This document shows positions 1 through 64,000 of a stretch of 64,000 bases of DNA, piece after piece; position 1 is the stretch's first letter, and every line of letters starts with the position of its first letter. The notes below the pieces were generated by a model, which saw only the letters and a program-made list of their open reading frames with translations, had not been told where the DNA came from and searched no databases. The position numbers and the translations under genes are program-made. The stretch lies in the IMG/VR virus record IMGVR_UViG_3300035162_004655, positions 3,576 to 67,575 of that record; one strand, 5' to 3'. This DNA is from a virus.

Positions 1-1
1 T

Positions 2-2614
2 AATAATACTAGTGGTTCTCCGATTAGTGGATACAATGGAACATTTATTGTTGCATCTGTGTCTGCAGATAATATGTCATTCACATATACAAATTCTACT
101 GGCAATCCTGGATCATTCAATAACGACACAAGTACCAGAAATATAAGTCTACCAAGATTTAAAAGAAATGATTTACAAAGTAACTTCTATGTTTATCGTA
201 ATGAAGTAATTTATGAGTATATTGACGGTCAACAAGATGGAGTTTATCACATATATGCACTCAAAGCGGATAATAAAATTGAGACGGAATTTACAAATTT
301 AAAATATGGACAAAATGTTACCGATTTGTATCCACAACTTGATAGGGATAATATAGATGATAATCCAGGATCAACTAAATCAAAAGCACTTTCTTCTCCA
401 ATTGGAGATGTCTATACAAGTGATCTAAAAGGAAGTATTACAAGAGAATCAGCAGATTCTTTTATGACAAAACTTGGTGGTGGTCTTATTGTTGATTCTA
501 TTCTACCAGAGAGTGGTGGTATTTCGACTGTAACATTTACTAGAAACCATGCATTTAGTGGTATTTCTACTGCCAGTCTTTTTACTGCAGGATCAGGAAC
601 AAGAACTGATGGAACATATTATAATGTAAAACTCTATAATAACAATGTATATTCAACTTGGAATGGTGCCACAGCAATAGTTAGTGTAGCCAGTAGTACA
701 ATCCAATCTTTCCAAATTCAAGCACCAGGATCTGGTTATTCGGGTGGAAGTAATCTTTATTTTGATAATGCTGCGATAGGTGGTAATCAAGATGGTGCTA
801 TCAGTATTTTAACTGCTGGTATTACAACATCAATTGGTGATGTAGTTCAGATTACTGGTATTTCAACTGTTTCTGATGCATATTATAGAATTACTAGTGT
901 TCCAACTGCAAATAGAATTTCTATTGCTAAAACTTCTGGTGATCCGGATATACTAGCAAATCATATTGTCATTCCCAGTGGACCTTCAATTTCAGTAAGT
1001 TCTTCCACATTTTTAAGTGGTATTACAACCTTTACTTGTTCATCTGCACACGGATTAGTTGCCGGAAATAAATTTAGAGCAATTGATGCTAGTAATAACA
1101 ATCTTGGAGATTATCTTGTAAAATCTAAAGTGAATGTGAATACATTTACTGCAGAAACTACGGGAGAATTAACAAGTCCTGCGTTTATACTTAAGCATAA
1201 TTTTTCATCTAATTCGGGTATATCCGATTCAAGTATAGAAAATATATCAATTAGACAAAGAAGTTTCTATGCCGGAGATTCCCTTATTATTAGTAATAGT
1301 GGAAATGATATTGGTCTTACTACAACATTAATTCCTGTCGAGCATCCAAAATCTGGTTCACCTTCTGGTATTGGAATTATTGAAAGGTTCCCACTTGGAA
1401 CATATGTTCAAGTTGATGATGAAATTATGAGGATTGCATCATCAACACTTACAGGAACAAATAAATTAACCGTTCTTCGTGGTGTTTTCTCATCAAATCT
1501 GGGAATACACTCTGATACTTCATTAGTCAAAAAAATTAATGCAATCCCTGTTGAGTTCCGTAGACCATCAATTATTCGTGCATCAGGACATACATTTGAA
1601 TATCTTGGATATGGTCCAGGTAACTACTCAACAGGTTTACCACAAATTCAAACAAGAACCCTAACAGAAAAAGAAGAGTTCTTAACACAATCCCAAGAAA
1701 GATCTGCTGGTATTGTTGTTTATACTGGTATGAACAATAGAGGTGACTTCTATATTGGTAACACTAAGAAGTCTTCTTCGACTGGTGAGGAAACTTCATT
1801 TGATACTCCAATTCCAACAGTTGCTGGTGAAGATCCAGCAAGATTGAGTGCAATTTTTGACGAAATTACCGTTAAGGAAAGAATCATTGTTGAAGGTGGT
1901 GATTCTCGACAAATTCTTTCGCAGTTTGATGGACCTGTTACTTTTGGTGGTGAAGTAAGAATTAAAAATACCTTATCACTTCCCGGAAAATTAAGAATAC
2001 TTAATTCGACACAATCAGTTGGTGTTGGAAATGGTTCTGTTGTGATTGATGGTGGTGTTAGTATTGCTAAAGATCTTTTTGTTGGAGGTAGTGTAAGTAT
2101 TACTGGTGATATTAATGTCAGTGGGTCTACCAATTTTGCAAGTTTAGTAGGAACTGGTGCAACACTTGGCAATATTCAAATTGCCGAAACTGATGATAAT
2201 ACTATTGACACCACTATAGGCAATCTTAAATTAAGTTCTATAGAAGGATCCATTGTTGAAATTCAAAGGAATACTACAATCACCGGTATTTTAAGTGTAA
2301 CTGATGATATTACCGCATTCTGGACTTCTGATGAAAGATTGAAGGATAATATTACTTTAATTAATGATCCTTTAACAAAAGTAATTTCAATCAGTGGTAA
2401 TACATTTGATTGGAATGATAAGTCTAACAAGAACGGTCATGATGTTGGTCTGATTGCACAAGAGATTGAAAAAGTTCTTCCAGAAGCAGTTATAACAAGA
2501 GATAGTGGATACCTTGCAGTTGATTACCATAAGGTAGTTCCATTACTTGTAGAGGCAATCAAGGAACTCTCCGACAAGGTTGATGCACTTGAGCAAAAAT
2601 TATCCGATAAATAA
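2..2614 (+). CDS. Tail fibre protein, 5' truncated, with C-terminal intramolecular chaperone (peptidase S74-type)
   Basis: The frame is open back to position 2. The body is G/S/T-rich and the C-terminus reads SDERLKDNI...GLIAQEIEKVLPEAV...VDYHKVVPLLVEAIKEL, the S74 chaperone signature. Confidence 0.85.
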   Translation, partial: NNTSGSPISGYNGTFIVASVSADNMSFTYTNSTGNPGSFNNDTSTRNISLPRFKRNDLQSNFYVYRNEVIYEYIDGQQDGVYHIYALKADNKIETEFTNLKYGQNVTDLYPQLDRDNIDDNPGSTKSKALSSPIGDVYTSDLKGSITRESADSFMTKLGGGLIVDSILPESGGISTVTFTRNHAFSGISTASLFTAGSGTRTDGTYYNVKLYNNNVYSTWNGATAIVSVASSTIQSFQIQAPGSGYSGGSNLYFDNAAIGGNQDGAISILTAGITTSIGDVVQITGISTVSDAYYRITSVPTANRISIAKTSGDPDILANHIVIPSGPSISVSSSTFLSGITTFTCSSAHGLVAGNKFRAIDASNNNLGDYLVKSKVNVNTFTAETTGELTSPAFILKHNFSSNSGISDSSIENISIRQRSFYAGDSLIISNSGNDIGLTTTLIPVEHPKSGSPSGIGIIERFPLGTYVQVDDEIMRIASSTLTGTNKLTVLRGVFSSNLGIHSDTSLVKKINAIPVEFRRPSIIRASGHTFEYLGYGPGNYSTGLPQIQTRTLTEKEEFLTQSQERSAGIVVYTGMNNRGDFYIGNTKKSSSTGEETSFDTPIPTVAGEDPARLSAIFDEITVKERIIVEGGDSRQILSQFDGPVTFGGEVRIKNTLSLPGKLRILNSTQSVGVGNGSVVIDGGVSIAKDLFVGGSVSITGDINVSGSTNFASLVGTGATLGNIQIAETDDNTIDTTIGNLKLSSIEGSIVEIQRNTTITGILSVTDDITAFWTSDERLKDNITLINDPLTKVISISGNTFDWNDKSNKNGHDVGLIAQEIEKVLPEAVITRDSGYLAVDYHKVVPLLVEAIKELSDKVDALEQKLSDK
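2606..2613 (+). promoter_or_regulatory. T4-type late promoter (GATAAATA)
   Basis: NATAAATA box 18 nt upstream of the ATG at 2632. Confidence 0.6.
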
Positions 2615-2631
2615 CTCTAAAGCTTATAATA

Positions 2632-4908
2632 ATGGCAAATATTAGGAAGTCATTTAATTTTAGGAATGGTGTTCAAGTTGATAATGATAATTTTATCGTA
2701 AATGCGAATGGACTGGTAGGAATCGGAACTTCGATTCCTACAGAATCTTTAGATTTGATTGGAAATGCGAAAATCAGTGGACTTACAACAACAACAACCT
2801 TAGGTGTTGCACAAACATCAAACTTTTATGGTGATGTTAAAGTAGGATCAGTCAATATAGATCCTAATAGTGGTATAATTACGGCAACACAGTTTGTTGG
2901 GGATGCTTCTTTACTTCAAAATATTTTTGCAATTTCAACGACTGGTTGGGTTGCAGGAGTAGGATTACATACATTTAGAGCAATTGGTATTGGAACAACT
3001 AATCCAGAATATAATTTACAAATAGAAGAGAACCCTGCCACAGGAATTGGCATAGGAATGACAAATGGTAACATTATTGTAAGTGGTAATGTTACTGCCG
3101 CAGGTAATTTTATTGGGTCAGTAACTGGTAATGTAATCGGCAATTTAACTGGAGATGTTGTTGGAATTTCCTCCGTTGCAAGTAAATTAGAAACTACAAC
3201 AACATTTGAAATCACTGGTGATGTAGTATCAAACGTATCACAAGAATTTGATGGAACTTCTAATATAAATTTAGTAACTACACTATCTTCATCTTTTGAT
3301 GCAAATACAACTGGAAGTATTATTGCAAATACCTTAGAAAGCAGTTTCCTAAAAGTAGGAACAGGAACAATTACAAATGCCACTCTTACAGATGCTGACA
3401 TTGAAAATGTCACAGTTACTGGTATAGGTTCGTTTAATGATATAAGAATTGATCGACCAACTCCCGCAAATCTTGTTATTACAAGTGAAGACGATTCATC
3501 TATAAGTATTGGTAAATCTGTTAGTGCTGGTAATAGTAGTGCTCAACTACTTTATAATCCAGCAACAGGTCGTTTAGACATTAATAACTATGATACTGGT
3601 GGAGTTCGTATCAATCTTCACGAAGGAACCGGTGTAGGAAACACAGAAAGTTTTGATATTCAATATAACAATACAAAACAATTTGAAGTTACTTATGATG
3701 GAAAAGTTGGTATTAATCGTGATGGTGCTGCATTAGAAAATAATTTAGAAGTTGGTGGTGATGCTCTTATTACTGGAAACGGAACGGTTAGTGGAATTTT
3801 AACTGTTACGGGAACTGGTGGAAATACAGTCACTTTAGGTGATGGAAGTGCATTACCAGTATCAGATAGTCAAAATTTCAATACTTTAACTGGAATTAGT
3901 ACTTTTAATGATTTAAGTATAAACAATGTTCAAGTAGGAGCAGGTAAAAGTGTAATAATTGGATTAGGTGGTGAAGAAGGGGGAGATTCTGACCTATTTG
4001 TTTTAGGTAGTGTTGGTATAGGAACAACTAATAAAAATAATTTTGTAAGTCAAGGTGACCAAACCCAAAAAGTTCAAATTACCGGGGATGTATTTGTTTA
4101 TGGTGATGCGACAGTAGGAGGTCTTGGTGGAGGATCTCTTGGCATCACAACTAATACTGATGGAACACTTCCATCAGATCCCAGAACGATTCCAAGCGAT
4201 TTAGGTCCTACAGTTCCATTTTTATCATATGGAAATTTCCAAGTTGATACTGGTGCAGCATCTCTTATTGTTGATAATTTATTAATTATTCCAAATCTTG
4301 GAAAAACTGCAGTTGGATTTGGATCAACTAATCTAGGTATGGTTCCAACTAATCATGATACGGATAAGTATCTAACAAAAGTTGGAGTTAATACTTATTT
4401 TGCAAGATCTTTATTTGATGTAGGAGCTGCTTCTACAACAATGAATAGTTATTTTATTCCACCATCATTGACGGAAGATGAGATATCTACTGTTAGCAAT
4501 TTATGGCAGAGTACAACTGATACTGGAAGAGATCAAGCAAAGAAAGTTACTCCAAATGGACTTGTTCCTGGAGGACTAGTATATAACTCCTCAAGAGATG
4601 CAGTTCAAATCAGAAATACTGCATCATCATTTAGAAACTTAAGTCCTGTTGTTGCTTTTAGTACTATTGATGGTGGAAGTATAGTTAGTAGTGATACTTT
4701 TAACTTATCAGTATCAAATGATGGTAATGATGCCAATTTTACATTTAGTAATACATTACCATCTGCAAATTATACTGTAATAGTTTCAAATCAAGGAACA
4801 TCAACCTTTACTGTTCCAGAAGCAGATAAAGCAACAAATTCATTCAAAATAACTTTCAGTTCTAGTGCTGGAAGTAGAAGTTACTCTGTAATGATACTTC
4901 AAGTATAA
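2632..4908 (+). CDS. Virion structural / tail fibre-like protein
   Basis: 758 aa with VGIGT repeats and G/T/N-rich beta composition. Its FEITGDVVS..FDG motif recurs in the fibre at 60121. Confidence 0.75.
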   Translation: MANIRKSFNFRNGVQVDNDNFIVNANGLVGIGTSIPTESLDLIGNAKISGLTTTTTLGVAQTSNFYGDVKVGSVNIDPNSGIITATQFVGDASLLQNIFAISTTGWVAGVGLHTFRAIGIGTTNPEYNLQIEENPATGIGIGMTNGNIIVSGNVTAAGNFIGSVTGNVIGNLTGDVVGISSVASKLETTTTFEITGDVVSNVSQEFDGTSNINLVTTLSSSFDANTTGSIIANTLESSFLKVGTGTITNATLTDADIENVTVTGIGSFNDIRIDRPTPANLVITSEDDSSISIGKSVSAGNSSAQLLYNPATGRLDINNYDTGGVRINLHEGTGVGNTESFDIQYNNTKQFEVTYDGKVGINRDGAALENNLEVGGDALITGNGTVSGILTVTGTGGNTVTLGDGSALPVSDSQNFNTLTGISTFNDLSINNVQVGAGKSVIIGLGGEEGGDSDLFVLGSVGIGTTNKNNFVSQGDQTQKVQITGDVFVYGDATVGGLGGGSLGITTNTDGTLPSDPRTIPSDLGPTVPFLSYGNFQVDTGAASLIVDNLLIIPNLGKTAVGFGSTNLGMVPTNHDTDKYLTKVGVNTYFARSLFDVGAASTTMNSYFIPPSLTEDEISTVSNLWQSTTDTGRDQAKKVTPNGLVPGGLVYNSSRDAVQIRNTASSFRNLSPVVAFSTIDGGSIVSSDTFNLSVSNDGNDANFTFSNTLPSANYTVIVSNQGTSTFTVPEADKATNSFKITFSSSAGSRSYSVMILQV

Positions 4909-4912
4909 GGAC

Positions 4913-4941
4913 TTGACAAGACTTTAAAACTACTGTAGACT
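4913..4941 (+). promoter_or_regulatory. Host sigma70-type promoter TTGACA-N17-TAGACT
   Basis: Consensus -35 at 4913-4918, 17 bp spacer and -10 at 4936-4941, intergenic. Confidence 0.7.
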
Positions 4942-4970
4942 ACCTTTGTTAGGGTTGAAGAGGAATCTAT

Positions 4971-5040
4971 AAGACACATTAAGAACCGTCCACCAGGTCG
5001 CACTGGGGACGGTTTTCTGCTATAATAAGAAGGTAATCGA
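4971..5040 (+). promoter_or_regulatory. Early-type promoter element copy 1 (dyad, hairpin, TGnTATAAT)
   Basis: AAGACA-N10-CGTCCAC, stem AACCGTCC/GGACGGTT, TATAAT at 5021, then AGGTAATC. Same layout as the other copies. Confidence 0.7.
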
Positions 5041-5049
5041 GGGAGACCT

Positions 5050-6240
5050 TTGACCATCACTCTCAGACCCCATCAACGCAAAGCACTGAATGAGATGCTG
5101 GCATATGACAAAGGTCAGTTGATCATCCCTACTGGTGGTGGTAAGACTTTGTGTATGATACACGATATTATTGAGAATCAAAAGTATATTGATAATGGTT
5201 CTACTATTGTTGTTGTAGCACCCCGTATTTTACTTGCAGAGCAACTTTGTAGTGAGTTTCTTGAGGTAATCGATACAACTCACACACATGTGATGCATGT
5301 TCATAGTGGTGAGACTTCACACTTCTCCACAACAAAAGCAGAAAAGATTAATCTTTTTGTAAATACTGCTAGAACTGCTGGTGAGAATGTAGTAATCTTT
5401 ACCACATATCACTCTCTACATCGTCTTGTAGAAGCAGACATCGAAGTCAATACGATTTACTTTGATGAAGCACATAACTCAGTCCAACGTAACTTTTTCC
5501 CTGCTACGGAGCACTTTTCTGCTGATGCTGATCGGTGTTACTTCTTCACTGCTACTCGTCGTACTTCTGCAACTATTTTTAAACCCGGTATGAATGATAC
5601 TGAGGTATATGGTGATGTAATTTATCGTGTTCCTGCCACCAAACTGGTTGATGGTGGTTATATTCTTCCTCCTCAAATCAAAGCAAAAAAGTTTGAGGTT
5701 CTTAAAGCAAATGAAATATCTGCCGACCGTGACTGCAACAATATTGTAGAAACTTTAGAAGAGAATAACACAAGTAAAGTTCTTGTTTGTGTTAAGAGTG
5801 CTAAACAACTTATTAATCTTATGTCGCAAACTGATTTTGCTATGCGACTGAATGATATGGGTTATTCTTTTCTTTATATCACTTCAAAAACAGGAGCGAT
5901 TATTGACGGTCAAAAAGTCAATCGTGAGGTTTTCTTTAATACTCTGAATGCTTGGGGCAAAGACCCCTCTAAGAAGTTTGTTTGTCTCCATCGATCTATT
6001 TTGAGTGAAGGTATTTCTGTTAATGGTCTTGAGTCTGTTATTTTTCTCCGCAATATGGATGTAATTGAGATGACTCAAACTATCGGAAGAGTTCTTCGCA
6101 CTGCTCCTAATAAAACCTACGGACTTTGTGTTGTTCCTGTTTATTCGCAGGTTGGTATTGCTACGGAGAAACGTATGCAGAATGTTGTTGATACTATCTT
6201 TGGGAAAGGTGAGATGCTTGATAGTGTAGTCAAACGATAG
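5050..6240 (+). CDS. Superfamily 2 helicase / type III restriction Res-like ATPase
   Basis: Q motif LRPHQ, Walker A PTGGGKT, DEAH, FTAT, LSEGI and QTIGRVLR motifs. TTG start after a GGGAG SD. Confidence 0.85.
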   Translation: MTITLRPHQRKALNEMLAYDKGQLIIPTGGGKTLCMIHDIIENQKYIDNGSTIVVVAPRILLAEQLCSEFLEVIDTTHTHVMHVHSGETSHFSTTKAEKINLFVNTARTAGENVVIFTTYHSLHRLVEADIEVNTIYFDEAHNSVQRNFFPATEHFSADADRCYFFTATRRTSATIFKPGMNDTEVYGDVIYRVPATKLVDGGYILPPQIKAKKFEVLKANEISADRDCNNIVETLEENNTSKVLVCVKSAKQLINLMSQTDFAMRLNDMGYSFLYITSKTGAIIDGQKVNREVFFNTLNAWGKDPSKKFVCLHRSILSEGISVNGLESVIFLRNMDVIEMTQTIGRVLRTAPNKTYGLCVVPVYSQVGIATEKRMQNVVDTIFGKGEMLDSVVKR

Positions 6241-6260
6241 ATATATGGGAGGCATCAGCA

Positions 6261-6328
6261 GTATGTCTGGGGAGATAATTTGCTGTGTAAGTCCTCTTAT
6301 AAATACTATTGTCATACCCCAGACATAC
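6261..6328 (+). promoter_or_regulatory. Translation-blocking hairpin with late promoter TATAAATA (6298-6305) in its loop
   Basis: 12 bp perfect inverted repeat GTATGTCTGGGG (6261-6272) / CCCCAGACATAC (6317-6328), ending 1 nt before the ATG at 6330. Confidence 0.75.
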
Positions 6329-6329
6329 A

Positions 6330-6809
6330 ATGAATGAATATTACACTTACGCATATTTGCGTGAAGATGGAACTCCCTACTATGTTGGTAAAGGAACGGG
6401 TAGGAGATCGTATGTTAAACACGGACTTCACACTGTTCCACCAAAAGAAAGAATACTCATTCTCAAAAATAATCTAACAGAAAAGGACGCGTTTAAGCAC
6501 GAAGTTTATATGATTGCCGTATTCGGTAGAAAAGATATAAAAAGTGGTATTTTACATAATAGAAGTGAAGGTGGAGCAGGTGGAAATACTGGATATTTTG
6601 GCACCAAAAGGCATAAAGAAAATTGTAAGAAGAGAACTGGAGAGAATAACAGTTTTTATGGTCGTAAGCACTCCTCAGAGACCCTACAAGCAATGAAAGA
6701 ATCCCTAAAGGGTAGAAGTGCTTGGAACAAGGGAAAATACCTTCCAGAAGAGCAGGTAAGTGCCCATGCACTCTATATGAGAGAGTGGAGAAAGAAGAGA
6801 CAATCTTAA
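6330..6809 (+). CDS. Free-standing GIY-YIG homing endonuclease with NUMOD3-like motif
   Basis: YYTYAYLREDGTPYYVGKG N-terminus, L.N...GG motif and GENNSFYGRKHSSET NUMOD3-like motif. Confidence 0.8.
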   Translation: MNEYYTYAYLREDGTPYYVGKGTGRRSYVKHGLHTVPPKERILILKNNLTEKDAFKHEVYMIAVFGRKDIKSGILHNRSEGGAGGNTGYFGTKRHKENCKKRTGENNSFYGRKHSSETLQAMKESLKGRSAWNKGKYLPEEQVSAHALYMREWRKKRQS

Positions 6810-6870
6810 AACTGTCACTCTGCCCCTCCACTTTGCCCCACTCTGCCCTATAATACAAAGGTAATCAAGG
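6797..6870 (+). promoter_or_regulatory. Early-type promoter element copy 2
   Basis: GAGACA-N9-CTGTCAC, three CACTYTGCCC repeats, TATAAT at 6849, then ACAAAGGTAATCAAG. Confidence 0.7.
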
Positions 6871-6879
6871 AACACTCCC

Positions 6880-7431
6880 ATGCACCTGATCGATCATCTC
6901 GAAACTCAAGTTCAATGGGGTAAAGTTTTTGGAGTCGTGGATTCTCTTTACAATGATAAAGGATTTACCTCCAATGCTGATAACTTTGCCCGTGCAACTG
7001 CGGTAGAAAAAGCAATTTCAAAGTTTTCAGATCTGGTTCGTGTGGATCAAACTGGTTATGATTTCACCTTTGGTGGTGAAAAGATTGAACTGAAGATGGG
7101 TAAGAATTTATTCTACAAACGAAAAGATGTTAATGCCACAAAAAAATTCAAAGTCAAATCTTTCCTGAGTGAGACTAAAACTGTAGAAGATTTTCGTCAA
7201 AGTAAAACTTTTGATTACATGATGGTGATTGATCTTACTGCACGTCGTGTGGTGATTGTTGAAGATGAGAAAGCAAGATCACTCTATCAGGATGGTGCTG
7301 ACGGTGCCATGATTGAACTGAAATTAGGTGACTATTATGAGTGCGATCTGAGTGAGTTTGATGTTACTGAACCTCCTGCACTTCTGTCTGAGGCTATCAA
7401 CAAAGCAATCGAAGGATATCTGGACTTCTGA
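6880..7431 (+). CDS. Putative PD-(D/E)XK restriction-endonuclease-like nuclease
   Basis: GYDFTFGGEKIELKMG fits D-Xn-E-X-K, with an upstream helix carrying E (ATAVEKA) and a downstream FDYMMVID strand. Confidence 0.55.
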   Translation: MHLIDHLETQVQWGKVFGVVDSLYNDKGFTSNADNFARATAVEKAISKFSDLVRVDQTGYDFTFGGEKIELKMGKNLFYKRKDVNATKKFKVKSFLSETKTVEDFRQSKTFDYMMVIDLTARRVVIVEDEKARSLYQDGADGAMIELKLGDYYECDLSEFDVTEPPALLSEAINKAIEGYLDF

Positions 7432-7500
7432 CCAGTTCCGAAACCGTCCACCAGGAGCAGAAACCCTGCTCCACTCTGCTATAATACAAAGGTAATCAAG
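7429..7500 (+). promoter_or_regulatory. Early-type promoter element copy 3
   Basis: TGACCA-N10-CGTCCAC, hairpin GGAGCAG/CTGCTCC, TGC-TATAAT at 7480, then ACAAAGGTAATCAAG. Confidence 0.75.
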
Positions 7501-7511
7501 GGAGCACCACC

Positions 7512-7652
7512 ATGAAATGCAAAGTTCAACTCTATGTTGCTGGTAATGTATTTGATGAGATCGTACAAGCACGGGACTATGAAGATGCAAAAAAAACTGC
7601 CCTTGCACGTAATCCTACAGCAACAGTTGTGAGTGTTACTGCCGTCTTCTAA
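7512..7652 (+). CDS. Small cyanophage hypothetical protein (46 aa, missing from the ORF track)
   Basis: MKCKVQLYVAGNVFDEIVQARDYEDAKKTALARNPTATVVSVTAVF. GGAG SD, and the TAA overlaps the next ATG. Confidence 0.75.
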   Translation: MKCKVQLYVAGNVFDEIVQARDYEDAKKTALARNPTATVVSVTAVF

Positions 7653-7906
7653 TGACCAAGTTTCTCAAACCTCATGTAAGTAATCAGAGTCTCCTGAATC
7701 CAAAATCAGGAGATCCTGACGGTTTTGTATCTAAAGATGGAATGTGGGCTGCTGTTCCACTAGCAGGAAAGAAGAAAGGGTTCTGTATTATACATAATGG
7801 TAGTCAAGTGCATAGTGTAAAAACGTATAAACAAGCACTTGATTATATCAAAAAATATTCTAAAATCAAAAAGAAAGCAACCTCTTCTCTTGAACAATTT
7901 CTATGA
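7652..7906 (+). CDS. Hypothetical protein
   Basis: Translationally coupled at both ends (TAATG, ATGA). Confidence 0.7.
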   Translation: MTKFLKPHVSNQSLLNPKSGDPDGFVSKDGMWAAVPLAGKKKGFCIIHNGSQVHSVKTYKQALDYIKKYSKIKKKATSSLEQFL

Positions 7907-8085
7907 CTGATAAACAACAAAAGCGCAAAGATGCACTTGGACTTTTTTATGAAAGTGTATTGAAACCAGACCATGAACTCAGAAAATGTGCTCACAATCA
8001 AGAATGTTTCTTTGAGTTAATGGAATGGAGAGCAGAAATTTTAGAATATCTTGATAGTCGTAGAAATCAGGAGTTTCACCAATGA
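7903..8085 (+). CDS. Hypothetical protein
   Basis: ATGA overlaps with both neighbours. Confidence 0.7.
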   Translation: MTDKQQKRKDALGLFYESVLKPDHELRKCAHNQECFFELMEWRAEILEYLDSRRNQEFHQ

Positions 8086-8330
8086 CAGCACAATATGTGC
8101 TTTTTTTGGTATTTGGAGTTATTTTATATGTGATAGTCATTGATTCAAATGTTGCGAAAGCATTTGATTATGTTCTTCAGTTAGTGAATACAAACATTAG
8201 AAAGGAATTGTGGTGGTTAAAAAATAATCCTGCTAATCCTGTGATAAAATATATCATGTATCGTAAAAATCTTAAGCTTGCAAAGGAGTTGCGAGCAAAA
8301 ATAAATAAACATCTAGAGGCAAAAGAATAA
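8082..8330 (+). CDS. Hypothetical membrane protein
   Basis: Hydrophobic N-terminal helix; coupled start. Confidence 0.65.
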   Translation: MTAQYVLFLVFGVILYVIVIDSNVAKAFDYVLQLVNTNIRKELWWLKNNPANPVIKYIMYRKNLKLAKELRAKINKHLEAKE

Positions 8331-8331
8331 T

Positions 8332-8646
8332 ATGCTGTCTACGAAATACCGTCTTCGGTTAGAATTTATTTGTAAATGTATTGCAAATAACGAAGAGGTA
8401 AAACTTGATGATATGGTATGGGCACAGAAACTTGCGAAAGCAAACACAACTGCCTATGAAATGTTGAAAAAAGCAAGAAGACAATCTTCACAAAACATTG
8501 AGGAAGGTAGTATGGATGATTTTCTTAATCGGATGGGGTTAGGTGATCCCGACCCATCCGAATATAAAACGGGATTTGGATCTGCTGATGAAATTGTAGA
8601 TTGGTTTAATCATGAAAAAAGAGACGATTGGAGGCAAAGAGATTAA
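8332..8646 (+). CDS. Conserved cyanophage hypothetical protein
   Basis: MLSTKYRLRLEFICKCIAN...GLGDPDPS...DDWRQRD, recognised from T4-like cyanophages. Confidence 0.75.
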   Translation: MLSTKYRLRLEFICKCIANNEEVKLDDMVWAQKLAKANTTAYEMLKKARRQSSQNIEEGSMDDFLNRMGLGDPDPSEYKTGFGSADEIVDWFNHEKRDDWRQRD

Positions 8647-8647
8647 A

Positions 8648-8884
8648 ATGCAGGCAGTAATTTACAGCAACGGAAGTCAGGAGTGTGAGAGAATGGCATC
8701 TCTCATAAAATTTCTTGGTAATGATTTTCATGAATATGTTTTAGGTGTTGACTTTGATGATAATGCATTTGAGTCAGAATTTGGTTCAGAGGCAACATAT
8801 CCTCAAGTATCAATCGGTTATCAGCATATTGGTAGCATGAAAGAAACACTTCAATATATGAGTGAGAATGGGATATTTGTATGA
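8648..8884 (+). CDS. Glutaredoxin-like protein (SxxC)
   Basis: AVIYS..SQECERM and TYPQV....HIG match the glutaredoxin fold. The first Cys of CxxC is replaced by Ser. Confidence 0.65.
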   Translation: MQAVIYSNGSQECERMASLIKFLGNDFHEYVLGVDFDDNAFESEFGSEATYPQVSIGYQHIGSMKETLQYMSENGIFV

Positions 8885-11800
8885 AACCATTAATCCTTAT
8901 TGCTTGCTTTTTACCTCTGGCATTAATTTGGATTATTATGAAACTCTCATTATGGATTGCAGCTGTTAATCAAGAACAGAATTATGTCCGAACAGAATCC
9001 AACAAACCACACGGACCATATGTGGCAGATGCATATGCGGATGTTGATGGGGAGGAAGAAGAATATGGAGACCGCACAGATTATAGATGATGCTTTATAT
9101 GAGTATTATACTGTAGAACAAGGCAAATCAGTCCCCAATTGGAAGTATATGAAGGATGCTGATTGGTGGATTGACTATCTTGAAAGTTTAGGTATGGATC
9201 CAAGAAATCCATAGTGTTAAATATAACACAAGTTGCACTGAAGCAATGGATCAGAACTTAAATTGGAACTTATTGCATCAGTTTGCAAAAGAACTGGGAC
9301 AAGAAGGTCATGACTACAAAATACATAAGAGATCCTTATCAGACACAGTGAGCACACACAAGGAAATTGTGATAGAATATGGGTATAAACAAGAGAAACC
9401 TGATGCCCGATGAAACTTGGACAGTCATGAACAATCTTGAGCAATCATTTTCCCGAATTTCTACAGTAGAATTTATGTTGGATGAATTGCAAGAGGCTGT
9501 AGATGAACAAAATCAAATGAAAATTGTTGATATTTGTTATGCACTAAACTCTTTCCTTCCAGTTTATACTGAAAACTGGGATAAAAACTTTAAGAAAGCA
9601 TGGGAACAGGTTGTAGTATGATACCAGTTTTTGTTGATGATCCTAACACATGGACAAAAATACAGGTTCCACAAGAGATTGTGAGAATTTGTGAGAATTT
9701 TACGGCACTCGATCCCCATAATAAAGAGAATACAATTACTGAGAAGTTGAGACTGATCGATTGTTATTGGTATAATATGGGATACTATGATATTGCTCCC
9801 CCACTCTTTCCTTTGTTTAAATAAAATGATTAATCCAATCTCCTATGTAAAAAACACCAGAACTTCTTATTCTAAGTTTTTAGAAAAGAGTGTGAAAGAA
9901 GTTCAGGTTCAGTTTGATGATGAAAATCCTGCATGGATTCCTTATGATACTTTAATCGCAATAGATCGCATGATTACAAATGGAAAAGAATAATATTGTA
10001 GAGTATACAGGATGCTCCCAAGAGCAGATAAGATGGGGAAATAATGATGATCCTACTTCCTATCTTATAATTGGTAAAGAATATATTATTGAAAAAGTGG
10101 ATGTTCGTTCTCAACATACGAAAATCAAACTTTACAATAAGGAGGGATGGTTTAACTCAGTATGCTTTGAACTGAAAGATTCTGGGGTAAATAGTAGTTT
10201 AGAATATCTAAAAGACATGGATCCAGATAGCATACAATTAGAGACCACATCTAAACTCTTTGAATATGAAAAACTATCCAGAGAAATTGAGAACTGTGAA
10301 GATCTTGATACAATGAAAGAAATGGCTAGATGCTTTATTAAATTGTATCTAAGACATCAAGAAGTTACAGTCCAAACTATGAAAATGCGATGAGTTTAAT
10401 TGACCCTTCTGACCCACTATTTTTCACAGAATCATCCAGTGAACCTTATGATCGACATCACTATAAAATCGTAAAAACTGATGGTATGTCTCTTACAGTA
10501 GAATCATGGGGAGAAGCACAATCAGTCTGGTGGAATACTCCATCATCTTTTCTCTCTCATATTGATGTAATAGATAAACAAGAAACAAAAGGTTTCAAAT
10601 GATTAATGATTTTCTAGACAACTTAGGTGCTCAACAACATGAAAAAATGATTGAGAAAAATGCCAGCAAAGAAGACTACTACAACTCGCAAAGCGAAGGT
10701 AAAGAGTTCAGCAAAAACTCCCAAGAAAAAGAATCTAACACCTGAAGAAATGCATCCATTTAAAGCATTCCCTTATCGATTAGAGTATAAGGACGGAAAC
10801 GAAGATCGAATTTGCCACTTTGATTGTGATGAACACAGACAAGCATACATCAAACGATACAAACTTAGAAAAAACAAATACACAATTAATGATCTCACCG
10901 TTGCCTAACCTAATCGCAATGGGCTTGATATTTCTGTCCGTCTTTGCTATAATCCTTGCAGGATACATTCACGGGCATATGAGCATCTCTGCTGTATACA
11001 AAACTTTAAATCCATGACTAAAAAAGAATTTACTGGAAAGGGTGGTGAAAGTTGGGAGTGGGAAGAAACTCCTGAGGTTACTGAGGCACTCAAACAACTT
11101 CATGATAGAGTGAGACTTGCTAAACTCAAAGAGCAAGATGATCAACTAAACTATGATACAGGAGGAAAATGAAAGACCAACCAATTACCGTTGAAGATTA
11201 CAAAGAGCACAGTCAAGAGTTCTTTGATAAGTATTTCTATGTTGCCAAAGAACTTGGTGAAGGTGCTAAGGCAGAAGACATCCTTAAAATTATGGAGTCT
11301 CTTGCTGGTGTTGTTATGAAGAAAAGATCTGAAACTAAAGTAGGACCTTTTGGATTTAATAAAAAACCACCGGAAGAGAATAATGATTCAGACTGATACT
11401 CAATCAGAGGTTATTATACCAGAAGGTGCCGAACTTATTGACGAGTGTTTCTATGTTTGGGCAACTCGTTACGGTTTGTTTTCTTCGATGACTAAACAAG
11501 GTCGTCAAATGCTCACTGGTGGCATTAAAGAAAATGTGACTATTATGACACGATGGCACCTTAAGTGTGAGCAAGAAGGTTGGCCAGAAGGTAGCACTAG
11601 AGTGGTAAATGATGGTATAGTTAGTGGTAAACTTTAATATATGGATGCCAAAGTGTTAAATACCTAAAACATCTAAACAAATCTTAAAGTGGATTTATCC
11701 GACAAAAAAGCAACAAAAAAAATCATCAAAAGATCTAAAAAACATCCTGAATGGTATTCTCAAGAAGAAGTAGCATATGCTAAAATGCTTAGAAAACGAC

Positions 11801-12570
11801 TAAAGAAAAATGAAAGACAGTCTGAAAGTAGACCAGAATAAAGACGGAACCTTTAGTCTTGAATGGGACAAAGATGATCCTAATTGGAAGTTCTTAAATG
11901 ATAAGACAAGTAAGGAAATTCAAGAAATTGTAAATCAAGCAATTAAGGATGGATTAAATGGGTAACATCAAAGACGTTACAAATTCCCCACAAGATTGGG
12001 AGAATTTTTGGGATTCTCCGGAAACTTATGATGAATGGAGTTTTGACGACTTTGAGAAGATATGGAATGAAATGGAAAAAATTGAACCACTAACAACAGA
12101 AAACTAATTATGGCACTCTCAGAATCAGTCGAAGCATCACTCAAAGAAGCAGAACAATCACTTCGTAATGCACTTGCATTTGCGGCAAGGCAAGAAAGAC
12201 CAATGGTTTGCAGCACTATTGCAGAAATGATTGGTAAAATAGAATCAGTTATCCATACTGATGTGATACTTGATAAGCTTGAAAATCGTAATCCCGGAGA
12301 TAATGGCATCTTTGGTTCTTGGTTTGATGCTGATGAATAAATGTGAATAAAAACTTAAGTTCCTAGATAATATTGAATTCTAATGTTAGAATATCAACAC
12401 ACCGCAAGAAATCTATGACTTTACCAAAAAACGGCAAGAAATTGACCGAAATGGAGGAAAAAAGCATGAAAATTGCCCTAAAGGAGGCAGATATACGTGC
12501 AATTCACCCAGAAAGAATGGAAGCTCTTGCTCATTATTTGGTAGAAAAGGCAAAAAGTCAAAATAAATAA
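8881..12570 (+). other. Run of short, tightly packed + strand hypothetical ORFs (e.g. 8881-9090, 9065-9214, 9403-9621, 9980-10393, 10390-10602, 10660-10908, 11169-11396, 12110-12340)
   Basis: Abutting or overlapping start/stop codons on one strand. No recognisable catalytic motifs. Confidence 0.6.
10925..10953 (+). promoter_or_regulatory. Sigma70-type promoter TTGATA-N17-(TGC)TATAAT inside a small membrane ORF
   Basis: 5/6 -35 match, 17 bp spacer, extended -10. Confidence 0.45.
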
Positions 12571-12590
12571 AAGTATAAGAACAGTAACAC

Positions 12591-12818
12591 ATGGAAAACA
12601 TCGAAACTCACATCGCCAAGGACAAAGAAATCCTTGACAATCCTATGATCTCACCCAATCAACGTCGTCACATTGAAGGTGAACTACATGAATTGGAAGA
12701 ATATGCTGAACATCATAAGTCAGAGATTGAAGCAGGTGATCATCACGATCCCTCACCACTAGAACTATTTTGTGATGCTAACCCATCAGAACCCGAATGT
12801 CTAGTTTATGAAGACTGA
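12591..12818 (+). CDS. cp12: CP12 Calvin-cycle inhibitor (phage auxiliary metabolic gene)
   Basis: C-terminus LELFCDANPSEPECLVYED is the CP12 signature. N-terminus IETHIAKDKEILDNP is the cyanophage type without the N-terminal Cys pair. Confidence 0.92.
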   Translation: MENIETHIAKDKEILDNPMISPNQRRHIEGELHELEEYAEHHKSEIEAGDHHDPSPLELFCDANPSEPECLVYED

Positions 12819-12820
12819 TT

Positions 12821-12893
12821 GAGACAGTTTGAGAAGTGTCACACTGACCCTTACAGGGTCTTTTTTATGCCTTATAATACAGAGGTAATCAAG
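12821..12893 (+). promoter_or_regulatory. Early-type promoter element copy 4
   Basis: GAGACA-N9-GTGTCAC, TATAAT at 12873, then ACAGAGGTAATCAAG. Confidence 0.75.
12846..12866 (+). terminator. Intrinsic terminator after cp12, nested in the promoter element
   Basis: GACCC-TTACA-GGGTC stem followed by T6. Confidence 0.65.
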
Positions 12894-12903
12894 CAAAGGC
12901 ACC

Positions 12904-13326
12904 ATGGGAACCCGTTCTCGCATCGGCATCGAACTTGCAGATAGTTCTATTCTCAGCGTATATTCGCACTATGATGGATATCCTGCGTTCAATGGTCGTG
13001 TTCTGCGTGACAACTATGATACCATTGAGAAAGTAAAAGAACTGATTGACGGTGGTAATATGTCATGCACCTGGACTAATGCCGGTTGGAGTAATGAAAC
13101 TCTGCCTGAGTCTGGTGCTCTGTATTATACTTCCCGTGGTGAATCTCTTGAAGATAATGCACCACGTCTTGATAAAGATATGGAAGAGTTTTTCTCTGAT
13201 GGTGAAGAATACTCCTATATCTTCCGTAATGGTAACTGGTTTGCCTATGACATGCACCAGTTTGAAGACATGGTAGCACCAGAACCTGTGGAAATTCCTG
13301 CTGGTTCTCTCACCAATGACAATTAA
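12904..13326 (+). CDS. Conserved phage hypothetical protein (MGTRSRIG...Y.H.DGYP family)
   Basis: Recognisable N-terminal motif and EEYSYIF. Directly downstream of promoter copy 4. Confidence 0.75.
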   Translation: MGTRSRIGIELADSSILSVYSHYDGYPAFNGRVLRDNYDTIEKVKELIDGGNMSCTWTNAGWSNETLPESGALYYTSRGESLEDNAPRLDKDMEEFFSDGEEYSYIFRNGNWFAYDMHQFEDMVAPEPVEIPAGSLTNDN

Positions 13327-13331
13327 TTATT

Positions 13332-13715
13332 ATGTTTAAATTCAGTTCAGGTCTCATTATTGGTATTATTCTTTCAACGGTTGGAGTCAATGGAATTGTA
13401 AAACTTTCTGATAATATTTTGAATAATGTTCAGAATAAAACACGAGAGGCAACTTATTCTCAAAATCAAAATCAACAACAACCGAGACAAGTTCCTCCCA
13501 ATATTCCATCTAATCAAAATCAACAACAATCAAGGCAATACTCAAGTATTTCACCTGATGAAAGACGTGCTCCGCAAATTAGTCGTGATGTACCATCCTA
13601 TATCCCACAAATTAGTCGTGACATAACACAACCATCCTATATCCCACAAATTGATCGTGAGATAACACAACAATCCTACGACCCATACAATGGGTTGGGA
13701 GCTCAGTTCGACTGA
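13332..13715 (+). CDS. Membrane-anchored Q/P-rich protein with internal repeats
   Basis: N-terminal hydrophobic helix, QNQQQ twice and PQI(S/D)R(D/E) three times. Confidence 0.65.
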   Translation: MFKFSSGLIIGIILSTVGVNGIVKLSDNILNNVQNKTREATYSQNQNQQQPRQVPPNIPSNQNQQQSRQYSSISPDERRAPQISRDVPSYIPQISRDITQPSYIPQIDREITQQSYDPYNGLGAQFD

Positions 13716-13785
13716 CAGTTGAACTAGTGTCACAAGGCATCTTGAAACTCCTTCAGGATGCCCTATAATAACAAAGTAAGCAAGG
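13712..13785 (+). promoter_or_regulatory. Early-type promoter element copy 5
   Basis: CTGACA-N9-GTGTCAC, 11 bp stem GGCATCTTGAA/TTCAGGATGCC, TATAAT at 13764. Confidence 0.75.
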
Positions 13786-13793
13786 AAACCACC

Positions 13794-14165
13794 ATGACTG
13801 CCACCTTCACCGACTACGTTGCTCAGAAAGACGCTCAGAACACCATTCAACTGAATGTCACTAAGTATGCTCTCATGCTTTGTGATGCTCTCCAACAAAG
13901 TCATCAACGTCAGTATCCAAATAGTGGTCGCAACTATTCTTATGCACTGATTTCTGGTCGTAAGTATCACAAAGTGATGCAGTGTGTAGATGGTCAGACT
14001 GAATCAGTTCATGCCTTCATTGATAAGAAGACTGGTGAAGTATACAAGCCCGCAAGCATCAAGGCACCAGCAAAAGGTGTTCGTTTCAATCTGCTAATCA
14101 TCAAAGAACGTGAGTTTGTGTTGGAGAACTGTGATTGGGCAGGTTCTTATCTTTACATTCGTTGA
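13794..14165 (+). CDS. Conserved phage hypothetical protein (SVHAFIDK.TG.VYKPAS.KAPAK family)
   Basis: Recognisable motif. ATG after CAAGGA. Confidence 0.75.
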   Translation: MTATFTDYVAQKDAQNTIQLNVTKYALMLCDALQQSHQRQYPNSGRNYSYALISGRKYHKVMQCVDGQTESVHAFIDKKTGEVYKPASIKAPAKGVRFNLLIIKEREFVLENCDWAGSYLYIR

Positions 14166-14201
14166 TTATTCCTAAATCTTTTCATTAAACACCGAATTAT
14201 T

Positions 14202-14591
14202 ATGGCACACGAATACGATCTCACGGACCAATCTGACCTTGACATGTTAGATGAGGTTGATGGTGAGTATTACAATTGGGATCAGAATCACTCTGGTTAT
14301 TTGTGGTTGACTGATGAATGTGTGGATAAGTATGGATTAGTGAGAGGAATGGATGTAGAACCCATTGATTGGGAGAATCTTTATAAAGATGATGATTACT
14401 ATGATGAATATAGAGAGAGAGGATTGAAGTGGGATCTTTATATTCAACAATATGCCTCAGTGCATGATAAGGATGGAAAGTATCTCCGTGATTGCACCTA
14501 TGATGATTGGGAAGTATGTAAGGCAAATGGTATTAAGGAAGAAATGTTAAGTGATGAAGGTTGTGAAGTTATGGGATGGTGCGACGGATGA
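14202..14591 (+). CDS. Highly acidic hypothetical protein
   Basis: 36 D/E versus 11 K/R in 129 aa (hand count). Confidence 0.65.
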   Translation: MAHEYDLTDQSDLDMLDEVDGEYYNWDQNHSGYLWLTDECVDKYGLVRGMDVEPIDWENLYKDDDYYDEYRERGLKWDLYIQQYASVHDKDGKYLRDCTYDDWEVCKANGIKEEMLSDEGCEVMGWCDG

Positions 14592-15088
14592 TTGTAAATC
14601 TAACAAAGAATGAGATAAAGCATCTTGTCTACCTTCTGGGTAGAGGAGATGGTGATTATCCTGAATTGAATCAGAATCTATTGAACAAATTAGAATCACT
14701 GATTGAAGTCTGTACTTGTAAAGAAAAAGATTCTGAGACTGAACAATGAAAGCATCATCTGATCGATGGATTGTCTCATGGAAACGTGAGAAGAAAAATG
14801 GTTACACTTCAACTCAACAGGTTGTAGTCTATGGAATCAAAAATGTTGAGCACATTATCAATACAATGGTTCCGACAGATGAATGGTGTGTCACTCCAGC
14901 ATGAAACATTATAAATTATACTAAAAACTTGTGGAGAACTACTAATGACATTCATTCTTTGGTGGGTTGCCGGTTCTATTGTTGGTGCCGGAATTAATTA
15001 CATTCTAATGTTTGATACTGACAATGATGACTGCTAAAGAAAAACTTTTATTCTTATCATCTTTTATCTGGGTTTTACATTGGGGAAC

Positions 15089-15505
15089 ATGTCTTACATC
15101 TTTCATAGTGGATACGGTTATTCTCAAAAACGGTGTGAGGATATTACCCATTGGTTTTTGAGTGAATTTTTCCCACGACATAAAATTGTGGTAGAGATTG
15201 AACACAAAGGTCTCAAACGTGATGGTGTTGTTGGGTATTGTGATGTGATTGGTAATGATTATCGACCACGACACTTCTTGATTGAACTTCAGGCACGTAT
15301 GTCTGAGGAAATGTATATAAAAACTCTTTTTCATGAACTGACTCATCTGGCACAGTGGGTAGGTGGTTCTCTGCGGTTTCATCATGGAAAAATGAGGTAT
15401 TGTCAAGAACCGGTGGAGAATTATGATTATTGGGATCAACCACATGAAATTGAGGCACGGGAGGAAGAAGTAAGGCTATATGATCAGTGGTTAAATGAGG
15501 AATAG
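15089..15505 (+). CDS. Putative zincin metallopeptidase
   Basis: TLFHELTHLAQ (HExxH) and downstream YWDQPHEIEA. Confidence 0.7.
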   Translation: MSYIFHSGYGYSQKRCEDITHWFLSEFFPRHKIVVEIEHKGLKRDGVVGYCDVIGNDYRPRHFLIELQARMSEEMYIKTLFHELTHLAQWVGGSLRFHHGKMRYCQEPVENYDYWDQPHEIEAREEEVRLYDQWLNEE

Positions 15506-15508
15506 AGT

Positions 15509-15581
15509 GTGACACCTGTCAAACCGTCCACCAACCGACCACAGAGCAGGACAGACCTGCTATAATTACAAAGTAATCAAG
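15509..15581 (+). promoter_or_regulatory. Early-type promoter element copy 6
   Basis: GTGACA-N10-CGTCCAC, hairpin AGCAGG/CCTGCT, TGC-TATAAT at 15561, then AAAGTAATCAAG. Confidence 0.75.
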
Positions 15582-15596
15582 GGAACACCACCTTCC

Positions 15597-15866
15597 ATGC
15601 AAATCACCAATAACGTCACCACTGTTGATTTCTTTCCTGAGGCATTCATTGCCGAGGCAGATGAAGACAAAGGAATGGTCGTAACAGTCAAACGTTTTCA
15701 GAAACGTGTCACCTTCAATTCTAATGGTCTCAAGTCATATTCGACTGTGACTGCATTGACGGCACGTAATGAGTGGTCAGAACGTATTGCTAACGGTGCG
15801 GTGGTAACTGACTTCAATCTTGACAAAATGCCACGTTCAGAGTATACTCCTATGGCAGTAGGTTGA
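15597..15866 (+). CDS. Hypothetical early protein
   Basis: First ORF after promoter copy 6; C-ending codon bias like other early genes. Confidence 0.7.
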   Translation: MQITNNVTTVDFFPEAFIAEADEDKGMVVTVKRFQKRVTFNSNGLKSYSTVTALTARNEWSERIANGAVVTDFNLDKMPRSEYTPMAVG

Positions 15867-15968
15867 TGAAAGTAATTCAGTATATACTGAGTGGCATTTG
15901 TATTACATTTGTCCTCAGTGTTTATTTGTTATTTTTGTCCCATCGTGATTCCAAACTGTTTGAGAACT

Positions 15969-17658
15969 ATGAATCAACAACAATCCAATCAAGAGTTCGT
16001 GAATGACTTGTTTGATAAACTCTTTAGTCATGTAGATACGGACATGATTGATTTACACGATGATGATTCGTGTTGTGACCATCTTGAATTTGAACAACTT
16101 GCTCTTGACTTCTAATGACTGATCTAACTTTTTCCGGTGTATTTCTAACAGTTGAGGAGCACAATTGCATGTATACGGTTTGTAGTGAGGGTGAATTATT
16201 CCGTGCCTCATTTGATAAGTTAGTATTAAACTTTGATGAGTTTGAGATTGTAGATTTTTGGGATGATGATGTGGACGGAGAACAATTAGAGGAGATACAA
16301 TCAAAGTTAATTGACATGATGCAAATTGCCGGACTGTATTTCAAATCACAACCGATTGTATTATCAGGAGTTAATGAATGAAGAAGACTGAGACTAATAT
16401 TGAACTAAATGTGCATGAGTTAGATATTATACTCAAGGCACTTGAATTAGTAGAGAACGGAGATGAGATACAGATCAATCGATCATCGGGTAGTATTGAT
16501 ACATTGTATGATCGGTTATATGATTATTATGTTACCCTAGACACATCAAACGTCGAACTCAATTATGAATCTTATGTTGAACCCTCTTTCTAAAGTCACA
16601 CCAGTGACACCACAAACAAATCCAGAGTTATGGTATTCATGGTATAATGTGGTCAAAGAAGATGCTCCTGAAGTATTGGATCAGTTTATTGAAAACACTG
16701 CTGCCAAGATGGAACTGACTGTTGATTACTTTACTGCGGAGTTCTTATGAAAAGGTATTTGTATGTTGTTGATTACTGGGTGCCATTTCCATCATCAGAA
16801 TATGGAGGGTTAATTACATTAATTGCAGAGAATGATGCAGAAGCCCTTGAGTTGTTATCTGATGAGGAATCATTTCATGAAGACTATGGGCATTTGATTA
16901 TGGAGAAGATTATTACTGCGACTAAGTTAGAGTTGGCGGATGATTATGAAAGTGGTATAATAGAGGTATTCTGCACTTAATCTCTATGGAAGAATTATAT
17001 AAACTCCAAGAAGAAGGAACATCAGGATGGACTGATATTACGGGACCATTAACAAGAGAAGAATGTAAGAAGTATTATGATGCAGAATTAAATGAAGGTA
17101 CAAGTCCAAAACGATTAAAGGTTGTAAGAGTCCAATGATTGATTTCCCACATCTACCACCCGAAGGTTTTTCTTATTCATTTGAATCATTTAATGCAAGG
17201 TATGATGCAATATGGATAATCAATCATGGTTTGTTTTCTTATAGAAATACACCACCTAAATCAATATGGGGATTCTATTCATCAAAGAAGGGAAAGTATT
17301 ATGCACCGATTAATTCAAAGAAGGTAGGTAAGGAAGTATCAATTAAGGATACAACACCTTATAGTGCAATGAAAAAGAACCTAAATCCATTAGAAGCAAT
17401 ATTGTACTCATGAGTTATGTCCCAAAGGTCAATGATTATGTAATATGGAATCATCATGGTATTATACATGAAGGATGGATATACTTTGTTGATAGTGCCT
17501 ATATTACGATTGAGACGGCAGTAAGACCTAAACCTAATTGTGAGTATACCAGAGAAGAGAAACATAAGTATATACATACTTTGCTTTGTTGTTATCCTCA
17601 TCAGTGGAAAGATCTTACCTATGTAAAAAGTCGGAAGAGCATCTATGAATCATTATAA
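15969..17658 (+). other. Run of short coupled hypothetical ORFs (15969-16115, 16115-16381, 16378-16593, 16747-16980, 17135-17413, 17410-17658), several acidic
   Basis: Overlapping start/stop codons. 16747 (YVVDYWVPFPSSEYGG) and 17135 (FPH.PP.G..Y, IWGFY, TTPYSAM) look like conserved cyanophage families. Confidence 0.6.
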
Positions 17659-18289
17659 AAAAGTATTATTTCCTATACATATTTTTCAGACAAATATACG
17701 TGAAAATGTGTTGATTTTAGATGATGCATTAGATAAAATTGAATATCTTTATAAAAGAAAAAATTTAAATGTTCCTGGTGGATGGTTGACAGATAATCTT
17801 TTTACCACATTTGAATCTGGCGAAATAAATTCATCTTTATTTCATAAAGATAGTGTATTTGTCAAGTATTATCGTGAGTATGTAACGAAGTTTTTTGATA
17901 AACCAGTTGAATTTGAATTTGATGATATTTGGTTAAATGTCTACTCAAAAGGTGAATTTCAGGAGCAACACTCACATTTATCTCCCAGCATTTTTATGAA
18001 AAGGACACATTTTTCTTGTATTCATTATTTGAAATTTGATCCAGAGGTTCATAAATCTGTAGTATTTGTTGATCCGTTAGATGAAATGAGATATAATACA
18101 TTAGAGATGGATTCAAATTATTATAGAGATAGATGGTCGCCACAGATTCGTGAGGGTGATTTATTAATGTTCCCATCATATTTGGAACATTTTGTGAATA
18201 AATCTGATCCAACACCAGATAATCCAAGAATATCGATATCATTTAATATTTGGATAAAACAATACGGAGAACAAACACATGAAGATTAA
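17645..18289 (+). CDS. 2OG-Fe(II) oxygenase (TIGR02466-like)
   Basis: WLN...QEQHSH, SCIHY, EGDLLMFPSYLEHFV and RISISFN motifs. Confidence 0.85.
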   Translation: MNHYKKVLFPIHIFQTNIRENVLILDDALDKIEYLYKRKNLNVPGGWLTDNLFTTFESGEINSSLFHKDSVFVKYYREYVTKFFDKPVEFEFDDIWLNVYSKGEFQEQHSHLSPSIFMKRTHFSCIHYLKFDPEVHKSVVFVDPLDEMRYNTLEMDSNYYRDRWSPQIREGDLLMFPSYLEHFVNKSDPTPDNPRISISFNIWIKQYGEQTHED

Positions 18290-18761
18290 TTTTGATGATA
18301 ATTTTTTAGAAAAGAGAGAGTTTGAGATTGTTCGCAATTATTGTTTAGATGCATCATATTATTATGGTGAGAGTGATAATGGTGATGGTATTGTGACTGG
18401 AATGATACATAACATACCAGAAACAGAATTTGTATATAAGTTATTTCGTAAGAAGTTAATGGATAAGTGTCCATTTCTTTCAGACATGAAATTATATCGG
18501 ATTTATATAAATTGTTTTGCTCCGAATGAAAATCCATATTTTCATACTGATGGAGAGGGATTAACATTTTTACATTATGTGAATAGTGAATGGAATTTGC
18601 AAGAGGGAGGAGAAACACAGTTTTGTGTGGACGATAACATTTATGGTATTGTTCCGATGCCAAATCGATTGGTGATGTTTGATGGTAAGATATTACATCG
18701 TGCGACATCATTTCGGAATAATCATAGGTTCACGGTTGCAATTAAGTATTCACCACAATAA
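18279..18761 (+). CDS. 2OG-Fe(II) oxygenase, prolyl-4-hydroxylase-like
   Basis: FHTD (HxD), W...GGETQF, NRLVMFDG.ILHRA and RFTVA motifs. Confidence 0.85.
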   Translation: MKINFDDNFLEKREFEIVRNYCLDASYYYGESDNGDGIVTGMIHNIPETEFVYKLFRKKLMDKCPFLSDMKLYRIYINCFAPNENPYFHTDGEGLTFLHYVNSEWNLQEGGETQFCVDDNIYGIVPMPNRLVMFDGKILHRATSFRNNHRFTVAIKYSPQ

Positions 18762-18764
18762 ATA
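18757..18764 (+). promoter_or_regulatory. Late promoter AATAAATA
   Basis: NATAAATA box 23 nt upstream of the ATG at 18788. Confidence 0.6.
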
Positions 18765-18787
18765 TAAAAAAGTAGTTTACCATATCC

Positions 18788-19951
18788 ATGGCAGTCAATA
18801 TTAGTAAAGTTGAAAAACTTACAGGTTCTTCGGGTCCTATATCTTTTTCTCAAATTAAAGATGAGTTTGGAGGAAATACTACAAATATCCGTGCCTCACT
18901 TTATAGAAGAAATGATGGTGATAATGTAGATTGGGACGGTCCTAATGCATCAAAAATTGAACCAAAAATTCCTGATGCAACAGAAAATCAAGACATTGGT
19001 TCCAAAAATAATTGGAATGTGAGTGCATTAAGAAATACTGTCATGGAGTATAATGTCACTCAGAGTGGAAGTAATGAGGAACTGGTATATTTTGATAGTG
19101 ATACATCAACATGGAATGGAAATTTAAATCGTAATGTTTTAAAGAAATTTGATGTAACAGGAACTATCTTTGCAAATCAAATTAATAAAGATGCACTTAC
19201 ATTTGGAGGTGATTTATATAATTTAGAAATTGAGGTTGATGGGACCGGAAAAATTTATGGTGAGGGAGGTAGTATTGGATCTGGAGCAGGAGGAGATGCA
19301 CTGTATGTAAACAATACCAGAACAAATTCACCTGTTGAGATTTATTCCTACGGACAAATTTATGCTGGAGGTGGTGGAGGTGCTTCTGGAAATCCCGGAA
19401 ATAGTGGTTCAAGTTTAAGTTGTAGTAGTACCAGTTATTATAATGCGAACAATCCATTTAGGAGTGGAACCAATTTAAGTGATGCAAGACCTGGGCAAAC
19501 ATGTCGTAGAGCAAGAAGTGGAGGAAGATGGGTGAGTGCAAATCAAAGTGGTATAAGAAATCGTTGTCGTGGAGGTGGAACAAGAAGAGGTAGTGGTGAT
19601 TATCCGGGAGGTAATTATCAGTGTTCTTCATCTTGGAATGTTCTTTGTGTACGAACCAACAGTTATAATTTAGGTGGAGGTAATGGAGGAAATGGCGGTA
19701 GTGGAGGACGTGGCAGAGGATTCAGTTATCAGAGTGGAAGTTTGTCAGGAAATTCTGGAAACAGTGGAAACTCAAATAGTTGTAGTGGAGGTACTTCAAC
19801 AGGAAACCGTGGAAATTCTGGAACGAGTGGTGGAGATTGGGGACAATCTGGAGGAAGTGGTGCTTCTGCAGGAATTGCAATTCAAAAGAAGAATGCCGTG
19901 ATGAAAAGTTATACAAGCAATACTGTAAAGGGTAGGATTGTTGATATATAA
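18788..19951 (+). CDS. Glycine-rich virion protein, T-even gp38-like adhesin / receptor-binding protein
   Basis: IYGEGG..G..GGDAL...IYSYGQIYAGGGGG...GGDWGQSG...AGIAI...VKGRI follows the gp38 glycine-rich-motif order. N-terminus GPISFSQIKDEFGG; late promoter. Confidence 0.6.
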   Translation: MAVNISKVEKLTGSSGPISFSQIKDEFGGNTTNIRASLYRRNDGDNVDWDGPNASKIEPKIPDATENQDIGSKNNWNVSALRNTVMEYNVTQSGSNEELVYFDSDTSTWNGNLNRNVLKKFDVTGTIFANQINKDALTFGGDLYNLEIEVDGTGKIYGEGGSIGSGAGGDALYVNNTRTNSPVEIYSYGQIYAGGGGGASGNPGNSGSSLSCSSTSYYNANNPFRSGTNLSDARPGQTCRRARSGGRWVSANQSGIRNRCRGGGTRRGSGDYPGGNYQCSSSWNVLCVRTNSYNLGGGNGGNGGSGGRGRGFSYQSGSLSGNSGNSGNSNSCSGGTSTGNRGNSGTSGGDWGQSGGSGASAGIAIQKKNAVMKSYTSNTVKGRIVDI

Positions 19952-19970
19952 TGTGCAATGAGATTTTACT

Positions 19971-20300
19971 ATGTTAGATGATTTAGTATTTAAATTTATG
20001 GATGAATTTTTCTTAAAAGAGAGAGAAATATTCTTTGATGCATCTAAGAACTGTCAAAAAGAACGATGGAGTATTTGTCAGGCATGTGAACACTTTGATG
20101 AACCGGAGGAAGGATGTAAAGAATGTGGATGTTATTTACCTCATAAGATAAAAGATCAGTGGGGTGATTGTCCATTAGATAAGTGGATATCAAATGATGA
20201 AGAATGGAAGAGTAAGTATTATAATGAATTAAAAGATGTTATAATAGAGAAGTATCCAGAGTATCAAGAACTAATTGAAAAACATGAACGAATCAATTGA
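19971..20300 (+). CDS. Cys-rich protein, DUF6171-like
   Basis: ERWSICQAC...CKECGC...K......CPLDKW. Confidence 0.7.
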   Translation: MLDDLVFKFMDEFFLKEREIFFDASKNCQKERWSICQACEHFDEPEEGCKECGCYLPHKIKDQWGDCPLDKWISNDEEWKSKYYNELKDVIIEKYPEYQELIEKHERIN

Positions 20301-20901
20301 ATTAAAGGGAAGATATTCTGATTTCATTGGAGAATACTCATGTGTATATTCTACGGAGTATTGTAATGAGATTATAAGGGGTTTTGATTATTATCAGGAT
20401 ATTAATGCAGTCTATTGTGAGGATAATCAATTTCCGAATAGTAATGCCGGTAGGTTTGATTGGGCATTAGATTTATATGATATGGGTCCAAGTTTAGATG
20501 GACCTGTATCTAAACAAATGAATGAAGTATTGTTTGAATGTTTAGAAGAGTATACACAAGTCTTTGGTCATTTAAAAACAGTACCATTTTATTCACTGGC
20601 ACAAAAGATACAGAAGACTCCTGCCGGTGGTGGTTATCATGTCTGGCACGATGAGAATAGTAGTATACAAGAAGCACGAAGAGCTCTTGTATGGATGGTA
20701 TATTTAAATGATGATTATGAAGGAGGAGAAACAGAGTATTTGTATTATAAGAAAAGAATACAACCAGAGAGAGGTAAGTTACTTATATGGCCTGCAGGTA
20801 TGACACATTGCCATAGAGGAGGATTGGTATTGAAAGGTAATAAGTATGTTGCAACAGGATGGTTCTATCTGGGAGGAATGGATTATGCAAGAGAAGAATA
20901 A
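20284..20901 (+). CDS. 2OG-Fe(II) oxygenase, prolyl-4-hydroxylase-like
   Basis: QKT..GGGYHVWHDE, YLND..EGGETE, WPAGMTHCHRG and KYVATGW motifs. Confidence 0.85.
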   Translation: MNESIELKGRYSDFIGEYSCVYSTEYCNEIIRGFDYYQDINAVYCEDNQFPNSNAGRFDWALDLYDMGPSLDGPVSKQMNEVLFECLEEYTQVFGHLKTVPFYSLAQKIQKTPAGGGYHVWHDENSSIQEARRALVWMVYLNDDYEGGETEYLYYKKRIQPERGKLLIWPAGMTHCHRGGLVLKGNKYVATGWFYLGGMDYAREE

Positions 20902-21163
20902 AGATGAGGAATTTCCTTCTGTTAATGAACAAGGAAAGAATCTGGCAAAGTTTACATTTGAAGTAGTAAAGAATGTAATTGATCTATCACCTAGTAATGA
21001 GACTAAGTTACTTCTATCTAAAGAAGAACAGAAGGAAAGATTGGATATATGTAAGAAGTGTGAGTATTATAGTGTAAGACAGAATAGATGTAGACAGTGT
21101 GGTTGTCATCTGTCTCATAAGGTGAAGTTTGGTGTGAGTCGGTGTCCAATAGGTAAATGGTAA
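20885..21163 (+). CDS. Cys-rich protein, DUF6171-like (paralogue of 19971)
   Basis: ERLDICKKC...RCRQCGC...K......CPIGKW. Confidence 0.7.
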   Translation: MQEKNKDEEFPSVNEQGKNLAKFTFEVVKNVIDLSPSNETKLLLSKEEQKERLDICKKCEYYSVRQNRCRQCGCHLSHKVKFGVSRCPIGKW

Positions 21164-21195
21164 TCTAATAAGAGTGTATTGAAGAGTATCTATGA

Positions 21196-22233
21196 TTAAA
21201 TGTAATTCCACTTGTGATCAAATGCCCATTTCCAGTATTCACCATTCATCCTATTCTTAATGTTGCGTGTTATACCTCCCACACCACTATAATCACCTTC
21301 ACTCTTAATATAAAATGATGCTTCACTTATGCTATTGAAGGTAATCGTTTCACCGGTATGAATGTTAATACCTTTTACCGGTTTCCTTCTTTTGGCTGCA
21401 CTTATTGCAGATGCTTTCTTATAATGTTCTGTACTATGCCTATTAGTGGCAAAGGTGATCTTATCATAAGAAATGATCTTACCTTTCTTATGGAACAGAT
21501 ACCAACCCTTACATTGTAGTTTATTCTTATGGGGACTTTTTAATGATTGAAATACACCATTATTATTCTTTTTATCTCCTGTTATGAACTCTGCACAGTC
21601 TGCCTGACTCTTCCATTCCTTATATTCACCATTAGTATTATATCCATAGACACCAGTTCTAATTCTAATCTGCTTATCTTTCCATTCTTTTAATTTCTCA
21701 CCTTTCCAAGTCCATCTATAATTATGTGATTGAAATACATTACCTTTACAACATTGTCTAATACATTGTCTTTCATTTCCAGAAGGTTTATATCCTAATG
21801 TTTCTAATGCTGCGACACCAACAGTATCATAGTCACAAATATAAACATCATCTAATGTATAACAACTGACGGCACGACTGTTAGGATGCTTAGACCAATA
21901 CTTTGATGGTTTAGATATACCTTCTCCACCATAGGTACAGTTATATCCCGCACCATCACAGGTATTATATTCTGCAATGTAATGTTTTTCTCTTTCATTT
22001 ACATTATCATCAGTACATTCTTCTAATACTCTAAACTTAAAGTTGTTACTACCATACTTATTGATTGCTTTAATAATAGGCATTGAATGAATGGAATTGT
22101 ATGCCGATGTACTCTCTTTTAATCTGGCATTATTGATGTGTTCTTTCCATCTATCATATGGATTGAGTTTAGTTGTTTTACCAATATATTGCTTACCATT
22201 CAGATTGTTTGTAATGCTGTAGATGTATGCCAT
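21196..22233 (-). CDS. Free-standing GIY-YIG homing endonuclease with NUMOD1-like repeats
   Basis: MAYIYSITNNLNGKQYIGKT, RW.EH, AINKYG..NF, E..YI and GYN.T.GGEG, followed by repeated domains ending FNSISEAS. It is the only long minus-strand gene I accept. Confidence 0.85.
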   Translation of the reverse strand: MAYIYSITNNLNGKQYIGKTTKLNPYDRWKEHINNARLKESTSAYNSIHSMPIIKAINKYGSNNFKFRVLEECTDDNVNEREKHYIAEYNTCDGAGYNCTYGGEGISKPSKYWSKHPNSRAVSCYTLDDVYICDYDTVGVAALETLGYKPSGNERQCIRQCCKGNVFQSHNYRWTWKGEKLKEWKDKQIRIRTGVYGYNTNGEYKEWKSQADCAEFITGDKKNNNGVFQSLKSPHKNKLQCKGWYLFHKKGKIISYDKITFATNRHSTEHYKKASAISAAKRRKPVKGINIHTGETITFNSISEASFYIKSEGDYSGVGGITRNIKNRMNGEYWKWAFDHKWNYI

Positions 22234-22305
22234 TATTGAATTATAATATATTCGTGTGTTCTGTATATATGCTGATTTAAAACTATTATAGAGATTTAAC
22301 AAGTC

Positions 22306-22357
22306 TGTGGATAAGTATTGTATTTCTGTGGATAAACCCTATTATTTGTGTGGAAAA
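22306..22357 (-). promoter_or_regulatory. Three co-oriented DnaA boxes (TTATCCACA x2, TTTTCCACA x1)
   Basis: TGTGGATAA at 22306-22314 and 22327-22335; TGTGGAAAA at 22349-22357. Spacing is 21 and 22 bp. Confidence 0.65.
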
Positions 22358-22360
22358 CCT

Positions 22361-22416
22361 CTTATAAAGTTCTCATAAACCTCAGATCTTATGCCTTATA
22401 AAGTTCTCATAAACCT
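22361..22416. repeat. 22 bp perfect direct repeat CTTATAAAGTTCTCATAAACCT x2
   Basis: Copies at 22361-22382 and 22395-22416. Confidence 0.9.
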
Positions 22417-22442
22417 TCTGAGACTTGTGACCTTTACCTGCG

Positions 22443-22471
22443 AGCATAGCACACCGAGAGTATTTTGTCAA
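22443..22471 (-). promoter_or_regulatory. Leftward sigma70 promoter TTGACA-N17-TATGCT
   Basis: TGTCAA at 22466-22471 and AGCATA at 22443-22448 on the + strand. Confidence 0.6.
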
Positions 22472-22558
22472 GACCCCCCACATAAAAATCCTGAGACCCA
22501 CACATTTTTTCTCGTCGAGACTTATAAATAATCCTTATGGATCTCGTCGAGACAGCAC

Positions 22559-22587
22559 TTGACATCTAGACGAGATAACAGTATAAT
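22559..22587 (+). promoter_or_regulatory. Perfect consensus sigma70 promoter TTGACA-N17-TATAAT (late box TATAAATA also at 22523-22530)
   Basis: 6/6 match at both hexamers with a 17 bp spacer. Confidence 0.85.
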
Positions 22588-22619
22588 ATACAAGTAACAT
22601 ACAAATCTCGACGAGACCC

Positions 22620-22811
22620 ATGTATTACTACGATCACAATCTCGACTATACATCATTAAGCAATGATCATAATGTATACGATCTCGACGAGATGTGTGAG
22701 CAATACATGCATAATACATCACGAGATATGCAACTAGATGCATACGATGATGATGAGTACGCACGAGATACACATGATTACGTCGAGCTTGCATATAAGC
22801 ACTACGCATGA
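22620..22811 (+). CDS. Small Y/D/H-rich hypothetical protein overlapping the palindrome array
   Basis: First ORF downstream of the consensus promoter; weak SD. Confidence 0.45.
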   Translation: MYYYDHNLDYTSLSNDHNVYDLDEMCEQYMHNTSRDMQLDAYDDDEYARDTHDYVELAYKHYA

Positions 22812-22817
22812 TATAAT
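22789..22817 (+). promoter_or_regulatory. Sigma70-type promoter TTGCAT-N17-(TGA)TATAAT
   Basis: Extended -10, located 24 nt upstream of the ATG at 22842. Confidence 0.55.
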
Positions 22818-22841
22818 ACGTAAACATCACACGAGATACAC

Positions 22842-22994
22842 ATGTACGCACAGAAACGCATTGTGAGTGTTACATTAGACATTGAGTGTTATGAAGATCT
22901 AGATCTTAAGAATATCAATTGGGTTGATATCTTGGGACTAGAAGGTGATGAGAATATTGATATTACTATAAAAGAGACTGCAGATATCTACTAG
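22842..22994 (+). CDS. Small acidic hypothetical protein (50 aa, missing from the ORF track)
   Basis: MYAQKRIVSVTLDIECYEDLDLKNINWVDILGLEGDENIDITIKETADIY. Confidence 0.6.
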   Translation: MYAQKRIVSVTLDIECYEDLDLKNINWVDILGLEGDENIDITIKETADIY

Positions 22995-23121
22995 TGTGCC
23001 AGTTCGTGGATCGGCACAGTTTTAAACTGGTGTCTTGTGCCAATCGTGGAACCGTCCACTAAATGAGCACAGGGCACCAAAATCGTGTATTGTAGTTAAG
23101 TTCAAACAATTCATTCCAAAA

Positions 23122-23289
23122 ATGATTAACAACGACACACTTGAGATGTTATCAGCACGGGAACAGTTAATGGAAGATATCATCGCAATTGTTGATGGTG
23201 AACTTAGTGGCATTATAAGTGATCGATTGAGTGATGAATTGACAACGCGACTATGTGATGCTGTCTTTAAGAATTTCCCTGCTAAATGA
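23122..23289 (+). CDS. Small hypothetical early protein
   Basis: First ATG after promoter copy 7. Confidence 0.65.
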   Translation: MINNDTLEMLSAREQLMEDIIAIVDGELSGIISDRLSDELTTRLCDAVFKNFPAK

Positions 23290-23377
23290 TACCATGTGCC
23301 AAAAGTACTAGTGGCACAATAAATGAGCACAGACCTCAAAACCGTGTATTGTAGTTAAGTCATCAGGAATTCACCAA

Positions 23378-23617
23378 ATGCAAGGTTACAACGGTTGGGC
23401 AAATTGGGAGACCTGGAATGTTGCTCTCTGGATCGGAAATGATTGTGGTTTGTATGAACTTGCATGTGATGTTGCAAAAGAGGGTGGAACTTATGGTCAC
23501 CTGGTGAGTATGATTCAAGAGTGTGGAAGTAAAGAAACACCAGACGGATGTAAGTGGGACGATGTTAAGATAGACGGATTACGGATAAATGAAATGATGA
23601 AAGAACTTGTAGACTAA
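23378..23617 (+). CDS. Conserved phage hypothetical protein (YNGW.N.ETWNVALW family)
   Basis: Recognisable motif; follows promoter copy 8. Confidence 0.75.
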   Translation: MQGYNGWANWETWNVALWIGNDCGLYELACDVAKEGGTYGHLVSMIQECGSKETPDGCKWDDVKIDGLRINEMMKELVD

Positions 23618-23659
23618 GTAACACTTACTCAACTCACACTCACTAACACTTTTTTTCAA

Positions 23660-23809
23660 ATGGATTACGACACTTTCGACACTGACATCTTCTCTGAGAT
23701 TAATGACATGCCGGGTGAGATTTATGATGTGATTGAATATAAAGAAGAATATGAAGATGATAAGAAGTTTGATGTGGAAGGATATCTCAACGGTAAGATA
23801 GACTACTAA
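23660..23809 (+). CDS. Very acidic 49 aa protein (missing from the ORF track)
   Basis: MDYDTFDTDIFSEINDMPGEIYDVIEYKEEYEDDKKFDVEGYLNGKIDY; 17 D/E. Confidence 0.6.
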   Translation: MDYDTFDTDIFSEINDMPGEIYDVIEYKEEYEDDKKFDVEGYLNGKIDY

Positions 23810-23840
23810 GTAACACTCACTCACTTCACTATCTAACATC

Positions 23841-24008
23841 ATGCTCAAAGGACAAGTATTAAAAATCGTTGGTGAAACTGCAAGAGACGTTGATCCTAAC
23901 ATGACAAGATTGGAGAAGTTTGAAGTATTTTGCCGTGTATGTGATGGATTACTTAAAGATGGTAGAATTAGTTCTGCTAAACATCATGCATGGACAAACC
24001 CTTTTTAA
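23841..24008 (+). CDS. Small hypothetical protein (55 aa, missing from the ORF track)
   Basis: MLKGQVLKIVGETARDVDPNMTRLEKFEVFCRVCDGLLKDGRISSAKHHAWTNPF. Confidence 0.6.
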   Translation: MLKGQVLKIVGETARDVDPNMTRLEKFEVFCRVCDGLLKDGRISSAKHHAWTNPF

Positions 24009-24136
24009 CACTTAAGAAAAACACTAAATGATACTCGGGTCAGCCGCGAGTAGACAGTTGGACAAAGTGGCACAAGGTTTCGGCACAGACCTCAAAACCG
24101 TGTATTGTAGAAGGGTCAAAGAAATTCACCTCTCAA

Positions 24137-24352
24137 ATGCAAACCTACACCGACCCTTGCACCTATGCCATGCAAAGTGATATGAACCGTCTCAAGGAAG
24201 AGATTGCCTCAGACCTTGCAAACTACATGCTGGAGATGATGCCTCCCCTTGATATGTGTGTCGATTTCGTATGCGATCGTTTCGGTCTTGATTGTACCGA
24301 CGAACTTGTAGATTTCGTTGCTGATTGTCACGATGAGTTCTTCGGTAACTGA
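24137..24352 (+). CDS. Acidic hypothetical early protein
   Basis: Follows promoter copy 9. Confidence 0.65.
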   Translation: MQTYTDPCTYAMQSDMNRLKEEIASDLANYMLEMMPPLDMCVDFVCDRFGLDCTDELVDFVADCHDEFFGN

Positions 24353-24381
24353 TACTAACTAACCCTTCACTATCTAACATC

Positions 24382-24594
24382 ATGTTCTATTCTGTCATCG
24401 GTGGGTATCACTCCCAAAATGAAGATTTCAAATCAATGATGATTTTCAAAGATGAGTTATCTGCTATTGAATATGCAAAATATCTTGAAAATGAGGACGG
24501 TTATGATTATGCTCTAACCGAACTTCATGAGGTTAGAACTATTAAAAATCTTCATAAAGAACAAAGGTATCATCGCATTGTAACTGCTAAATGA
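24382..24594 (+). CDS. Hypothetical protein
   Basis: Shares a 20 bp leader with the ORF at 23841. Confidence 0.6.
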   Translation: MFYSVIGGYHSQNEDFKSMMIFKDELSAIEYAKYLENEDGYDYALTELHEVRTIKNLHKEQRYHRIVTAK

Positions 24595-24730
24595 TACTCA
24601 GAGCGGCCGACCCTGTGCCAGTTGGTCAAAGTGTCCACTAAAACGGCACAGACCCCCAAAATCGTGTATCTTATAGGAGTGGAGGGGACAGCACCTCACC
24701 ACACCTCTCAGACCTTTCTACCTGCCTCTC

Positions 24731-25048
24731 ATGCGTAAAATCGAAACCCAGATGATCACAGCAGTTCAGAACGATGAACGTTGGTCATCTGCTAATACGA
24801 CTGTTATCCCCGGTTGGGAGGGCACCTCTGATGTATACCTCCACGGCAACAAAATTGCCACAATCGGTGAAGATTGGATGCAATTGTTCGACGGTGGTTA
24901 TCAATCAAAGACTACAAAGTCACGTTTGAATGCTTTACTTTCTGCCTTCGGAATGGACGGTGAGTATGTTTTTCAAAAGAACTTTCAGTGGTTCGTTAAC
25001 TATCAAGGTTCACCAATTCCTTTCTTTGACGGTATGCGTCTTGCATGA
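24731..25048 (+). CDS. Conserved phage hypothetical protein (MRKIE...VYLHGNKIA...TTKSRLNAL family)
   Basis: Recognisable motif; follows promoter copy 10. Confidence 0.75.
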   Translation: MRKIETQMITAVQNDERWSSANTTVIPGWEGTSDVYLHGNKIATIGEDWMQLFDGGYQSKTTKSRLNALLSAFGMDGEYVFQKNFQWFVNYQGSPIPFFDGMRLA

Positions 25049-25122
25049 TTAAAACCAAAAAAGAGTGGGCATCATGTTATGCCCACTTTTACTCAATCGT
25101 TCTCATTCTCATCATTCTCTAA

Positions 25123-26028
25123 ATGCAAAACAAGCACATCGAACATCCCGAAGATTCCATTCTCACTGGAGATTTAAGTGCTCTTGATTGTCTACGTAAT
25201 GAGGGTAATCTGTCCGTGAAAATGGATGGGGCACCTGCAATCGTATGGGGGACTAATCCTGCGACGGGTAATTTCTTCGTGGGTACTAAGTCCGTATTCA
25301 ACAAAGTAAAGATCAAAATCAACGAATCTCATCAGGACATTGATAGGAACCACACGGGCAACGTTGCAACAATCCTCCATAAGTGCCTTGACTATCTTCC
25401 ACAAAACGGGGGTATCTTTCAGGGGGACTTCATCGGATTCGGTGGCACTGATGAATACACACCGAACACAATCACTTATCAGTTCGATAACATTGTAGAA
25501 GAGGAGATTATCGTTGCCCCTCATACGTATTACACAGCAGAGAGTGACTTAAGGGATGCAATCGCACATCCGATGAACTTCATCATCACAGACACATTCT
25601 ATTGTAAGTTCGTGAAACCTCTGGCAACGATTGCCTCTGGTTTGTATGATGATGGACTGAAGAGATTCCATGACTTAGACGACGTAATTCAGTTTGCGAA
25701 AGTTATGGCACAGAACGTTGAGTTTGTATCAGATAAGGAAGCAGCACTGATTAAACAGGAACTCAATTCCTGTATCCGTGAGAATCGTCCCGTGATTGCT
25801 TCGACCTTTATGAATGAGAATCTCATCAGTTTCTGGTTGTTAGTTAAGTCGATCAAAGAGGACGCTATCTATCTCTGCCGTAATAATGGTCCAAAGGCAT
25901 ACATCGGACAAACTCCAATCGGTGGTGAGGGTTATGTCTACTCCAATGAGTTCGGTACATTTAAGTTAGTTAATCGTGAGCAGTTCAGTTATGCTAACTT
26001 CAACAACACTAAATTCTCCGTATCATGA
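25123..26028 (+). CDS. DUF6267-like protein with ligase / nucleotidyltransferase motifs
   Basis: HIEHPED N-terminus, SVKMDG (KxDG motif I), FQGDF, EGYV (motif IV) and FKLV (motif V). Confidence 0.65.
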   Translation: MQNKHIEHPEDSILTGDLSALDCLRNEGNLSVKMDGAPAIVWGTNPATGNFFVGTKSVFNKVKIKINESHQDIDRNHTGNVATILHKCLDYLPQNGGIFQGDFIGFGGTDEYTPNTITYQFDNIVEEEIIVAPHTYYTAESDLRDAIAHPMNFIITDTFYCKFVKPLATIASGLYDDGLKRFHDLDDVIQFAKVMAQNVEFVSDKEAALIKQELNSCIRENRPVIASTFMNENLISFWLLVKSIKEDAIYLCRNNGPKAYIGQTPIGGEGYVYSNEFGTFKLVNREQFSYANFNNTKFSVS

Positions 26029-26222
26029 CTTACATCAAAGAAGTTACAAAACTCATGAAATCTCAGGGATTTGAGTTACACAGAACAAAACGTCATTTGG
26101 TTTGGAAGCATCACACAGGGGTAATGATTAACACGTCAAAGACACCATCAGGATGTAATGCGATTAATCAGGTCAGAAGGGAAGTACGTCGCAAACTAAC
26201 AGTTAGCACCGTTCGTTCGTAA
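26025..26222 (+). CDS. HicA-like small basic protein
   Basis: KLMKSQGFELHRTKRHLVWKH..G......KTPS resembles the HicA fold with its catalytic His. ATGA-coupled to the upstream gene. Confidence 0.55.
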   Translation: MTYIKEVTKLMKSQGFELHRTKRHLVWKHHTGVMINTSKTPSGCNAINQVRREVRRKLTVSTVRS

Positions 26223-26230
26223 ACAGCAGT

Positions 26231-26256
26231 GGGGGGTGATTGCCCCCCTTATGTTA
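26231..26256 (+). terminator. Putative terminator closing the early island
   Basis: GGGGGGT-GATT-GCCCCCC stem followed by TTATGTT. Confidence 0.55.
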
Positions 26257-26366
26257 TGCGTTGCCGTGCCCCGTATATAAAACCCCCCTACTACTTTAAG
26301 CTATAAACGACCCAAAGTCCGTTCGTGATATCACTTTAATAAAAAAAAATTTTTCATATATAAAAA

Positions 26367-26564
26367 ATGGCACAAGGATTCAAAGATATGCAAAAAAATC
26401 CGCAGGAAAATTTTACGACTGTAGAGATCGACCCAGTAAGTGGGGAACATATTATTACGATACCGGAATGGATATGTGATGAGAAGGGGTGGTACGAGGG
26501 AACAGAAGTAAATATCGAGGTAGAGAATGACTGTCTTATTATTAAGGATCTCGAAGAGTCTTGA
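26367..26564 (+). CDS. AbrB/MazE/SpoVT-like DNA-binding protein
   Basis: ITIPEWICDEKGWYEGTEVNIEVENDCLII matches the swapped-hairpin pattern. Confidence 0.7.
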   Translation: MAQGFKDMQKNPQENFTTVEIDPVSGEHIITIPEWICDEKGWYEGTEVNIEVENDCLIIKDLEES

Positions 26565-26583
26565 GGTTCGCAGAATCGAGATC

Positions 26584-26612
26584 TTGACGGTGTATAGATA
26601 TAGTGTTATGAT
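26584..26612 (+). promoter_or_regulatory. Sigma70-type promoter TTGACG-N17-(TGT)TATGAT
   Basis: Intergenic, upstream of 26636. Confidence 0.65.
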
Positions 26613-26635
26613 AGTGACGTAGTTCATTTACAGTT

Positions 26636-27394
26636 ATGGCTAAAGGATTTACAGTAAAAGCAAAAACACCCAAAGCATCTGAGAGTGCTGAAGAATGGGA
26701 CTATGTGAAGGCAAAAGAAATGGTAAAAGGCAAGTCCATTGTCTTTTGTTTACCAGGTAGAGGAGTTTCTTATACGTATCTCAAAAACTTTGTACAACTT
26801 TGTTTTGATTTAGTACAGGCAGGAGCAAGCATCCAAATTTCGCAAGATTATTCATCAATGGTAAATTTTGCCAGATGTAAGTGTTTAGGTGCGAATGTAT
26901 TGCGAGGACCGGATCAAATTCCATGGGATGGTAAGTTACATTATGATTGGCAACTATGGATTGATAGTGACATTGTATTTTCAACTGAGAAGTTTTGGCA
27001 GTTAGTATTAATGGACCAAGACATTGCGAGTGGATGGTATATGACAGAAGATGGTAAGACAACAAGTGTTGCACATTGGATGGAGGAGGATGATTTCCGC
27101 AATAATGGTGGAGTCATGAATCATGAGACTGGGGAAAGTATTTCGAAGCGTCGTAAACCGTTTACTGTAGACTATGCAGGATTTGGGTGGTTACTAATTA
27201 AGCACGGAGTATTTGAGCATTCTGATATGAAGTATCCATGGTTTGCTCCAAAGATGCAGGTCTTTGAGAGTGGAGAGGTGCAGGATATGTGTGGAGAGGA
27301 TGTAAGTTTCTGTCTCGACGCTATCGAAGCAGGATTTAATATTTGGTGCGATCCACGTATCAGAGTTGGACACGAGAAGACAAGAGTTATCTGA
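26636..27394 (+). CDS. GT-A fold glycosyltransferase-like protein, conserved in cyanomyophages
   Basis: LWIDSD (DxD), GFGWLLI, GEDVSFC and VGHEK motifs. Confidence 0.7.
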   Translation: MAKGFTVKAKTPKASESAEEWDYVKAKEMVKGKSIVFCLPGRGVSYTYLKNFVQLCFDLVQAGASIQISQDYSSMVNFARCKCLGANVLRGPDQIPWDGKLHYDWQLWIDSDIVFSTEKFWQLVLMDQDIASGWYMTEDGKTTSVAHWMEEDDFRNNGGVMNHETGESISKRRKPFTVDYAGFGWLLIKHGVFEHSDMKYPWFAPKMQVFESGEVQDMCGEDVSFCLDAIEAGFNIWCDPRIRVGHEKTRVI

Positions 27395-27555
27395 TGAGTC
27401 TGACAAAATATACAATTCTCCATAAAGGGAAAGTACTTTACAAGAACTTGACTGAAGAGGAATATTTTGATAAGATGGAGGACCTTTCGATAGAGTATTA
27501 TCAGAAAGGTTTTCCAAGACCACAAGATCTCGAAACAAAAATGATGAGTATTTAA
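27394..27555 (+). CDS. Small conserved hypothetical protein
   Basis: TGATG coupling; YKNLTEEEYFD.MEDL..EYY. Confidence 0.7.
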   Translation: MSLTKYTILHKGKVLYKNLTEEEYFDKMEDLSIEYYQKGFPRPQDLETKMMSI

Positions 27556-27564
27556 GGAGTTATT

Positions 27565-27717
27565 ATGGCAGTTCGTTCAAAGGTTGGATTAAGTGGTAAC
27601 GGTTTTATAGAAGGAAAACCGAAGAAGTCTCGTCAGGGGAACGGGAAGCACACGAAGTATGCCGCGACTTCTCGTAATGGAAAGCGTAAGATGTATCGTG
27701 GACAAGGACGGGGTTGA
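27565..27717 (+). CDS. Small basic protein ending YRGQGRG (50 aa, missing from the ORF track)
   Basis: AAGGAG SD; MAVRSKVGLSG...PKKSRQGNGKHTKYAATSRNGKRKMYRGQGRG. Confidence 0.75.
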   Translation: MAVRSKVGLSGNGFIEGKPKKSRQGNGKHTKYAATSRNGKRKMYRGQGRG

Positions 27718-27745
27718 TATATAGGTGTAGTTTTATTGACACCAT

Positions 27746-28462
27746 ATGGCATGTTTGATTGCAAATCTTCCATCACAGGAAGTATGGGTTCGTAAGGAAT
27801 ATCTAACGGACCATCAAAGTGGACATGGTGAATTTGTAAAGGGCGTTTGGGTATCGGTTAAATCGATTCCCGGACGTGCTTTTTATTTTGAGACCTATCT
27901 ACCAGAATATGCGGCAATGTATGATAAATTGCCTATCAGTGCCTTTATAAAAGACCCTGAGACCCCAAGTCCTGACATGAACCTACCAAACCTACAGTTT
28001 TGGAATTGTATGGACTACGGGGTCGTCTCGGTGGATAAGAAATTTATTGGTTCAATGGACTTTGAATGTTATACTCGGGACTTTGGTAATGTAAAAGGCA
28101 CGTATGTCTGTACCATTGACAACTATCATCATGATCCAGACTATGTTGATTATGCCACCAGTGAAAATCCTGCCGAACACAAGTCTCATAACCTAATTGA
28201 ACTTGAGAATGGGCAGTATGCACTGTATCCAAACAATAGATTACGTATTTTTGATAATAGTTTGACACCTGCCGAACCAAAAATGCCTGATTTTAAAGTT
28301 TCGACTCAATATTATCAAGTTGAAAATGGATTTGAACGACTTGGAATGGGACGTGAGGACGAATATTTTTGGAAGACTGCACAGGAACGTAAATTATGCG
28401 ACAATTGTGGGTCAAATCCATGTAATCCTCGATGTATCAATTCCAAAGTGGGTGAAAAATAA
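27746..28462 (+). CDS. Conserved cyanophage hypothetical protein
   Basis: LIANLP...WVRKEYL...YDKLPISAF...EHKSHN...YPNNR, recognised from T4-like cyanophages. Confidence 0.8.
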   Translation: MACLIANLPSQEVWVRKEYLTDHQSGHGEFVKGVWVSVKSIPGRAFYFETYLPEYAAMYDKLPISAFIKDPETPSPDMNLPNLQFWNCMDYGVVSVDKKFIGSMDFECYTRDFGNVKGTYVCTIDNYHHDPDYVDYATSENPAEHKSHNLIELENGQYALYPNNRLRIFDNSLTPAEPKMPDFKVSTQYYQVENGFERLGMGREDEYFWKTAQERKLCDNCGSNPCNPRCINSKVGEK

Positions 28463-28514
28463 ATAAAAAAGGGATAGTAACCCCTTAAAAAGTTCTGATT
28501 TCACTAATCAGGAG
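28458..28514 (+). promoter_or_regulatory. Late promoter plus two-hairpin leader covering the SD
   Basis: AATAAATA at 28458. AAGGG/CCCTT stem, then TTCTGATT/AATCAGGA stem overlapping GGAG. Confidence 0.55.
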
Positions 28515-28518
28515 TAAA

Positions 28519-28695
28519 ATGGGCAATTCACCAGTTGATAGAAGTGCAAGTTACATGAAAGAAGTGTGGGGAACAACAAGTTTGACCACAGATTACTGGT
28601 CATTACCTAAAAAAACAAATGATCCAGAAGAAAGAGTACTCCAAGAGATTATGCACGACGATTTAAGGGAAGGACAGAAGAATCTTCAGGAATAG
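28519..28695 (+). CDS. Small hypothetical protein (58 aa, missing from the ORF track)
   Basis: GGAG SD; MGNSPVDRS...VWGTTSL.TDY...LQEIMHDD. Confidence 0.65.
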   Translation: MGNSPVDRSASYMKEVWGTTSLTTDYWSLPKKTNDPEERVLQEIMHDDLREGQKNLQE

Positions 28696-28697
28696 AG

Positions 28698-28705
28698 TAT
28701 AAATA
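28698..28705 (+). promoter_or_regulatory. Late promoter TATAAATA
   Basis: Perfect T4 late box upstream of g25. Confidence 0.8.
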
Positions 28706-28727
28706 TAATTAAGAAAACTCTTTAACA

Positions 28728-29129
28728 ATGGCAATTCAGAGGATATCACGGGCATTTAAGGACATTAGTTTGTCTTTTGAGCCCCATCCTGTGACAAAAG
28801 ATTTACCTATTCTCAAAAACGAGATAGCAATTCGCAGATCTGTGAGAAATATTGTTCAGACAATACCAACCGAAAGATTTTTTAATTCAATATTTGGATC
28901 TGATGTGAGAAGAAGTTTATTTGAGTTTGTTGATTTTGGTACTGCTTCTGTAATTAGTGATCAAATTATGATATCCATCAATAATTTTGAATCTAGGGTT
29001 GATAATTTGCAAGTCGAGGTTATACCAAGACCAGATCGTAATGCATTTGATGTTACTTTAGTATTTGATATTATTGGTCAAGAGTTTCCGACACAAGAAT
29101 ATTCATTCCTTTTAGAGGCAACAAGGTAA
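28728..29129 (+). CDS. g25: Baseplate wedge subunit gp25
   Basis: FKDISLSF..HPVT.D, IRRSVRNIV.T...ERFFN..FGS and FE.RV motifs; synteny. Confidence 0.92.
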   Translation: MAIQRISRAFKDISLSFEPHPVTKDLPILKNEIAIRRSVRNIVQTIPTERFFNSIFGSDVRRSLFEFVDFGTASVISDQIMISINNFESRVDNLQVEVIPRPDRNAFDVTLVFDIIGQEFPTQEYSFLLEATR

Positions 29130-29130
29130 T

Positions 29131-31059
29131 ATGCCTTTTACAAAATTCACCAATTTAGATTTTGATCAAATAAAAGAATCTATCAAAGATTATTTACGTG
29201 CAAATTCTGATTTCTCGGGGTTTGACTTTGAGGGGTCTAATTTTTCAGTATTGATCGAAACTTTAGCATATAACACTTACATAACAGCATTCAACTCAAA
29301 TATGGTTGTGAATGAGTCTTTCTTGGACTCTGCAACACTCCGTGAGAACGTTGTTTCCCTCGCAAGGAATATTGGGTATGTTCCTAAGTCAAGAAGTGCT
29401 GCAAAGGCATCTATAACCTTTACAGCAAATGTTACTGGATCCACATCACCAACTTTAACATTAAAAAAAGGATTAGTTTGTGTTGGAAATTCAAACGATA
29501 CTTCATATACATTTTCAATATTAGAAGACATACAGAGACCAGCTGGTGTTGTAAATTTTGATGTTGGTGGTGTTCCTACTACTGGAAGATTTGCAACGTT
29601 TTCAAATATTGATGTTTATGAAGGAACTTTTCTTACTAAACAATTTTTAGTTGATTCATCCTTAAATCAAAACTTTATTCTTAATAATTCATTTATTGAT
29701 ACTTCAACAATAAAAGTATATGTAAAGAAAGAAGGGGAATCTGGATTAGGAATAGAATATAAATTAATTAATAATATTACTAATGCTACAGGAACTTCTT
29801 TTGTTTATTTGATACAAGAAGTTCAAGATGAAAAGTATGAACTTTTATTTGGTGATGGTTTAATTGGAAGAAAACTAGAGACAGGAGAAATAATCACTGT
29901 AAATTATCTTGTTACTAGTGGAAAAGAAGGTAATGGTGCGAATAGATTTTCATTTTCTGGAAATATAGTTGATAGTGATGACAATACAATTTCTCCAGAA
30001 CCATTTACTGTAACTACAAACCAATCATCTGCGAATGGTGGAGAGATTGAATCTATAGATTCTGTTAAATATTTTGCCCCAAGAATATATTCTGCACAGA
30101 ATAGAGCAGTTACTGGAAGAGATTATGAGTCAATTATAAAAACAATATATCCAGATACTGAATCCGTATCTGTTGTTGGTGGTGAAGAATTAGATCCTCC
30201 AGAGTTTGGGACAGTTCAAATTTCAATTAAACCTAAAAATGGATTTTTAGTATCCGAGTTTAATAAATCTAGAATTTTATCACAACTTAAGCAATATTCA
30301 ATATCGGGAATCAATCAAAAAATTATAGATCTTAAAATTTTATATGTTGAGATTAACTCATTTGTTTATTATAATGATTCGATGGTATCAACATCTGAAG
30401 ATTTAAAATCTAAAATAATTAATTCACTTACAAATTATTCTGAATCGACCAACTTGAATAAATTTGGAGGGAGAATTAGATATAGTCAAGTATTGCAAAC
30501 TATTGACAACACGGATACTTCCATAACATCAAATATTACTAGAGTTACGATAAGAAGAAATTTATTTGCACTACTTAATCAATTTGCACAGTATGAATTG
30601 TGTTTTGGAAATCAGTTTCATGTTTCTGAGGATGGAAGAAATATCAAATCTACTGGGTTTAGAGTATCTGGAGAGAATGATATTGTTTATTTGACTGATA
30701 TACCAAATGCCGATAAAAAAAATGGAATTCTTTCGATTGTTAAAAATTTATCAGATGGAACTATACGAGTTGTTGCAAAATCTGTAGGAACAGTTGATTA
30801 TGTAAAAGGTGAAATTAATTTAGGAACATTAAATATTACATCAACCGTTAAACCAAATAATGTTATAGAGATACAAGCATTTCCAGAATCAAATGATATT
30901 GTCGGATTAAAAGAACTTTATATCAATTTTGACATTGGAAAAAGTAAAATAAATATGATTAAGGATGTTATTTCATCTGGAGATGAAATATCGGGTACAG
31001 TCTTTAACAGAGATTTTTACACATCAAGTTATTCAAACGGAAGTTTAATCAGAGAGTAA
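29131..31059 (+). CDS. g6: Baseplate wedge subunit gp6
   Basis: LDFDQIK..FDFEGSN..LAYNT..ESFLDSATLRENVVSLA and QNRAVT..DY motifs. Confidence 0.93.
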   Translation: MPFTKFTNLDFDQIKESIKDYLRANSDFSGFDFEGSNFSVLIETLAYNTYITAFNSNMVVNESFLDSATLRENVVSLARNIGYVPKSRSAAKASITFTANVTGSTSPTLTLKKGLVCVGNSNDTSYTFSILEDIQRPAGVVNFDVGGVPTTGRFATFSNIDVYEGTFLTKQFLVDSSLNQNFILNNSFIDTSTIKVYVKKEGESGLGIEYKLINNITNATGTSFVYLIQEVQDEKYELLFGDGLIGRKLETGEIITVNYLVTSGKEGNGANRFSFSGNIVDSDDNTISPEPFTVTTNQSSANGGEIESIDSVKYFAPRIYSAQNRAVTGRDYESIIKTIYPDTESVSVVGGEELDPPEFGTVQISIKPKNGFLVSEFNKSRILSQLKQYSISGINQKIIDLKILYVEINSFVYYNDSMVSTSEDLKSKIINSLTNYSESTNLNKFGGRIRYSQVLQTIDNTDTSITSNITRVTIRRNLFALLNQFAQYELCFGNQFHVSEDGRNIKSTGFRVSGENDIVYLTDIPNADKKNGILSIVKNLSDGTIRVVAKSVGTVDYVKGEINLGTLNITSTVKPNNVIEIQAFPESNDIVGLKELYINFDIGKSKINMIKDVISSGDEISGTVFNRDFYTSSYSNGSLIRE

Positions 31060-31060
31060 T

Positions 31061-34000
31061 ATGATACAAACTGGAATTGAATCTAGAGTCAAGATTCAGG
31101 ACATAATTTCTAATCAATTACCGAAATATGTTTTGGATGAAAGTCCAAAGACATTAGATTTTTTAAAACAATATTATATTTCTCAAGAGTATCAAGGTGG
31201 CCCTGTTGATATTGCAGAAAACCTTGACCAATATTTAAAAGTAGATAATTTAACTTCAGAAGTAGTTGTAGGATTTACAACTTTATCCTCCGACATCGGA
31301 TCTGATGATAGCACAATTAGTGTTCCTAATACAAAAGGATTTCCTGAACAATATGGACTGTTAAAGATTGATGATGAAATTATAACATATACTGGAATTA
31401 CTACAAACACTTTTACTGGATGTATTCGTGGTTTTAGTGGAATTACTAGTTATCATAATGATCTAAATGCAGAAGAATTAGTATTTTCAGATACAACTGC
31501 TGATTCCCATACTTCAAATTCCTCAGTAGAGAATTTAAGTTCTTTATTTTTAAAAGAATTTTATAAAAAATTAAAATCTACATATACTCCTGGATTTGAG
31601 AACAGAGTTTTTAATTCCGAATTAGATGTTGGAAACTTTATAAAAGAATCTAGATCATTTTACGAATCTAAAGGCACTGATGATTCTTTTAGAATATTAT
31701 TTAATGTGTTATTTGGAGAAACTCCAAGAATAATCAATCTTGAGGAATATCTAATAAAAGCATCAGATGCAAGGTTTATTAGAAAAGAAATATGCATTGC
31801 CGAAGCTATTAGTGGTGACCCTGCAAAAATAATTGGACAAACATTAACAAAATCAACAGATCTTACAACTAATGCTTCCATATCTTCAGTTGAAATATTT
31901 ACAAGAGATCAAAAGATATATTATAAAGTAGGGTTATTTGTTGGATATGGTGACAATAGTAATGTTCAAGGTAATTTTATAATTACTCCTAACTCAAAAG
32001 TTTTGGAGAATGTCAGTATTGGTGCTTCTGTAATATCTGTAGATTCTACAATTGGATTTGGACAGACTGGAACAATATATTCTGGAAATAATACTATTAC
32101 ATATATTGATAAGAGTATTAATCAGTTTTTAGGATGTTCTGGAGTTGTTGATAACATTACTGCCACAGATAATATTTTTTCGGATGATACATATTTTTCC
32201 TATGAAGACGGAGATATAACAAAAAAAGTTGTTCTCAGGTTGACGGGAATTCTTTCAAATTTTGTTCAAAAGTCGGATTCAATTTCTGTCAATGAGGGAC
32301 AAATCTTAGGAGTTAAGAGTATTGGAACTTTAATTGAAAATCCAGAACAAAATAAAACATATACGGAAATTTTTGCAAATTCTTGGATTTACAATACTAG
32401 TTCTTCAATAGAAGTTGATAGTTTTATTGGAGGATCAAATCCAACTGGTGTTGTATTAAAAACTTCTGTTGATAGATCTCAATTGAAAAAAGGTGATCGA
32501 GTAGAATTTATAGATGAACAAACAAATAATATAATATACCCCACAGATACTTCAGATGTACCTTTTGTGAGTGCTGATATTACATCTAATTCAGTTTTTA
32601 TAGGAAATCTAAGTTCTTTCTCTCCAAATGATGGGCAATCTATAAAATTGAGAAGAAAAATTAATAAGGCAAATAGTGCTTCTGTTGATTTCAAATATCA
32701 AAATAATAGTATTATTTCTGATGTTCAGAACATGTATGTTGATGATAATAATTTTGCATACATAGCATCAAATTCACTTCCATCCTGGGGGAATGAACTT
32801 ACAAATTCATATGCATATCAAATAAAAGAAAAAATCAAATCGGCATCAATCTCTTCTTCTTCTGGAAATATTGTTGATTTAGATATTAATACCGGTCTAT
32901 ATTCTACTATTTTCTTTGATACTCCTGTTCCGTTTATAAGTGGAGAAAAAGTTCAATATACTTCATCTGGAGAAATTTTAAAGGGATTGGAAGATGAGTT
33001 TTATTACATTAAGATTGTACCTAATAGTGACGGTAAAAAAATAAAACTTTATAGCTCTCCTTCCTTTTTAACTTCTGATGCAAATGCTGTTCAATTCAAA
33101 TCAACTACTTCAGTATTAGAAACTCATACTTTTACTTTATATTCTCAAAAATCAAGAATAATAAATCCTCAGAAAATTTTAAAGAAATTTACTTTAAATC
33201 CCAATATTAAAGATGGTATTGGAGAAGAAACAGTACCAGGATCGATTGGAATGTTGATTAATGGTGTTGAGATTTCTAATTATAAAATTTTTGATAAAGT
33301 TTATTATGGTCCAATAAAAGAAGTTAAAGTTTTGAATGGTGGATCTAATTTTGATGTTATTAATATTCCGTATATAGGACTATCTACTAGTGCTGGAACG
33401 ACATCTTTAGTTTTGCCAGTTATAACTGGAACAGTAACAGATATTCTTGTAGATAAACAAGATTTTGATATTAAAGAGATATTGTCAGTTAATGTTACTG
33501 GTGGAAACGGATCTGGAGGATCTTTCGAACCAGTATTAAATAAAAGAAGAAGGGAAATATTATTTGACGCAAGATTAACTACGCAGGGTGGTGGTATAAG
33601 TACAACCACTAATCAATTAACATTTTTTAATGACCATAATATTTCTAATGGGCAACAAATTACCTATAGAAATAGTGGTAACAATAGTGTTGTGGTTGGA
33701 ACAGGAACATCTACATTATCTGACAATGCAAATTATTTTGCAAAAGTTGATAATAACAAAACAATACAATTATTCAATACTTTTGATGATTATTCAAATG
33801 AAACTAATCAAATTTCTTTTGCAACCACTTCAGTAAGTGGGATACATAAGTTTTTAACAGAATCAGCAACAAATACTATTTCAGAAATAAAAATTATAGA
33901 TGGTGGATCATTTACAAATAGAAAACTATTAGTCAAACCAACAGGAATTTCCACTTCGCAAAATACTATAAACTTCAATAATCATGGATTTTTGAGTGGA

Positions 34001-37000
34001 GAAATTGTAGAATATTCGGCTGTTGTTGGATTAGGAATTACACAACCACAAACTATTTCTGGATTAACTACAACTAATCAATATTTTGTTTTAAGAAATG
34101 ATGAAAATTCTTTCAGAGTGTGTGATGCTGGTATTGGAGGAACAAATACTACGAATTATAATCAAAATAATTTTGTAAAATTATCTTCTGTTGGAACTGG
34201 TTTTCAACAGTTTAAATATCCGGATATAAAAGCAAATATTGAGTTTACAACAGTTGGTATTGGAACATCAACACAAATCCAATCCATAATTGCAACACCA
34301 ATTGTTAAGGGATCTATCCAAGAAATTTATGTTTATGAACCAGGAACTGGATATGGATCAAATATTTTAAATTTTGAAAAGAAACCTTCTTTCACAATTA
34401 AAAATGGTAGAGATGCTCAAATATATCCTATTATAGTTAATGGATCTATTAATGATACAAATATACAATTTGGTGGATATGAATATTTTTCAACTCCAGA
34501 TTTAATAGTTTCGGATCCAACTAATGCAGGAAATGGTGCTAAGTTAAGAGCTATAGTTACTAATGAAAGAATAACTGGTGTAAATATTATTAACGCAGGA
34601 ATAGGGTACTCTACTTCCAGCACAATTAAAGTCGTTCCTAGTGGAACTGATGAAATTTTAGATGCATCTATCAGAGAACTTACTTGCAACCAAGTCGAAA
34701 AATTTAATACACCACAATACGAAATATTAAAAGATGTAAATGATGAATTATCATATTCAGTATCTGGATATTTTAAAGATTTACAATCTTCATTTGATGA
34801 TACTGACTTAACTTTATCTAATATTATTGGATGGGCATATGATGGAAATCCTATTTACGGACCATATTCGGTTGTAGATCCTGATAATGTGAGTTCTGGT
34901 ATTAAGACCATGACATCTGGTTATGTAAAAAATATATCCAATGTTCATGATAGGCCATCAACATCGGATTTTTCTTTAGGATTTTTTGTTGAAGATTATA
35001 GTTTTAATAGTCAAAATGGCAATCTCGATAAAAATAATGGAGCATTTGTAAAGACAAAAGATTTTCCAAATGGAGTATATGCATATTATGCATCTATAGA
35101 TTCTATTACAGGAGAACCACAATTCCCATACTTTATTGGAAATTCTTTTAGATCAAATACAATTGATGAAAATCAAAGTTTAAATCAAGAATTTGATTTT
35201 AATAATTCATCACTTTCGAGAAATACTTTAGGATACAAAATTCTAGAATCGAATTCTAGTAATGATTTTCTTATTGAGAATGATACAATTAAACAGCAAC
35301 AAATAAGTGTAGATCACATTAGTGATGGATCAATTTCTGGCATTTCTATTATCAATAGTGGAGATAATTATAAAGTAAATGATTTGCTTAATTTTGATAA
35401 CAATGATACTAATGGTGGGGGAATTTATGCTAAGGTTTCATCTTTAAAAGGAAGAGGTATTGATAGAATTGATACTTCATATGAAGTTTATAATGATGCA
35501 GTATTTACTTGGAGGGGAGATGATAAAGTAAATATAACAATTTCTCCTTTCCATACACTATTAGACAACGATTATATCTCAATATCCGGATTTAGTACTT
35601 CAAATCTTTCCATATTAAATGGATTTTATAAAATTAATGTACCACCTATTCCAAATGTAGGATTAACGACAGAAATTGTATCATCTGGAGCAGCTACAAC
35701 AGAAATATATGTAACACAGGTTCCACCGGGAGTTTCTGTTGGTAGTAGTGTTGGAATTGGAACTGAAACTTTAGAAATTTTGAATGTATATCCAGACAAA
35801 AATGTTTTTAGGGTAAATAGAGGTCTTCCTGGAACTGGACATACTATAGGAGTTGCAGTATCATTTAAACCAAAAACATTTCTAATTGATAAAAAGGTAG
35901 ATTATTTTGATTCTAAAGTGAATAATAGAGTTTACTTTAATCCGCAAGAATCGGTTGGTTTCGGAACAACAGCAGGAATTGGACGTAAAGTATCATATTC
36001 TTTTGGAGAAGAGATAATTACGGGGTCTATTCCTACACAAAGAATTAGTATTAAAAATCATCCTTTCGAAACTAATCAAAGAATTACATTTAGTCAAAAT
36101 GGTAATTCTGTCATTTCAATTTCAACATCTCCTACAGGAACACAATTTGATTTGCCAACAACAGTTTATGTAGTTAATAAATCTCCAAGTACTATTGGTA
36201 TAAAAACTTCTTTGACTTCTGATGAAGTTTTCTTTGTAGGAGGAGGTGATAATGTTGACGATTATTATTTCGATACTAATAACATACAAAAACTTGGAAA
36301 AGTTGAGAAAATTTTATCAACTGTTTCAATATCAACTTCTCATTATCATGGACTAATTAAAGGTGATTCGATTACTATGGATATAAATCCTAATCTTTCT
36401 GTTGGTATTGGAACTTCTATATCAGTAAGATTAAATAGGAATTTAACCACAAATAATTTGCAGATTAATCCTATAGGATTTAACTCTTTAGGAATTAATA
36501 CAATTTCAAATCAAATTAACATTGAAAATCATGGTCTAGAAACTGGAGATAAAGTATATTACGAATCTGATTCAGTAGCTTCTGGTTTAGATACTGGATC
36601 ATATTTTGTATATAGGGTCAATTCAGATAATATTAAGTTAGGATATAGTAATATTAATGTAAGTCAAAATCCACCAGTAGTTGTAAGTATTGGTGGAACT
36701 GGGGGATCATCTCAAACTATATCTTTAATTAATCCAAGAATACAATCAGTATCAAATAATAATTTAGTATTTGATCTTACCGATTCTTCTTTAGAAGGAT
36801 ATTTATTTAAACTTTATTATGATAGAGATTTTAATAATGAGTTTATATCAACAGGTTCTACAGAAACTTTTAGTATATCTAGTGTTGGAACAATAGGAAT
36901 AACTACTAATGCTTCAATTACTATTAATAGTAGTCCCGAATTACCTAAAAAACTTTATTACTCTTTAGAGAAATCTGGGTATATAAGTTCTTCTGATAAA

Positions 37001-40000
37001 GATGTAAACAATTTTTCAGAAATTTTATTTATTGATAGTGCATATAATAAAACTTATAATGTTTTTGGTGTAGGATCAACTACGTTTCAAATTTCTTTAC
37101 AAGAATCTCCAGAAAAATTGACATACACTTCTTCTGAGTGTGACAATTTGGAATATACAACAACTTCAACATCAGCATCTGGCCCAGTAAATAATGTTAA
37201 AATTATATCTGGTGGATCTCAATATAAAAAATTACCTTCACTTTCAAATGTCAGTACAATAAATGGTAAGAATTTATCCGTTTCTTTAAAATCTGATAGT
37301 ATTGGTTTAGTTAAAGAAACTAGAACTATTAATGAAAAATTTGAGTATTCTTCAGATAAAACTTTAAACCCAAAAGCTTTTATATCTCCAAAAATTGTTT
37401 TAAAAGATTCAAATACAATTGGTATTATAACTGTAACTTCTGGTGGATCTGGATACACATCACCACCAACGATTGTCATTATTAATAATGACACAAGATC
37501 TGAAGTAAAAAATGGAGTGATTGAGGCAAAACTGACTGGTAATTCAGTTAGTGAGTTAATTATTGATGTTCCACCTAAGGGAATATCTGATCAATCAGCA
37601 GAACTTTTTGCCATTAATAATACTAATGGAATTAGTATTAAAAAAGTTAATTCTGAAGAAAATACTGGAATTTTCACATGTATTCTTACAACACCATCTT
37701 TAGGATTTGATGAAAATGTTTTTTCTGTGGGTGAAGAAGTTTTTGTAGAAGGAATACAAAAGTCTAGCACTACTGGAGATGGATTTAATTCTAGCGATTA
37801 TGGGTATAAATTCTTTAAAGTTGTAAAATATGAAAATAAATTGACACCTGGATTACTTGATGATCAAGTTACCATTAGTATTGTAGGATTAGGAACAAAT
37901 GTAGGAGTTGCAAAAACAATTCAAGATTCATCTGGAAGTATTACTGCCAAGAAAAATTATCCAACTTTTTCATTATTATTATCTCCATCAGGATTTGAAA
38001 TTGGTGAGAGATTAATATCTGATGGTATTGAAACAGATCTTATAGTTACTGATTATGATGATTCAGGATCACTTAAAGTGCTTGGAACATATGATCTTTC
38101 TGTTAATGAAACAATTGTCGGTAAATCTTCAGGAAATATTTCTATTATAGAATCTTTAATACCTTATGATGGAATTTTTGAAATTAAATTTTCTAATAGA
38201 AAGAATCAAGGTTGGGAAAATCAAACTGGAAAATTGAGTGAAAATTATCAAGTTCTTGCAGATAATGACTATTATCAAAATCTTTCATATTCTATTAAGA
38301 GTAAGCAGCAGTGGAATGATATTAGAACATCTGTCAATAGTTTAGTTCATTCAATTGGTATTAAAAATTTCGCAGATACAGAAATTATTTCTGATGGAGA
38401 TGGAAGAGTTGGAATTGAGAGTTCTTCTGATTCAACGACTATTATAAGAGATTATATTAATGAAAAGAGAGTTGACACTATCAATAATTTTGATTTTGTA
38501 AGAGATGTAGATTTAGTAGTAAATAAATCCAAATTCTTAAAGTTGAAAAACAAAAAACTTACAAATTATTCCGAATCAATATCTAATGTTGGATTAAAAA
38601 TTGATGATATTAAAGAACAATTTTCTAATTTTGAAGATGAACCTTTACCATATATAAACCTCCTAAAAATTAATGATGATATTTCTTACAATAACTATCT
38701 TTTTAAAGTTTCTGATGTAAGTGGAAAAAATCAAGTTCAATTAACAAGTTTATTGTTCCTAAACAATTCACTCAATAATAATATTGCTGTTTTAGAAAAC
38801 CAATCCTTAGTTAATGTAGGATCTGGATTTACTACAATTAATGGAGATCAATATGGAGACTTTTCAGTAGAAATTGATGAGTTTGATGATAAGTATGTGA
38901 GATTTACTCCTAAAGATGCTTTTAATACTGAATATGATATTAAGTATATTGATAAAAAATTTAATAATGAAAATATTGGAGTAGGTACGACATCAATAGG
39001 ATTTATTGACATAACTTCTCGTAGTCAAGAAATTCTCACAGGTGCTACAACCAATATTATTGGAGTTTCAACAAATAAATTTACATCTTTCCATGTCAAT
39101 GCACAAGTTTATAAAGAAGTTACTAATGAAATGAATTTTGTAGAGTTGTATGTAACTCATGATGGGACAGATACAAATATTTCAGAATTCTATTTTGACA
39201 CTGAAGACTTTTCGAGATCGTCTAATCTTTTAGGATATTTTGATTCTAATATAGATTCTGGATCGTTTAATTTAAATTACACTAATGATACAGATCAAGA
39301 TGTAATTGTTAAAACACATATAGTTGGATTTGGAACAAAAAATCTATTAGATTCTGTTGGAATTGGAACATTTAGATATAAGTTACTAAATCAACCAGAA
39401 GGTAGTGAAAGATCTGCAATTTATGAATCTGGAGTATCTACGACTACTTCTGGTGTTTCTACTTCTTTCTTGAGATTGAATAAGAATAATTTTGATTCTG
39501 CAAGATCTTTAGTTGAAGTTAGTATTGGATCCACAAAATCAATCCATCAAGTTATGATGGTTCAAGATAATACTGATATTTACACTCAACAATATTCATT
39601 ACTGTCAATAGGAAGTACAAGTGGAGAGTCCACTCCACTAGGAGTAGGAACTTTTGGAGGAGAATATTCTGGGGATGATGTTTTAGTTAAGTTTTATCCA
39701 GATTCTAATTTTACTGGAGATATAAGAATTAATTCTTATAGTGAGTGTTTATACACTATAATTGATATTATAAATCAGGCACCAAATCTTATATACGGCA
39801 ATTCTATTGAAACAGTAAATACCAAATCATACTTGGCAATTAATGGAGATAGAATTAATAAAGAAGATTTTGTATTGAGATCAAAAACTACTCCAATTTT
39901 TGCAAAATCATTTGACCCTTCAGATGCCAATATTCTCAATCTTTCAACAGGAGTATTTTCAATTGATAATCACTTCTTTAGTAATGGTGAAGAATTAATA

Positions 40001-43000
40001 TACACTCCAAAATCCACTTTTGTTGGTGTTGGATCAACTCCAATGATGTATAAAAATGGTTCTGCTGTTGCACAACTTCCTTCGCAAGTTTTTGCCGTTG
40101 TTAATAATAACAACAATTTCTCAATATCAACAGTTAAATCAGGAACAGCTGTTACATTTACATCTGTCGGTGAAGGAAATTCTCATGAATTTGCAATGGC
40201 AAAGAGAAATGAAAAGGCTATCATTACTATTAATAATGTTGTACAATATCCAATTGCTTTTGCTAAACTTTCACAAACCTTATCTGGAAATGGTGGAAGT
40301 ATTTCAGAATCCGCAACTATTTTTTCTTTGAGTGGTATTACAACCGTATATCCTCTTGATATATTGAGAGTTGATGATGAATATATGAAAATTGTTAATG
40401 TTGGATTCGGAACAACAAATATTGGACCTATTTCCAATTCCGGAACAGAAACTTTAGTTGAAGTTGAGAGGGGGTTTGTTGGATCATCTGCAGCATCCCA
40501 CACAGATTCAACATTATCTAGAATTTATAAAGGATCTTATAATATTGTAGGTGACAGCATTTTCTTTACAAAATCACCTAGAGGTAATCCTAATGTTTCA
40601 AGAAGAGATAATAATTTAGTATTCGAAACATCAAAATTTTCTGGTAGAGTATTCTTAAGAAAAGATTATACTACAAATTCAGTTTATGATGACGTTTCTA
40701 GGGAATTTACTGGAATTGGTAGAACATTCACTCTCACTGTCGGTGGAGCAAACACTATAGGTATTGGGGTAAGTGGTGGAAATGGACTTGTATTTATTAA
40801 TGGAGTATTCCAAACACCAACTACTACAAACAATCCATTGAATAACTTTAGTATTATTGAGCAAACATCACCTACGGGAATATCTTCCATTGTATTCAGT
40901 GGTATTAGAACCGAAACATCGGATCCGAATAGCATTTTTTCTTCTGAATCTGATATAAATCAAAATCAAATTCCTAGAGGAGGTATTATTGTTTCTTTAG
41001 GATCTACTGAAGGAATCGGTTATGCACCTCTTGTTGGTGCGGCAGTAACTGCTGTCGTTGGTGCTGGGGGTTCAATTGTCTCTGTTGGACTTGGAAGTAC
41101 TGATAATAATGGATCTGGATATAATGGAATAGTATCGATTGGAATAAGTGTTTATGAAGATAATCATATTGGAGATGTTGCTAACATAACAGCCAATATT
41201 GGAGCTGGTGGAACACTAACATTTGCTGTTGGATCTGGTGGAACTGGATACAATAATCCAAAAATATTTGTTTCCGAACCAACATATGAAAATCTTGAAG
41301 TTGAAGGTATTTCTAGAATTGGTATTGGAGCAACGACTGATACTGGAATTGGATTGTTAGTAAATGTTAATGTCGATCCAAGTTCTGCAACAGGTATTGG
41401 ATCAACTTATTTTGAGGTTAGTAGTTACTTTATCTCAAGATCTGGATATGCATTTGAAAAAGGTGACGTATTTAAACCAGTTGGACTTGTTACTGCCAAA
41501 GGTTTGGCATCTCCAATTTCAGAGTTTAAATTTACAGTATTGGAAACTTTTACTGATAATTTCGGTTCATGGCAGTTTGGAGAACTAGATTACATTGATT
41601 CTATCAAAAATTATCAAGATGGAATCAGGATAAGATTTCCACTTTTTTATAATGGGGAAATCTTAAGTTTTGAAAAACCTGATAATTCTATAATAGAACT
41701 TCAAAATACTTTAATTGTAATTATTAATGGAATTATTCAAGAACCTGGTTCTTCTTACCAATTTGATGGTGGAACTTCATTCTCACTTAGTGTCCCACCA
41801 AGACCTGAAGATAAGATTGATATTTTCTTCTATAGAGGAACTAGAGGTGAAGATGATTTATTTGTAGATAATGTTATTCCAACATTAGAAAGAGGTGATG
41901 ATATTAGAATATTTAAAAATGATACTATTCCAGAAACTATTACTCAAGATCAAAGAACAGTTTTTGATGTATCTTTTTCAGATAAATTTGAAACAAATTT
42001 ATACGTAGATCAAGGTATTGATGAAGTTAATCTCAAACCAATTTCATGGACAAAACAAAAAACTGATAGAATAATTAATGGAACTTTTGTTTATAAGACA
42101 AGAGAATCTACAATTGCTCAAATTTATCCAACTGCAAAAATTATTAAAGACATTACAACTTCTGATCCTAGTATTTTTGTTGATGACGTGAGTAATTTTA
42201 ATTATGGAGTTTCAGTAGAAGGACCATATCAGAGAATGAAAGGTATTATTGTTGATGGTAAATCAAATCCCTCACCTGCTAATATTACTGCATCCATTGG
42301 TGTAGGAGGAACAGTTTCTGCTCTTACAATTGTAGATGGTGGAAATGAATATGTAGGATCGACGGTAGATATTAAGTTCCAATCACCACTTCAAATTGGT
42401 ATTGGAATTGGAACTACTGCTCAAGCTACAGGAACAATTACTAATGGAGTAATTACTGGAACTACGATTACAGATCCTGGATTTGGATATACTATCGAAC
42501 CTAAAACAATTACACCTCTTCCAAATTCGAATATTGAAACTGTCGATAATATTGAATTCGTTAAAGGATTTTCTGGAATTATAACAGGAATTTCAACTAC
42601 TTCTGGATCTGGTGGACATTCATTAGCACTTAAGTTTTTCCTTAACACAGGAACAGTAAATTTTGGAGATGATTTACAGATTGGGTATCCAATATTTGTT
42701 AAAGACACTATAATTGGATCTGGTGTTACATCGGTGGATAATTCAAATGCCTCTGTGGTTGGTATTGGAACTACCTTCTTAGATAATATTTACTATATTC
42801 ATCAATTATCTCGTTTTGGTGATCATGTTGGTGTTGTTACTTGCAATATTGATTCTGGAACTGATATAACAGGTCTTTCTACAAGTGGAGATTATGTTGG
42901 TGAATTTTCTTGGGGATTATTTACATCAATTACAAGATCCTCTACTCCTATTTCTATTGGTGTTACTGGAAAAACTGTAGATGTTGGATTATCAACATTT

Positions 43001-43066
43001 CCTACAATTCAGAGAAGAGGTGAAGGACTTAGGTTTACTGGATCACTTCCAGAGTCTTTAAGTTAA
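31061..43066 (+). CDS. g7: Giant baseplate wedge initiator, gp7-like (4001 aa)
   Basis: Position between g6 and g8. FLKQYY.SQE, FYESKGT..SF..LF, IIGWAYDGNPIYGPY (YHYH-like) and DNDYYQNLSYS motifs. Confidence 0.8.
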   Translation: MIQTGIESRVKIQDIISNQLPKYVLDESPKTLDFLKQYYISQEYQGGPVDIAENLDQYLKVDNLTSEVVVGFTTLSSDIGSDDSTISVPNTKGFPEQYGLLKIDDEIITYTGITTNTFTGCIRGFSGITSYHNDLNAEELVFSDTTADSHTSNSSVENLSSLFLKEFYKKLKSTYTPGFENRVFNSELDVGNFIKESRSFYESKGTDDSFRILFNVLFGETPRIINLEEYLIKASDARFIRKEICIAEAISGDPAKIIGQTLTKSTDLTTNASISSVEIFTRDQKIYYKVGLFVGYGDNSNVQGNFIITPNSKVLENVSIGASVISVDSTIGFGQTGTIYSGNNTITYIDKSINQFLGCSGVVDNITATDNIFSDDTYFSYEDGDITKKVVLRLTGILSNFVQKSDSISVNEGQILGVKSIGTLIENPEQNKTYTEIFANSWIYNTSSSIEVDSFIGGSNPTGVVLKTSVDRSQLKKGDRVEFIDEQTNNIIYPTDTSDVPFVSADITSNSVFIGNLSSFSPNDGQSIKLRRKINKANSASVDFKYQNNSIISDVQNMYVDDNNFAYIASNSLPSWGNELTNSYAYQIKEKIKSASISSSSGNIVDLDINTGLYSTIFFDTPVPFISGEKVQYTSSGEILKGLEDEFYYIKIVPNSDGKKIKLYSSPSFLTSDANAVQFKSTTSVLETHTFTLYSQKSRIINPQKILKKFTLNPNIKDGIGEETVPGSIGMLINGVEISNYKIFDKVYYGPIKEVKVLNGGSNFDVINIPYIGLSTSAGTTSLVLPVITGTVTDILVDKQDFDIKEILSVNVTGGNGSGGSFEPVLNKRRREILFDARLTTQGGGISTTTNQLTFFNDHNISNGQQITYRNSGNNSVVVGTGTSTLSDNANYFAKVDNNKTIQLFNTFDDYSNETNQISFATTSVSGIHKFLTESATNTISEIKIIDGGSFTNRKLLVKPTGISTSQNTINFNNHGFLSGEIVEYSAVVGLGITQPQTISGLTTTNQYFVLRNDENSFRVCDAGIGGTNTTNYNQNNFVKLSSVGTGFQQFKYPDIKANIEFTTVGIGTSTQIQSIIATPIVKGSIQEIYVYEPGTGYGSNILNFEKKPSFTIKNGRDAQIYPIIVNGSINDTNIQFGGYEYFSTPDLIVSDPTNAGNGAKLRAIVTNERITGVNIINAGIGYSTSSTIKVVPSGTDEILDASIRELTCNQVEKFNTPQYEILKDVNDELSYSVSGYFKDLQSSFDDTDLTLSNIIGWAYDGNPIYGPYSVVDPDNVSSGIKTMTSGYVKNISNVHDRPSTSDFSLGFFVEDYSFNSQNGNLDKNNGAFVKTKDFPNGVYAYYASIDSITGEPQFPYFIGNSFRSNTIDENQSLNQEFDFNNSSLSRNTLGYKILESNSSNDFLIENDTIKQQQISVDHISDGSISGISIINSGDNYKVNDLLNFDNNDTNGGGIYAKVSSLKGRGIDRIDTSYEVYNDAVFTWRGDDKVNITISPFHTLLDNDYISISGFSTSNLSILNGFYKINVPPIPNVGLTTEIVSSGAATTEIYVTQVPPGVSVGSSVGIGTETLEILNVYPDKNVFRVNRGLPGTGHTIGVAVSFKPKTFLIDKKVDYFDSKVNNRVYFNPQESVGFGTTAGIGRKVSYSFGEEIITGSIPTQRISIKNHPFETNQRITFSQNGNSVISISTSPTGTQFDLPTTVYVVNKSPSTIGIKTSLTSDEVFFVGGGDNVDDYYFDTNNIQKLGKVEKILSTVSISTSHYHGLIKGDSITMDINPNLSVGIGTSISVRLNRNLTTNNLQINPIGFNSLGINTISNQINIENHGLETGDKVYYESDSVASGLDTGSYFVYRVNSDNIKLGYSNINVSQNPPVVVSIGGTGGSSQTISLINPRIQSVSNNNLVFDLTDSSLEGYLFKLYYDRDFNNEFISTGSTETFSISSVGTIGITTNASITINSSPELPKKLYYSLEKSGYISSSDKDVNNFSEILFIDSAYNKTYNVFGVGSTTFQISLQESPEKLTYTSSECDNLEYTTTSTSASGPVNNVKIISGGSQYKKLPSLSNVSTINGKNLSVSLKSDSIGLVKETRTINEKFEYSSDKTLNPKAFISPKIVLKDSNTIGIITVTSGGSGYTSPPTIVIINNDTRSEVKNGVIEAKLTGNSVSELIIDVPPKGISDQSAELFAINNTNGISIKKVNSEENTGIFTCILTTPSLGFDENVFSVGEEVFVEGIQKSSTTGDGFNSSDYGYKFFKVVKYENKLTPGLLDDQVTISIVGLGTNVGVAKTIQDSSGSITAKKNYPTFSLLLSPSGFEIGERLISDGIETDLIVTDYDDSGSLKVLGTYDLSVNETIVGKSSGNISIIESLIPYDGIFEIKFSNRKNQGWENQTGKLSENYQVLADNDYYQNLSYSIKSKQQWNDIRTSVNSLVHSIGIKNFADTEIISDGDGRVGIESSSDSTTIIRDYINEKRVDTINNFDFVRDVDLVVNKSKFLKLKNKKLTNYSESISNVGLKIDDIKEQFSNFEDEPLPYINLLKINDDISYNNYLFKVSDVSGKNQVQLTSLLFLNNSLNNNIAVLENQSLVNVGSGFTTINGDQYGDFSVEIDEFDDKYVRFTPKDAFNTEYDIKYIDKKFNNENIGVGTTSIGFIDITSRSQEILTGATTNIIGVSTNKFTSFHVNAQVYKEVTNEMNFVELYVTHDGTDTNISEFYFDTEDFSRSSNLLGYFDSNIDSGSFNLNYTNDTDQDVIVKTHIVGFGTKNLLDSVGIGTFRYKLLNQPEGSERSAIYESGVSTTTSGVSTSFLRLNKNNFDSARSLVEVSIGSTKSIHQVMMVQDNTDIYTQQYSLLSIGSTSGESTPLGVGTFGGEYSGDDVLVKFYPDSNFTGDIRINSYSECLYTIIDIINQAPNLIYGNSIETVNTKSYLAINGDRINKEDFVLRSKTTPIFAKSFDPSDANILNLSTGVFSIDNHFFSNGEELIYTPKSTFVGVGSTPMMYKNGSAVAQLPSQVFAVVNNNNNFSISTVKSGTAVTFTSVGEGNSHEFAMAKRNEKAIITINNVVQYPIAFAKLSQTLSGNGGSISESATIFSLSGITTVYPLDILRVDDEYMKIVNVGFGTTNIGPISNSGTETLVEVERGFVGSSAASHTDSTLSRIYKGSYNIVGDSIFFTKSPRGNPNVSRRDNNLVFETSKFSGRVFLRKDYTTNSVYDDVSREFTGIGRTFTLTVGGANTIGIGVSGGNGLVFINGVFQTPTTTNNPLNNFSIIEQTSPTGISSIVFSGIRTETSDPNSIFSSESDINQNQIPRGGIIVSLGSTEGIGYAPLVGAAVTAVVGAGGSIVSVGLGSTDNNGSGYNGIVSIGISVYEDNHIGDVANITANIGAGGTLTFAVGSGGTGYNNPKIFVSEPTYENLEVEGISRIGIGATTDTGIGLLVNVNVDPSSATGIGSTYFEVSSYFISRSGYAFEKGDVFKPVGLVTAKGLASPISEFKFTVLETFTDNFGSWQFGELDYIDSIKNYQDGIRIRFPLFYNGEILSFEKPDNSIIELQNTLIVIINGIIQEPGSSYQFDGGTSFSLSVPPRPEDKIDIFFYRGTRGEDDLFVDNVIPTLERGDDIRIFKNDTIPETITQDQRTVFDVSFSDKFETNLYVDQGIDEVNLKPISWTKQKTDRIINGTFVYKTRESTIAQIYPTAKIIKDITTSDPSIFVDDVSNFNYGVSVEGPYQRMKGIIVDGKSNPSPANITASIGVGGTVSALTIVDGGNEYVGSTVDIKFQSPLQIGIGIGTTAQATGTITNGVITGTTITDPGFGYTIEPKTITPLPNSNIETVDNIEFVKGFSGIITGISTTSGSGGHSLALKFFLNTGTVNFGDDLQIGYPIFVKDTIIGSGVTSVDNSNASVVGIGTTFLDNIYYIHQLSRFGDHVGVVTCNIDSGTDITGLSTSGDYVGEFSWGLFTSITRSSTPISIGVTGKTVDVGLSTFPTIQRRGEGLRFTGSLPESLS

Positions 43067-43075
43067 TTTTATCTA

Positions 43076-43083
43076 TATAAATA
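43076..43083 (+). promoter_or_regulatory. Late promoter TATAAATA
   Basis: Perfect box upstream of g8. Confidence 0.8.
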
Positions 43084-43102
43084 TTTAAAAAAACTGTGTA
43101 AT

Positions 43103-44680
43103 ATGTCTGCTATAGTAACAGATCAATTTAGAATTGCTAATGCTAATAATTTTGTAGATTCTGTGTTGAGTTCTGATAATAATTATTATGTTTTTTTGGG
43201 ACTTTCAAATCCCGGAACAACATCTACTCCTGTAGGATTTGGTAGGACTGCAGCATGGGGAAACACCCCATCAAATCCACCAAGTCCTATTGATAATCAG
43301 CAGTACTTAAGTCATTATAGAAATACTGCACTATTTGGCAAAAAATTAAATTCTTCTAATATTAGAAGAGTTGTAAAAAAAATTAATTGGACTTCAAATG
43401 CTCGTTATGAAATGTATCGTCATGATTATAGTGTTGGAAATTTAGCACCAATTTCTCAAAGTGCAAGACTTTATGACACTAATTATTTTGTCATTAATAG
43501 TGATTTTAGAGTTTATATATGCATCTCTAATGGATCTTATGGTAATATTGGAGGAACATCAAATATAACTGGAAATACATCTCAAGATGAGCCAACTTTT
43601 ACAGATTTGGAATCATCTTCTGCAGGAATAAGTGGAGATGGATATATTTGGAAGTATTTGTTTACTATATCTCCAAGTGATATTATTAAATTTGATTCTA
43701 CTGAATATATTGTTCTTCCTAGTGATTGGTCAACTTCAACTGATTTCCAAATTCAATCTGTAAGAGATTCTGGTGATTCTACAATAAACAACAATCAAAT
43801 AAAATATGTTTATATTGAAGATGGAGGAGGAGGTGTATATACCGCAGGCAACTATGATATTAAAGGTGATGGATCAGGAGCAAAAGTAAATATAGAAGTT
43901 GATACATCCGGAACTATTACTAAAACAACAGTTGTTTCTGGTGGTAGTGGATATACATTTGGAATTGTCGATTTTGGACATGCAACAACAGATAGCATTT
44001 CAAATCCTGCAAAGTTAATTCCAATTATACCTCCATCTAGAGGTCATGGTTATAACATATATGAGGAATTGGGGTCAGATAAAGTTCTCGCATATTCGAG
44101 ATTTGATGATTCTACAAAGGATTTTCCAACAGATACAAAATTCTCTCAAGTAGGAATTATAAAAAATCCTGAAAAATATGAATCCACAAGTCTTTACACT
44201 GCAAATGATTATTCATCATTAGGAGCAATTAAATTAACGTCAAATTTTAATAGTATCCCTACTATTGGAGACAAAATTGAACAAACCACGTCAAATGGTA
44301 CTGCAAGAGGATATGTTGCATCATATGATACAGAAACTAGAGTATTAAAGTATTATCAAGATAGATCTCTAAACTTTGCCAATACTTTAAACCAAACTGA
44401 TAGAAATGATGTTACTAGTAAAGCAACTGTTATTAGTTTTGAATCATCATCAAATACAGTTTCTAATGTTTCATATGTAGCATCAATTGATACCAATTTC
44501 AGTGGGATTACAACTACAATTGGATCTAAAGAAATTAATTTGGGAGTAAATTTTTCATCTGGTCTCTCTAATCCAGAGATAAATAAAAATACAGGAGATG
44601 TTATTTACATTGACAATCGTTCTATAGTAACGAGAGACTCTAGGCAAAAAGAAGACATCAAAATTATTCTGGAATTCTAA
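43103..44680 (+). CDS. g8: Baseplate wedge subunit gp8
   Basis: MSAIVTDQFRI, YEMYRHDY, VYICI.NG, DGYIWKYLFTI and G.VIYIDNR..R..QKEDIKIILEF motifs. Confidence 0.92.
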   Translation: MSAIVTDQFRIANANNFVDSVLSSDNNYYVFLGLSNPGTTSTPVGFGRTAAWGNTPSNPPSPIDNQQYLSHYRNTALFGKKLNSSNIRRVVKKINWTSNARYEMYRHDYSVGNLAPISQSARLYDTNYFVINSDFRVYICISNGSYGNIGGTSNITGNTSQDEPTFTDLESSSAGISGDGYIWKYLFTISPSDIIKFDSTEYIVLPSDWSTSTDFQIQSVRDSGDSTINNNQIKYVYIEDGGGGVYTAGNYDIKGDGSGAKVNIEVDTSGTITKTTVVSGGSGYTFGIVDFGHATTDSISNPAKLIPIIPPSRGHGYNIYEELGSDKVLAYSRFDDSTKDFPTDTKFSQVGIIKNPEKYESTSLYTANDYSSLGAIKLTSNFNSIPTIGDKIEQTTSNGTARGYVASYDTETRVLKYYQDRSLNFANTLNQTDRNDVTSKATVISFESSSNTVSNVSYVASIDTNFSGITTTIGSKEINLGVNFSSGLSNPEINKNTGDVIYIDNRSIVTRDSRQKEDIKIILEF

Positions 44681-44686
44681 AGAAAA

Positions 44687-47600
44687 ATGTCGCAAAAAAC
44701 AAATTTAAATATCAATCCATATTATGATGATTTTGATTCGTCTAAAAACTTTTTAAAAGTTTTATTTAAACCAGGATATCCTGTCCAAACTAGAGAATTA
44801 ACAACCTTACAATCTATACTTCAAAATCAAGTAGGAGATTTTGGAAGTCATATGTTTAAAGAAGGATCGATGGTGGTCCCCGGAAACATTGGTTATGATG
44901 GACAATTTTACTCTGTTAAGGTAAACACGACCCAATTTGGAGTTGATTTATCAGTATATATTGAGAATTTTGTTGGAAAAACTATATCCGGACAAGCTTC
45001 TGGAGTTACCGCCAAGGTCCAGAAAATAGTTCTTCCGTCAGAAAGTGATGAAGTAGATAATATAACTCTATATGTAAAATATTTAAAATCAAATGACGAT
45101 TTTGAATTTTCGCAGTTTATTGATGGAGAATTATTATCGGCAAATGAAAATATTGTTTATGGAAATACGACTATAAGTGCAGGATCACCTTTTGCATCCG
45201 CAATTAGTTCAAATTCAACTGCTATTGCATCGGCAGCTTCAGTCGGAGAAGGTATATATTTTATAAGAGGTTACTTTATAAAAGTTTCAAAACAAACAAT
45301 TATTTTAGATTATTATACAAATACCCCATCATATAGAGTTGGATTAAAAATTGATGAATCTCTTATTAATGCAAAAGAAGATGAATCTTTATATGATAAT
45401 GCAAAAGGATTTTCAAATTATTCATCACCAGGTGCTGATAGATTAAAAATATCTTTATCACTTACTAAAAGACCTCTAACAGATACGAATGATACTGATT
45501 TTGTAGAATTACTTAGAGTAAAAAATGGTAAAGTTAAAAAAATTACAACCAAAACTGAATATAATAGAATTCGTGATTATCTTGCAGAAAGAACTTTTGA
45601 TGAATCTGGCAACTATACTATAAATCAATTTGATTTGCATGTAGAAGAATCTTTAAATGATAGATTGGGTAGTGATGGAACTTTTTTCAGTAATGAAACA
45701 ACAGATCAAGGAAACATTCCATCAGAAAGTTTAGCAGTATTAAAAATATCTCCCGGAAAGGCATATGTTCAAGGTTATGATATTGAAAAAATATCTACTT
45801 CTATTGTAGATGTAGATAAACCTAGAGATACTGCAGACATTAAGAATACTACAGTCCCATTTGAAATGGGAAATATACTAAGAGTTAATAATGTAACTGG
45901 AGTACCAAAAGTAAGAGAAACAATAGCTCTTTATGCGCAATTTGGATGTTCCGGAACTCAAATTGGAGAAGCAAGAGTATATTCATTTACTTTAACTGAT
46001 GCAGCATATTCTGATGCGGCAACTAGTTGGGATTTAAGATTATATGATATTCAGACATATACGAGATTAACATTAAATCAATCTGTTTCTTCAGATGAAA
46101 TAAAACAGTCGTTCTTTGTTAAAGGAAATAGTACTGGATCAACAGGATTTGCTGTAGCAAACGGGTCATCAAATCAAATATTTTTAAGACAAACTTCTGG
46201 AACTTTTGCAAAAGGTGAAAATTTAATTATTAATGGAATACAATCTTCAAGATCTGTAACTGAAGTTCGTGCATATAATACTCAAAATATCAAGTCAGTA
46301 AAACAAATAGCACCTTTTAGTTATAGTAATTTTGAAGCAGATTCAATTTTAGATAAATTTAATTTTCCAGGAGCAGTATCTGAATTAACAATTACTGCAA
46401 CTGGGGGAGGTATCTCTACAGTAACTTCTCCAGGTAGAACTTTTGTTGGTATTAGAACTGATACTATAATTAGATATCAACAATCTGGTTCATCATTAGA
46501 GTATTTTAATAGAATATCCAGTGTTGCGGCAGATGCATTATCATTTGAAATTTCTGCATTATCAAGTGTTGCTGGAGTATTTAATGGAACACTTCCAACA
46601 TCAGATATTCAAGTTAATGGATTTTTAGGAGCACCAATAGTAAGAGGTTCAGGAAGTTTATTCGCTCCCTTAGCAGAACCAAATACATCTAGTATTGATC
46701 TTTCTAATTCTCAATTATTCATTACTGAACAGTTGACTGGGAAAGACGTTGACGGCACTGATAATACTATAACTATCAATACTAGTGATATTAGTGGTAT
46801 CACTGATATATCTTGGGTCAATTTTGATCAAGAGAGATTTGGTATTGGATATAGTGGAGGAGGTATAGGAAAGATTACTTCAGATTCCTTTAGTCTTAGT
46901 GGAAATACAATAACTATTAGAGGTCTTGATAATACTCTTTCTAATAATGATACTGTTGTTAATGTAACAGCAGTAAAAAATAATATTCAGAGTAAAACTA
47001 AAACTTATAGTAGAAGTAGAATTTTATCTGTAAATGGATCAAAATTAAAAGAGTCTGGAAATAATGCCGCAACCTCTAAAAATGATGGATTAACATATAA
47101 TCAATATTATGGTTTGAGAATTCAAGACGAAGAAATATCATTAAATTATCCCGATGTGGTGAAGGTTCTTTCAATTTATGAATCTTTAAATGAATCTAAT
47201 CCGACTTTAGATATAGTTGATTTTCCAGTTATATCGAATGTTGGAGCAAATGCATTAATTGGTGAAAATATTATAGGGACTAAAAGCAATACTGTAGCTA
47301 GAATTGTTACTAATAACACTACATCCCCTTCGACTGGAAGTGCAAATAAATTAGGAGTTGTTTATTTAAACGAAAACAAATTTTCTATAGGTGAAGCAGT
47401 AGTATTTGAGGAGTCAAAAATTAATTCTCAAATTGATTCTATAACAAAAGGTAATTATAATGATATAACCGGATCATATGTGTTAAATAGAGGACAGAAA
47501 AATCAATATTATGATTATTCAAGAATTGAAAGAAGAAAAAATATTCATGAACCATCTCGTCGTTTATTGATAATTTTCGATCATTATTCTGTTCCAACGA

Positions 47601-50600
47601 CTGACTCTGGAGATGTATTTACCGTCGATAGTTATGATGCAGAAAGATTTTCTAAAGATATTCCAAATATTGGAGGGTCTATTAGAGCAACAGATACTTT
47701 AGACTTTAGACCTAGAGTGGCAATCTTTGATCCTGCAGTAACAACTGATAGATCACCATTTGATTTTAATGCTAGAACTTCGACATTTAATACTTCTCCA
47801 TTAAGGTTATTAGCACCAAAAGAAAATGCAATAGTCAGTCAAAGTTTTTATCTTCCAAGAATAGACAAAGTTTATTTGGATATTCTTGGCAATTTTGTTG
47901 TTGAAAAAGGAATTTCCTCAAAAAATCCAAAACCACCCAGCAAAAGAGGAGATTTCATAGAACTTGCAACAATTACATATCCTGCATATCTTTATAATAC
48001 ATCTAATGCGGGTATTATCTTAACTGATAATAGAAGATACACAATGAGAGACATTGGTATTATTGAAGATAGAGTCGAAAATTTAGAAAGAGTAACGACA
48101 TTATCTCTTCTGGAAATAAATGCGAACACTTTACGAATTCAAGATGCTGAAGGTAGAGATAGATTTAAAAGTGGTTTCTTTGTTGATTCATTTTCTGATA
48201 ATTCTAAGTTTGATACCTTCCTTTCAACAACTCTGGTTGATCAATCCACTAGAACTTTAAATCCAAACATTAGTAGAAATTCATTAGATTCATTAGTAGC
48301 AACTTTAGATGAGTTGTCACCACAAGAACTAGATTTAAATGATGAAAATTTAATTTTATTGGATTCTTCAATTCAAAAAACTGGTCGAGCATTAACTCTT
48401 GCATATAATGAAGTTGATTGGTTAGAGCAACCATTTGCAACTAAAGTAGAAAATGTAAACCCTTTCAATATTGTTGTTTATAATGGGACAGTTCAATTAC
48501 AACCAGAGGTTGATAGTTGGACTAGAACAGTCCAATTACAGGATGTAAATATAAACAATAGATTTACGCAAGAAGTCAATCTTGTCAATAATTTAGATCT
48601 TACTCAAAATAGATCTTTCGATCTTCCGTTAGCTCCAAGATTTAGAGGTGGAGGAAATACTGGTGGAGCATTACAGGCTTTTGCTCAAGGACTCAGTGGC
48701 ACTGAGAGAAGGAGTAGTACTGCAAGTGATAGTTTTGATACTGTAGATACATTTATTCGTAATGAGGTGGTTGGTACACCTGATGAAGAATTTATGAGAT
48801 CTAGAAATGTTGAGTTCAATGCTTCTAATCTCAAACCAAACACAAGATTTTATCAATTCCTGGATGGTAATAGTGCTGTTGATTTAATTCCTAAATTAAT
48901 TGAAATTTCTAACAATAGAGGACTTACTGGAAATGGTGCTTCTGGTGCATTTAGAATTGGAGAAACTGTAATTGGAACCGTTAATGGTCAAGAGAGAATA
49001 AGATTTAGAGTTTGTACTCCAAATCATAAATTAGGACCTTTTAATTCACCAACATCATTTTATAATCAGAATCCATATGATTCTGAAAATCCTAATATAC
49101 CTAGTAATTACAATTCAGCATCAAAAATTCTTAATGTAGATACAGCATCACTTGCGCAAAATTCTCAAGGAGACTTTTTCGGATATATTGAAAGTGGAAT
49201 GCAGTTGGTAGGGCAAACTAGTCAAACAATTGCATTTGTAAAGGATATTAGATTGATATCAGATAATTATGGAGATCTTATTGGATCTTTCTTCTTAAGA
49301 GATCCAAATGCATCACCAAGACCTTCAACAAGAATATCCACAGGAACAAAAACTTATAGACTTACATCAAGTTCTACAAATACTCCTGGATTGCCTGGAA
49401 GTAATTCCGTTTCTTTTGCTGAAACAAATTATACTGCAGTTGCAACCTTAATCAACTTCCAAGCTACGGTAACAACAAATACCACAACTACCACAATTAA
49501 TAATACTATAAATGCAACTATTGGAGGAACTGTTGAAGTAGGGTATGTTGATCCTCTTGCTCAAACATTTACTGTTGGTGGAAATATTCAAGTTAAATCT
49601 GATATTGATACCGAAGATGATGTGAATGGAGTATTTTTAACCTCTGTAGACATATACTTTGCATCTATTGATAGTGGCACTGCCCCCGTTACAGTTCAAG
49701 TTAGATCTACATTACTAGGAACTCCTACATTAGAAGTTATTGGTAATTCATCAGTAACTCTTAGACCTAGATCTGTTGATGAAAATGGTGTTGAGACTCA
49801 ACTTATTCAAACATCAGATACTGGAGAAATTGCAACTAATGTTAAGTTCCCCGAACCTATTTTCTTGGCACCAGGAAGAGAATACGCGATTGTTCTACTT
49901 TCTGCTCAAAGTGATGAATATGAAGTATGGACTGCAGTTATGGGAGAAAAAACTGTTAATACACAATCTCTTCCAGATGTTGATCAGGTAATTTATACTC
50001 AACAGTTTGCTCTTGGTGCATTATTTAAATCTCAAAACGGTTCTGTTTGGACAACAGATCAAAATCAAGATCTTAAATTTAAATTATACAAAGCAGAATT
50101 TACTGAAACAACAGGATCCGTATATTTTTACAATCCACCATTAGATGAAAGTAATGGATATATTCGAAGATTGAATAGTAGTCCAATTACTATTCTTCCT
50201 AAAACAGGAAAAATTGGTATTGTTACAACAGAAAATTCTAGTTTTATTGGTATTGTAACTGTGGGTAGAAAACTTGCAGGATCCAATAATGGAGGATCTG
50301 CTATTGTTGTTGGACAAGGAAGTTCTGTTAGTAGTGTTAGTCTCACAGATGCAGGTGCAAATTATCCGGCAAGTGTTACTAATCAAATTGTAAGTACTTA
50401 TAATATATCTGGAAAAGGTGAAAATCTTAAACTTCTTATTACTACTAACTCTAATGGAGTAATTACTGGTGTTGGACATTCTACTCTCGATTTTGGAAGT
50501 GGGTATCAAGTAGGAAATCTTGTAGGAATTCAAACTTCAACAACATCTAAACAAACTGGTAGAGATGCTACAGTTACAATTACTGGAATCACAGGATTAA

Positions 50601-52117
50601 ATACTTTATATCTTTCAAATGTTCAAGGTGAATTTGGTGGAAATGGAAGTGGAAAGGAATTTGCAGTTGGTGCTGCAGTTAGTTATTATAGTGATGCATC
50701 TACAATTGTATCTGCTGCGGGAACAAATATTATAAGTTCTTCTGCAGATGGTGGAGTATATTCTGGAGATTATTTTAAGGTAGATCATTTTAATCATGGA
50801 ATGTATTCTACTACCAACAAATTGGTAATAGATAACATTAAATCCGATGTTCCAACAACTGTATTAAGATCTCAACTAAATGTTGGTGATGTGACAACAA
50901 TCAGTGTTGCTTCTACAGCAAACTTTGTAGTTTTTGAAGGGAAGAGTGTTTCGGGATCATATCCAGGATATGTAAAAATTGGAAATGAAATTATTAAATA
51001 TGAAGGTTTAGGATCCGGAACATTAAATATTAGTAGTAATGGTAGAGGAATTGATAATACTATTGCAGTCAATCACTTTCTAGATGCTGACGTAGAAAAA
51101 TATGAATTTGGTGGAGTTTCATTAAGAAGAGTTAATGGGATAACAACCTCTATTACTTCTCCAATAGATATTGATAGTTATCATGTAAGAATTGATAGAT
51201 CATCTGTTAAAGGAAGTTCGAGATTAAATGATGGATCTACAGCAGGAACTCCTCAATTATCATTTAATGATGAAAAATTGATTGGTGGAGACAATGTTAC
51301 TGCTTCCCAAAACATAATGTATGATGCAATAAATCCAATATATAATATTTTGACACCAGGTTCAACAACTTCTGTAACTGGACAAGTCAGAACTGTAACT
51401 GCAACAAGTGTTAGTGGGAATGAAGTTTCTTTTAATGATAATGGGTATCAACAAATTCAACTAAATGCATTAAATTCTTTAAATTCGGTGAGAATGGTTG
51501 CATCAGAGGTAAATCAAAATGAATATTTGACTTCTTTGCCAAGAAAGAAATCATTTACTACTGCAATCGTATTTAACTCTAATGATCCTAATAATGCATT
51601 ATCTCCAATACTTGATCTTAATCAAGCAAGAACAGAATTTAATATATCTCGTTTAAACAAACCAATTAGTGATTATTCTAGTGATAATCGTGTCAATTCA
51701 ATATTATTCGATCCACATGCTTCTGTATATTATTCAAATATAAATACTCTCAAAAATCCAGCTTCTGGACTAAAAGTTATTATTGCTGCAGAAAGACCGG
51801 GAGATTCTGATTTTAGAGTTCTTTATACTACAATAAAAGCAGATTCTAGTGAAATTAGTCAATCTTACGAACTTTTTCCAGGATATGATAATTTGAAAGA
51901 AACTACTGAAGGATTCTTAGTTGTTGATCCATCTAAAAATAGTGGGTTACCAGACACAAAAGTTAAAGCAAGTCTTGATGGAGAATTTTTGGAATATGAA
52001 TTTACAGTTGAAAATTTAGATTTATTCACTGGATACGGCATTAAGATTGTAATGAATAGTTCAAATCAGGCACAAGCACCTCGTTTAGCAGACCTTAGAG
52101 TAATTGCACTGAGATGA
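44687..52117 (+). CDS. VrlC-like (DUF4815) large virion structural protein
   Basis: TNLN..PYYDDF..VLFKPG.PVQ.RELT.LQSILQ.Q, APGADR-like SPGADRLKI, RYTMRDIG and DPLAQTF motifs. Confidence 0.85.
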   Translation: MSQKTNLNINPYYDDFDSSKNFLKVLFKPGYPVQTRELTTLQSILQNQVGDFGSHMFKEGSMVVPGNIGYDGQFYSVKVNTTQFGVDLSVYIENFVGKTISGQASGVTAKVQKIVLPSESDEVDNITLYVKYLKSNDDFEFSQFIDGELLSANENIVYGNTTISAGSPFASAISSNSTAIASAASVGEGIYFIRGYFIKVSKQTIILDYYTNTPSYRVGLKIDESLINAKEDESLYDNAKGFSNYSSPGADRLKISLSLTKRPLTDTNDTDFVELLRVKNGKVKKITTKTEYNRIRDYLAERTFDESGNYTINQFDLHVEESLNDRLGSDGTFFSNETTDQGNIPSESLAVLKISPGKAYVQGYDIEKISTSIVDVDKPRDTADIKNTTVPFEMGNILRVNNVTGVPKVRETIALYAQFGCSGTQIGEARVYSFTLTDAAYSDAATSWDLRLYDIQTYTRLTLNQSVSSDEIKQSFFVKGNSTGSTGFAVANGSSNQIFLRQTSGTFAKGENLIINGIQSSRSVTEVRAYNTQNIKSVKQIAPFSYSNFEADSILDKFNFPGAVSELTITATGGGISTVTSPGRTFVGIRTDTIIRYQQSGSSLEYFNRISSVAADALSFEISALSSVAGVFNGTLPTSDIQVNGFLGAPIVRGSGSLFAPLAEPNTSSIDLSNSQLFITEQLTGKDVDGTDNTITINTSDISGITDISWVNFDQERFGIGYSGGGIGKITSDSFSLSGNTITIRGLDNTLSNNDTVVNVTAVKNNIQSKTKTYSRSRILSVNGSKLKESGNNAATSKNDGLTYNQYYGLRIQDEEISLNYPDVVKVLSIYESLNESNPTLDIVDFPVISNVGANALIGENIIGTKSNTVARIVTNNTTSPSTGSANKLGVVYLNENKFSIGEAVVFEESKINSQIDSITKGNYNDITGSYVLNRGQKNQYYDYSRIERRKNIHEPSRRLLIIFDHYSVPTTDSGDVFTVDSYDAERFSKDIPNIGGSIRATDTLDFRPRVAIFDPAVTTDRSPFDFNARTSTFNTSPLRLLAPKENAIVSQSFYLPRIDKVYLDILGNFVVEKGISSKNPKPPSKRGDFIELATITYPAYLYNTSNAGIILTDNRRYTMRDIGIIEDRVENLERVTTLSLLEINANTLRIQDAEGRDRFKSGFFVDSFSDNSKFDTFLSTTLVDQSTRTLNPNISRNSLDSLVATLDELSPQELDLNDENLILLDSSIQKTGRALTLAYNEVDWLEQPFATKVENVNPFNIVVYNGTVQLQPEVDSWTRTVQLQDVNINNRFTQEVNLVNNLDLTQNRSFDLPLAPRFRGGGNTGGALQAFAQGLSGTERRSSTASDSFDTVDTFIRNEVVGTPDEEFMRSRNVEFNASNLKPNTRFYQFLDGNSAVDLIPKLIEISNNRGLTGNGASGAFRIGETVIGTVNGQERIRFRVCTPNHKLGPFNSPTSFYNQNPYDSENPNIPSNYNSASKILNVDTASLAQNSQGDFFGYIESGMQLVGQTSQTIAFVKDIRLISDNYGDLIGSFFLRDPNASPRPSTRISTGTKTYRLTSSSTNTPGLPGSNSVSFAETNYTAVATLINFQATVTTNTTTTTINNTINATIGGTVEVGYVDPLAQTFTVGGNIQVKSDIDTEDDVNGVFLTSVDIYFASIDSGTAPVTVQVRSTLLGTPTLEVIGNSSVTLRPRSVDENGVETQLIQTSDTGEIATNVKFPEPIFLAPGREYAIVLLSAQSDEYEVWTAVMGEKTVNTQSLPDVDQVIYTQQFALGALFKSQNGSVWTTDQNQDLKFKLYKAEFTETTGSVYFYNPPLDESNGYIRRLNSSPITILPKTGKIGIVTTENSSFIGIVTVGRKLAGSNNGGSAIVVGQGSSVSSVSLTDAGANYPASVTNQIVSTYNISGKGENLKLLITTNSNGVITGVGHSTLDFGSGYQVGNLVGIQTSTTSKQTGRDATVTITGITGLNTLYLSNVQGEFGGNGSGKEFAVGAAVSYYSDASTIVSAAGTNIISSSADGGVYSGDYFKVDHFNHGMYSTTNKLVIDNIKSDVPTTVLRSQLNVGDVTTISVASTANFVVFEGKSVSGSYPGYVKIGNEIIKYEGLGSGTLNISSNGRGIDNTIAVNHFLDADVEKYEFGGVSLRRVNGITTSITSPIDIDSYHVRIDRSSVKGSSRLNDGSTAGTPQLSFNDEKLIGGDNVTASQNIMYDAINPIYNILTPGSTTSVTGQVRTVTATSVSGNEVSFNDNGYQQIQLNALNSLNSVRMVASEVNQNEYLTSLPRKKSFTTAIVFNSNDPNNALSPILDLNQARTEFNISRLNKPISDYSSDNRVNSILFDPHASVYYSNINTLKNPASGLKVIIAAERPGDSDFRVLYTTIKADSSEISQSYELFPGYDNLKETTEGFLVVDPSKNSGLPDTKVKASLDGEFLEYEFTVENLDLFTGYGIKIVMNSSNQAQAPRLADLRVIALR

Positions 52118-52311
52118 TAAAAGTAAAGGGACATTCAAATCTGTATAGAGATGAAAATACTGGTAGTATTATAAATTGTGATACTACCAATTATAACCAA
52201 TATGTAAATTCTCTTACACAAAAAGAATTGCGTAAAAAAGAATTGAATGATATGAAAAAGGATATTGAGGAGATTAAAACACTTCTTAAACAATTAATTG
52301 AAAATAACTAG
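52114..52311 (+). CDS. Small conserved hypothetical protein
   Basis: KVKGHSNLYRDENTGSIIN plus a coiled coil; usual partner downstream of the VrlC-like gene. Confidence 0.8.
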   Translation: MIKVKGHSNLYRDENTGSIINCDTTNYNQYVNSLTQKELRKKELNDMKKDIEEIKTLLKQLIENN

Positions 52312-52324
52312 CCAATCAAATTCA

Positions 52325-52332
52325 TATAAATA
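52325..52332 (+). promoter_or_regulatory. Late promoter TATAAATA
   Basis: Perfect box upstream of 52361. Confidence 0.75.
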
Positions 52333-52360
52333 TCTAAAGGTATGTTAGCACCATAAAATA

Positions 52361-52696
52361 ATGTCTGTTTATGTATCAAATATTGTGATTGAGCAGGGAT
52401 ATGATTTTGATACGTCTTTTCAATTAGAGGATACTAGATCCGGAACCCCATTAATACTATCTAATGCTTCTCTTGAAGCAAAGTTGAGAAAGCATTATGG
52501 ATCCACTACAGCAGTATCTTTTGCATCATCAATTACTGACCCAAATTTGGGAATTATTCAAGTATCATTAGGTTCAACTTTATCTGTTGATCTAAAACCT
52601 GGAAGATATGTATTTGATGTGAAAATTACAAATTATGGTAAAGAATATAAAGCTGTCGAGGGTGCAGCACTAGTACGAGGGGGAGTAACCAGGTAA
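52361..52696 (+). CDS. Small virion structural protein
   Basis: NIVIEQG.DF...LRKH...LKPGRYVFDV...EG.A.VR.GVTR. Confidence 0.75.
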   Translation: MSVYVSNIVIEQGYDFDTSFQLEDTRSGTPLILSNASLEAKLRKHYGSTTAVSFASSITDPNLGIIQVSLGSTLSVDLKPGRYVFDVKITNYGKEYKAVEGAALVRGGVTR

Positions 52697-53586
52697 TGCC
52701 TAGTATTAACGACAGAATTGGATCTCAGAATGTAATTCGTGTTTTATCCAATGCTTCAGCACCACCAACATCTTTAATTAGTTTAACTGATGTAGATAGC
52801 ACTCTAGTAACTAGAGATGGGATGATCCTTGTATGGGATCTTTCTACAGAAAAATTCTATATGACGGATACGATTGATTCGTCATCCTTAAATATTACTG
52901 GCATTGCAACATTTTCAAATACTACAAATTCCACTGCACCTACAAATGGTGCATTAGTTGTTAATGGTGGAATTGGAATAGCAAAACAAGTTTATATTGG
53001 TGAAGGTATTTCGGTTGCAGGTATTGCAACTTTCTCTTCTAACGTAGATATAAATGCTGCTGTTGATATTCTTAATGGAGTTACCGCACAATCGACGTTC
53101 AAATCTGTTGGAGTTACGACTCTTGCTTCTTCTGGAGGTATTACCACAACTGGTGGAGATTTGTATGTTGCGGGTGATCTTAATGTAACTGGTGATCTTG
53201 TTTATGATGAAGCTAGTGCAAGAAATTGGAATATCTCTGGTATTGCAACTGTAGGAACCTTACTGAATGTAAGTGGAAATACTAACCTTACTAAAGTAAA
53301 TGTTTCTGGAATATCTACTTTTGTTGGAGTATCTACTTTTAAGAGTGATTTATATGTTGATGGAAGTTTAAATGTTATTGGTGATATTGTTGGGTCAGTA
53401 ACTGGTAATTTTATTGGTAGAAATTTAAATATCTCTGGTATTGCAACTATAGGAAATTTATTAGATCTTAATGGTAATTTACATGTAGCAGGAGTATCTA
53501 CTTTTGTTGGTGTTGCAACATATTCTGATAATTTATTTGTTTCTGGAACACTAACTGCTGGACTTATTGATGGAGGTACATACTAA
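52696..53586 (+). CDS. Fibre-like structural protein
   Basis: LTDVD motif, repeated (V/I)SG(I/V)(A/S)T(F/V), C-terminal IDGGTY. Confidence 0.7.
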   Translation: MPSINDRIGSQNVIRVLSNASAPPTSLISLTDVDSTLVTRDGMILVWDLSTEKFYMTDTIDSSSLNITGIATFSNTTNSTAPTNGALVVNGGIGIAKQVYIGEGISVAGIATFSSNVDINAAVDILNGVTAQSTFKSVGVTTLASSGGITTTGGDLYVAGDLNVTGDLVYDEASARNWNISGIATVGTLLNVSGNTNLTKVNVSGISTFVGVSTFKSDLYVDGSLNVIGDIVGSVTGNFIGRNLNISGIATIGNLLDLNGNLHVAGVSTFVGVATYSDNLFVSGTLTAGLIDGGTY

Positions 53587-54428
53587 TGGCAAAACCTACT
53601 ACTAGAAAAGAACTTGTCGATTATTGTTTAAGACAACTTGGAGCACCAGTTCTTGAGATAAATGTTGCTGATGAGCAAGTAGATGACTTGGTTGATGATA
53701 CTCTTCAATATTTTAATGAGAGACATTATGATGGTGTTGAGAAAATGTATCTCAAGTATAAAGTTACTGAGGATGATATCAATAGAGGAAGAGCTACAGG
53801 AACAACTGGAGTAGGTATTGTAACAACAACTGGAACTGCGAATGTTGTTGGTTTTGGGACAACCACTTTTAATTTTTATGAAACTTCAAACTATATTCAA
53901 GTTCCAGATTCTGTTATAGGTGTCGAAAAAATATTTAAGTTTGATACTAGCACAATCTCCGGAGGAATGTTTAGTATTAAATATCAATTATTTTTAAATG
54001 ATCTTTATTATTTCAATTCAGTTGATTTATTAACATATGCAATGACCAAATCTTATCTGGAAGATATTGATTTTTTACTGACGACAGAAAAACAAGTAAG
54101 ATTTAATAAGAGACAGGATAGATTATATTTAGATATTGATTGGAAAGCACAAACTAAAGATACTTATCTTGTTCTTGAATGTTATAGAGCACTTGATCCC
54201 GAAAGTTTTTCGCAAGTTTATAATGATAGTTTTGTTAAAAAATATCTTACTGCATTAATAAAAAAACAGTGGGGACAAAATTTAATCAAGTTTCAAGGTG
54301 TAAAACTTCCTGGTGGAATTGAATTAAATGGTCGTGCAATATTAGAAGATGGACAAAGAGATTTAGAAGATATTAAACAGAGAATGTCCTCCGAATATGA
54401 ACTGCCACCTCTAGATTTTATTGGATAA
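53586..54428 (+). CDS. g13: Neck protein gp13
   Basis: YCLRQLGAPVLEINV..Q..D and KQWGQNLIKF.GV.LPGG..LNG motifs. Confidence 0.93.
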   Translation: MAKPTTRKELVDYCLRQLGAPVLEINVADEQVDDLVDDTLQYFNERHYDGVEKMYLKYKVTEDDINRGRATGTTGVGIVTTTGTANVVGFGTTTFNFYETSNYIQVPDSVIGVEKIFKFDTSTISGGMFSIKYQLFLNDLYYFNSVDLLTYAMTKSYLEDIDFLLTTEKQVRFNKRQDRLYLDIDWKAQTKDTYLVLECYRALDPESFSQVYNDSFVKKYLTALIKKQWGQNLIKFQGVKLPGGIELNGRAILEDGQRDLEDIKQRMSSEYELPPLDFIG

Positions 54429-54433
54429 TTATT

Positions 54434-55870
54434 ATGACATTAAATCCATTTTTTCTTCAAGGATCCCCAAATGAACAATTTCTTGTTCAGGATTTAATTA
54501 ATGAGCAATTAAAAATATATGGTATAGAAGTTTATTATTTACCTAGAAAGGTTTTTAAAACTGATAATATTATTAAAGAAATACAATCATCAAAATTTGA
54601 TGATAGTTTTTTAATAGAAGCATATTTGAATAATTATGATGGATATGCTCCTGATAGTGATATCATGACTAAATTTGGTCTTAGACTGAAAAATGAAATA
54701 AATTTAACTATATCGAGAGAACGATATGAAGAATTTATTGTACCATTTTTAGAAGGAATATCTTCAGCAACTAATCTTGAACGTGATGAATATGATTTTG
54801 TAGGATTAATTGAAAGACCCAAGGAAGGAGATTTAATTTACTTTCCTCTTGGAGAAAGACTTTTTGAAATTAAAAGAGTCGAATCTGAAAAACCTTTTTA
54901 TCAATTAGGAACAAATTATGTTTATGAATTAAGTTGCGAACTTTATGAATATGAAAATGAACTTATTGATACAAGTATCGAAGAAGTTGATAGTACTGTT
55001 GAAGATGAAGGATATATTACATCCTTAAATCTTGTTGGATCGGCAGTTACTGCTTTTGCAACGGCGTCAATTTCTTCTGGTGCTATTAGTGAAATATTCT
55101 TGAATAATGATGGTAGTGGATATAGTTCTACACCGACTGTGACATTTTCAAATCCACCTAATTTTCAAGGTGGTGGTAAGACTGCTGAAGCAGTTGCTAT
55201 TACGACTAATATTGGCAATGTTCAATCTATTCAAAGACTTGAAATAACTAATTCTGGTTCTGGATATGTAACACCCCCAACAATTACGATAAGTGGAGGT
55301 GGTGGATCGGGTGCAGCTGCCACATGTTCTGTTGGGACAACACAATTCAGTGTTTCTGAAATTGTAATTACTGGATCTGGCCGTGGATATACAACATCAC
55401 CTATAGTTACAATTAGTGGACCTGGAACTGGAGTAACTGCAACTGCAGTTGCAAGAATAAATTCGAATACTGAAATTGATTCAATCAGAATTCTGAAACC
55501 AGGTATTGGATATACTGAGGCACCTACTATTTCTATAACAGGATTATCTGCAATTGGTGTAGGAACTTATGTTTATAATGAAACTGTAACAGGAGAAATT
55601 TCTGGAACAACTGCAGTAGTTAGAGATTTTGTAACGATTGAATCTAGGTCTTCAGGTGTTCCTGACAAGAAACTATTAAGAGTTTCACTAAATACTGGTG
55701 AATTTGGTTCTGATGAAGTTGTAGTGGGATCAATTTCAGGAGCCAGATATGTGGTTCAAAACTATGATAATGAAAGTTATGACAATCCATATGATTCAAA
55801 TGAAGAATTTGAATTAGAGGCAGATGATATTTTAGATTTCTCAGAGTCAAATCCATTTGGTAATTATTAA
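54434..55870 (+). CDS. g14: Neck protein gp14
   Basis: LNPFF, EQL.IYG..VYYLPR, RPKEGDLIYFP, PFYQLG and DFSESNPFG motifs. Confidence 0.93.
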   Translation: MTLNPFFLQGSPNEQFLVQDLINEQLKIYGIEVYYLPRKVFKTDNIIKEIQSSKFDDSFLIEAYLNNYDGYAPDSDIMTKFGLRLKNEINLTISRERYEEFIVPFLEGISSATNLERDEYDFVGLIERPKEGDLIYFPLGERLFEIKRVESEKPFYQLGTNYVYELSCELYEYENELIDTSIEEVDSTVEDEGYITSLNLVGSAVTAFATASISSGAISEIFLNNDGSGYSSTPTVTFSNPPNFQGGGKTAEAVAITTNIGNVQSIQRLEITNSGSGYVTPPTITISGGGGSGAAATCSVGTTQFSVSEIVITGSGRGYTTSPIVTISGPGTGVTATAVARINSNTEIDSIRILKPGIGYTEAPTISITGLSAIGVGTYVYNETVTGEISGTTAVVRDFVTIESRSSGVPDKKLLRVSLNTGEFGSDEVVVGSISGARYVVQNYDNESYDNPYDSNEEFELEADDILDFSESNPFGNY

Positions 55871-56673
55871 TGTTAGGAACTTACTTTTATCACGAAATCA
55901 TAAGAAAAACTATTATTAGTTTTGGAACTTTGTTCAATGATATTTCAATTCGTCATACAAAAAGTGATGGTAGTATTTTAGATGAGACAAAAGTTGGTCT
56001 TTCTTATGGGCCAATGCAAAAATTTCTTGCAAAAATTGAACAGCAAGAACAGTTAACAAAATCTGTTGCAATCACTCTTCCTAGAATGTCATTTGAAATG
56101 ACAAATATTCAGTATGATTCTACCAGAAAAACTGGAGTTACTCAAACATTTAAGGCAAAAGATGCTACTGATAATAAAACAAAAAAAGTATACATGCCGG
56201 TTCCATATAATATTGGATTCGAACTTAATATTTTTACCAAGTTAAATGATGATGCTCTTCAAATTGTTGAGCAGATACTTCCTTTTTTCCAACCATCTTT
56301 TAATTTAACTGTAGATTTAGTCAGTTCTATTGGAGAAAAAAGAGATATTCCAATTGTTCTTGATAGTATTGATTTTCAAGATGATTATGAAGGATCATTC
56401 CAAACGAGAAGAGCATTAATTTACACTTTAAGATTTACTGCCAAAACTTATCTGTTCGGTTCTATTGCTGAAACTTCCGAAGGTCTTATTACTAAAGTTC
56501 AGGCAGATGTTTATGCCGATACTAATACAAAGACCGCAAAACGTGAAATGAGATATACTGCTGTTCCCGATCCCATTACTGCAGAACCTGGTGATGATTT
56601 TGGATTTACAGAGAGTTGGGAATTTTTAGGAGACTCCAAAGATTATAGTCCTACTAGACAGGAAGATATTTAA
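55870..56673 (+). CDS. g15: Tail sheath stabiliser / terminator gp15
   Basis: YFYHEIIRK...FGTLFN, LPRMSFE, PVPYN and QIVEQILPFFQP motifs. Confidence 0.93.
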   Translation: MLGTYFYHEIIRKTIISFGTLFNDISIRHTKSDGSILDETKVGLSYGPMQKFLAKIEQQEQLTKSVAITLPRMSFEMTNIQYDSTRKTGVTQTFKAKDATDNKTKKVYMPVPYNIGFELNIFTKLNDDALQIVEQILPFFQPSFNLTVDLVSSIGEKRDIPIVLDSIDFQDDYEGSFQTRRALIYTLRFTAKTYLFGSIAETSEGLITKVQADVYADTNTKTAKREMRYTAVPDPITAEPGDDFGFTESWEFLGDSKDYSPTRQEDI

Positions 56674-56675
56674 TT

Positions 56676-57095
56676 ATGAATAATAATTATGATTCAATCG
56701 ATGAGGCTCTGAATATTGATAGTGATATTGTTGAGTCAAAACCAATCAAAAAATCGGAGATTATAAAATCTAAGGATGATGATATAGAGAAAGATTATAT
56801 CTATAGTCGTGCGAACCTCTATTCCCTCATAGAGAAGGGTCAGGAGGCAATTAATGGTATTATGGAGGTAGCAGGGGAAGGAGGTAGTCCAAGGGCATAC
56901 GAGGTCGCAGGACAGTTGATTAAGAGTGTTGCAGATACTACTGATAAGTTGATTGACTTACAGAAGAAACTTAAGGATGTAGAAGATGAAACTAAGAAAA
57001 CTACAAATAATGTTACTAATAATGCAGTGTTTGTTGGATCGACATCAGAACTTCAAAAAATGCTCAAGCAAGGTTTTCTAAATAATAAAGAATAA
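56676..57095 (+). CDS. g16: Terminase small subunit gp16
   Basis: DY.YSR.NLY.LIEKG, PRAYEV and NNAVFVGSTSELQK motifs. Confidence 0.92.
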   Translation: MNNNYDSIDEALNIDSDIVESKPIKKSEIIKSKDDDIEKDYIYSRANLYSLIEKGQEAINGIMEVAGEGGSPRAYEVAGQLIKSVADTTDKLIDLQKKLKDVEDETKKTTNNVTNNAVFVGSTSELQKMLKQGFLNNKE

Positions 57096-57109
57096 ACTAC
57101 TTTTCATTG

Positions 57110-58510
57110 ATGAAAAAGTGTAAGCAAGGATACTATTATTGTTATACAGACAAAAAATGTAAACGAATTCCGATGGGATATCGTGTGGCATCTAGTGGTT
57201 ATCTTCGCAAAGAAAACGGAGAAGAATCTGGAGAAGATGGTGATAATAATGGGAACGGTAATGGAAATGGTGGAAATGGAAACGGTAATGGTAATGGTGG
57301 AAATGGAAATGGTGGAGGAGTAAGTGAATCGAAAAGTGGTGATAGTTCTTTGCGTGACTGGTTTGGCAAGAGTAGGTCTAGTGATGGCAAGCCTGGTTGG
57401 GTTCAATTGGGTGGTAAATATGCCGGAAAACCCTGTGCCAAACAACCAGGACAAACTACAAAACCAAAGTGTGGTTCTTCAAAAATGAAAAGAAATCTAG
57501 ATAAAGATGAAGAGAGAGCAGCATTTAATAGAAAGCAACGTCAAGATCCAAATCCAGATAGAAAAGGGAAGGCAATCAACGTGAAGACAGAAGAAACTGT
57601 AATAGAAAAGGCAGGAGAAAAAGATGCCTGTTATAAGAAGGTCAAGAGTAGATACAGTGTTTGGCCTTCTGCATATGCATCCGGAGCACTTGTAAAGTGT
57701 CGTAAGGTTGGTGCTGCTAACTGGGGAAATAAGTCAGAGTCTGTAGAGTATTCTGATTGGAGAAATGATTTTCAGGCAATGGAATATGAGTTCGTTGATA
57801 TTATCAAACCAGAACCCATTAAAGGTGGACAAGAGCAGATTGATGAGGGACAAAAGTGTTGGAAAGGTTATGAGAAGAAAGGAACCAAAAAGATGTTTGG
57901 TAAAGTTGTAAATAATTGTGTAAAGAAGGAAGGGTATGATGTTGGTGATATCGACCAAAAAATTGGTGCAGTAACTCCTATTCCTAAAGATGAGAGGGAA
58001 GCAGCAAAACAAAGATTACTTGCTAAGGCAAAAGCAAAACGTGAAAAAATGAAGGAAGAAAAAGAAGAATCTAAAGTCGGTGGTGGCAACTTGAAGAAAC
58101 TTACGGCAAAAGCAGTAAGAAGAATTGATGCCGATGTGGATGGTGATGTAGATACTGATGATATGAAGTCTTCAGAGACTGGAGAGTTTGTTCCTTCTCC
58201 TGATGGTAAGAAAAAATTAAAACCAAAGGTAAGATTTGAACAGTCTGATTGGAAGAGTGAACTTGAAGAGGGTGCTGCCTGGACTAAAAAATCAGGTAAG
58301 AGTAAGTCTGGTGGACTAAATGAAAAGGGTCGTAAGTCTTATGAAGCAGAAAATCCCGGTTCTGATCTAAAAGCACCTAGTAAAAAAGTTGGTAATCCTC
58401 GTAGGAAAAGTTTTTGTGCAAGAATGAAGGGAATGCGAAAGAGACAAAAACCTTCTAATAACACTGGTGATGATAGATTGTCCAAATCATTAAGAGCTTG
58501 GAATTGTTAA
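57110..58510 (+). CDS. Multi-module basic protein with C-terminal DUF6321-like domain
   Basis: Several small K/R/C-rich modules separated by acidic linkers; C-terminal GGLNEKGR...RRKSFCARM...RAWNC. Confidence 0.7.
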   Translation: MKKCKQGYYYCYTDKKCKRIPMGYRVASSGYLRKENGEESGEDGDNNGNGNGNGGNGNGNGNGGNGNGGGVSESKSGDSSLRDWFGKSRSSDGKPGWVQLGGKYAGKPCAKQPGQTTKPKCGSSKMKRNLDKDEERAAFNRKQRQDPNPDRKGKAINVKTEETVIEKAGEKDACYKKVKSRYSVWPSAYASGALVKCRKVGAANWGNKSESVEYSDWRNDFQAMEYEFVDIIKPEPIKGGQEQIDEGQKCWKGYEKKGTKKMFGKVVNNCVKKEGYDVGDIDQKIGAVTPIPKDEREAAKQRLLAKAKAKREKMKEEKEESKVGGGNLKKLTAKAVRRIDADVDGDVDTDDMKSSETGEFVPSPDGKKKLKPKVRFEQSDWKSELEEGAAWTKKSGKSKSGGLNEKGRKSYEAENPGSDLKAPSKKVGNPRRKSFCARMKGMRKRQKPSNNTGDDRLSKSLRAWNC

Positions 58511-58535
58511 TTAAAAAATATTATATAAAAAGAAT

Positions 58536-60071
58536 ATGTCCGAAGATCTAAATAATTTTTTCAAATTAATATCAGAAGATAAGAAGAAAAAGAAGGAAGA
58601 ATTTGATTCTATGGTGGGAGATCTGGGATTAGATGCTCTCTTCAATGAATTTGCTGGATTGAAAAAGAAAGAAAAAGAAAAAAAATCTAAAAAGAAAGAA
58701 CCTTCTATAGGTAATATTAATTTAGATTCTGTTTTTGAAGAAGTATCAAATCTAAAAAAAGAAACTAAAAAGAAAAAAATAAAAGAAGAAAAAACGGTTA
58801 AAGCTTTCGAAAAATGGTTATATTCTGATTCTGAAAAAGAAGAAGAAGAAGTGATTAATGAAGTTATAGAAAAGTCTCTGGATGAAGTTCTTGAGGTTAT
58901 TGAAGAAAATGAAGAAAAACTAGAAAAAACAGAAGAAATAAAAGAAAAAACTTTTGTTGATGGATCATTAAAAGTTCTCACTGAAATAGGAAATAATCAA
59001 TCAGAAAATATTAAAGAACCTGATAAAAAGTTTGCAACTTTAGAAGATTTAGATAGACATTATAAAGTATTTCTTTCTCGTATTCAACAGCAGTTATCTT
59101 CACTTGGTGGTGGAGGTGAAGTTCGTCTTGAGTTCTTAGATGATGTCGATAAAAATACCGCAAAGGTTGATGGCAAGTTCTTAAAATATCAGTCTTCAAC
59201 TGGCAAGTGGATTGGTGCTGATGCTTCCGGAGGAGGAGGTGGAGGAGGAGGTATAAGTGGAATAACCATTAAAGAAGAAGGGTCTGTTATTGGCACTTCA
59301 AATAGTATTCGAGATATTAATTTTGTTAGTGATAATTTAACGGCATCCGGATCTGGTATTGGTGCCACCATTACATTATCAGATACACCAACATTTACTT
59401 CTATAGTAATAGGATCTGGAGTAACTATTAACTCTGATGGTATCAATGTTACTGGTGTAGTAACTGCCACTTCTTTCAGTGGTTCTGGAATTGGACTTAC
59501 AGGATTGACTGGTGCATCTGCTGCAACTTATGGGGATGCATCTAATGTAGCTCAAATTGTAGTAGATGCTAATGGCAGAATAACTGGTATTAGTGAAGTC
59601 ACTATCTCCGGAGGAGGTGGTGGAAGTCCTGGTGGTTCTGATGGACAGATACAATATAACAATGGAGGTGCTTTTGGTGGTGCGACACAACTTTTTTATG
59701 ACGACTCAAATAATCGTGTTGGTATAAATTCCGCAACACCAACGGAATCTCTTGATGTCATTGGATCTGTTAAGGCAACAGATTTTAATACAACATCTGA
59801 TCAAAATTTAAAGGATAATATAAAAACAATTGAAAACCCATTATCGAAAGTTCTTAGTATTCGTGGTGTGAACTTTGAATGGAAAGATAGTAACAAAGCA
59901 TCTGCGGGTGTTATTGCTCAAGAAGTAGAAAAAGTTCTCCCCGAACTTGTTACTGGTCAGAATACAAAAACGGTTAATTATAATGGACTTATAGGACTTT
60001 TGATTGAAACTGTCAAAGAACAGCAAAAGCAAATTGATGCTTTAAGTGAAAAAATTTCCAAATTCGAATAA
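58536..60071 (+). CDS. Fibre protein with N-terminal K/E coiled coil and C-terminal S74 chaperone
   Basis: GGGEVRLEFLDDVD, VGINS motif and TSDQNLKDNI...GVIAQEVEKVLPELV...VNYNGLIGLLIE. Confidence 0.8.
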   Translation: MSEDLNNFFKLISEDKKKKKEEFDSMVGDLGLDALFNEFAGLKKKEKEKKSKKKEPSIGNINLDSVFEEVSNLKKETKKKKIKEEKTVKAFEKWLYSDSEKEEEEVINEVIEKSLDEVLEVIEENEEKLEKTEEIKEKTFVDGSLKVLTEIGNNQSENIKEPDKKFATLEDLDRHYKVFLSRIQQQLSSLGGGGEVRLEFLDDVDKNTAKVDGKFLKYQSSTGKWIGADASGGGGGGGGISGITIKEEGSVIGTSNSIRDINFVSDNLTASGSGIGATITLSDTPTFTSIVIGSGVTINSDGINVTGVVTATSFSGSGIGLTGLTGASAATYGDASNVAQIVVDANGRITGISEVTISGGGGGSPGGSDGQIQYNNGGAFGGATQLFYDDSNNRVGINSATPTESLDVIGSVKATDFNTTSDQNLKDNIKTIENPLSKVLSIRGVNFEWKDSNKASAGVIAQEVEKVLPELVTGQNTKTVNYNGLIGLLIETVKEQQKQIDALSEKISKFE

Positions 60072-60120
60072 TTAACTAAATACCTATACTAAAACTACCC
60101 AGTGTATACGAGGACGGTAG

Positions 60121-63100
60121 ATGGCTATTAAGGTTCAGGGCATAACAGTCATTGATGACGGTAGAAATATCATCAATGGTATAGGAGCATCTTTTTCAGG
60201 TATTATAACTGCAAACACTTTTGTTGGTTCTGGTGCATCACTTACTAATATTCCTAGTGGAGCACTAACAAACAATAGTGTTAATTATGGTGGAGTAACT
60301 GTATCTCTTGGTGGTACTGATGCAACACCGGCATTTGATCTTTCTGATGCTACTGCATATCCATATACTAGTCTTACTGGAATTACTACTGAAATATTAG
60401 GTGATACGACACCACAACTTGGTGGGAATTTAGATCTTAATAGTAAGTTTATAACCGGAACTGGTGGAGTCAATGTTACTGGTGTTATAACTGCTACTGA
60501 ATTTAGTGGTTCTGGTGCTTCACTGACTGATATTCCCAATGCAGCATTAACAAACTCATCAGTATCTTATGGTGGAGTAGAACTAAGTCTTGGTGGTACT
60601 GATGCAACACCGGCATTTGACTTATCCGATGCTACTGCATATCCATATACTAGTCTTACTGGAATTACTACCGAAATATTAGGTGATACGACACCACAAC
60701 TTGGTGGGAACTTAGATATTAATAGTAAGTTTATAACGGGAACAGGTGGTATTAATGTCTCCGGTGTAATAACTGCAACAAGTTTTGATGGTAATATAAC
60801 AGGAGATATAACCGGTAATGCGGATACGGCAACATCATTAGCAACCGCAAGAACATTTGAATTAACCGGAGATGTTGTTGCTTCTCAGATTAGTTTTGAT
60901 GGTACTGGTAATGTATCTTTAGCGGCAACAATCCAACCTAATAGTGTTGCTCTTGGTGGTGACACTACTGGTGATTATGTTTCTTCTATTAGTGGAACTT
61001 CAAATCAAATAACAGTAAGTAGTGGAACGGGAGAAGGTTCAACACCTGTTATTTCAATTCCAAATAACCCAACACTTCCTGGAACAACAGTTACTGTTGC
61101 AACTGACTTACAAGTTAATCGTAATTTAAATGTTACTGGGAACATAACAATTGGTGGTACTTCTGCTACATTATTTACTGAAACTTTAAAGATTAGTGAC
61201 CCGGATATTATTGTTGGATTTAGAACTGATATTAATAATAATGATATTTCGAATGATACTACAGCAAGTCATGGTGGCATTGCGATTGCATCAACAGAAG
61301 GAAGTCCCTTAGTAAGTTTTGTTGGTGGCGGTGGAACAATTCCTGTCACATATAAAAAGATCTTTTGGTTTGAGTCTGGTGCTTTTACTGGACTTGCTAC
61401 TGATGCTTGGTTGACAAACTATGCATTTGGTGTCGGAACAACATCAATGTCGGCAGGCACTAAGTTTGCCGTTGGTAACATCGAAACAGATTTTGATGAT
61501 ATTACGTCTGTTAGGCACATCAATTCATCGGGTGTTGTAACTGCAACCACTTTTAGTGGTTCTGGTGCCAACTTAACATCAATTCCTAATGGAGCACTAA
61601 CAAACTCTAGTATTACTATTGGTGGTGTAACTCTCAATTTAGGTGATACTGATGCTACACCGGCATTTAACTTAAGTGATGCTACTGCTTATCCCACTTC
61701 TAGTTTAGTTGGAACCATAACTAATGCACAATTAGCAGGTTCCATTGCGAATGCTAAGTTAGCAAACTCAACCATGAGTGTTGGTGGTGTGACTTTAACA
61801 CTAGGAGCAACTGATGCTACTCCAGCATTTGATCTTTCCGATGCTACTGCTTATCCTTATACATCTTTGACAGGAATTACTACAGAAATTGTAGGTGATA
61901 CTACTCCACAGTTAGGTGGAAACTTAGATCTTAATAGTAAGTTCATAACCGGAACAGGTGGTATTAATGTTTCTGGTGTTATAACTTCTACTACTTTCAG
62001 TGGTTCTGGTGCATCATTAACTTCAATTCCTAATGGAGCACTAACAAACTCTAGTATTGCCATTGGTGGTGTAACACTTAACTTAGGTGACACTGATGCG
62101 ACACCGGCATTTGACTTAAGTGATGCTACTGATTATCCATTCACTTCTTTAACGGGTATTACTACCGAAATTGTAGGTGATACTACTCCACAGTTAGGTG
62201 GGAACTTAGATTTTAATAGTAAGTTTATAACTGGAACAGGTGGCATTAATGTCTCCGGTGTTGTAACTGCAACATCATTCTCTGGTTCTGGTACAAATCT
62301 AACGGGATTGACTGGTGCTTCTGCTGCAACTTATGGTGATTCTAGTGCAACTCCAGTTATTGTAGTTAATTCTGATGGAAAAATTACTGGAATTAGTACT
62401 GTTTCTATTTCCGGTGGTGGTTCCGGTGGTGGTTCAATTGGAATTCAATCTGCCGGATCCTTGATAGGAACTGCATCGACTATCAACTTTACTGCAGGTT
62501 CAGTATCTGTAAGTAATGATATAGCATCAGTTTCTGTGGGATCTTCAATCAGATTTGTGGGTGCCAGAATGTATAATGATAATTATTCTGTTACTGCTAG
62601 TGGTAGTTGGACAGCGGTTACTAATTTTGATGGAACATCCATAGATACAAATTCTTTTGCTAATACTACGAATGGGACATTTACAATTCCTGCTGGAGTA
62701 TCAAAGGTTAAAATATCTACAAATATAAGAGTAGTTGCTAATGGAAATACTAATAACCAATGGCAGATTTATAAAAATGGATCTGAATTTGCTGTTATTG
62801 ATGGTGGATTAAATATCGACATAGATGGAACCTCTGGATATAGCAATCCAGGAACTTTTGGCCAAACTGCTATTATATCTGTTGTAGAAGGAGATTATTT
62901 TAAACTTAGGTATTTTGTTTCCAACACTAATCTAGATGTTGATCTATGGTATCAAATAGAGGTTGTTGAGGGATCATTATTGGGTCATTATTTTGCTTCT
63001 ACTAATGTAACGAATGCTGATAATATTACAGTTCAGGCAAATAATTCTACTAATGAAATAGTATATCCAGTATTTGTAGACGGAGCAACCGGAGTTCAGG

Positions 63101-63915
63101 GACCAGAAACAGATACTGGATTAATGTATAATCCATCAACAGGTATTTTAAGTACTACCACTTTTAGTGGAAATTTACCGACAACAGATCTCACAGGAAC
63201 CATAACGAATGCTCAACTTGCCGGTTCTATTGCAAATGCTAAGTTAGTAAATGATAGTGTTTCCTTTGGTGGAGTATCTGTTGACTTAGGTGCTTCCGAT
63301 GCTACTCCAGCATTTAATCTATCTGATGCTACCGCTTATCCCACTTCTAGTTTAGTTGGAACTATAACTAATGCTCAACTTGCCGGTTCTATTGCCGATG
63401 CTAAGTTAGCAAGCACATTCCTTAAGAATGTAGTAGAAGACACTACTCCACAATTAGGTGGTAACTTAGATTTTAATAGTAAGTTTATAACCGGTACTGG
63501 TGGTATTAATGTCTCCGGTGTTGTAACTGCCACTTCTTTCAGTGGGTCTGGTTCAGCATTAACTGGATTAACTGGTGCTTCTGCTGCAACTTATGGTGAT
63601 TCTAGTGCAACTCCAGTTATTGTAGTTAATTCTGATGGAAAAATTACTGGAATTAGTACTGTTACTATCTCTGGAGGAGGAGGAGGAGATACTGTTAGTA
63701 TTACATCTAATGCTGCTGATATTCTATCCGTATCTTCTGGAGCAATTAGTGCTGATGATGCTGGTGCAGATAAAATAGTATTTTGGGATGATACTGAAGG
63801 CAAGTTGACTTATCTTACTGTAGGTACTAATTTAAGTATTAGTGGAACTACAATTTCTGCTTCTGGAGGTGGAGGTTCAGGACCAGATCCAGTAATCATG
63901 GGAATGATATTCTAA
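60121..63915 (+). CDS. Repeat-rich tail fibre protein
   Basis: Repeated TDATPAF(D/N)LSDAT and DTTPQLGGNLD.NSKFITG units; late box ACTAAATA at 60075. Confidence 0.8.
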   Translation: MAIKVQGITVIDDGRNIINGIGASFSGIITANTFVGSGASLTNIPSGALTNNSVNYGGVTVSLGGTDATPAFDLSDATAYPYTSLTGITTEILGDTTPQLGGNLDLNSKFITGTGGVNVTGVITATEFSGSGASLTDIPNAALTNSSVSYGGVELSLGGTDATPAFDLSDATAYPYTSLTGITTEILGDTTPQLGGNLDINSKFITGTGGINVSGVITATSFDGNITGDITGNADTATSLATARTFELTGDVVASQISFDGTGNVSLAATIQPNSVALGGDTTGDYVSSISGTSNQITVSSGTGEGSTPVISIPNNPTLPGTTVTVATDLQVNRNLNVTGNITIGGTSATLFTETLKISDPDIIVGFRTDINNNDISNDTTASHGGIAIASTEGSPLVSFVGGGGTIPVTYKKIFWFESGAFTGLATDAWLTNYAFGVGTTSMSAGTKFAVGNIETDFDDITSVRHINSSGVVTATTFSGSGANLTSIPNGALTNSSITIGGVTLNLGDTDATPAFNLSDATAYPTSSLVGTITNAQLAGSIANAKLANSTMSVGGVTLTLGATDATPAFDLSDATAYPYTSLTGITTEIVGDTTPQLGGNLDLNSKFITGTGGINVSGVITSTTFSGSGASLTSIPNGALTNSSIAIGGVTLNLGDTDATPAFDLSDATDYPFTSLTGITTEIVGDTTPQLGGNLDFNSKFITGTGGINVSGVVTATSFSGSGTNLTGLTGASAATYGDSSATPVIVVNSDGKITGISTVSISGGGSGGGSIGIQSAGSLIGTASTINFTAGSVSVSNDIASVSVGSSIRFVGARMYNDNYSVTASGSWTAVTNFDGTSIDTNSFANTTNGTFTIPAGVSKVKISTNIRVVANGNTNNQWQIYKNGSEFAVIDGGLNIDIDGTSGYSNPGTFGQTAIISVVEGDYFKLRYFVSNTNLDVDLWYQIEVVEGSLLGHYFASTNVTNADNITVQANNSTNEIVYPVFVDGATGVQGPETDTGLMYNPSTGILSTTTFSGNLPTTDLTGTITNAQLAGSIANAKLVNDSVSFGGVSVDLGASDATPAFNLSDATAYPTSSLVGTITNAQLAGSIADAKLASTFLKNVVEDTTPQLGGNLDFNSKFITGTGGINVSGVVTATSFSGSGSALTGLTGASAATYGDSSATPVIVVNSDGKITGISTVTISGGGGGDTVSITSNAADILSVSSGAISADDAGADKIVFWDDTEGKLTYLTVGTNLSISGTTISASGGGGSGPDPVIMGMIF
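62311..63663. repeat. 93 bp identical direct repeat (62311-62403 and 63571-63663) within the fibre gene
   Basis: Compared base by base; offset 1260 bp (420 codons). Confidence 0.85.
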
Positions 63916-63936
63916 ATATAACAGGGAGATAAAAAC

Positions 63937-64000
63937 ATGGCTGCACCAAACTTAAAAAGTCCAACAACAATTACTGGAAAGACTGCAAGATATGCTGTGA
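63937..64000 (+). CDS. 5' end of the next late gene (MAAPNLKSPTTITGKT...), truncated
   Basis: GGGAG SD and TCTAAATA late box at 63911. Confidence 0.7.
   Translation, partial: MAAPNLKSPTTITGKTARYAV

What the first reader, a model, noticed from the sequence alone, without database searches (positions are those of the whole stretch)
17645..21163. Candidate adhesin-maturation system: gp38-like receptor-binding protein flanked by three 2OG-Fe(II) oxygenases and two Cys-rich paralogues
Seen: six contiguous, mostly overlapping genes in the order oxygenase, oxygenase, [late promoter] Gly-rich protein, CxxC/CxxCGC/CP..KW protein, oxygenase, second CxxC/CxxCGC/CP..KW protein. The block lies far from the tail module, inside the early region. 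The Gly-rich protein follows the motif order of T-even gp38 adhesins, but carries an Arg-rich insert of about 85 aa and has six Cys in total, five in the insert and one just after it. Established: gp38 caps fibres whose C-terminal intramolecular chaperone is cleaved off, and two such fibres are in this window (2-2614, 58536-60071). Cyanophage 2OG oxygenases are common, but to my knowledge their substrates are unknown. Inference: this is a portable host-range cassette in which the oxygenases hydroxylate the adhesin and the DUF6171-like proteins assist disulfide formation, metal loading or folding. That would amount to phage-encoded post-translational tailoring of a receptor-binding protein.
Basis: partly seen in the sequence, partly recalled or inferred. 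Interest (0 to 1): 0.78.

Follow-up and report, generated by a model that had tools for sequence, protein, structure and literature searches.

The report
Cyanophage fibre-tip adhesin with helper genes
An uncultured marine cyanophage encodes a glycine-rich tail-fibre tip protein of the kind that T-even phages use to recognise their host, packed together with a small cysteine-rich partner and three iron oxygenases that may chemically tailor it, though no chemistry has been shown.

Summary
The six genes are real and lie at the stated coordinates. The Gly-rich protein (18788-19951) has the gp38 adhesin fold. Its AlphaFold model matches PP01 and S16 gp38 at Z 17.0, against 8.3 for the next chain. 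A conserved late-promoter-like ATAAATA/CTAAATA motif lies 25-34 nt upstream of its start codon.

Its 89-aa Arg-rich insert carries five Cys and is the most variable part of the protein.

Among 82 distinct relatives, a DUF6171-like six-Cys protein lies directly downstream in 66. All 66 adhesins have at least 6 Cys. None of the 15 adhesins with 5 or fewer Cys has it, and there is one exception (15 Cys, no partner). On a tree this amounts to only three independent contrasts.

Oxygenases cluster around the adhesin: 46 of 160 adjacent genes, against 7 of 774 genes four or more positions away. Their order and family differ between lineages. One lineage pairs collagen-like X-Pro-Gly adhesins with PKHD-type hydroxylases, and another pairs Trp-rich inserts with Trp halogenases.

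No modification is shown, and such enzymes are scattered widely in cyanophage genomes.

Verdict: adhesin confirmed; dedicated helper likely; enzymatic tailoring plausible but unproven. The scan noted the same theme before on other DNA. Iyer et al. 2010 described the enzyme arrays but proposed secondary metabolism.

The parts
17645..18289 (+). OxyA: 2OG-Fe(II) oxygenase of the PF13759/TIGR02466 type, with a candidate metal motif H109-x-H111...H182.
   Evidence: Pfam PF13759 at 1.4e-12 and 48.3 bits. phrog_81 at 2.5e-35. TIGR02466 at 2e-11, below its cut-off. Motif positions. Orthologues stay next to the adhesin in four further gene orders: L136/L139, L106 and L123, plus a weak match in L104 at 2.8e-6.
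18279..18761 (+). OxyB: 2OG-Fe(II) oxygenase of the PF13640 type, with H89-T-D91...H140.
   Evidence: Pfam PF13640 at 3.1e-6 and 28.5 bits. phrog_274 at 1.9e-28. The nearest NCBIfam model is the FlmC family oxygenase at 1.2e-16, with 61 bits against a cut-off of 240. Motif positions.
18758..18765 (+). Late-promoter-like motif AATAAATA, 22 nt upstream of the adhesin ATG.
   Evidence: Sequence. ATAAATA (marine relatives) or CTAAATA (pair-only relatives) lies about 25-34 nt upstream of the ATG in 31 of the 32 distinct upstream stretches; the exception is L004, whose ORF was called from an upstream TTG. ATAAATA is depleted in the window: 16 matches against 36.9 expected, 13 of them on the + strand, several just before structural genes. 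That this motif acts as the cyanophage late promoter is recalled, not tested.
18788..19951 (+). Gp38-like tail-fibre tip adhesin (387 aa).
   Evidence: AlphaFold2 model with pLDDT 78.6. The top three Foldseek hits are gp38 chains. VIA-align gives Z 17.0 to PP01 gp38 (9v85_A) and Z 17.0 to S16 gp38 (6f45_D), against 8.3 for the next chain. hhalign against S16 gp38 gives E 5.9e-4. 123 homologous clusters were found, and the source's precomputed Pfam column lists PF05268 for most of them.
19409..19675 (+). Insert domain of the adhesin (residues 208-296): Arg-rich, five Cys, hypervariable.
   Evidence: Composition. Mean pairwise identity is 31% in the insert against 43-62% in the other segments, among 14 close relatives. 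Cys 212, 260, 279, 287 and 332 are invariant in all 24 aligned sequences. The model folds the insert as a separate alpha/beta unit; residues 260-279 have low confidence. By motif order it sits where S16 gp38 has the short loop FRVGHTEA.
19971..20300 (+). CysD: long DUF6171-like six-Cys protein with a C-terminal helical hairpin. Proposed dedicated partner of the adhesin.
   Evidence: DUF6171 at 1.3e-3, below threshold; phrog_13558 at 1.7e-12. A gene of this type follows the adhesin in 66 of 82 distinct relatives. In all 33 adhesin-adjacent copies aligned, the protein continues past the conserved KW. Model pLDDT is 91.3. No solved relative: best Z 3.9 among 48161 chains.
20275..20901 (+). OxyE: prolyl-hydroxylase-like 2OG-Fe(II) oxygenase (PF13640), with H125-D-E127...H178/H180.
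   Evidence: Pfam at 1.6e-11. phrog_61 at 4.4e-43. The nearest solved chains are collagen-type prolyl 4-hydroxylases at E 4e-3 and lysyl hydroxylase LH3; all are weak matches. Motif positions.
20846..21163 (+). CysF: short DUF6171-like six-Cys protein that ends at the conserved KW.
   Evidence: DUF6171 at 4.3e-5, below threshold; phrog_13558 at 5.4e-17. It persists alone in L018 and L023, where the five upstream genes are missing between the same flanking genes. Relatives occur in 63 cultured-phage records.
21196..22302 (-). GIY-YIG homing endonuclease flanking the block. A possible driver of cassette exchange.
   Evidence: PF01541 at 1.5e-11 and the SegE GIY-YIG domain at 5.9e-6. Minus-strand genes with similar GIY-YIG-type N-terminal sequence lie just after CysF in L018 and L023, judged by eye. 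A role in moving the cassette is inference.
2..4908 (+). Candidate cognate fibre pair: fibre 1 with a self-cleaving chaperone domain (2-2614) and fibre 2 (2632-4908).
   Evidence: Peptidase_S74 at 1.2e-13 in fibre 1. Both genes, and the helicase at 5050-6240, are orthologous to the genes that flank the adhesin in S-SRM01, L102, L104, L114, L116, L117, L121, L136 and L137. That the adhesin caps one of these fibres is inference.

Best explanation
The block is a host-recognition cassette of a T4-like cyanophage.

Shown by prediction and comparison:
- Gene 3 encodes a gp38-type tail-fibre tip adhesin with a polyglycine-rich sandwich.
- A conserved late-promoter-like motif precedes it.
- One glycine-motif loop is expanded into an 89-aa Arg-rich insert held by conserved Cys. 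This insert is the fastest-evolving part of the protein.

Inferred, about 0.6:
- The long DUF6171-like protein encoded directly behind the adhesin (CysD) is a dedicated, probably metal-binding, six-Cys partner.
- It would help the Cys-bearing insert to fold, form disulfides or take up a metal, or help the adhesin dock on its fibre.
- Such a gene follows adhesins that have 6 or more Cys, and does not follow adhesins that have lost them.

Inferred, about 0.35-0.4:
- The three 2OG-Fe(II) oxygenases hydroxylate side chains of the adhesin or its fibre in the infected cell before assembly.
- This would add chemical diversity or stability to the receptor-binding tip.
- The short copy CysF would then work with OxyE.

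Inferred: the adhesin then caps a trimeric fibre whose C-terminal chaperone domain has been cleaved off. The most likely candidate is the fibre pair at 2-4908.
For: Fold:
- The model has pLDDT 78.6.
- The three best Foldseek hits are gp38 chains.
- VIA-align gives Z 17.0 with 180 residues aligned at rmsd 3.1 (PP01), and Z 17.0 with 198 of 248 residues aligned (S16). The next chain scores 8.3.
- hhalign gives E 5.9e-4 over the first glycine motifs.
- One relative, L125, reaches PF05268 at 24.7 bits against a cut-off of 25.

Late expression:
- The ATAAATA/CTAAATA motif is conserved upstream of the adhesin gene in 31 of 32 distinct upstream stretches.
- The motif is depleted elsewhere in the window.

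Helper:
- Of 82 distinct adhesins, 66 have a DUF6171-like gene within 700 nt downstream, and all 66 have at least 6 Cys.
- 0 of 15 adhesins with 5 or fewer Cys have it. L026 and L113 were added to the 66 by inspection.
- The lineage without Cys, helper or oxygenases is sister to the window's lineage, with SH-aLRT 88.
- All 33 adhesin-adjacent copies aligned carry a C-terminal extension.

Enzymes:
- Oxygenase genes make up 46 of 160 genes at distance 1 and 59 of 153 at distance 2, against 7 of 774 at distance 4 or more.
- Outside the two big clades the figures are 8 of 207 against 1 of 323.
- OxyA/OxyB orthologues follow the adhesin-helper pair in other gene orders and at another genomic site.
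- All 12 of 12 adhesins with collagen-like X-Pro-Gly repeats are followed directly by an oxygenase. The six of these enzymes that were scanned, from four loci, are PF13640. The one compared with solved structures is PKHD-type and is not orthologous to OxyE.
- Trp halogenases sit directly upstream of 7 distinct adhesins, whose median Trp count is 8. Enzyme-free adhesins have a median of 3.

Genes A-E are present or absent as a unit.

Pieces of all six genes occur in contigs from RNA libraries of three studies.
Against: - No chemical modification, metal, disulfide or virion location has been measured for any member.
- The only cultured carrier, S-SRM01, has no proteomics in its paper.
- The helper/Cys association rests on three independent contrasts: two go the same way and one shows no difference. 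The sign test gives p 0.5.
- L137 has 15 Cys and no helper gene.
- CysF stands alone in L018 and L023.
- DUF6171-like genes also occur in Rhizobium, Stenotrophomonas and cyanophage genomes without this adhesin.
- 28 of 82 adhesins have no oxygenase or halogenase nearby.
- Oxygenases and halogenases are also wedged between unrelated genes in cultured phages, for example between the terminase subunits of HTVC008M.
- The RxRCRGG motif is confined to the window's clade and does not travel with OxyA/OxyB.
- The oxygenase counts use related loci, crude ORF calls and a small set of query enzymes.
- Pfam GP38 is not reached by the window protein.
Confidence: 0.5

Rival explanations
1. The adhesin and its small partner are real. 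The three oxygenases are unrelated cargo: auxiliary metabolic or secondary-metabolite enzymes, or enzymes acting on host proteins or nucleic acids. They would simply accumulate in the same plastic, recombination-prone island as host-range genes.
For: - Cyanophage genomes carry from 1-5 up to 24 such genes, and their functions have 'not been specifically investigated' (passages of PMC9602691).
- Iyer et al. 2010 read the Syn9 array of ten dioxygenases and two halogenases as secondary-metabolite machinery (passages of PMC2938197).
- In cultured phages these enzymes sit between unrelated genes.
- 28 of 82 adhesins have no such enzyme nearby.
- No insert motif tracks OxyA/OxyB.
- A homing endonuclease flanks the block.
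Against: - Oxygenases are about 30-40 times denser at gene distance 1-2 from the adhesin than at distance 4 or more in the same contigs.
- OxyA/OxyB move with the adhesin-helper pair to another site and another order.
- Non-orthologous hydroxylases were recruited next to collagen-like adhesins in 12 of 12 cases.
- Genes A-E are gained or lost together.
Confidence: 0.35
2. The DUF6171-like proteins are general small zinc-ribbon factors of T4-like phages, for example nucleic-acid-binding regulators of late genes. They would not be folding or maturation helpers, and their position behind the adhesin would reflect co-regulation only.
For: - Relatives occur in 63 cultured-phage records, many among small early-region genes without the adhesin.
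- CysF persists alone in L018 and L023.
- Three longer forms of 351-361 aa carry an acidic tail that ends in KKRGRPKK, which resembles an AT-hook.
- No solved fold relative points to a chaperone.
Against: - The long form follows the adhesin in 66 of 67 cases where the adhesin has 6 or more Cys, and in 0 of 15 where it has 5 or fewer.
- It keeps a specific C-terminal extension in all 33 adjacent copies aligned.
- L123 has three tandem copies behind one adhesin.
Confidence: 0.15
3. The Gly-rich protein is not a virion adhesin. It would be a non-structural or secreted glycine-rich protein that merely shares the polyglycine fold.
For: - In this phage the gene lies 12.5 kb from the fibre genes, among small early-type genes.
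- Residues 1-80, which should dock on the fibre, are modelled with low confidence.
- There are no proteomics.
Against: - The structural match covers S16 gp38 residues 6-249, including the attachment part.
- A late-promoter-like motif is conserved in front of the gene.
- In 41 of the 85 distinct relatives listed, the gene sits directly behind genes of fibre size; blastp of 15 of these loci shows orthology to window 2-4908.
Confidence: 0.05

Closest known systems
gp37-gp38 adhesin tip complex of T2/S16/PP01-type phages (PDB 6F45, 9V85; Pfam PF05268)
   Same: - Polyglycine-rich sandwich fold, at Z 17.0 to both solved gp38 structures.
- Shared motif order: IYG.GG...GGGGG...GRG(Y/F)...GGDWG...AGRA.
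- A variable loop region between glycine motifs.
- Partner fibres with a Peptidase_S74 chaperone domain are present.
   Different: - The protein does not reach the Pfam GP38 score.
- It is 387 aa against 249 aa for S16 gp38.
- One loop is expanded to an 89-aa Arg-rich domain with five Cys.
- In this phage the gene is not next to the fibre gene.
- It is followed by a six-Cys partner gene and flanked by oxygenases. The S16 record annotates none of these around gp38.
Synechococcus phage S-SRM01 ORF53 'adhesin tip complex' (QPX48018)
   Same: - It is the only cultured-phage homologue found.
- It has a Cys-rich insert and is followed by a DUF6171-like gene.
- It was annotated from an HHpred match to PF05268 at E 3.9e-7 (Table 2 of PMC8557907, passage seen).
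   Different: - It sits between the fibre genes and the helicase.
- It is preceded by a Trp halogenase (PF04820 at 8e-84) rather than by oxygenases.
- Its insert has 11 Cys, including CxxCxxC, and 9 Trp.
- In the passages found, the paper does not discuss the neighbouring genes.
Syn9/Syn10 tandem dioxygenase-halogenase arrays (Iyer, Abhiman, de Souza and Aravind 2010, PMC2938197)
   Same: - Several unrelated 2OG dioxygenases, and in relatives Trp halogenases, are packed together in a cyanomyovirus next to glycine-rich fibre-type genes.
- That paper proposes that bacterial collagen-like and tail-collar proteins are substrates of co-encoded hydroxylases.
   Different: - The paper assigns the phage arrays to secondary-metabolite synthesis, not to virion proteins.
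- Syn9 gp38/gp39 belong to another glycine-rich type.
- No DUF6171-like partner is described in the passages read.
- Here there are only three oxygenases, and they wrap one adhesin gene.
Collagen prolyl 4-hydroxylases and PKHD-type hydroxylases (PDB 3itq, 5hv0, 3dkq, PiuC)
   Same: - OxyE is nearest to collagen-type prolyl 4-hydroxylases (E 4e-3).
- The oxygenase examined behind a collagen-like relative (L129) is nearest to PKHD-type hydroxylases (E 3.8e-10).
- Those adhesins carry 28-40 Pro-Gly dipeptides in G-x-P repeats.
   Different: - The sequence similarity is weak.
- No substrate has been tested.
- The window's own adhesin has only three x-Pro-Gly sites.
Phage tail-fibre assembly chaperones (T4 gp57A and gp38; Pam3 gp25; recalled, with PMC9608196 seen only in a search listing)
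   Same: A small protein encoded next to the fibre or adhesin gene, proposed to be needed for its folding or assembly.
   Different: - No sequence or fold similarity to any solved chain was found for CysD.
- Six invariant Cys suggest a metal site.
- Binding has not been tested.

Membership tests
gp38 tail-fibre adhesin (PF05268; S16/T2/PP01 type) | Polyglycine-rich sandwich fold built from successive glycine-rich motifs | tested here: met
   The AF2 model matches 9v85_A at Z 17.0 (180 residues aligned, rmsd 3.1) and 6f45_D at Z 17.0 (198 aligned). The next chain scores 8.3. The Foldseek top three are gp38 chains.
gp38 tail-fibre adhesin (PF05268; S16/T2/PP01 type) | Sequence reaches the Pfam GP38 gathering score | tested here: not met
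   There was no hit at E <= 0.1 for the window protein. One of 24 aligned relatives hit at E 0.11. L125 reaches 24.7 bits against a cut-off of 25. The precomputed Pfam column of the protein collection lists PF05268.19 for most homologues, without scores.
gp38 tail-fibre adhesin (PF05268; S16/T2/PP01 type) | N-terminal domain that docks on the fibre tip | tested here: inconclusive
   The structural alignment spans S16 residues 6-249, but model residues 1-80 have pLDDT mostly under 70.
gp38 tail-fibre adhesin (PF05268; S16/T2/PP01 type) | Gene directly downstream of the distal fibre gene, with a fibre that has a cleavable C-terminal chaperone domain | tested here: inconclusive
   In the window the adhesin gene lies 12.5 kb from the fibre pair. 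In relatives it follows orthologues of that pair. Peptidase_S74 is present in window fibres 2-2614 and 58536-60071, but in relatives it is found in fibre 1, not in the gene next to the adhesin.
gp38 tail-fibre adhesin (PF05268; S16/T2/PP01 type) | Located at the fibre tip in virions and binds the host receptor | not testable with these tools
   No proteomics or structures exist for any carrier. The S-SRM01 paper contains no mass spectrometry.
DUF6171 (PF19668) | Sequence reaches the Pfam gathering score over the whole 80-position profile | tested here: not met
   The two proteins score 19.5 and 24.3 bits against a cut-off of 27. Only profile positions 35-80 or 39-80 are matched. The nearest Atlas clusters carry PF19668 in 21-38% of their members. 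An annotated DUF6171 protein of S-SCSM2R matches CysF at E 5e-6.
2OG-Fe(II) oxygenase superfamily (PF13759, PF13640) | Pfam gathering score and a candidate H-x-D/E/H...H metal motif | tested here: met
   Scores are 48.3, 28.5 and 45.4 bits against a cut-off of 27. Motifs are H109-S-H111...H182, H89-T-D91...H140 and H125-D-E127...H178/180. Assigning these residues as metal ligands is by eye, not by alignment to a solved enzyme.
Collagen-type prolyl 4-hydroxylase | Close sequence relationship and an X-Pro-Gly substrate | tested here: inconclusive
   OxyE matches 3itq and 5hv0 only at E 4e-3. The window adhesin has three x-Pro-Gly sites. No substrate was tested.
RiPP-type tailoring system | Short precursor with leader and core peptide, a recognition element and a leader protease | tested here: not met
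   The candidate substrate is a 387-aa folded structural protein. No protease or recognised RiPP recognition domain was found among the six genes. The resemblance is conceptual only.

The most novel reading that the evidence does not exclude
T4-like cyanophages enzymatically tailor the receptor-binding tip of their own tail fibres. Interchangeable enzyme sets would be matched to the composition of the adhesin's variable regions:
- three 2OG oxygenases here;
- PKHD-type prolyl-hydroxylase-like enzymes beside collagen-like adhesins;
- Trp halogenases beside Trp-rich inserts.

A six-Cys DUF6171-like partner would mature the Cys-bearing insert. This would give the abundant, unexplained cyanophage oxygenases and viral halogenases a natural protein substrate. 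It would also add a chemical layer to host-range evolution.
Probability: 0.3. Interest if true: 0.85.

Novelty: new variant of a known kind. Interest (0 to 1): 0.62.

Why it matters
Cyanophages carry many 2OG oxygenases, and often halogenases, whose substrates are unknown (passages of PMC9602691 and PMC2938197). If the fibre-tip adhesin is their substrate, three things follow:
- A long-standing puzzle becomes directly testable by mass spectrometry or co-expression.
- Host recognition by ocean phages would depend on post-translational chemistry as well as on sequence.
- Host-range prediction from adhesin sequences alone would be incomplete.

Independently of that, the data define an abundant, almost uncultured family of gp38-type adhesins in marine and freshwater cyanophages. 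They also give a specific partner gene (a DUF6171-like protein) for a Pfam family with no literature: 0 papers were found for 'DUF6171'.

Tried and rejected
- **Complex prediction.** Binding is untested.
- **PDB sequence search.** A profile of the adhesin alignment found nothing at E <= 1.
- **CysD fold.** Foldseek found nothing (best E 8.9). VIA-align against 48161 chains gave a best Z of 3.9. No fold relative can be named.
- **Cultured phages.** tblastn of the adhesin found only S-SRM01. tblastn of the collagen-like relative found nothing. BLAST's low-complexity filter may hide matches.
- **First locus search.** A single-sequence locus search with the adhesin gave one locus only. The alignment-based search was needed.
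- **Fused forms.** A search for longer DUF6171-like proteins gave three, each with an acidic tail but no enzymatic domain.
- **Substrate motif.** I asked whether the RxRCRGG motif of the insert tracks OxyA/OxyB. It does not.
- **Split adhesin in L113.** It looked by eye like a Hint/intein insertion, but Pfam gave no hit, so the idea was dropped.
- **RNA evidence.** Only assembled contigs of RNA libraries were available. They cover pieces of all six genes but cannot show transcript starts, strand or level, and DNA carry-over is not excluded. One contig end at 18756 turned out to be a variant junction with other upstream sequence, not a transcript start.
- **Earlier notes.** The look-ups by place and by sequence found nothing.
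- **Literature.** 'DUF6171' returned 0 papers. Searches for cyanophage with gp38 and adhesin, and for cyanophage with 2OG-Fe, hydroxylation and tail fiber, listed no paper that reports modified cyanophage fibre proteins.

Full report
**Observation**

Gaps and overlaps between neighbours are -11, +26, +19, -26 and -56 nt.

Pfam places the first, second and fifth proteins in the 2OG-Fe(II) oxygenase superfamily, all above the gathering score. The hits are PF13759 at 48.3 bits, PF13640 at 28.5 bits and PF13640 at 45.4 bits. PHROGs agrees.

The two small proteins share six Cys in the pattern CxxC...CxxCxC...CP..KW. They match DUF6171 only below its threshold and only over the C-terminal half of the profile. 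They match phrog_13558 well.

The 387-aa protein is 18% glycine and has Cys at 212, 239, 260, 279, 287 and 332. Residues 208-296 form an insert with 12 Arg, no Lys and 2 acidic residues.

The window lies in a 67.6-kb IMG/VR virus record that is estimated to be 31% complete. The only PF13640 matches in that record are the two in this block.

**The Gly-rich protein is a gp38-type adhesin**

An AlphaFold2 model built on 24 relatives has mean pLDDT 78.6. Low confidence is confined to residues 1-80 and 260-280.

- The three best Foldseek hits in the PDB are gp38 chains of phages PP01 and S16. Everything below them is noise at E about 1.
- VIA-align gives Z 17.0 to PP01 gp38 (180 residues, rmsd 3.1) and Z 17.0 to S16 gp38 (198 of 248 residues, chain residues 6-249). 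The next chain scores 8.3.
- hhalign against S16 gp38 aligns the first glycine motifs at E 5.9e-4, probability 29%.
- The motif order IYG.GG / GGGGG / GRG(Y/F) / GGDWG / AGRA can be read in both sequences.

The window protein itself does not reach Pfam GP38. One relative misses the cut-off by 0.3 bits. The protein collection's precomputed column lists PF05268 for most of the 123 homologous clusters. The freshwater phage S-SRM01 has the only cultured homologue. Its authors annotated it from an HHpred match to PF05268 (Table 2 of PMC8557907, passage seen).

By motif order, the insert sits where S16 gp38 has the short loop FRVGHTEA. The model folds it as a separate alpha/beta unit.

Among 14 close relatives the insert is the least conserved segment: 31% mean pairwise identity against 43-62% elsewhere. 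Five Cys are nevertheless invariant in all 24 aligned sequences. This is what is expected of a receptor-contacting hypervariable region held by a fixed scaffold. That reading is inference.

**Timing and fibre partner**

ATAAATA (marine relatives) or CTAAATA (pair-only relatives) lies about 25-34 nt upstream of the adhesin ATG in 31 of the 32 distinct upstream stretches. The exception, L004, is an ORF called from an upstream TTG. In the window, ATAAATA is depleted: 16 matches against 36.9 expected. Thirteen of the 16 lie on the coding strand, several just before baseplate genes. That this is the cyanophage late promoter is recalled from the S-PM2 and Syn9 literature and was not tested here.

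The fibre at 2-2614, the fibre-like gene at 2632-4908 and the helicase at 5050-6240 are orthologous to the genes that flank the adhesin in many relatives. In those relatives the order is fibre 1, fibre 2, adhesin, (helper), helicase. One relative, L117, has a helicase 90% identical to the window's. So the usual home of the adhesin is behind the fibre genes. In this phage and its clade it lies 12.5 kb further on.

**The small Cys-rich partner**

Two locus searches in IMG/VR were run. One was anchored on CysF (73 loci) and one on the adhesin alignment (62 loci). Together they gave 85 distinct adhesin sequences. Of these, 82 are at least 330 aa long and have at least 700 nt of downstream DNA.

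- A DUF6171-like gene lies within 700 nt downstream in 66 of the 82. The script found 64; L026 and L113 were added after inspection of ORF-calling quirks.
- All 66 adhesins have at least 6 Cys.
- Of the 16 without the gene, 15 have 0-5 Cys. One, L137, has 15 Cys.

On a tree of the N-terminal 210 residues, the helper's presence changes three times. Cys content changes the same way in two contrasts and does not differ in the third. That is too few for significance (sign test p 0.5). The lineage that lacks the Cys insert, the helper and the oxygenases is sister to the window's lineage, with SH-aLRT 88.

All 33 aligned copies that follow an adhesin carry a C-terminal extension after the conserved KW. 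In the CysD model (pLDDT 91.3) this extension is a helical hairpin. CysF and the free-standing copies end at KW. No solved structure resembles CysD.

Evidence against a strictly dedicated role:
- CysF remains alone between the same flanking genes in L018 and L023, where genes A-E are absent.
- DUF6171-like genes occur in 63 cultured-phage records. These include Rhizobium and Stenotrophomonas phages, where they lie among small early genes.
- In two cyanophages they adjoin oxygenases without an adhesin.
- In one cyanophage the gene lies about 300 nt behind a long tail fibre gene.

Many inserts outside the window's clade contain CxxCxxC, for example CGGCPGC. This, and the six invariant Cys of the partner, make a metal site as plausible as disulfides. 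The data cannot separate the two.

**The oxygenases**

The six-gene order is kept in 31 of the 75 loci held at that stage. L065 has the same order by position.

Other architectures:
- adhesin, helper, OxyA, OxyB at the fibre locus (L136, L139);
- OxyA, adhesin, helper (L106);
- halogenase, small gene, OxyA, adhesin, three helpers (L123);
- a halogenase directly upstream of the adhesin in 7 distinct sequences, including S-SRM01;
- a clade of 12 longer adhesins of 547-639 aa. They have 28-40 Pro-Gly dipeptides in G-x-P repeats and no helper, and each is followed directly by an oxygenase. The six of these enzymes scanned, from four loci, are PF13640. In four of the five loci read in full, a second such enzyme follows within three genes.

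The oxygenase of that clade that was examined is nearest to PKHD-type hydroxylases (E 3.8e-10). It is not orthologous to OxyE or OxyB, so oxygenases were recruited next to this adhesin family more than once.

In crude gene calls of the 82 loci, oxygenases account for:

| Gene distance from adhesin | Oxygenase genes |
|---|---|
| 1 | 46 of 160 |
| 2 | 59 of 153 |
| 3 | 3 of 132 |
| 4 or more | 7 of 774 |

Outside the two large clades the figures are 8 of 207 within three genes, against 1 of 323 further away.

Caveats:
- The loci are related to one another.
- The denominators include spurious ORFs.
- Only eight query enzymes were used, so other 2OG families may have been missed.

Results against tailoring:
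- 28 of 82 adhesins have no oxygenase within 2.5 kb and no halogenase within 5 kb.
- The RxRCRGG motif of the insert is confined to the window's clade and does not follow OxyA/OxyB.
- In cultured cyanophages the same enzyme families are scattered among unrelated genes. One S-RSM4 oxygenase lies between a virion structural protein and a tail assembly chaperone. In HTVC008M they sit between the terminase subunits.

The nearest named relatives of the window's enzymes are weak matches. They are collagen-type prolyl hydroxylases for OxyE, the FlmC family for OxyB (61 bits against a cut-off of 240), and two uncharacterised structural-genomics proteins for OxyA.

**Expression and abundance**

Near-identical DNA occurs in 14 runs from several studies. 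Contigs from RNA libraries of three studies cover pieces of all six genes at 90-99% identity. Because these are contigs, they show neither strand, nor transcript starts, nor levels, and DNA carry-over cannot be excluded.

**Comparison with what is known**

The adhesin is a divergent member, by fold, of the gp38 family. Its presence in a cyanophage was already annotated once, in S-SRM01.

Tandem dioxygenase and halogenase arrays in cyanophages were described by Iyer et al. 2010 (passages of PMC2938197). They proposed secondary-metabolite synthesis for the phage arrays. For bacterial operons they proposed hydroxylation of co-encoded collagen-like or tail-collar proteins. A 2022 paper states that the functions of cyanophage 2OG oxygenases have not been specifically investigated (passages of PMC9602691).

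Earlier notes of this scan describe the same theme, fibre-tip genes joined to oxygenases and halogenases, in eight other windows. One of them led me to the Iyer paper. Those notes are not independent evidence.

This window adds:
- the specific pairing of Cys-bearing gp38-type adhesins with a DUF6171-like partner, a family with no literature (0 papers);
- the match between enzyme type and adhesin composition across lineages;
- the unit-like presence or absence of genes A-E.

**Verdict**

| Claim | Estimate |
|---|---|
| Observation | confirmed |
| gp38-type adhesin | about 0.9 |
| Dedicated small partner | about 0.6 |
| Oxygenases act on the adhesin or its fibre | about 0.35-0.4 |

The main rival is that the oxygenases are unrelated cargo of a plastic island (about 0.35). 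This is a new variant of a known kind. It is interesting mainly because it offers a concrete, testable substrate for enzymes that are abundant in ocean phages and still unexplained.

Noticed in passing
window 21196-22302 (- strand): A GIY-YIG (SegE-like) homing endonuclease gene abuts the cassette. Minus-strand genes with similar GIY-YIG-type N-terminal sequence (by eye) lie just after CysF in L018 and L023, and minus-strand ORFs of 233-345 aa lie there in L003, L015, L026, L046 and L065. It might promote exchange of the adhesin cassette between co-infecting phages.
   Followed up: partly
window 2-6240: The fibre with a Peptidase_S74 domain, a 758-aa fibre-like protein and a DEAD-box helicase are orthologous to the genes that flank the adhesin in many relatives. 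Here only a 141-nt gap lies between fibre 2 and the helicase, so the adhesin has a different address in this clade.
   Followed up: yes
L129, L131-L134, L138, L140-L145 (e.g. L129:4179-5882): A clade of 547-639-aa gp38-like proteins has collagen-like GTPGTPG repeats and an Arg-rich centre. In the five loci read in full, the gene is followed directly by one or two PF13640 oxygenases (the one compared with solved structures is PKHD-type), then a DUF6267-sized gene, with Trp halogenase genes further on. Pfam confirmed DUF6267 and one halogenase in L129 only.
   Followed up: partly
L001:4355-5812 (S-SRM01) and L108, L109, L111, L112, L115, L121: A tryptophan halogenase gene sits directly upstream of the gp38-like gene in 7 distinct loci. 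Their inserts are Trp-rich (median 8 Trp). This gives a candidate natural substrate for viral halogenases.
   Followed up: partly
L002:4370-7666 (same contig as L009): The closest relative of the window's adhesin (72% identity over the N-terminal part) is 1098 aa long, about 700 residues more than the window's. L020 and L021 carry other inserts of about 120-160 aa after the first glycine motifs. No Pfam family was found for these inserts.
   Followed up: partly
P0123-P0125 (protein collection): These long DUF6171-like proteins (351-361 aa) have an acidic low-complexity tail that ends in KKRGRPKK, an AT-hook-like motif. It hints at DNA binding for at least some family members.
   Followed up: no
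L123:5364-6136: Three tandem DUF6171-like genes follow a single 560-aa gp38-like gene.
   Followed up: no
window 31061-43066 and 44687-52117: Two giant ORFs of 4001 aa (YHYH domain) and 2476 aa (DUF4815) lie among the baseplate genes gp6-like and gp8-like.
   Followed up: no
whole window: The heptamer ATAAATA is strongly depleted: 16 matches against 36.9 expected, and all 100 shuffles had at least 16. Thirteen of the 16 are on the + strand, several just upstream of structural genes.
   Followed up: partly
L113:5001-7134: The gp38-like gene appears as two ORFs (483 aa and 141 aa) separated by about 250 nt. The first ORF contains a long non-glycine stretch. No Pfam family matched it.
   Followed up: partly
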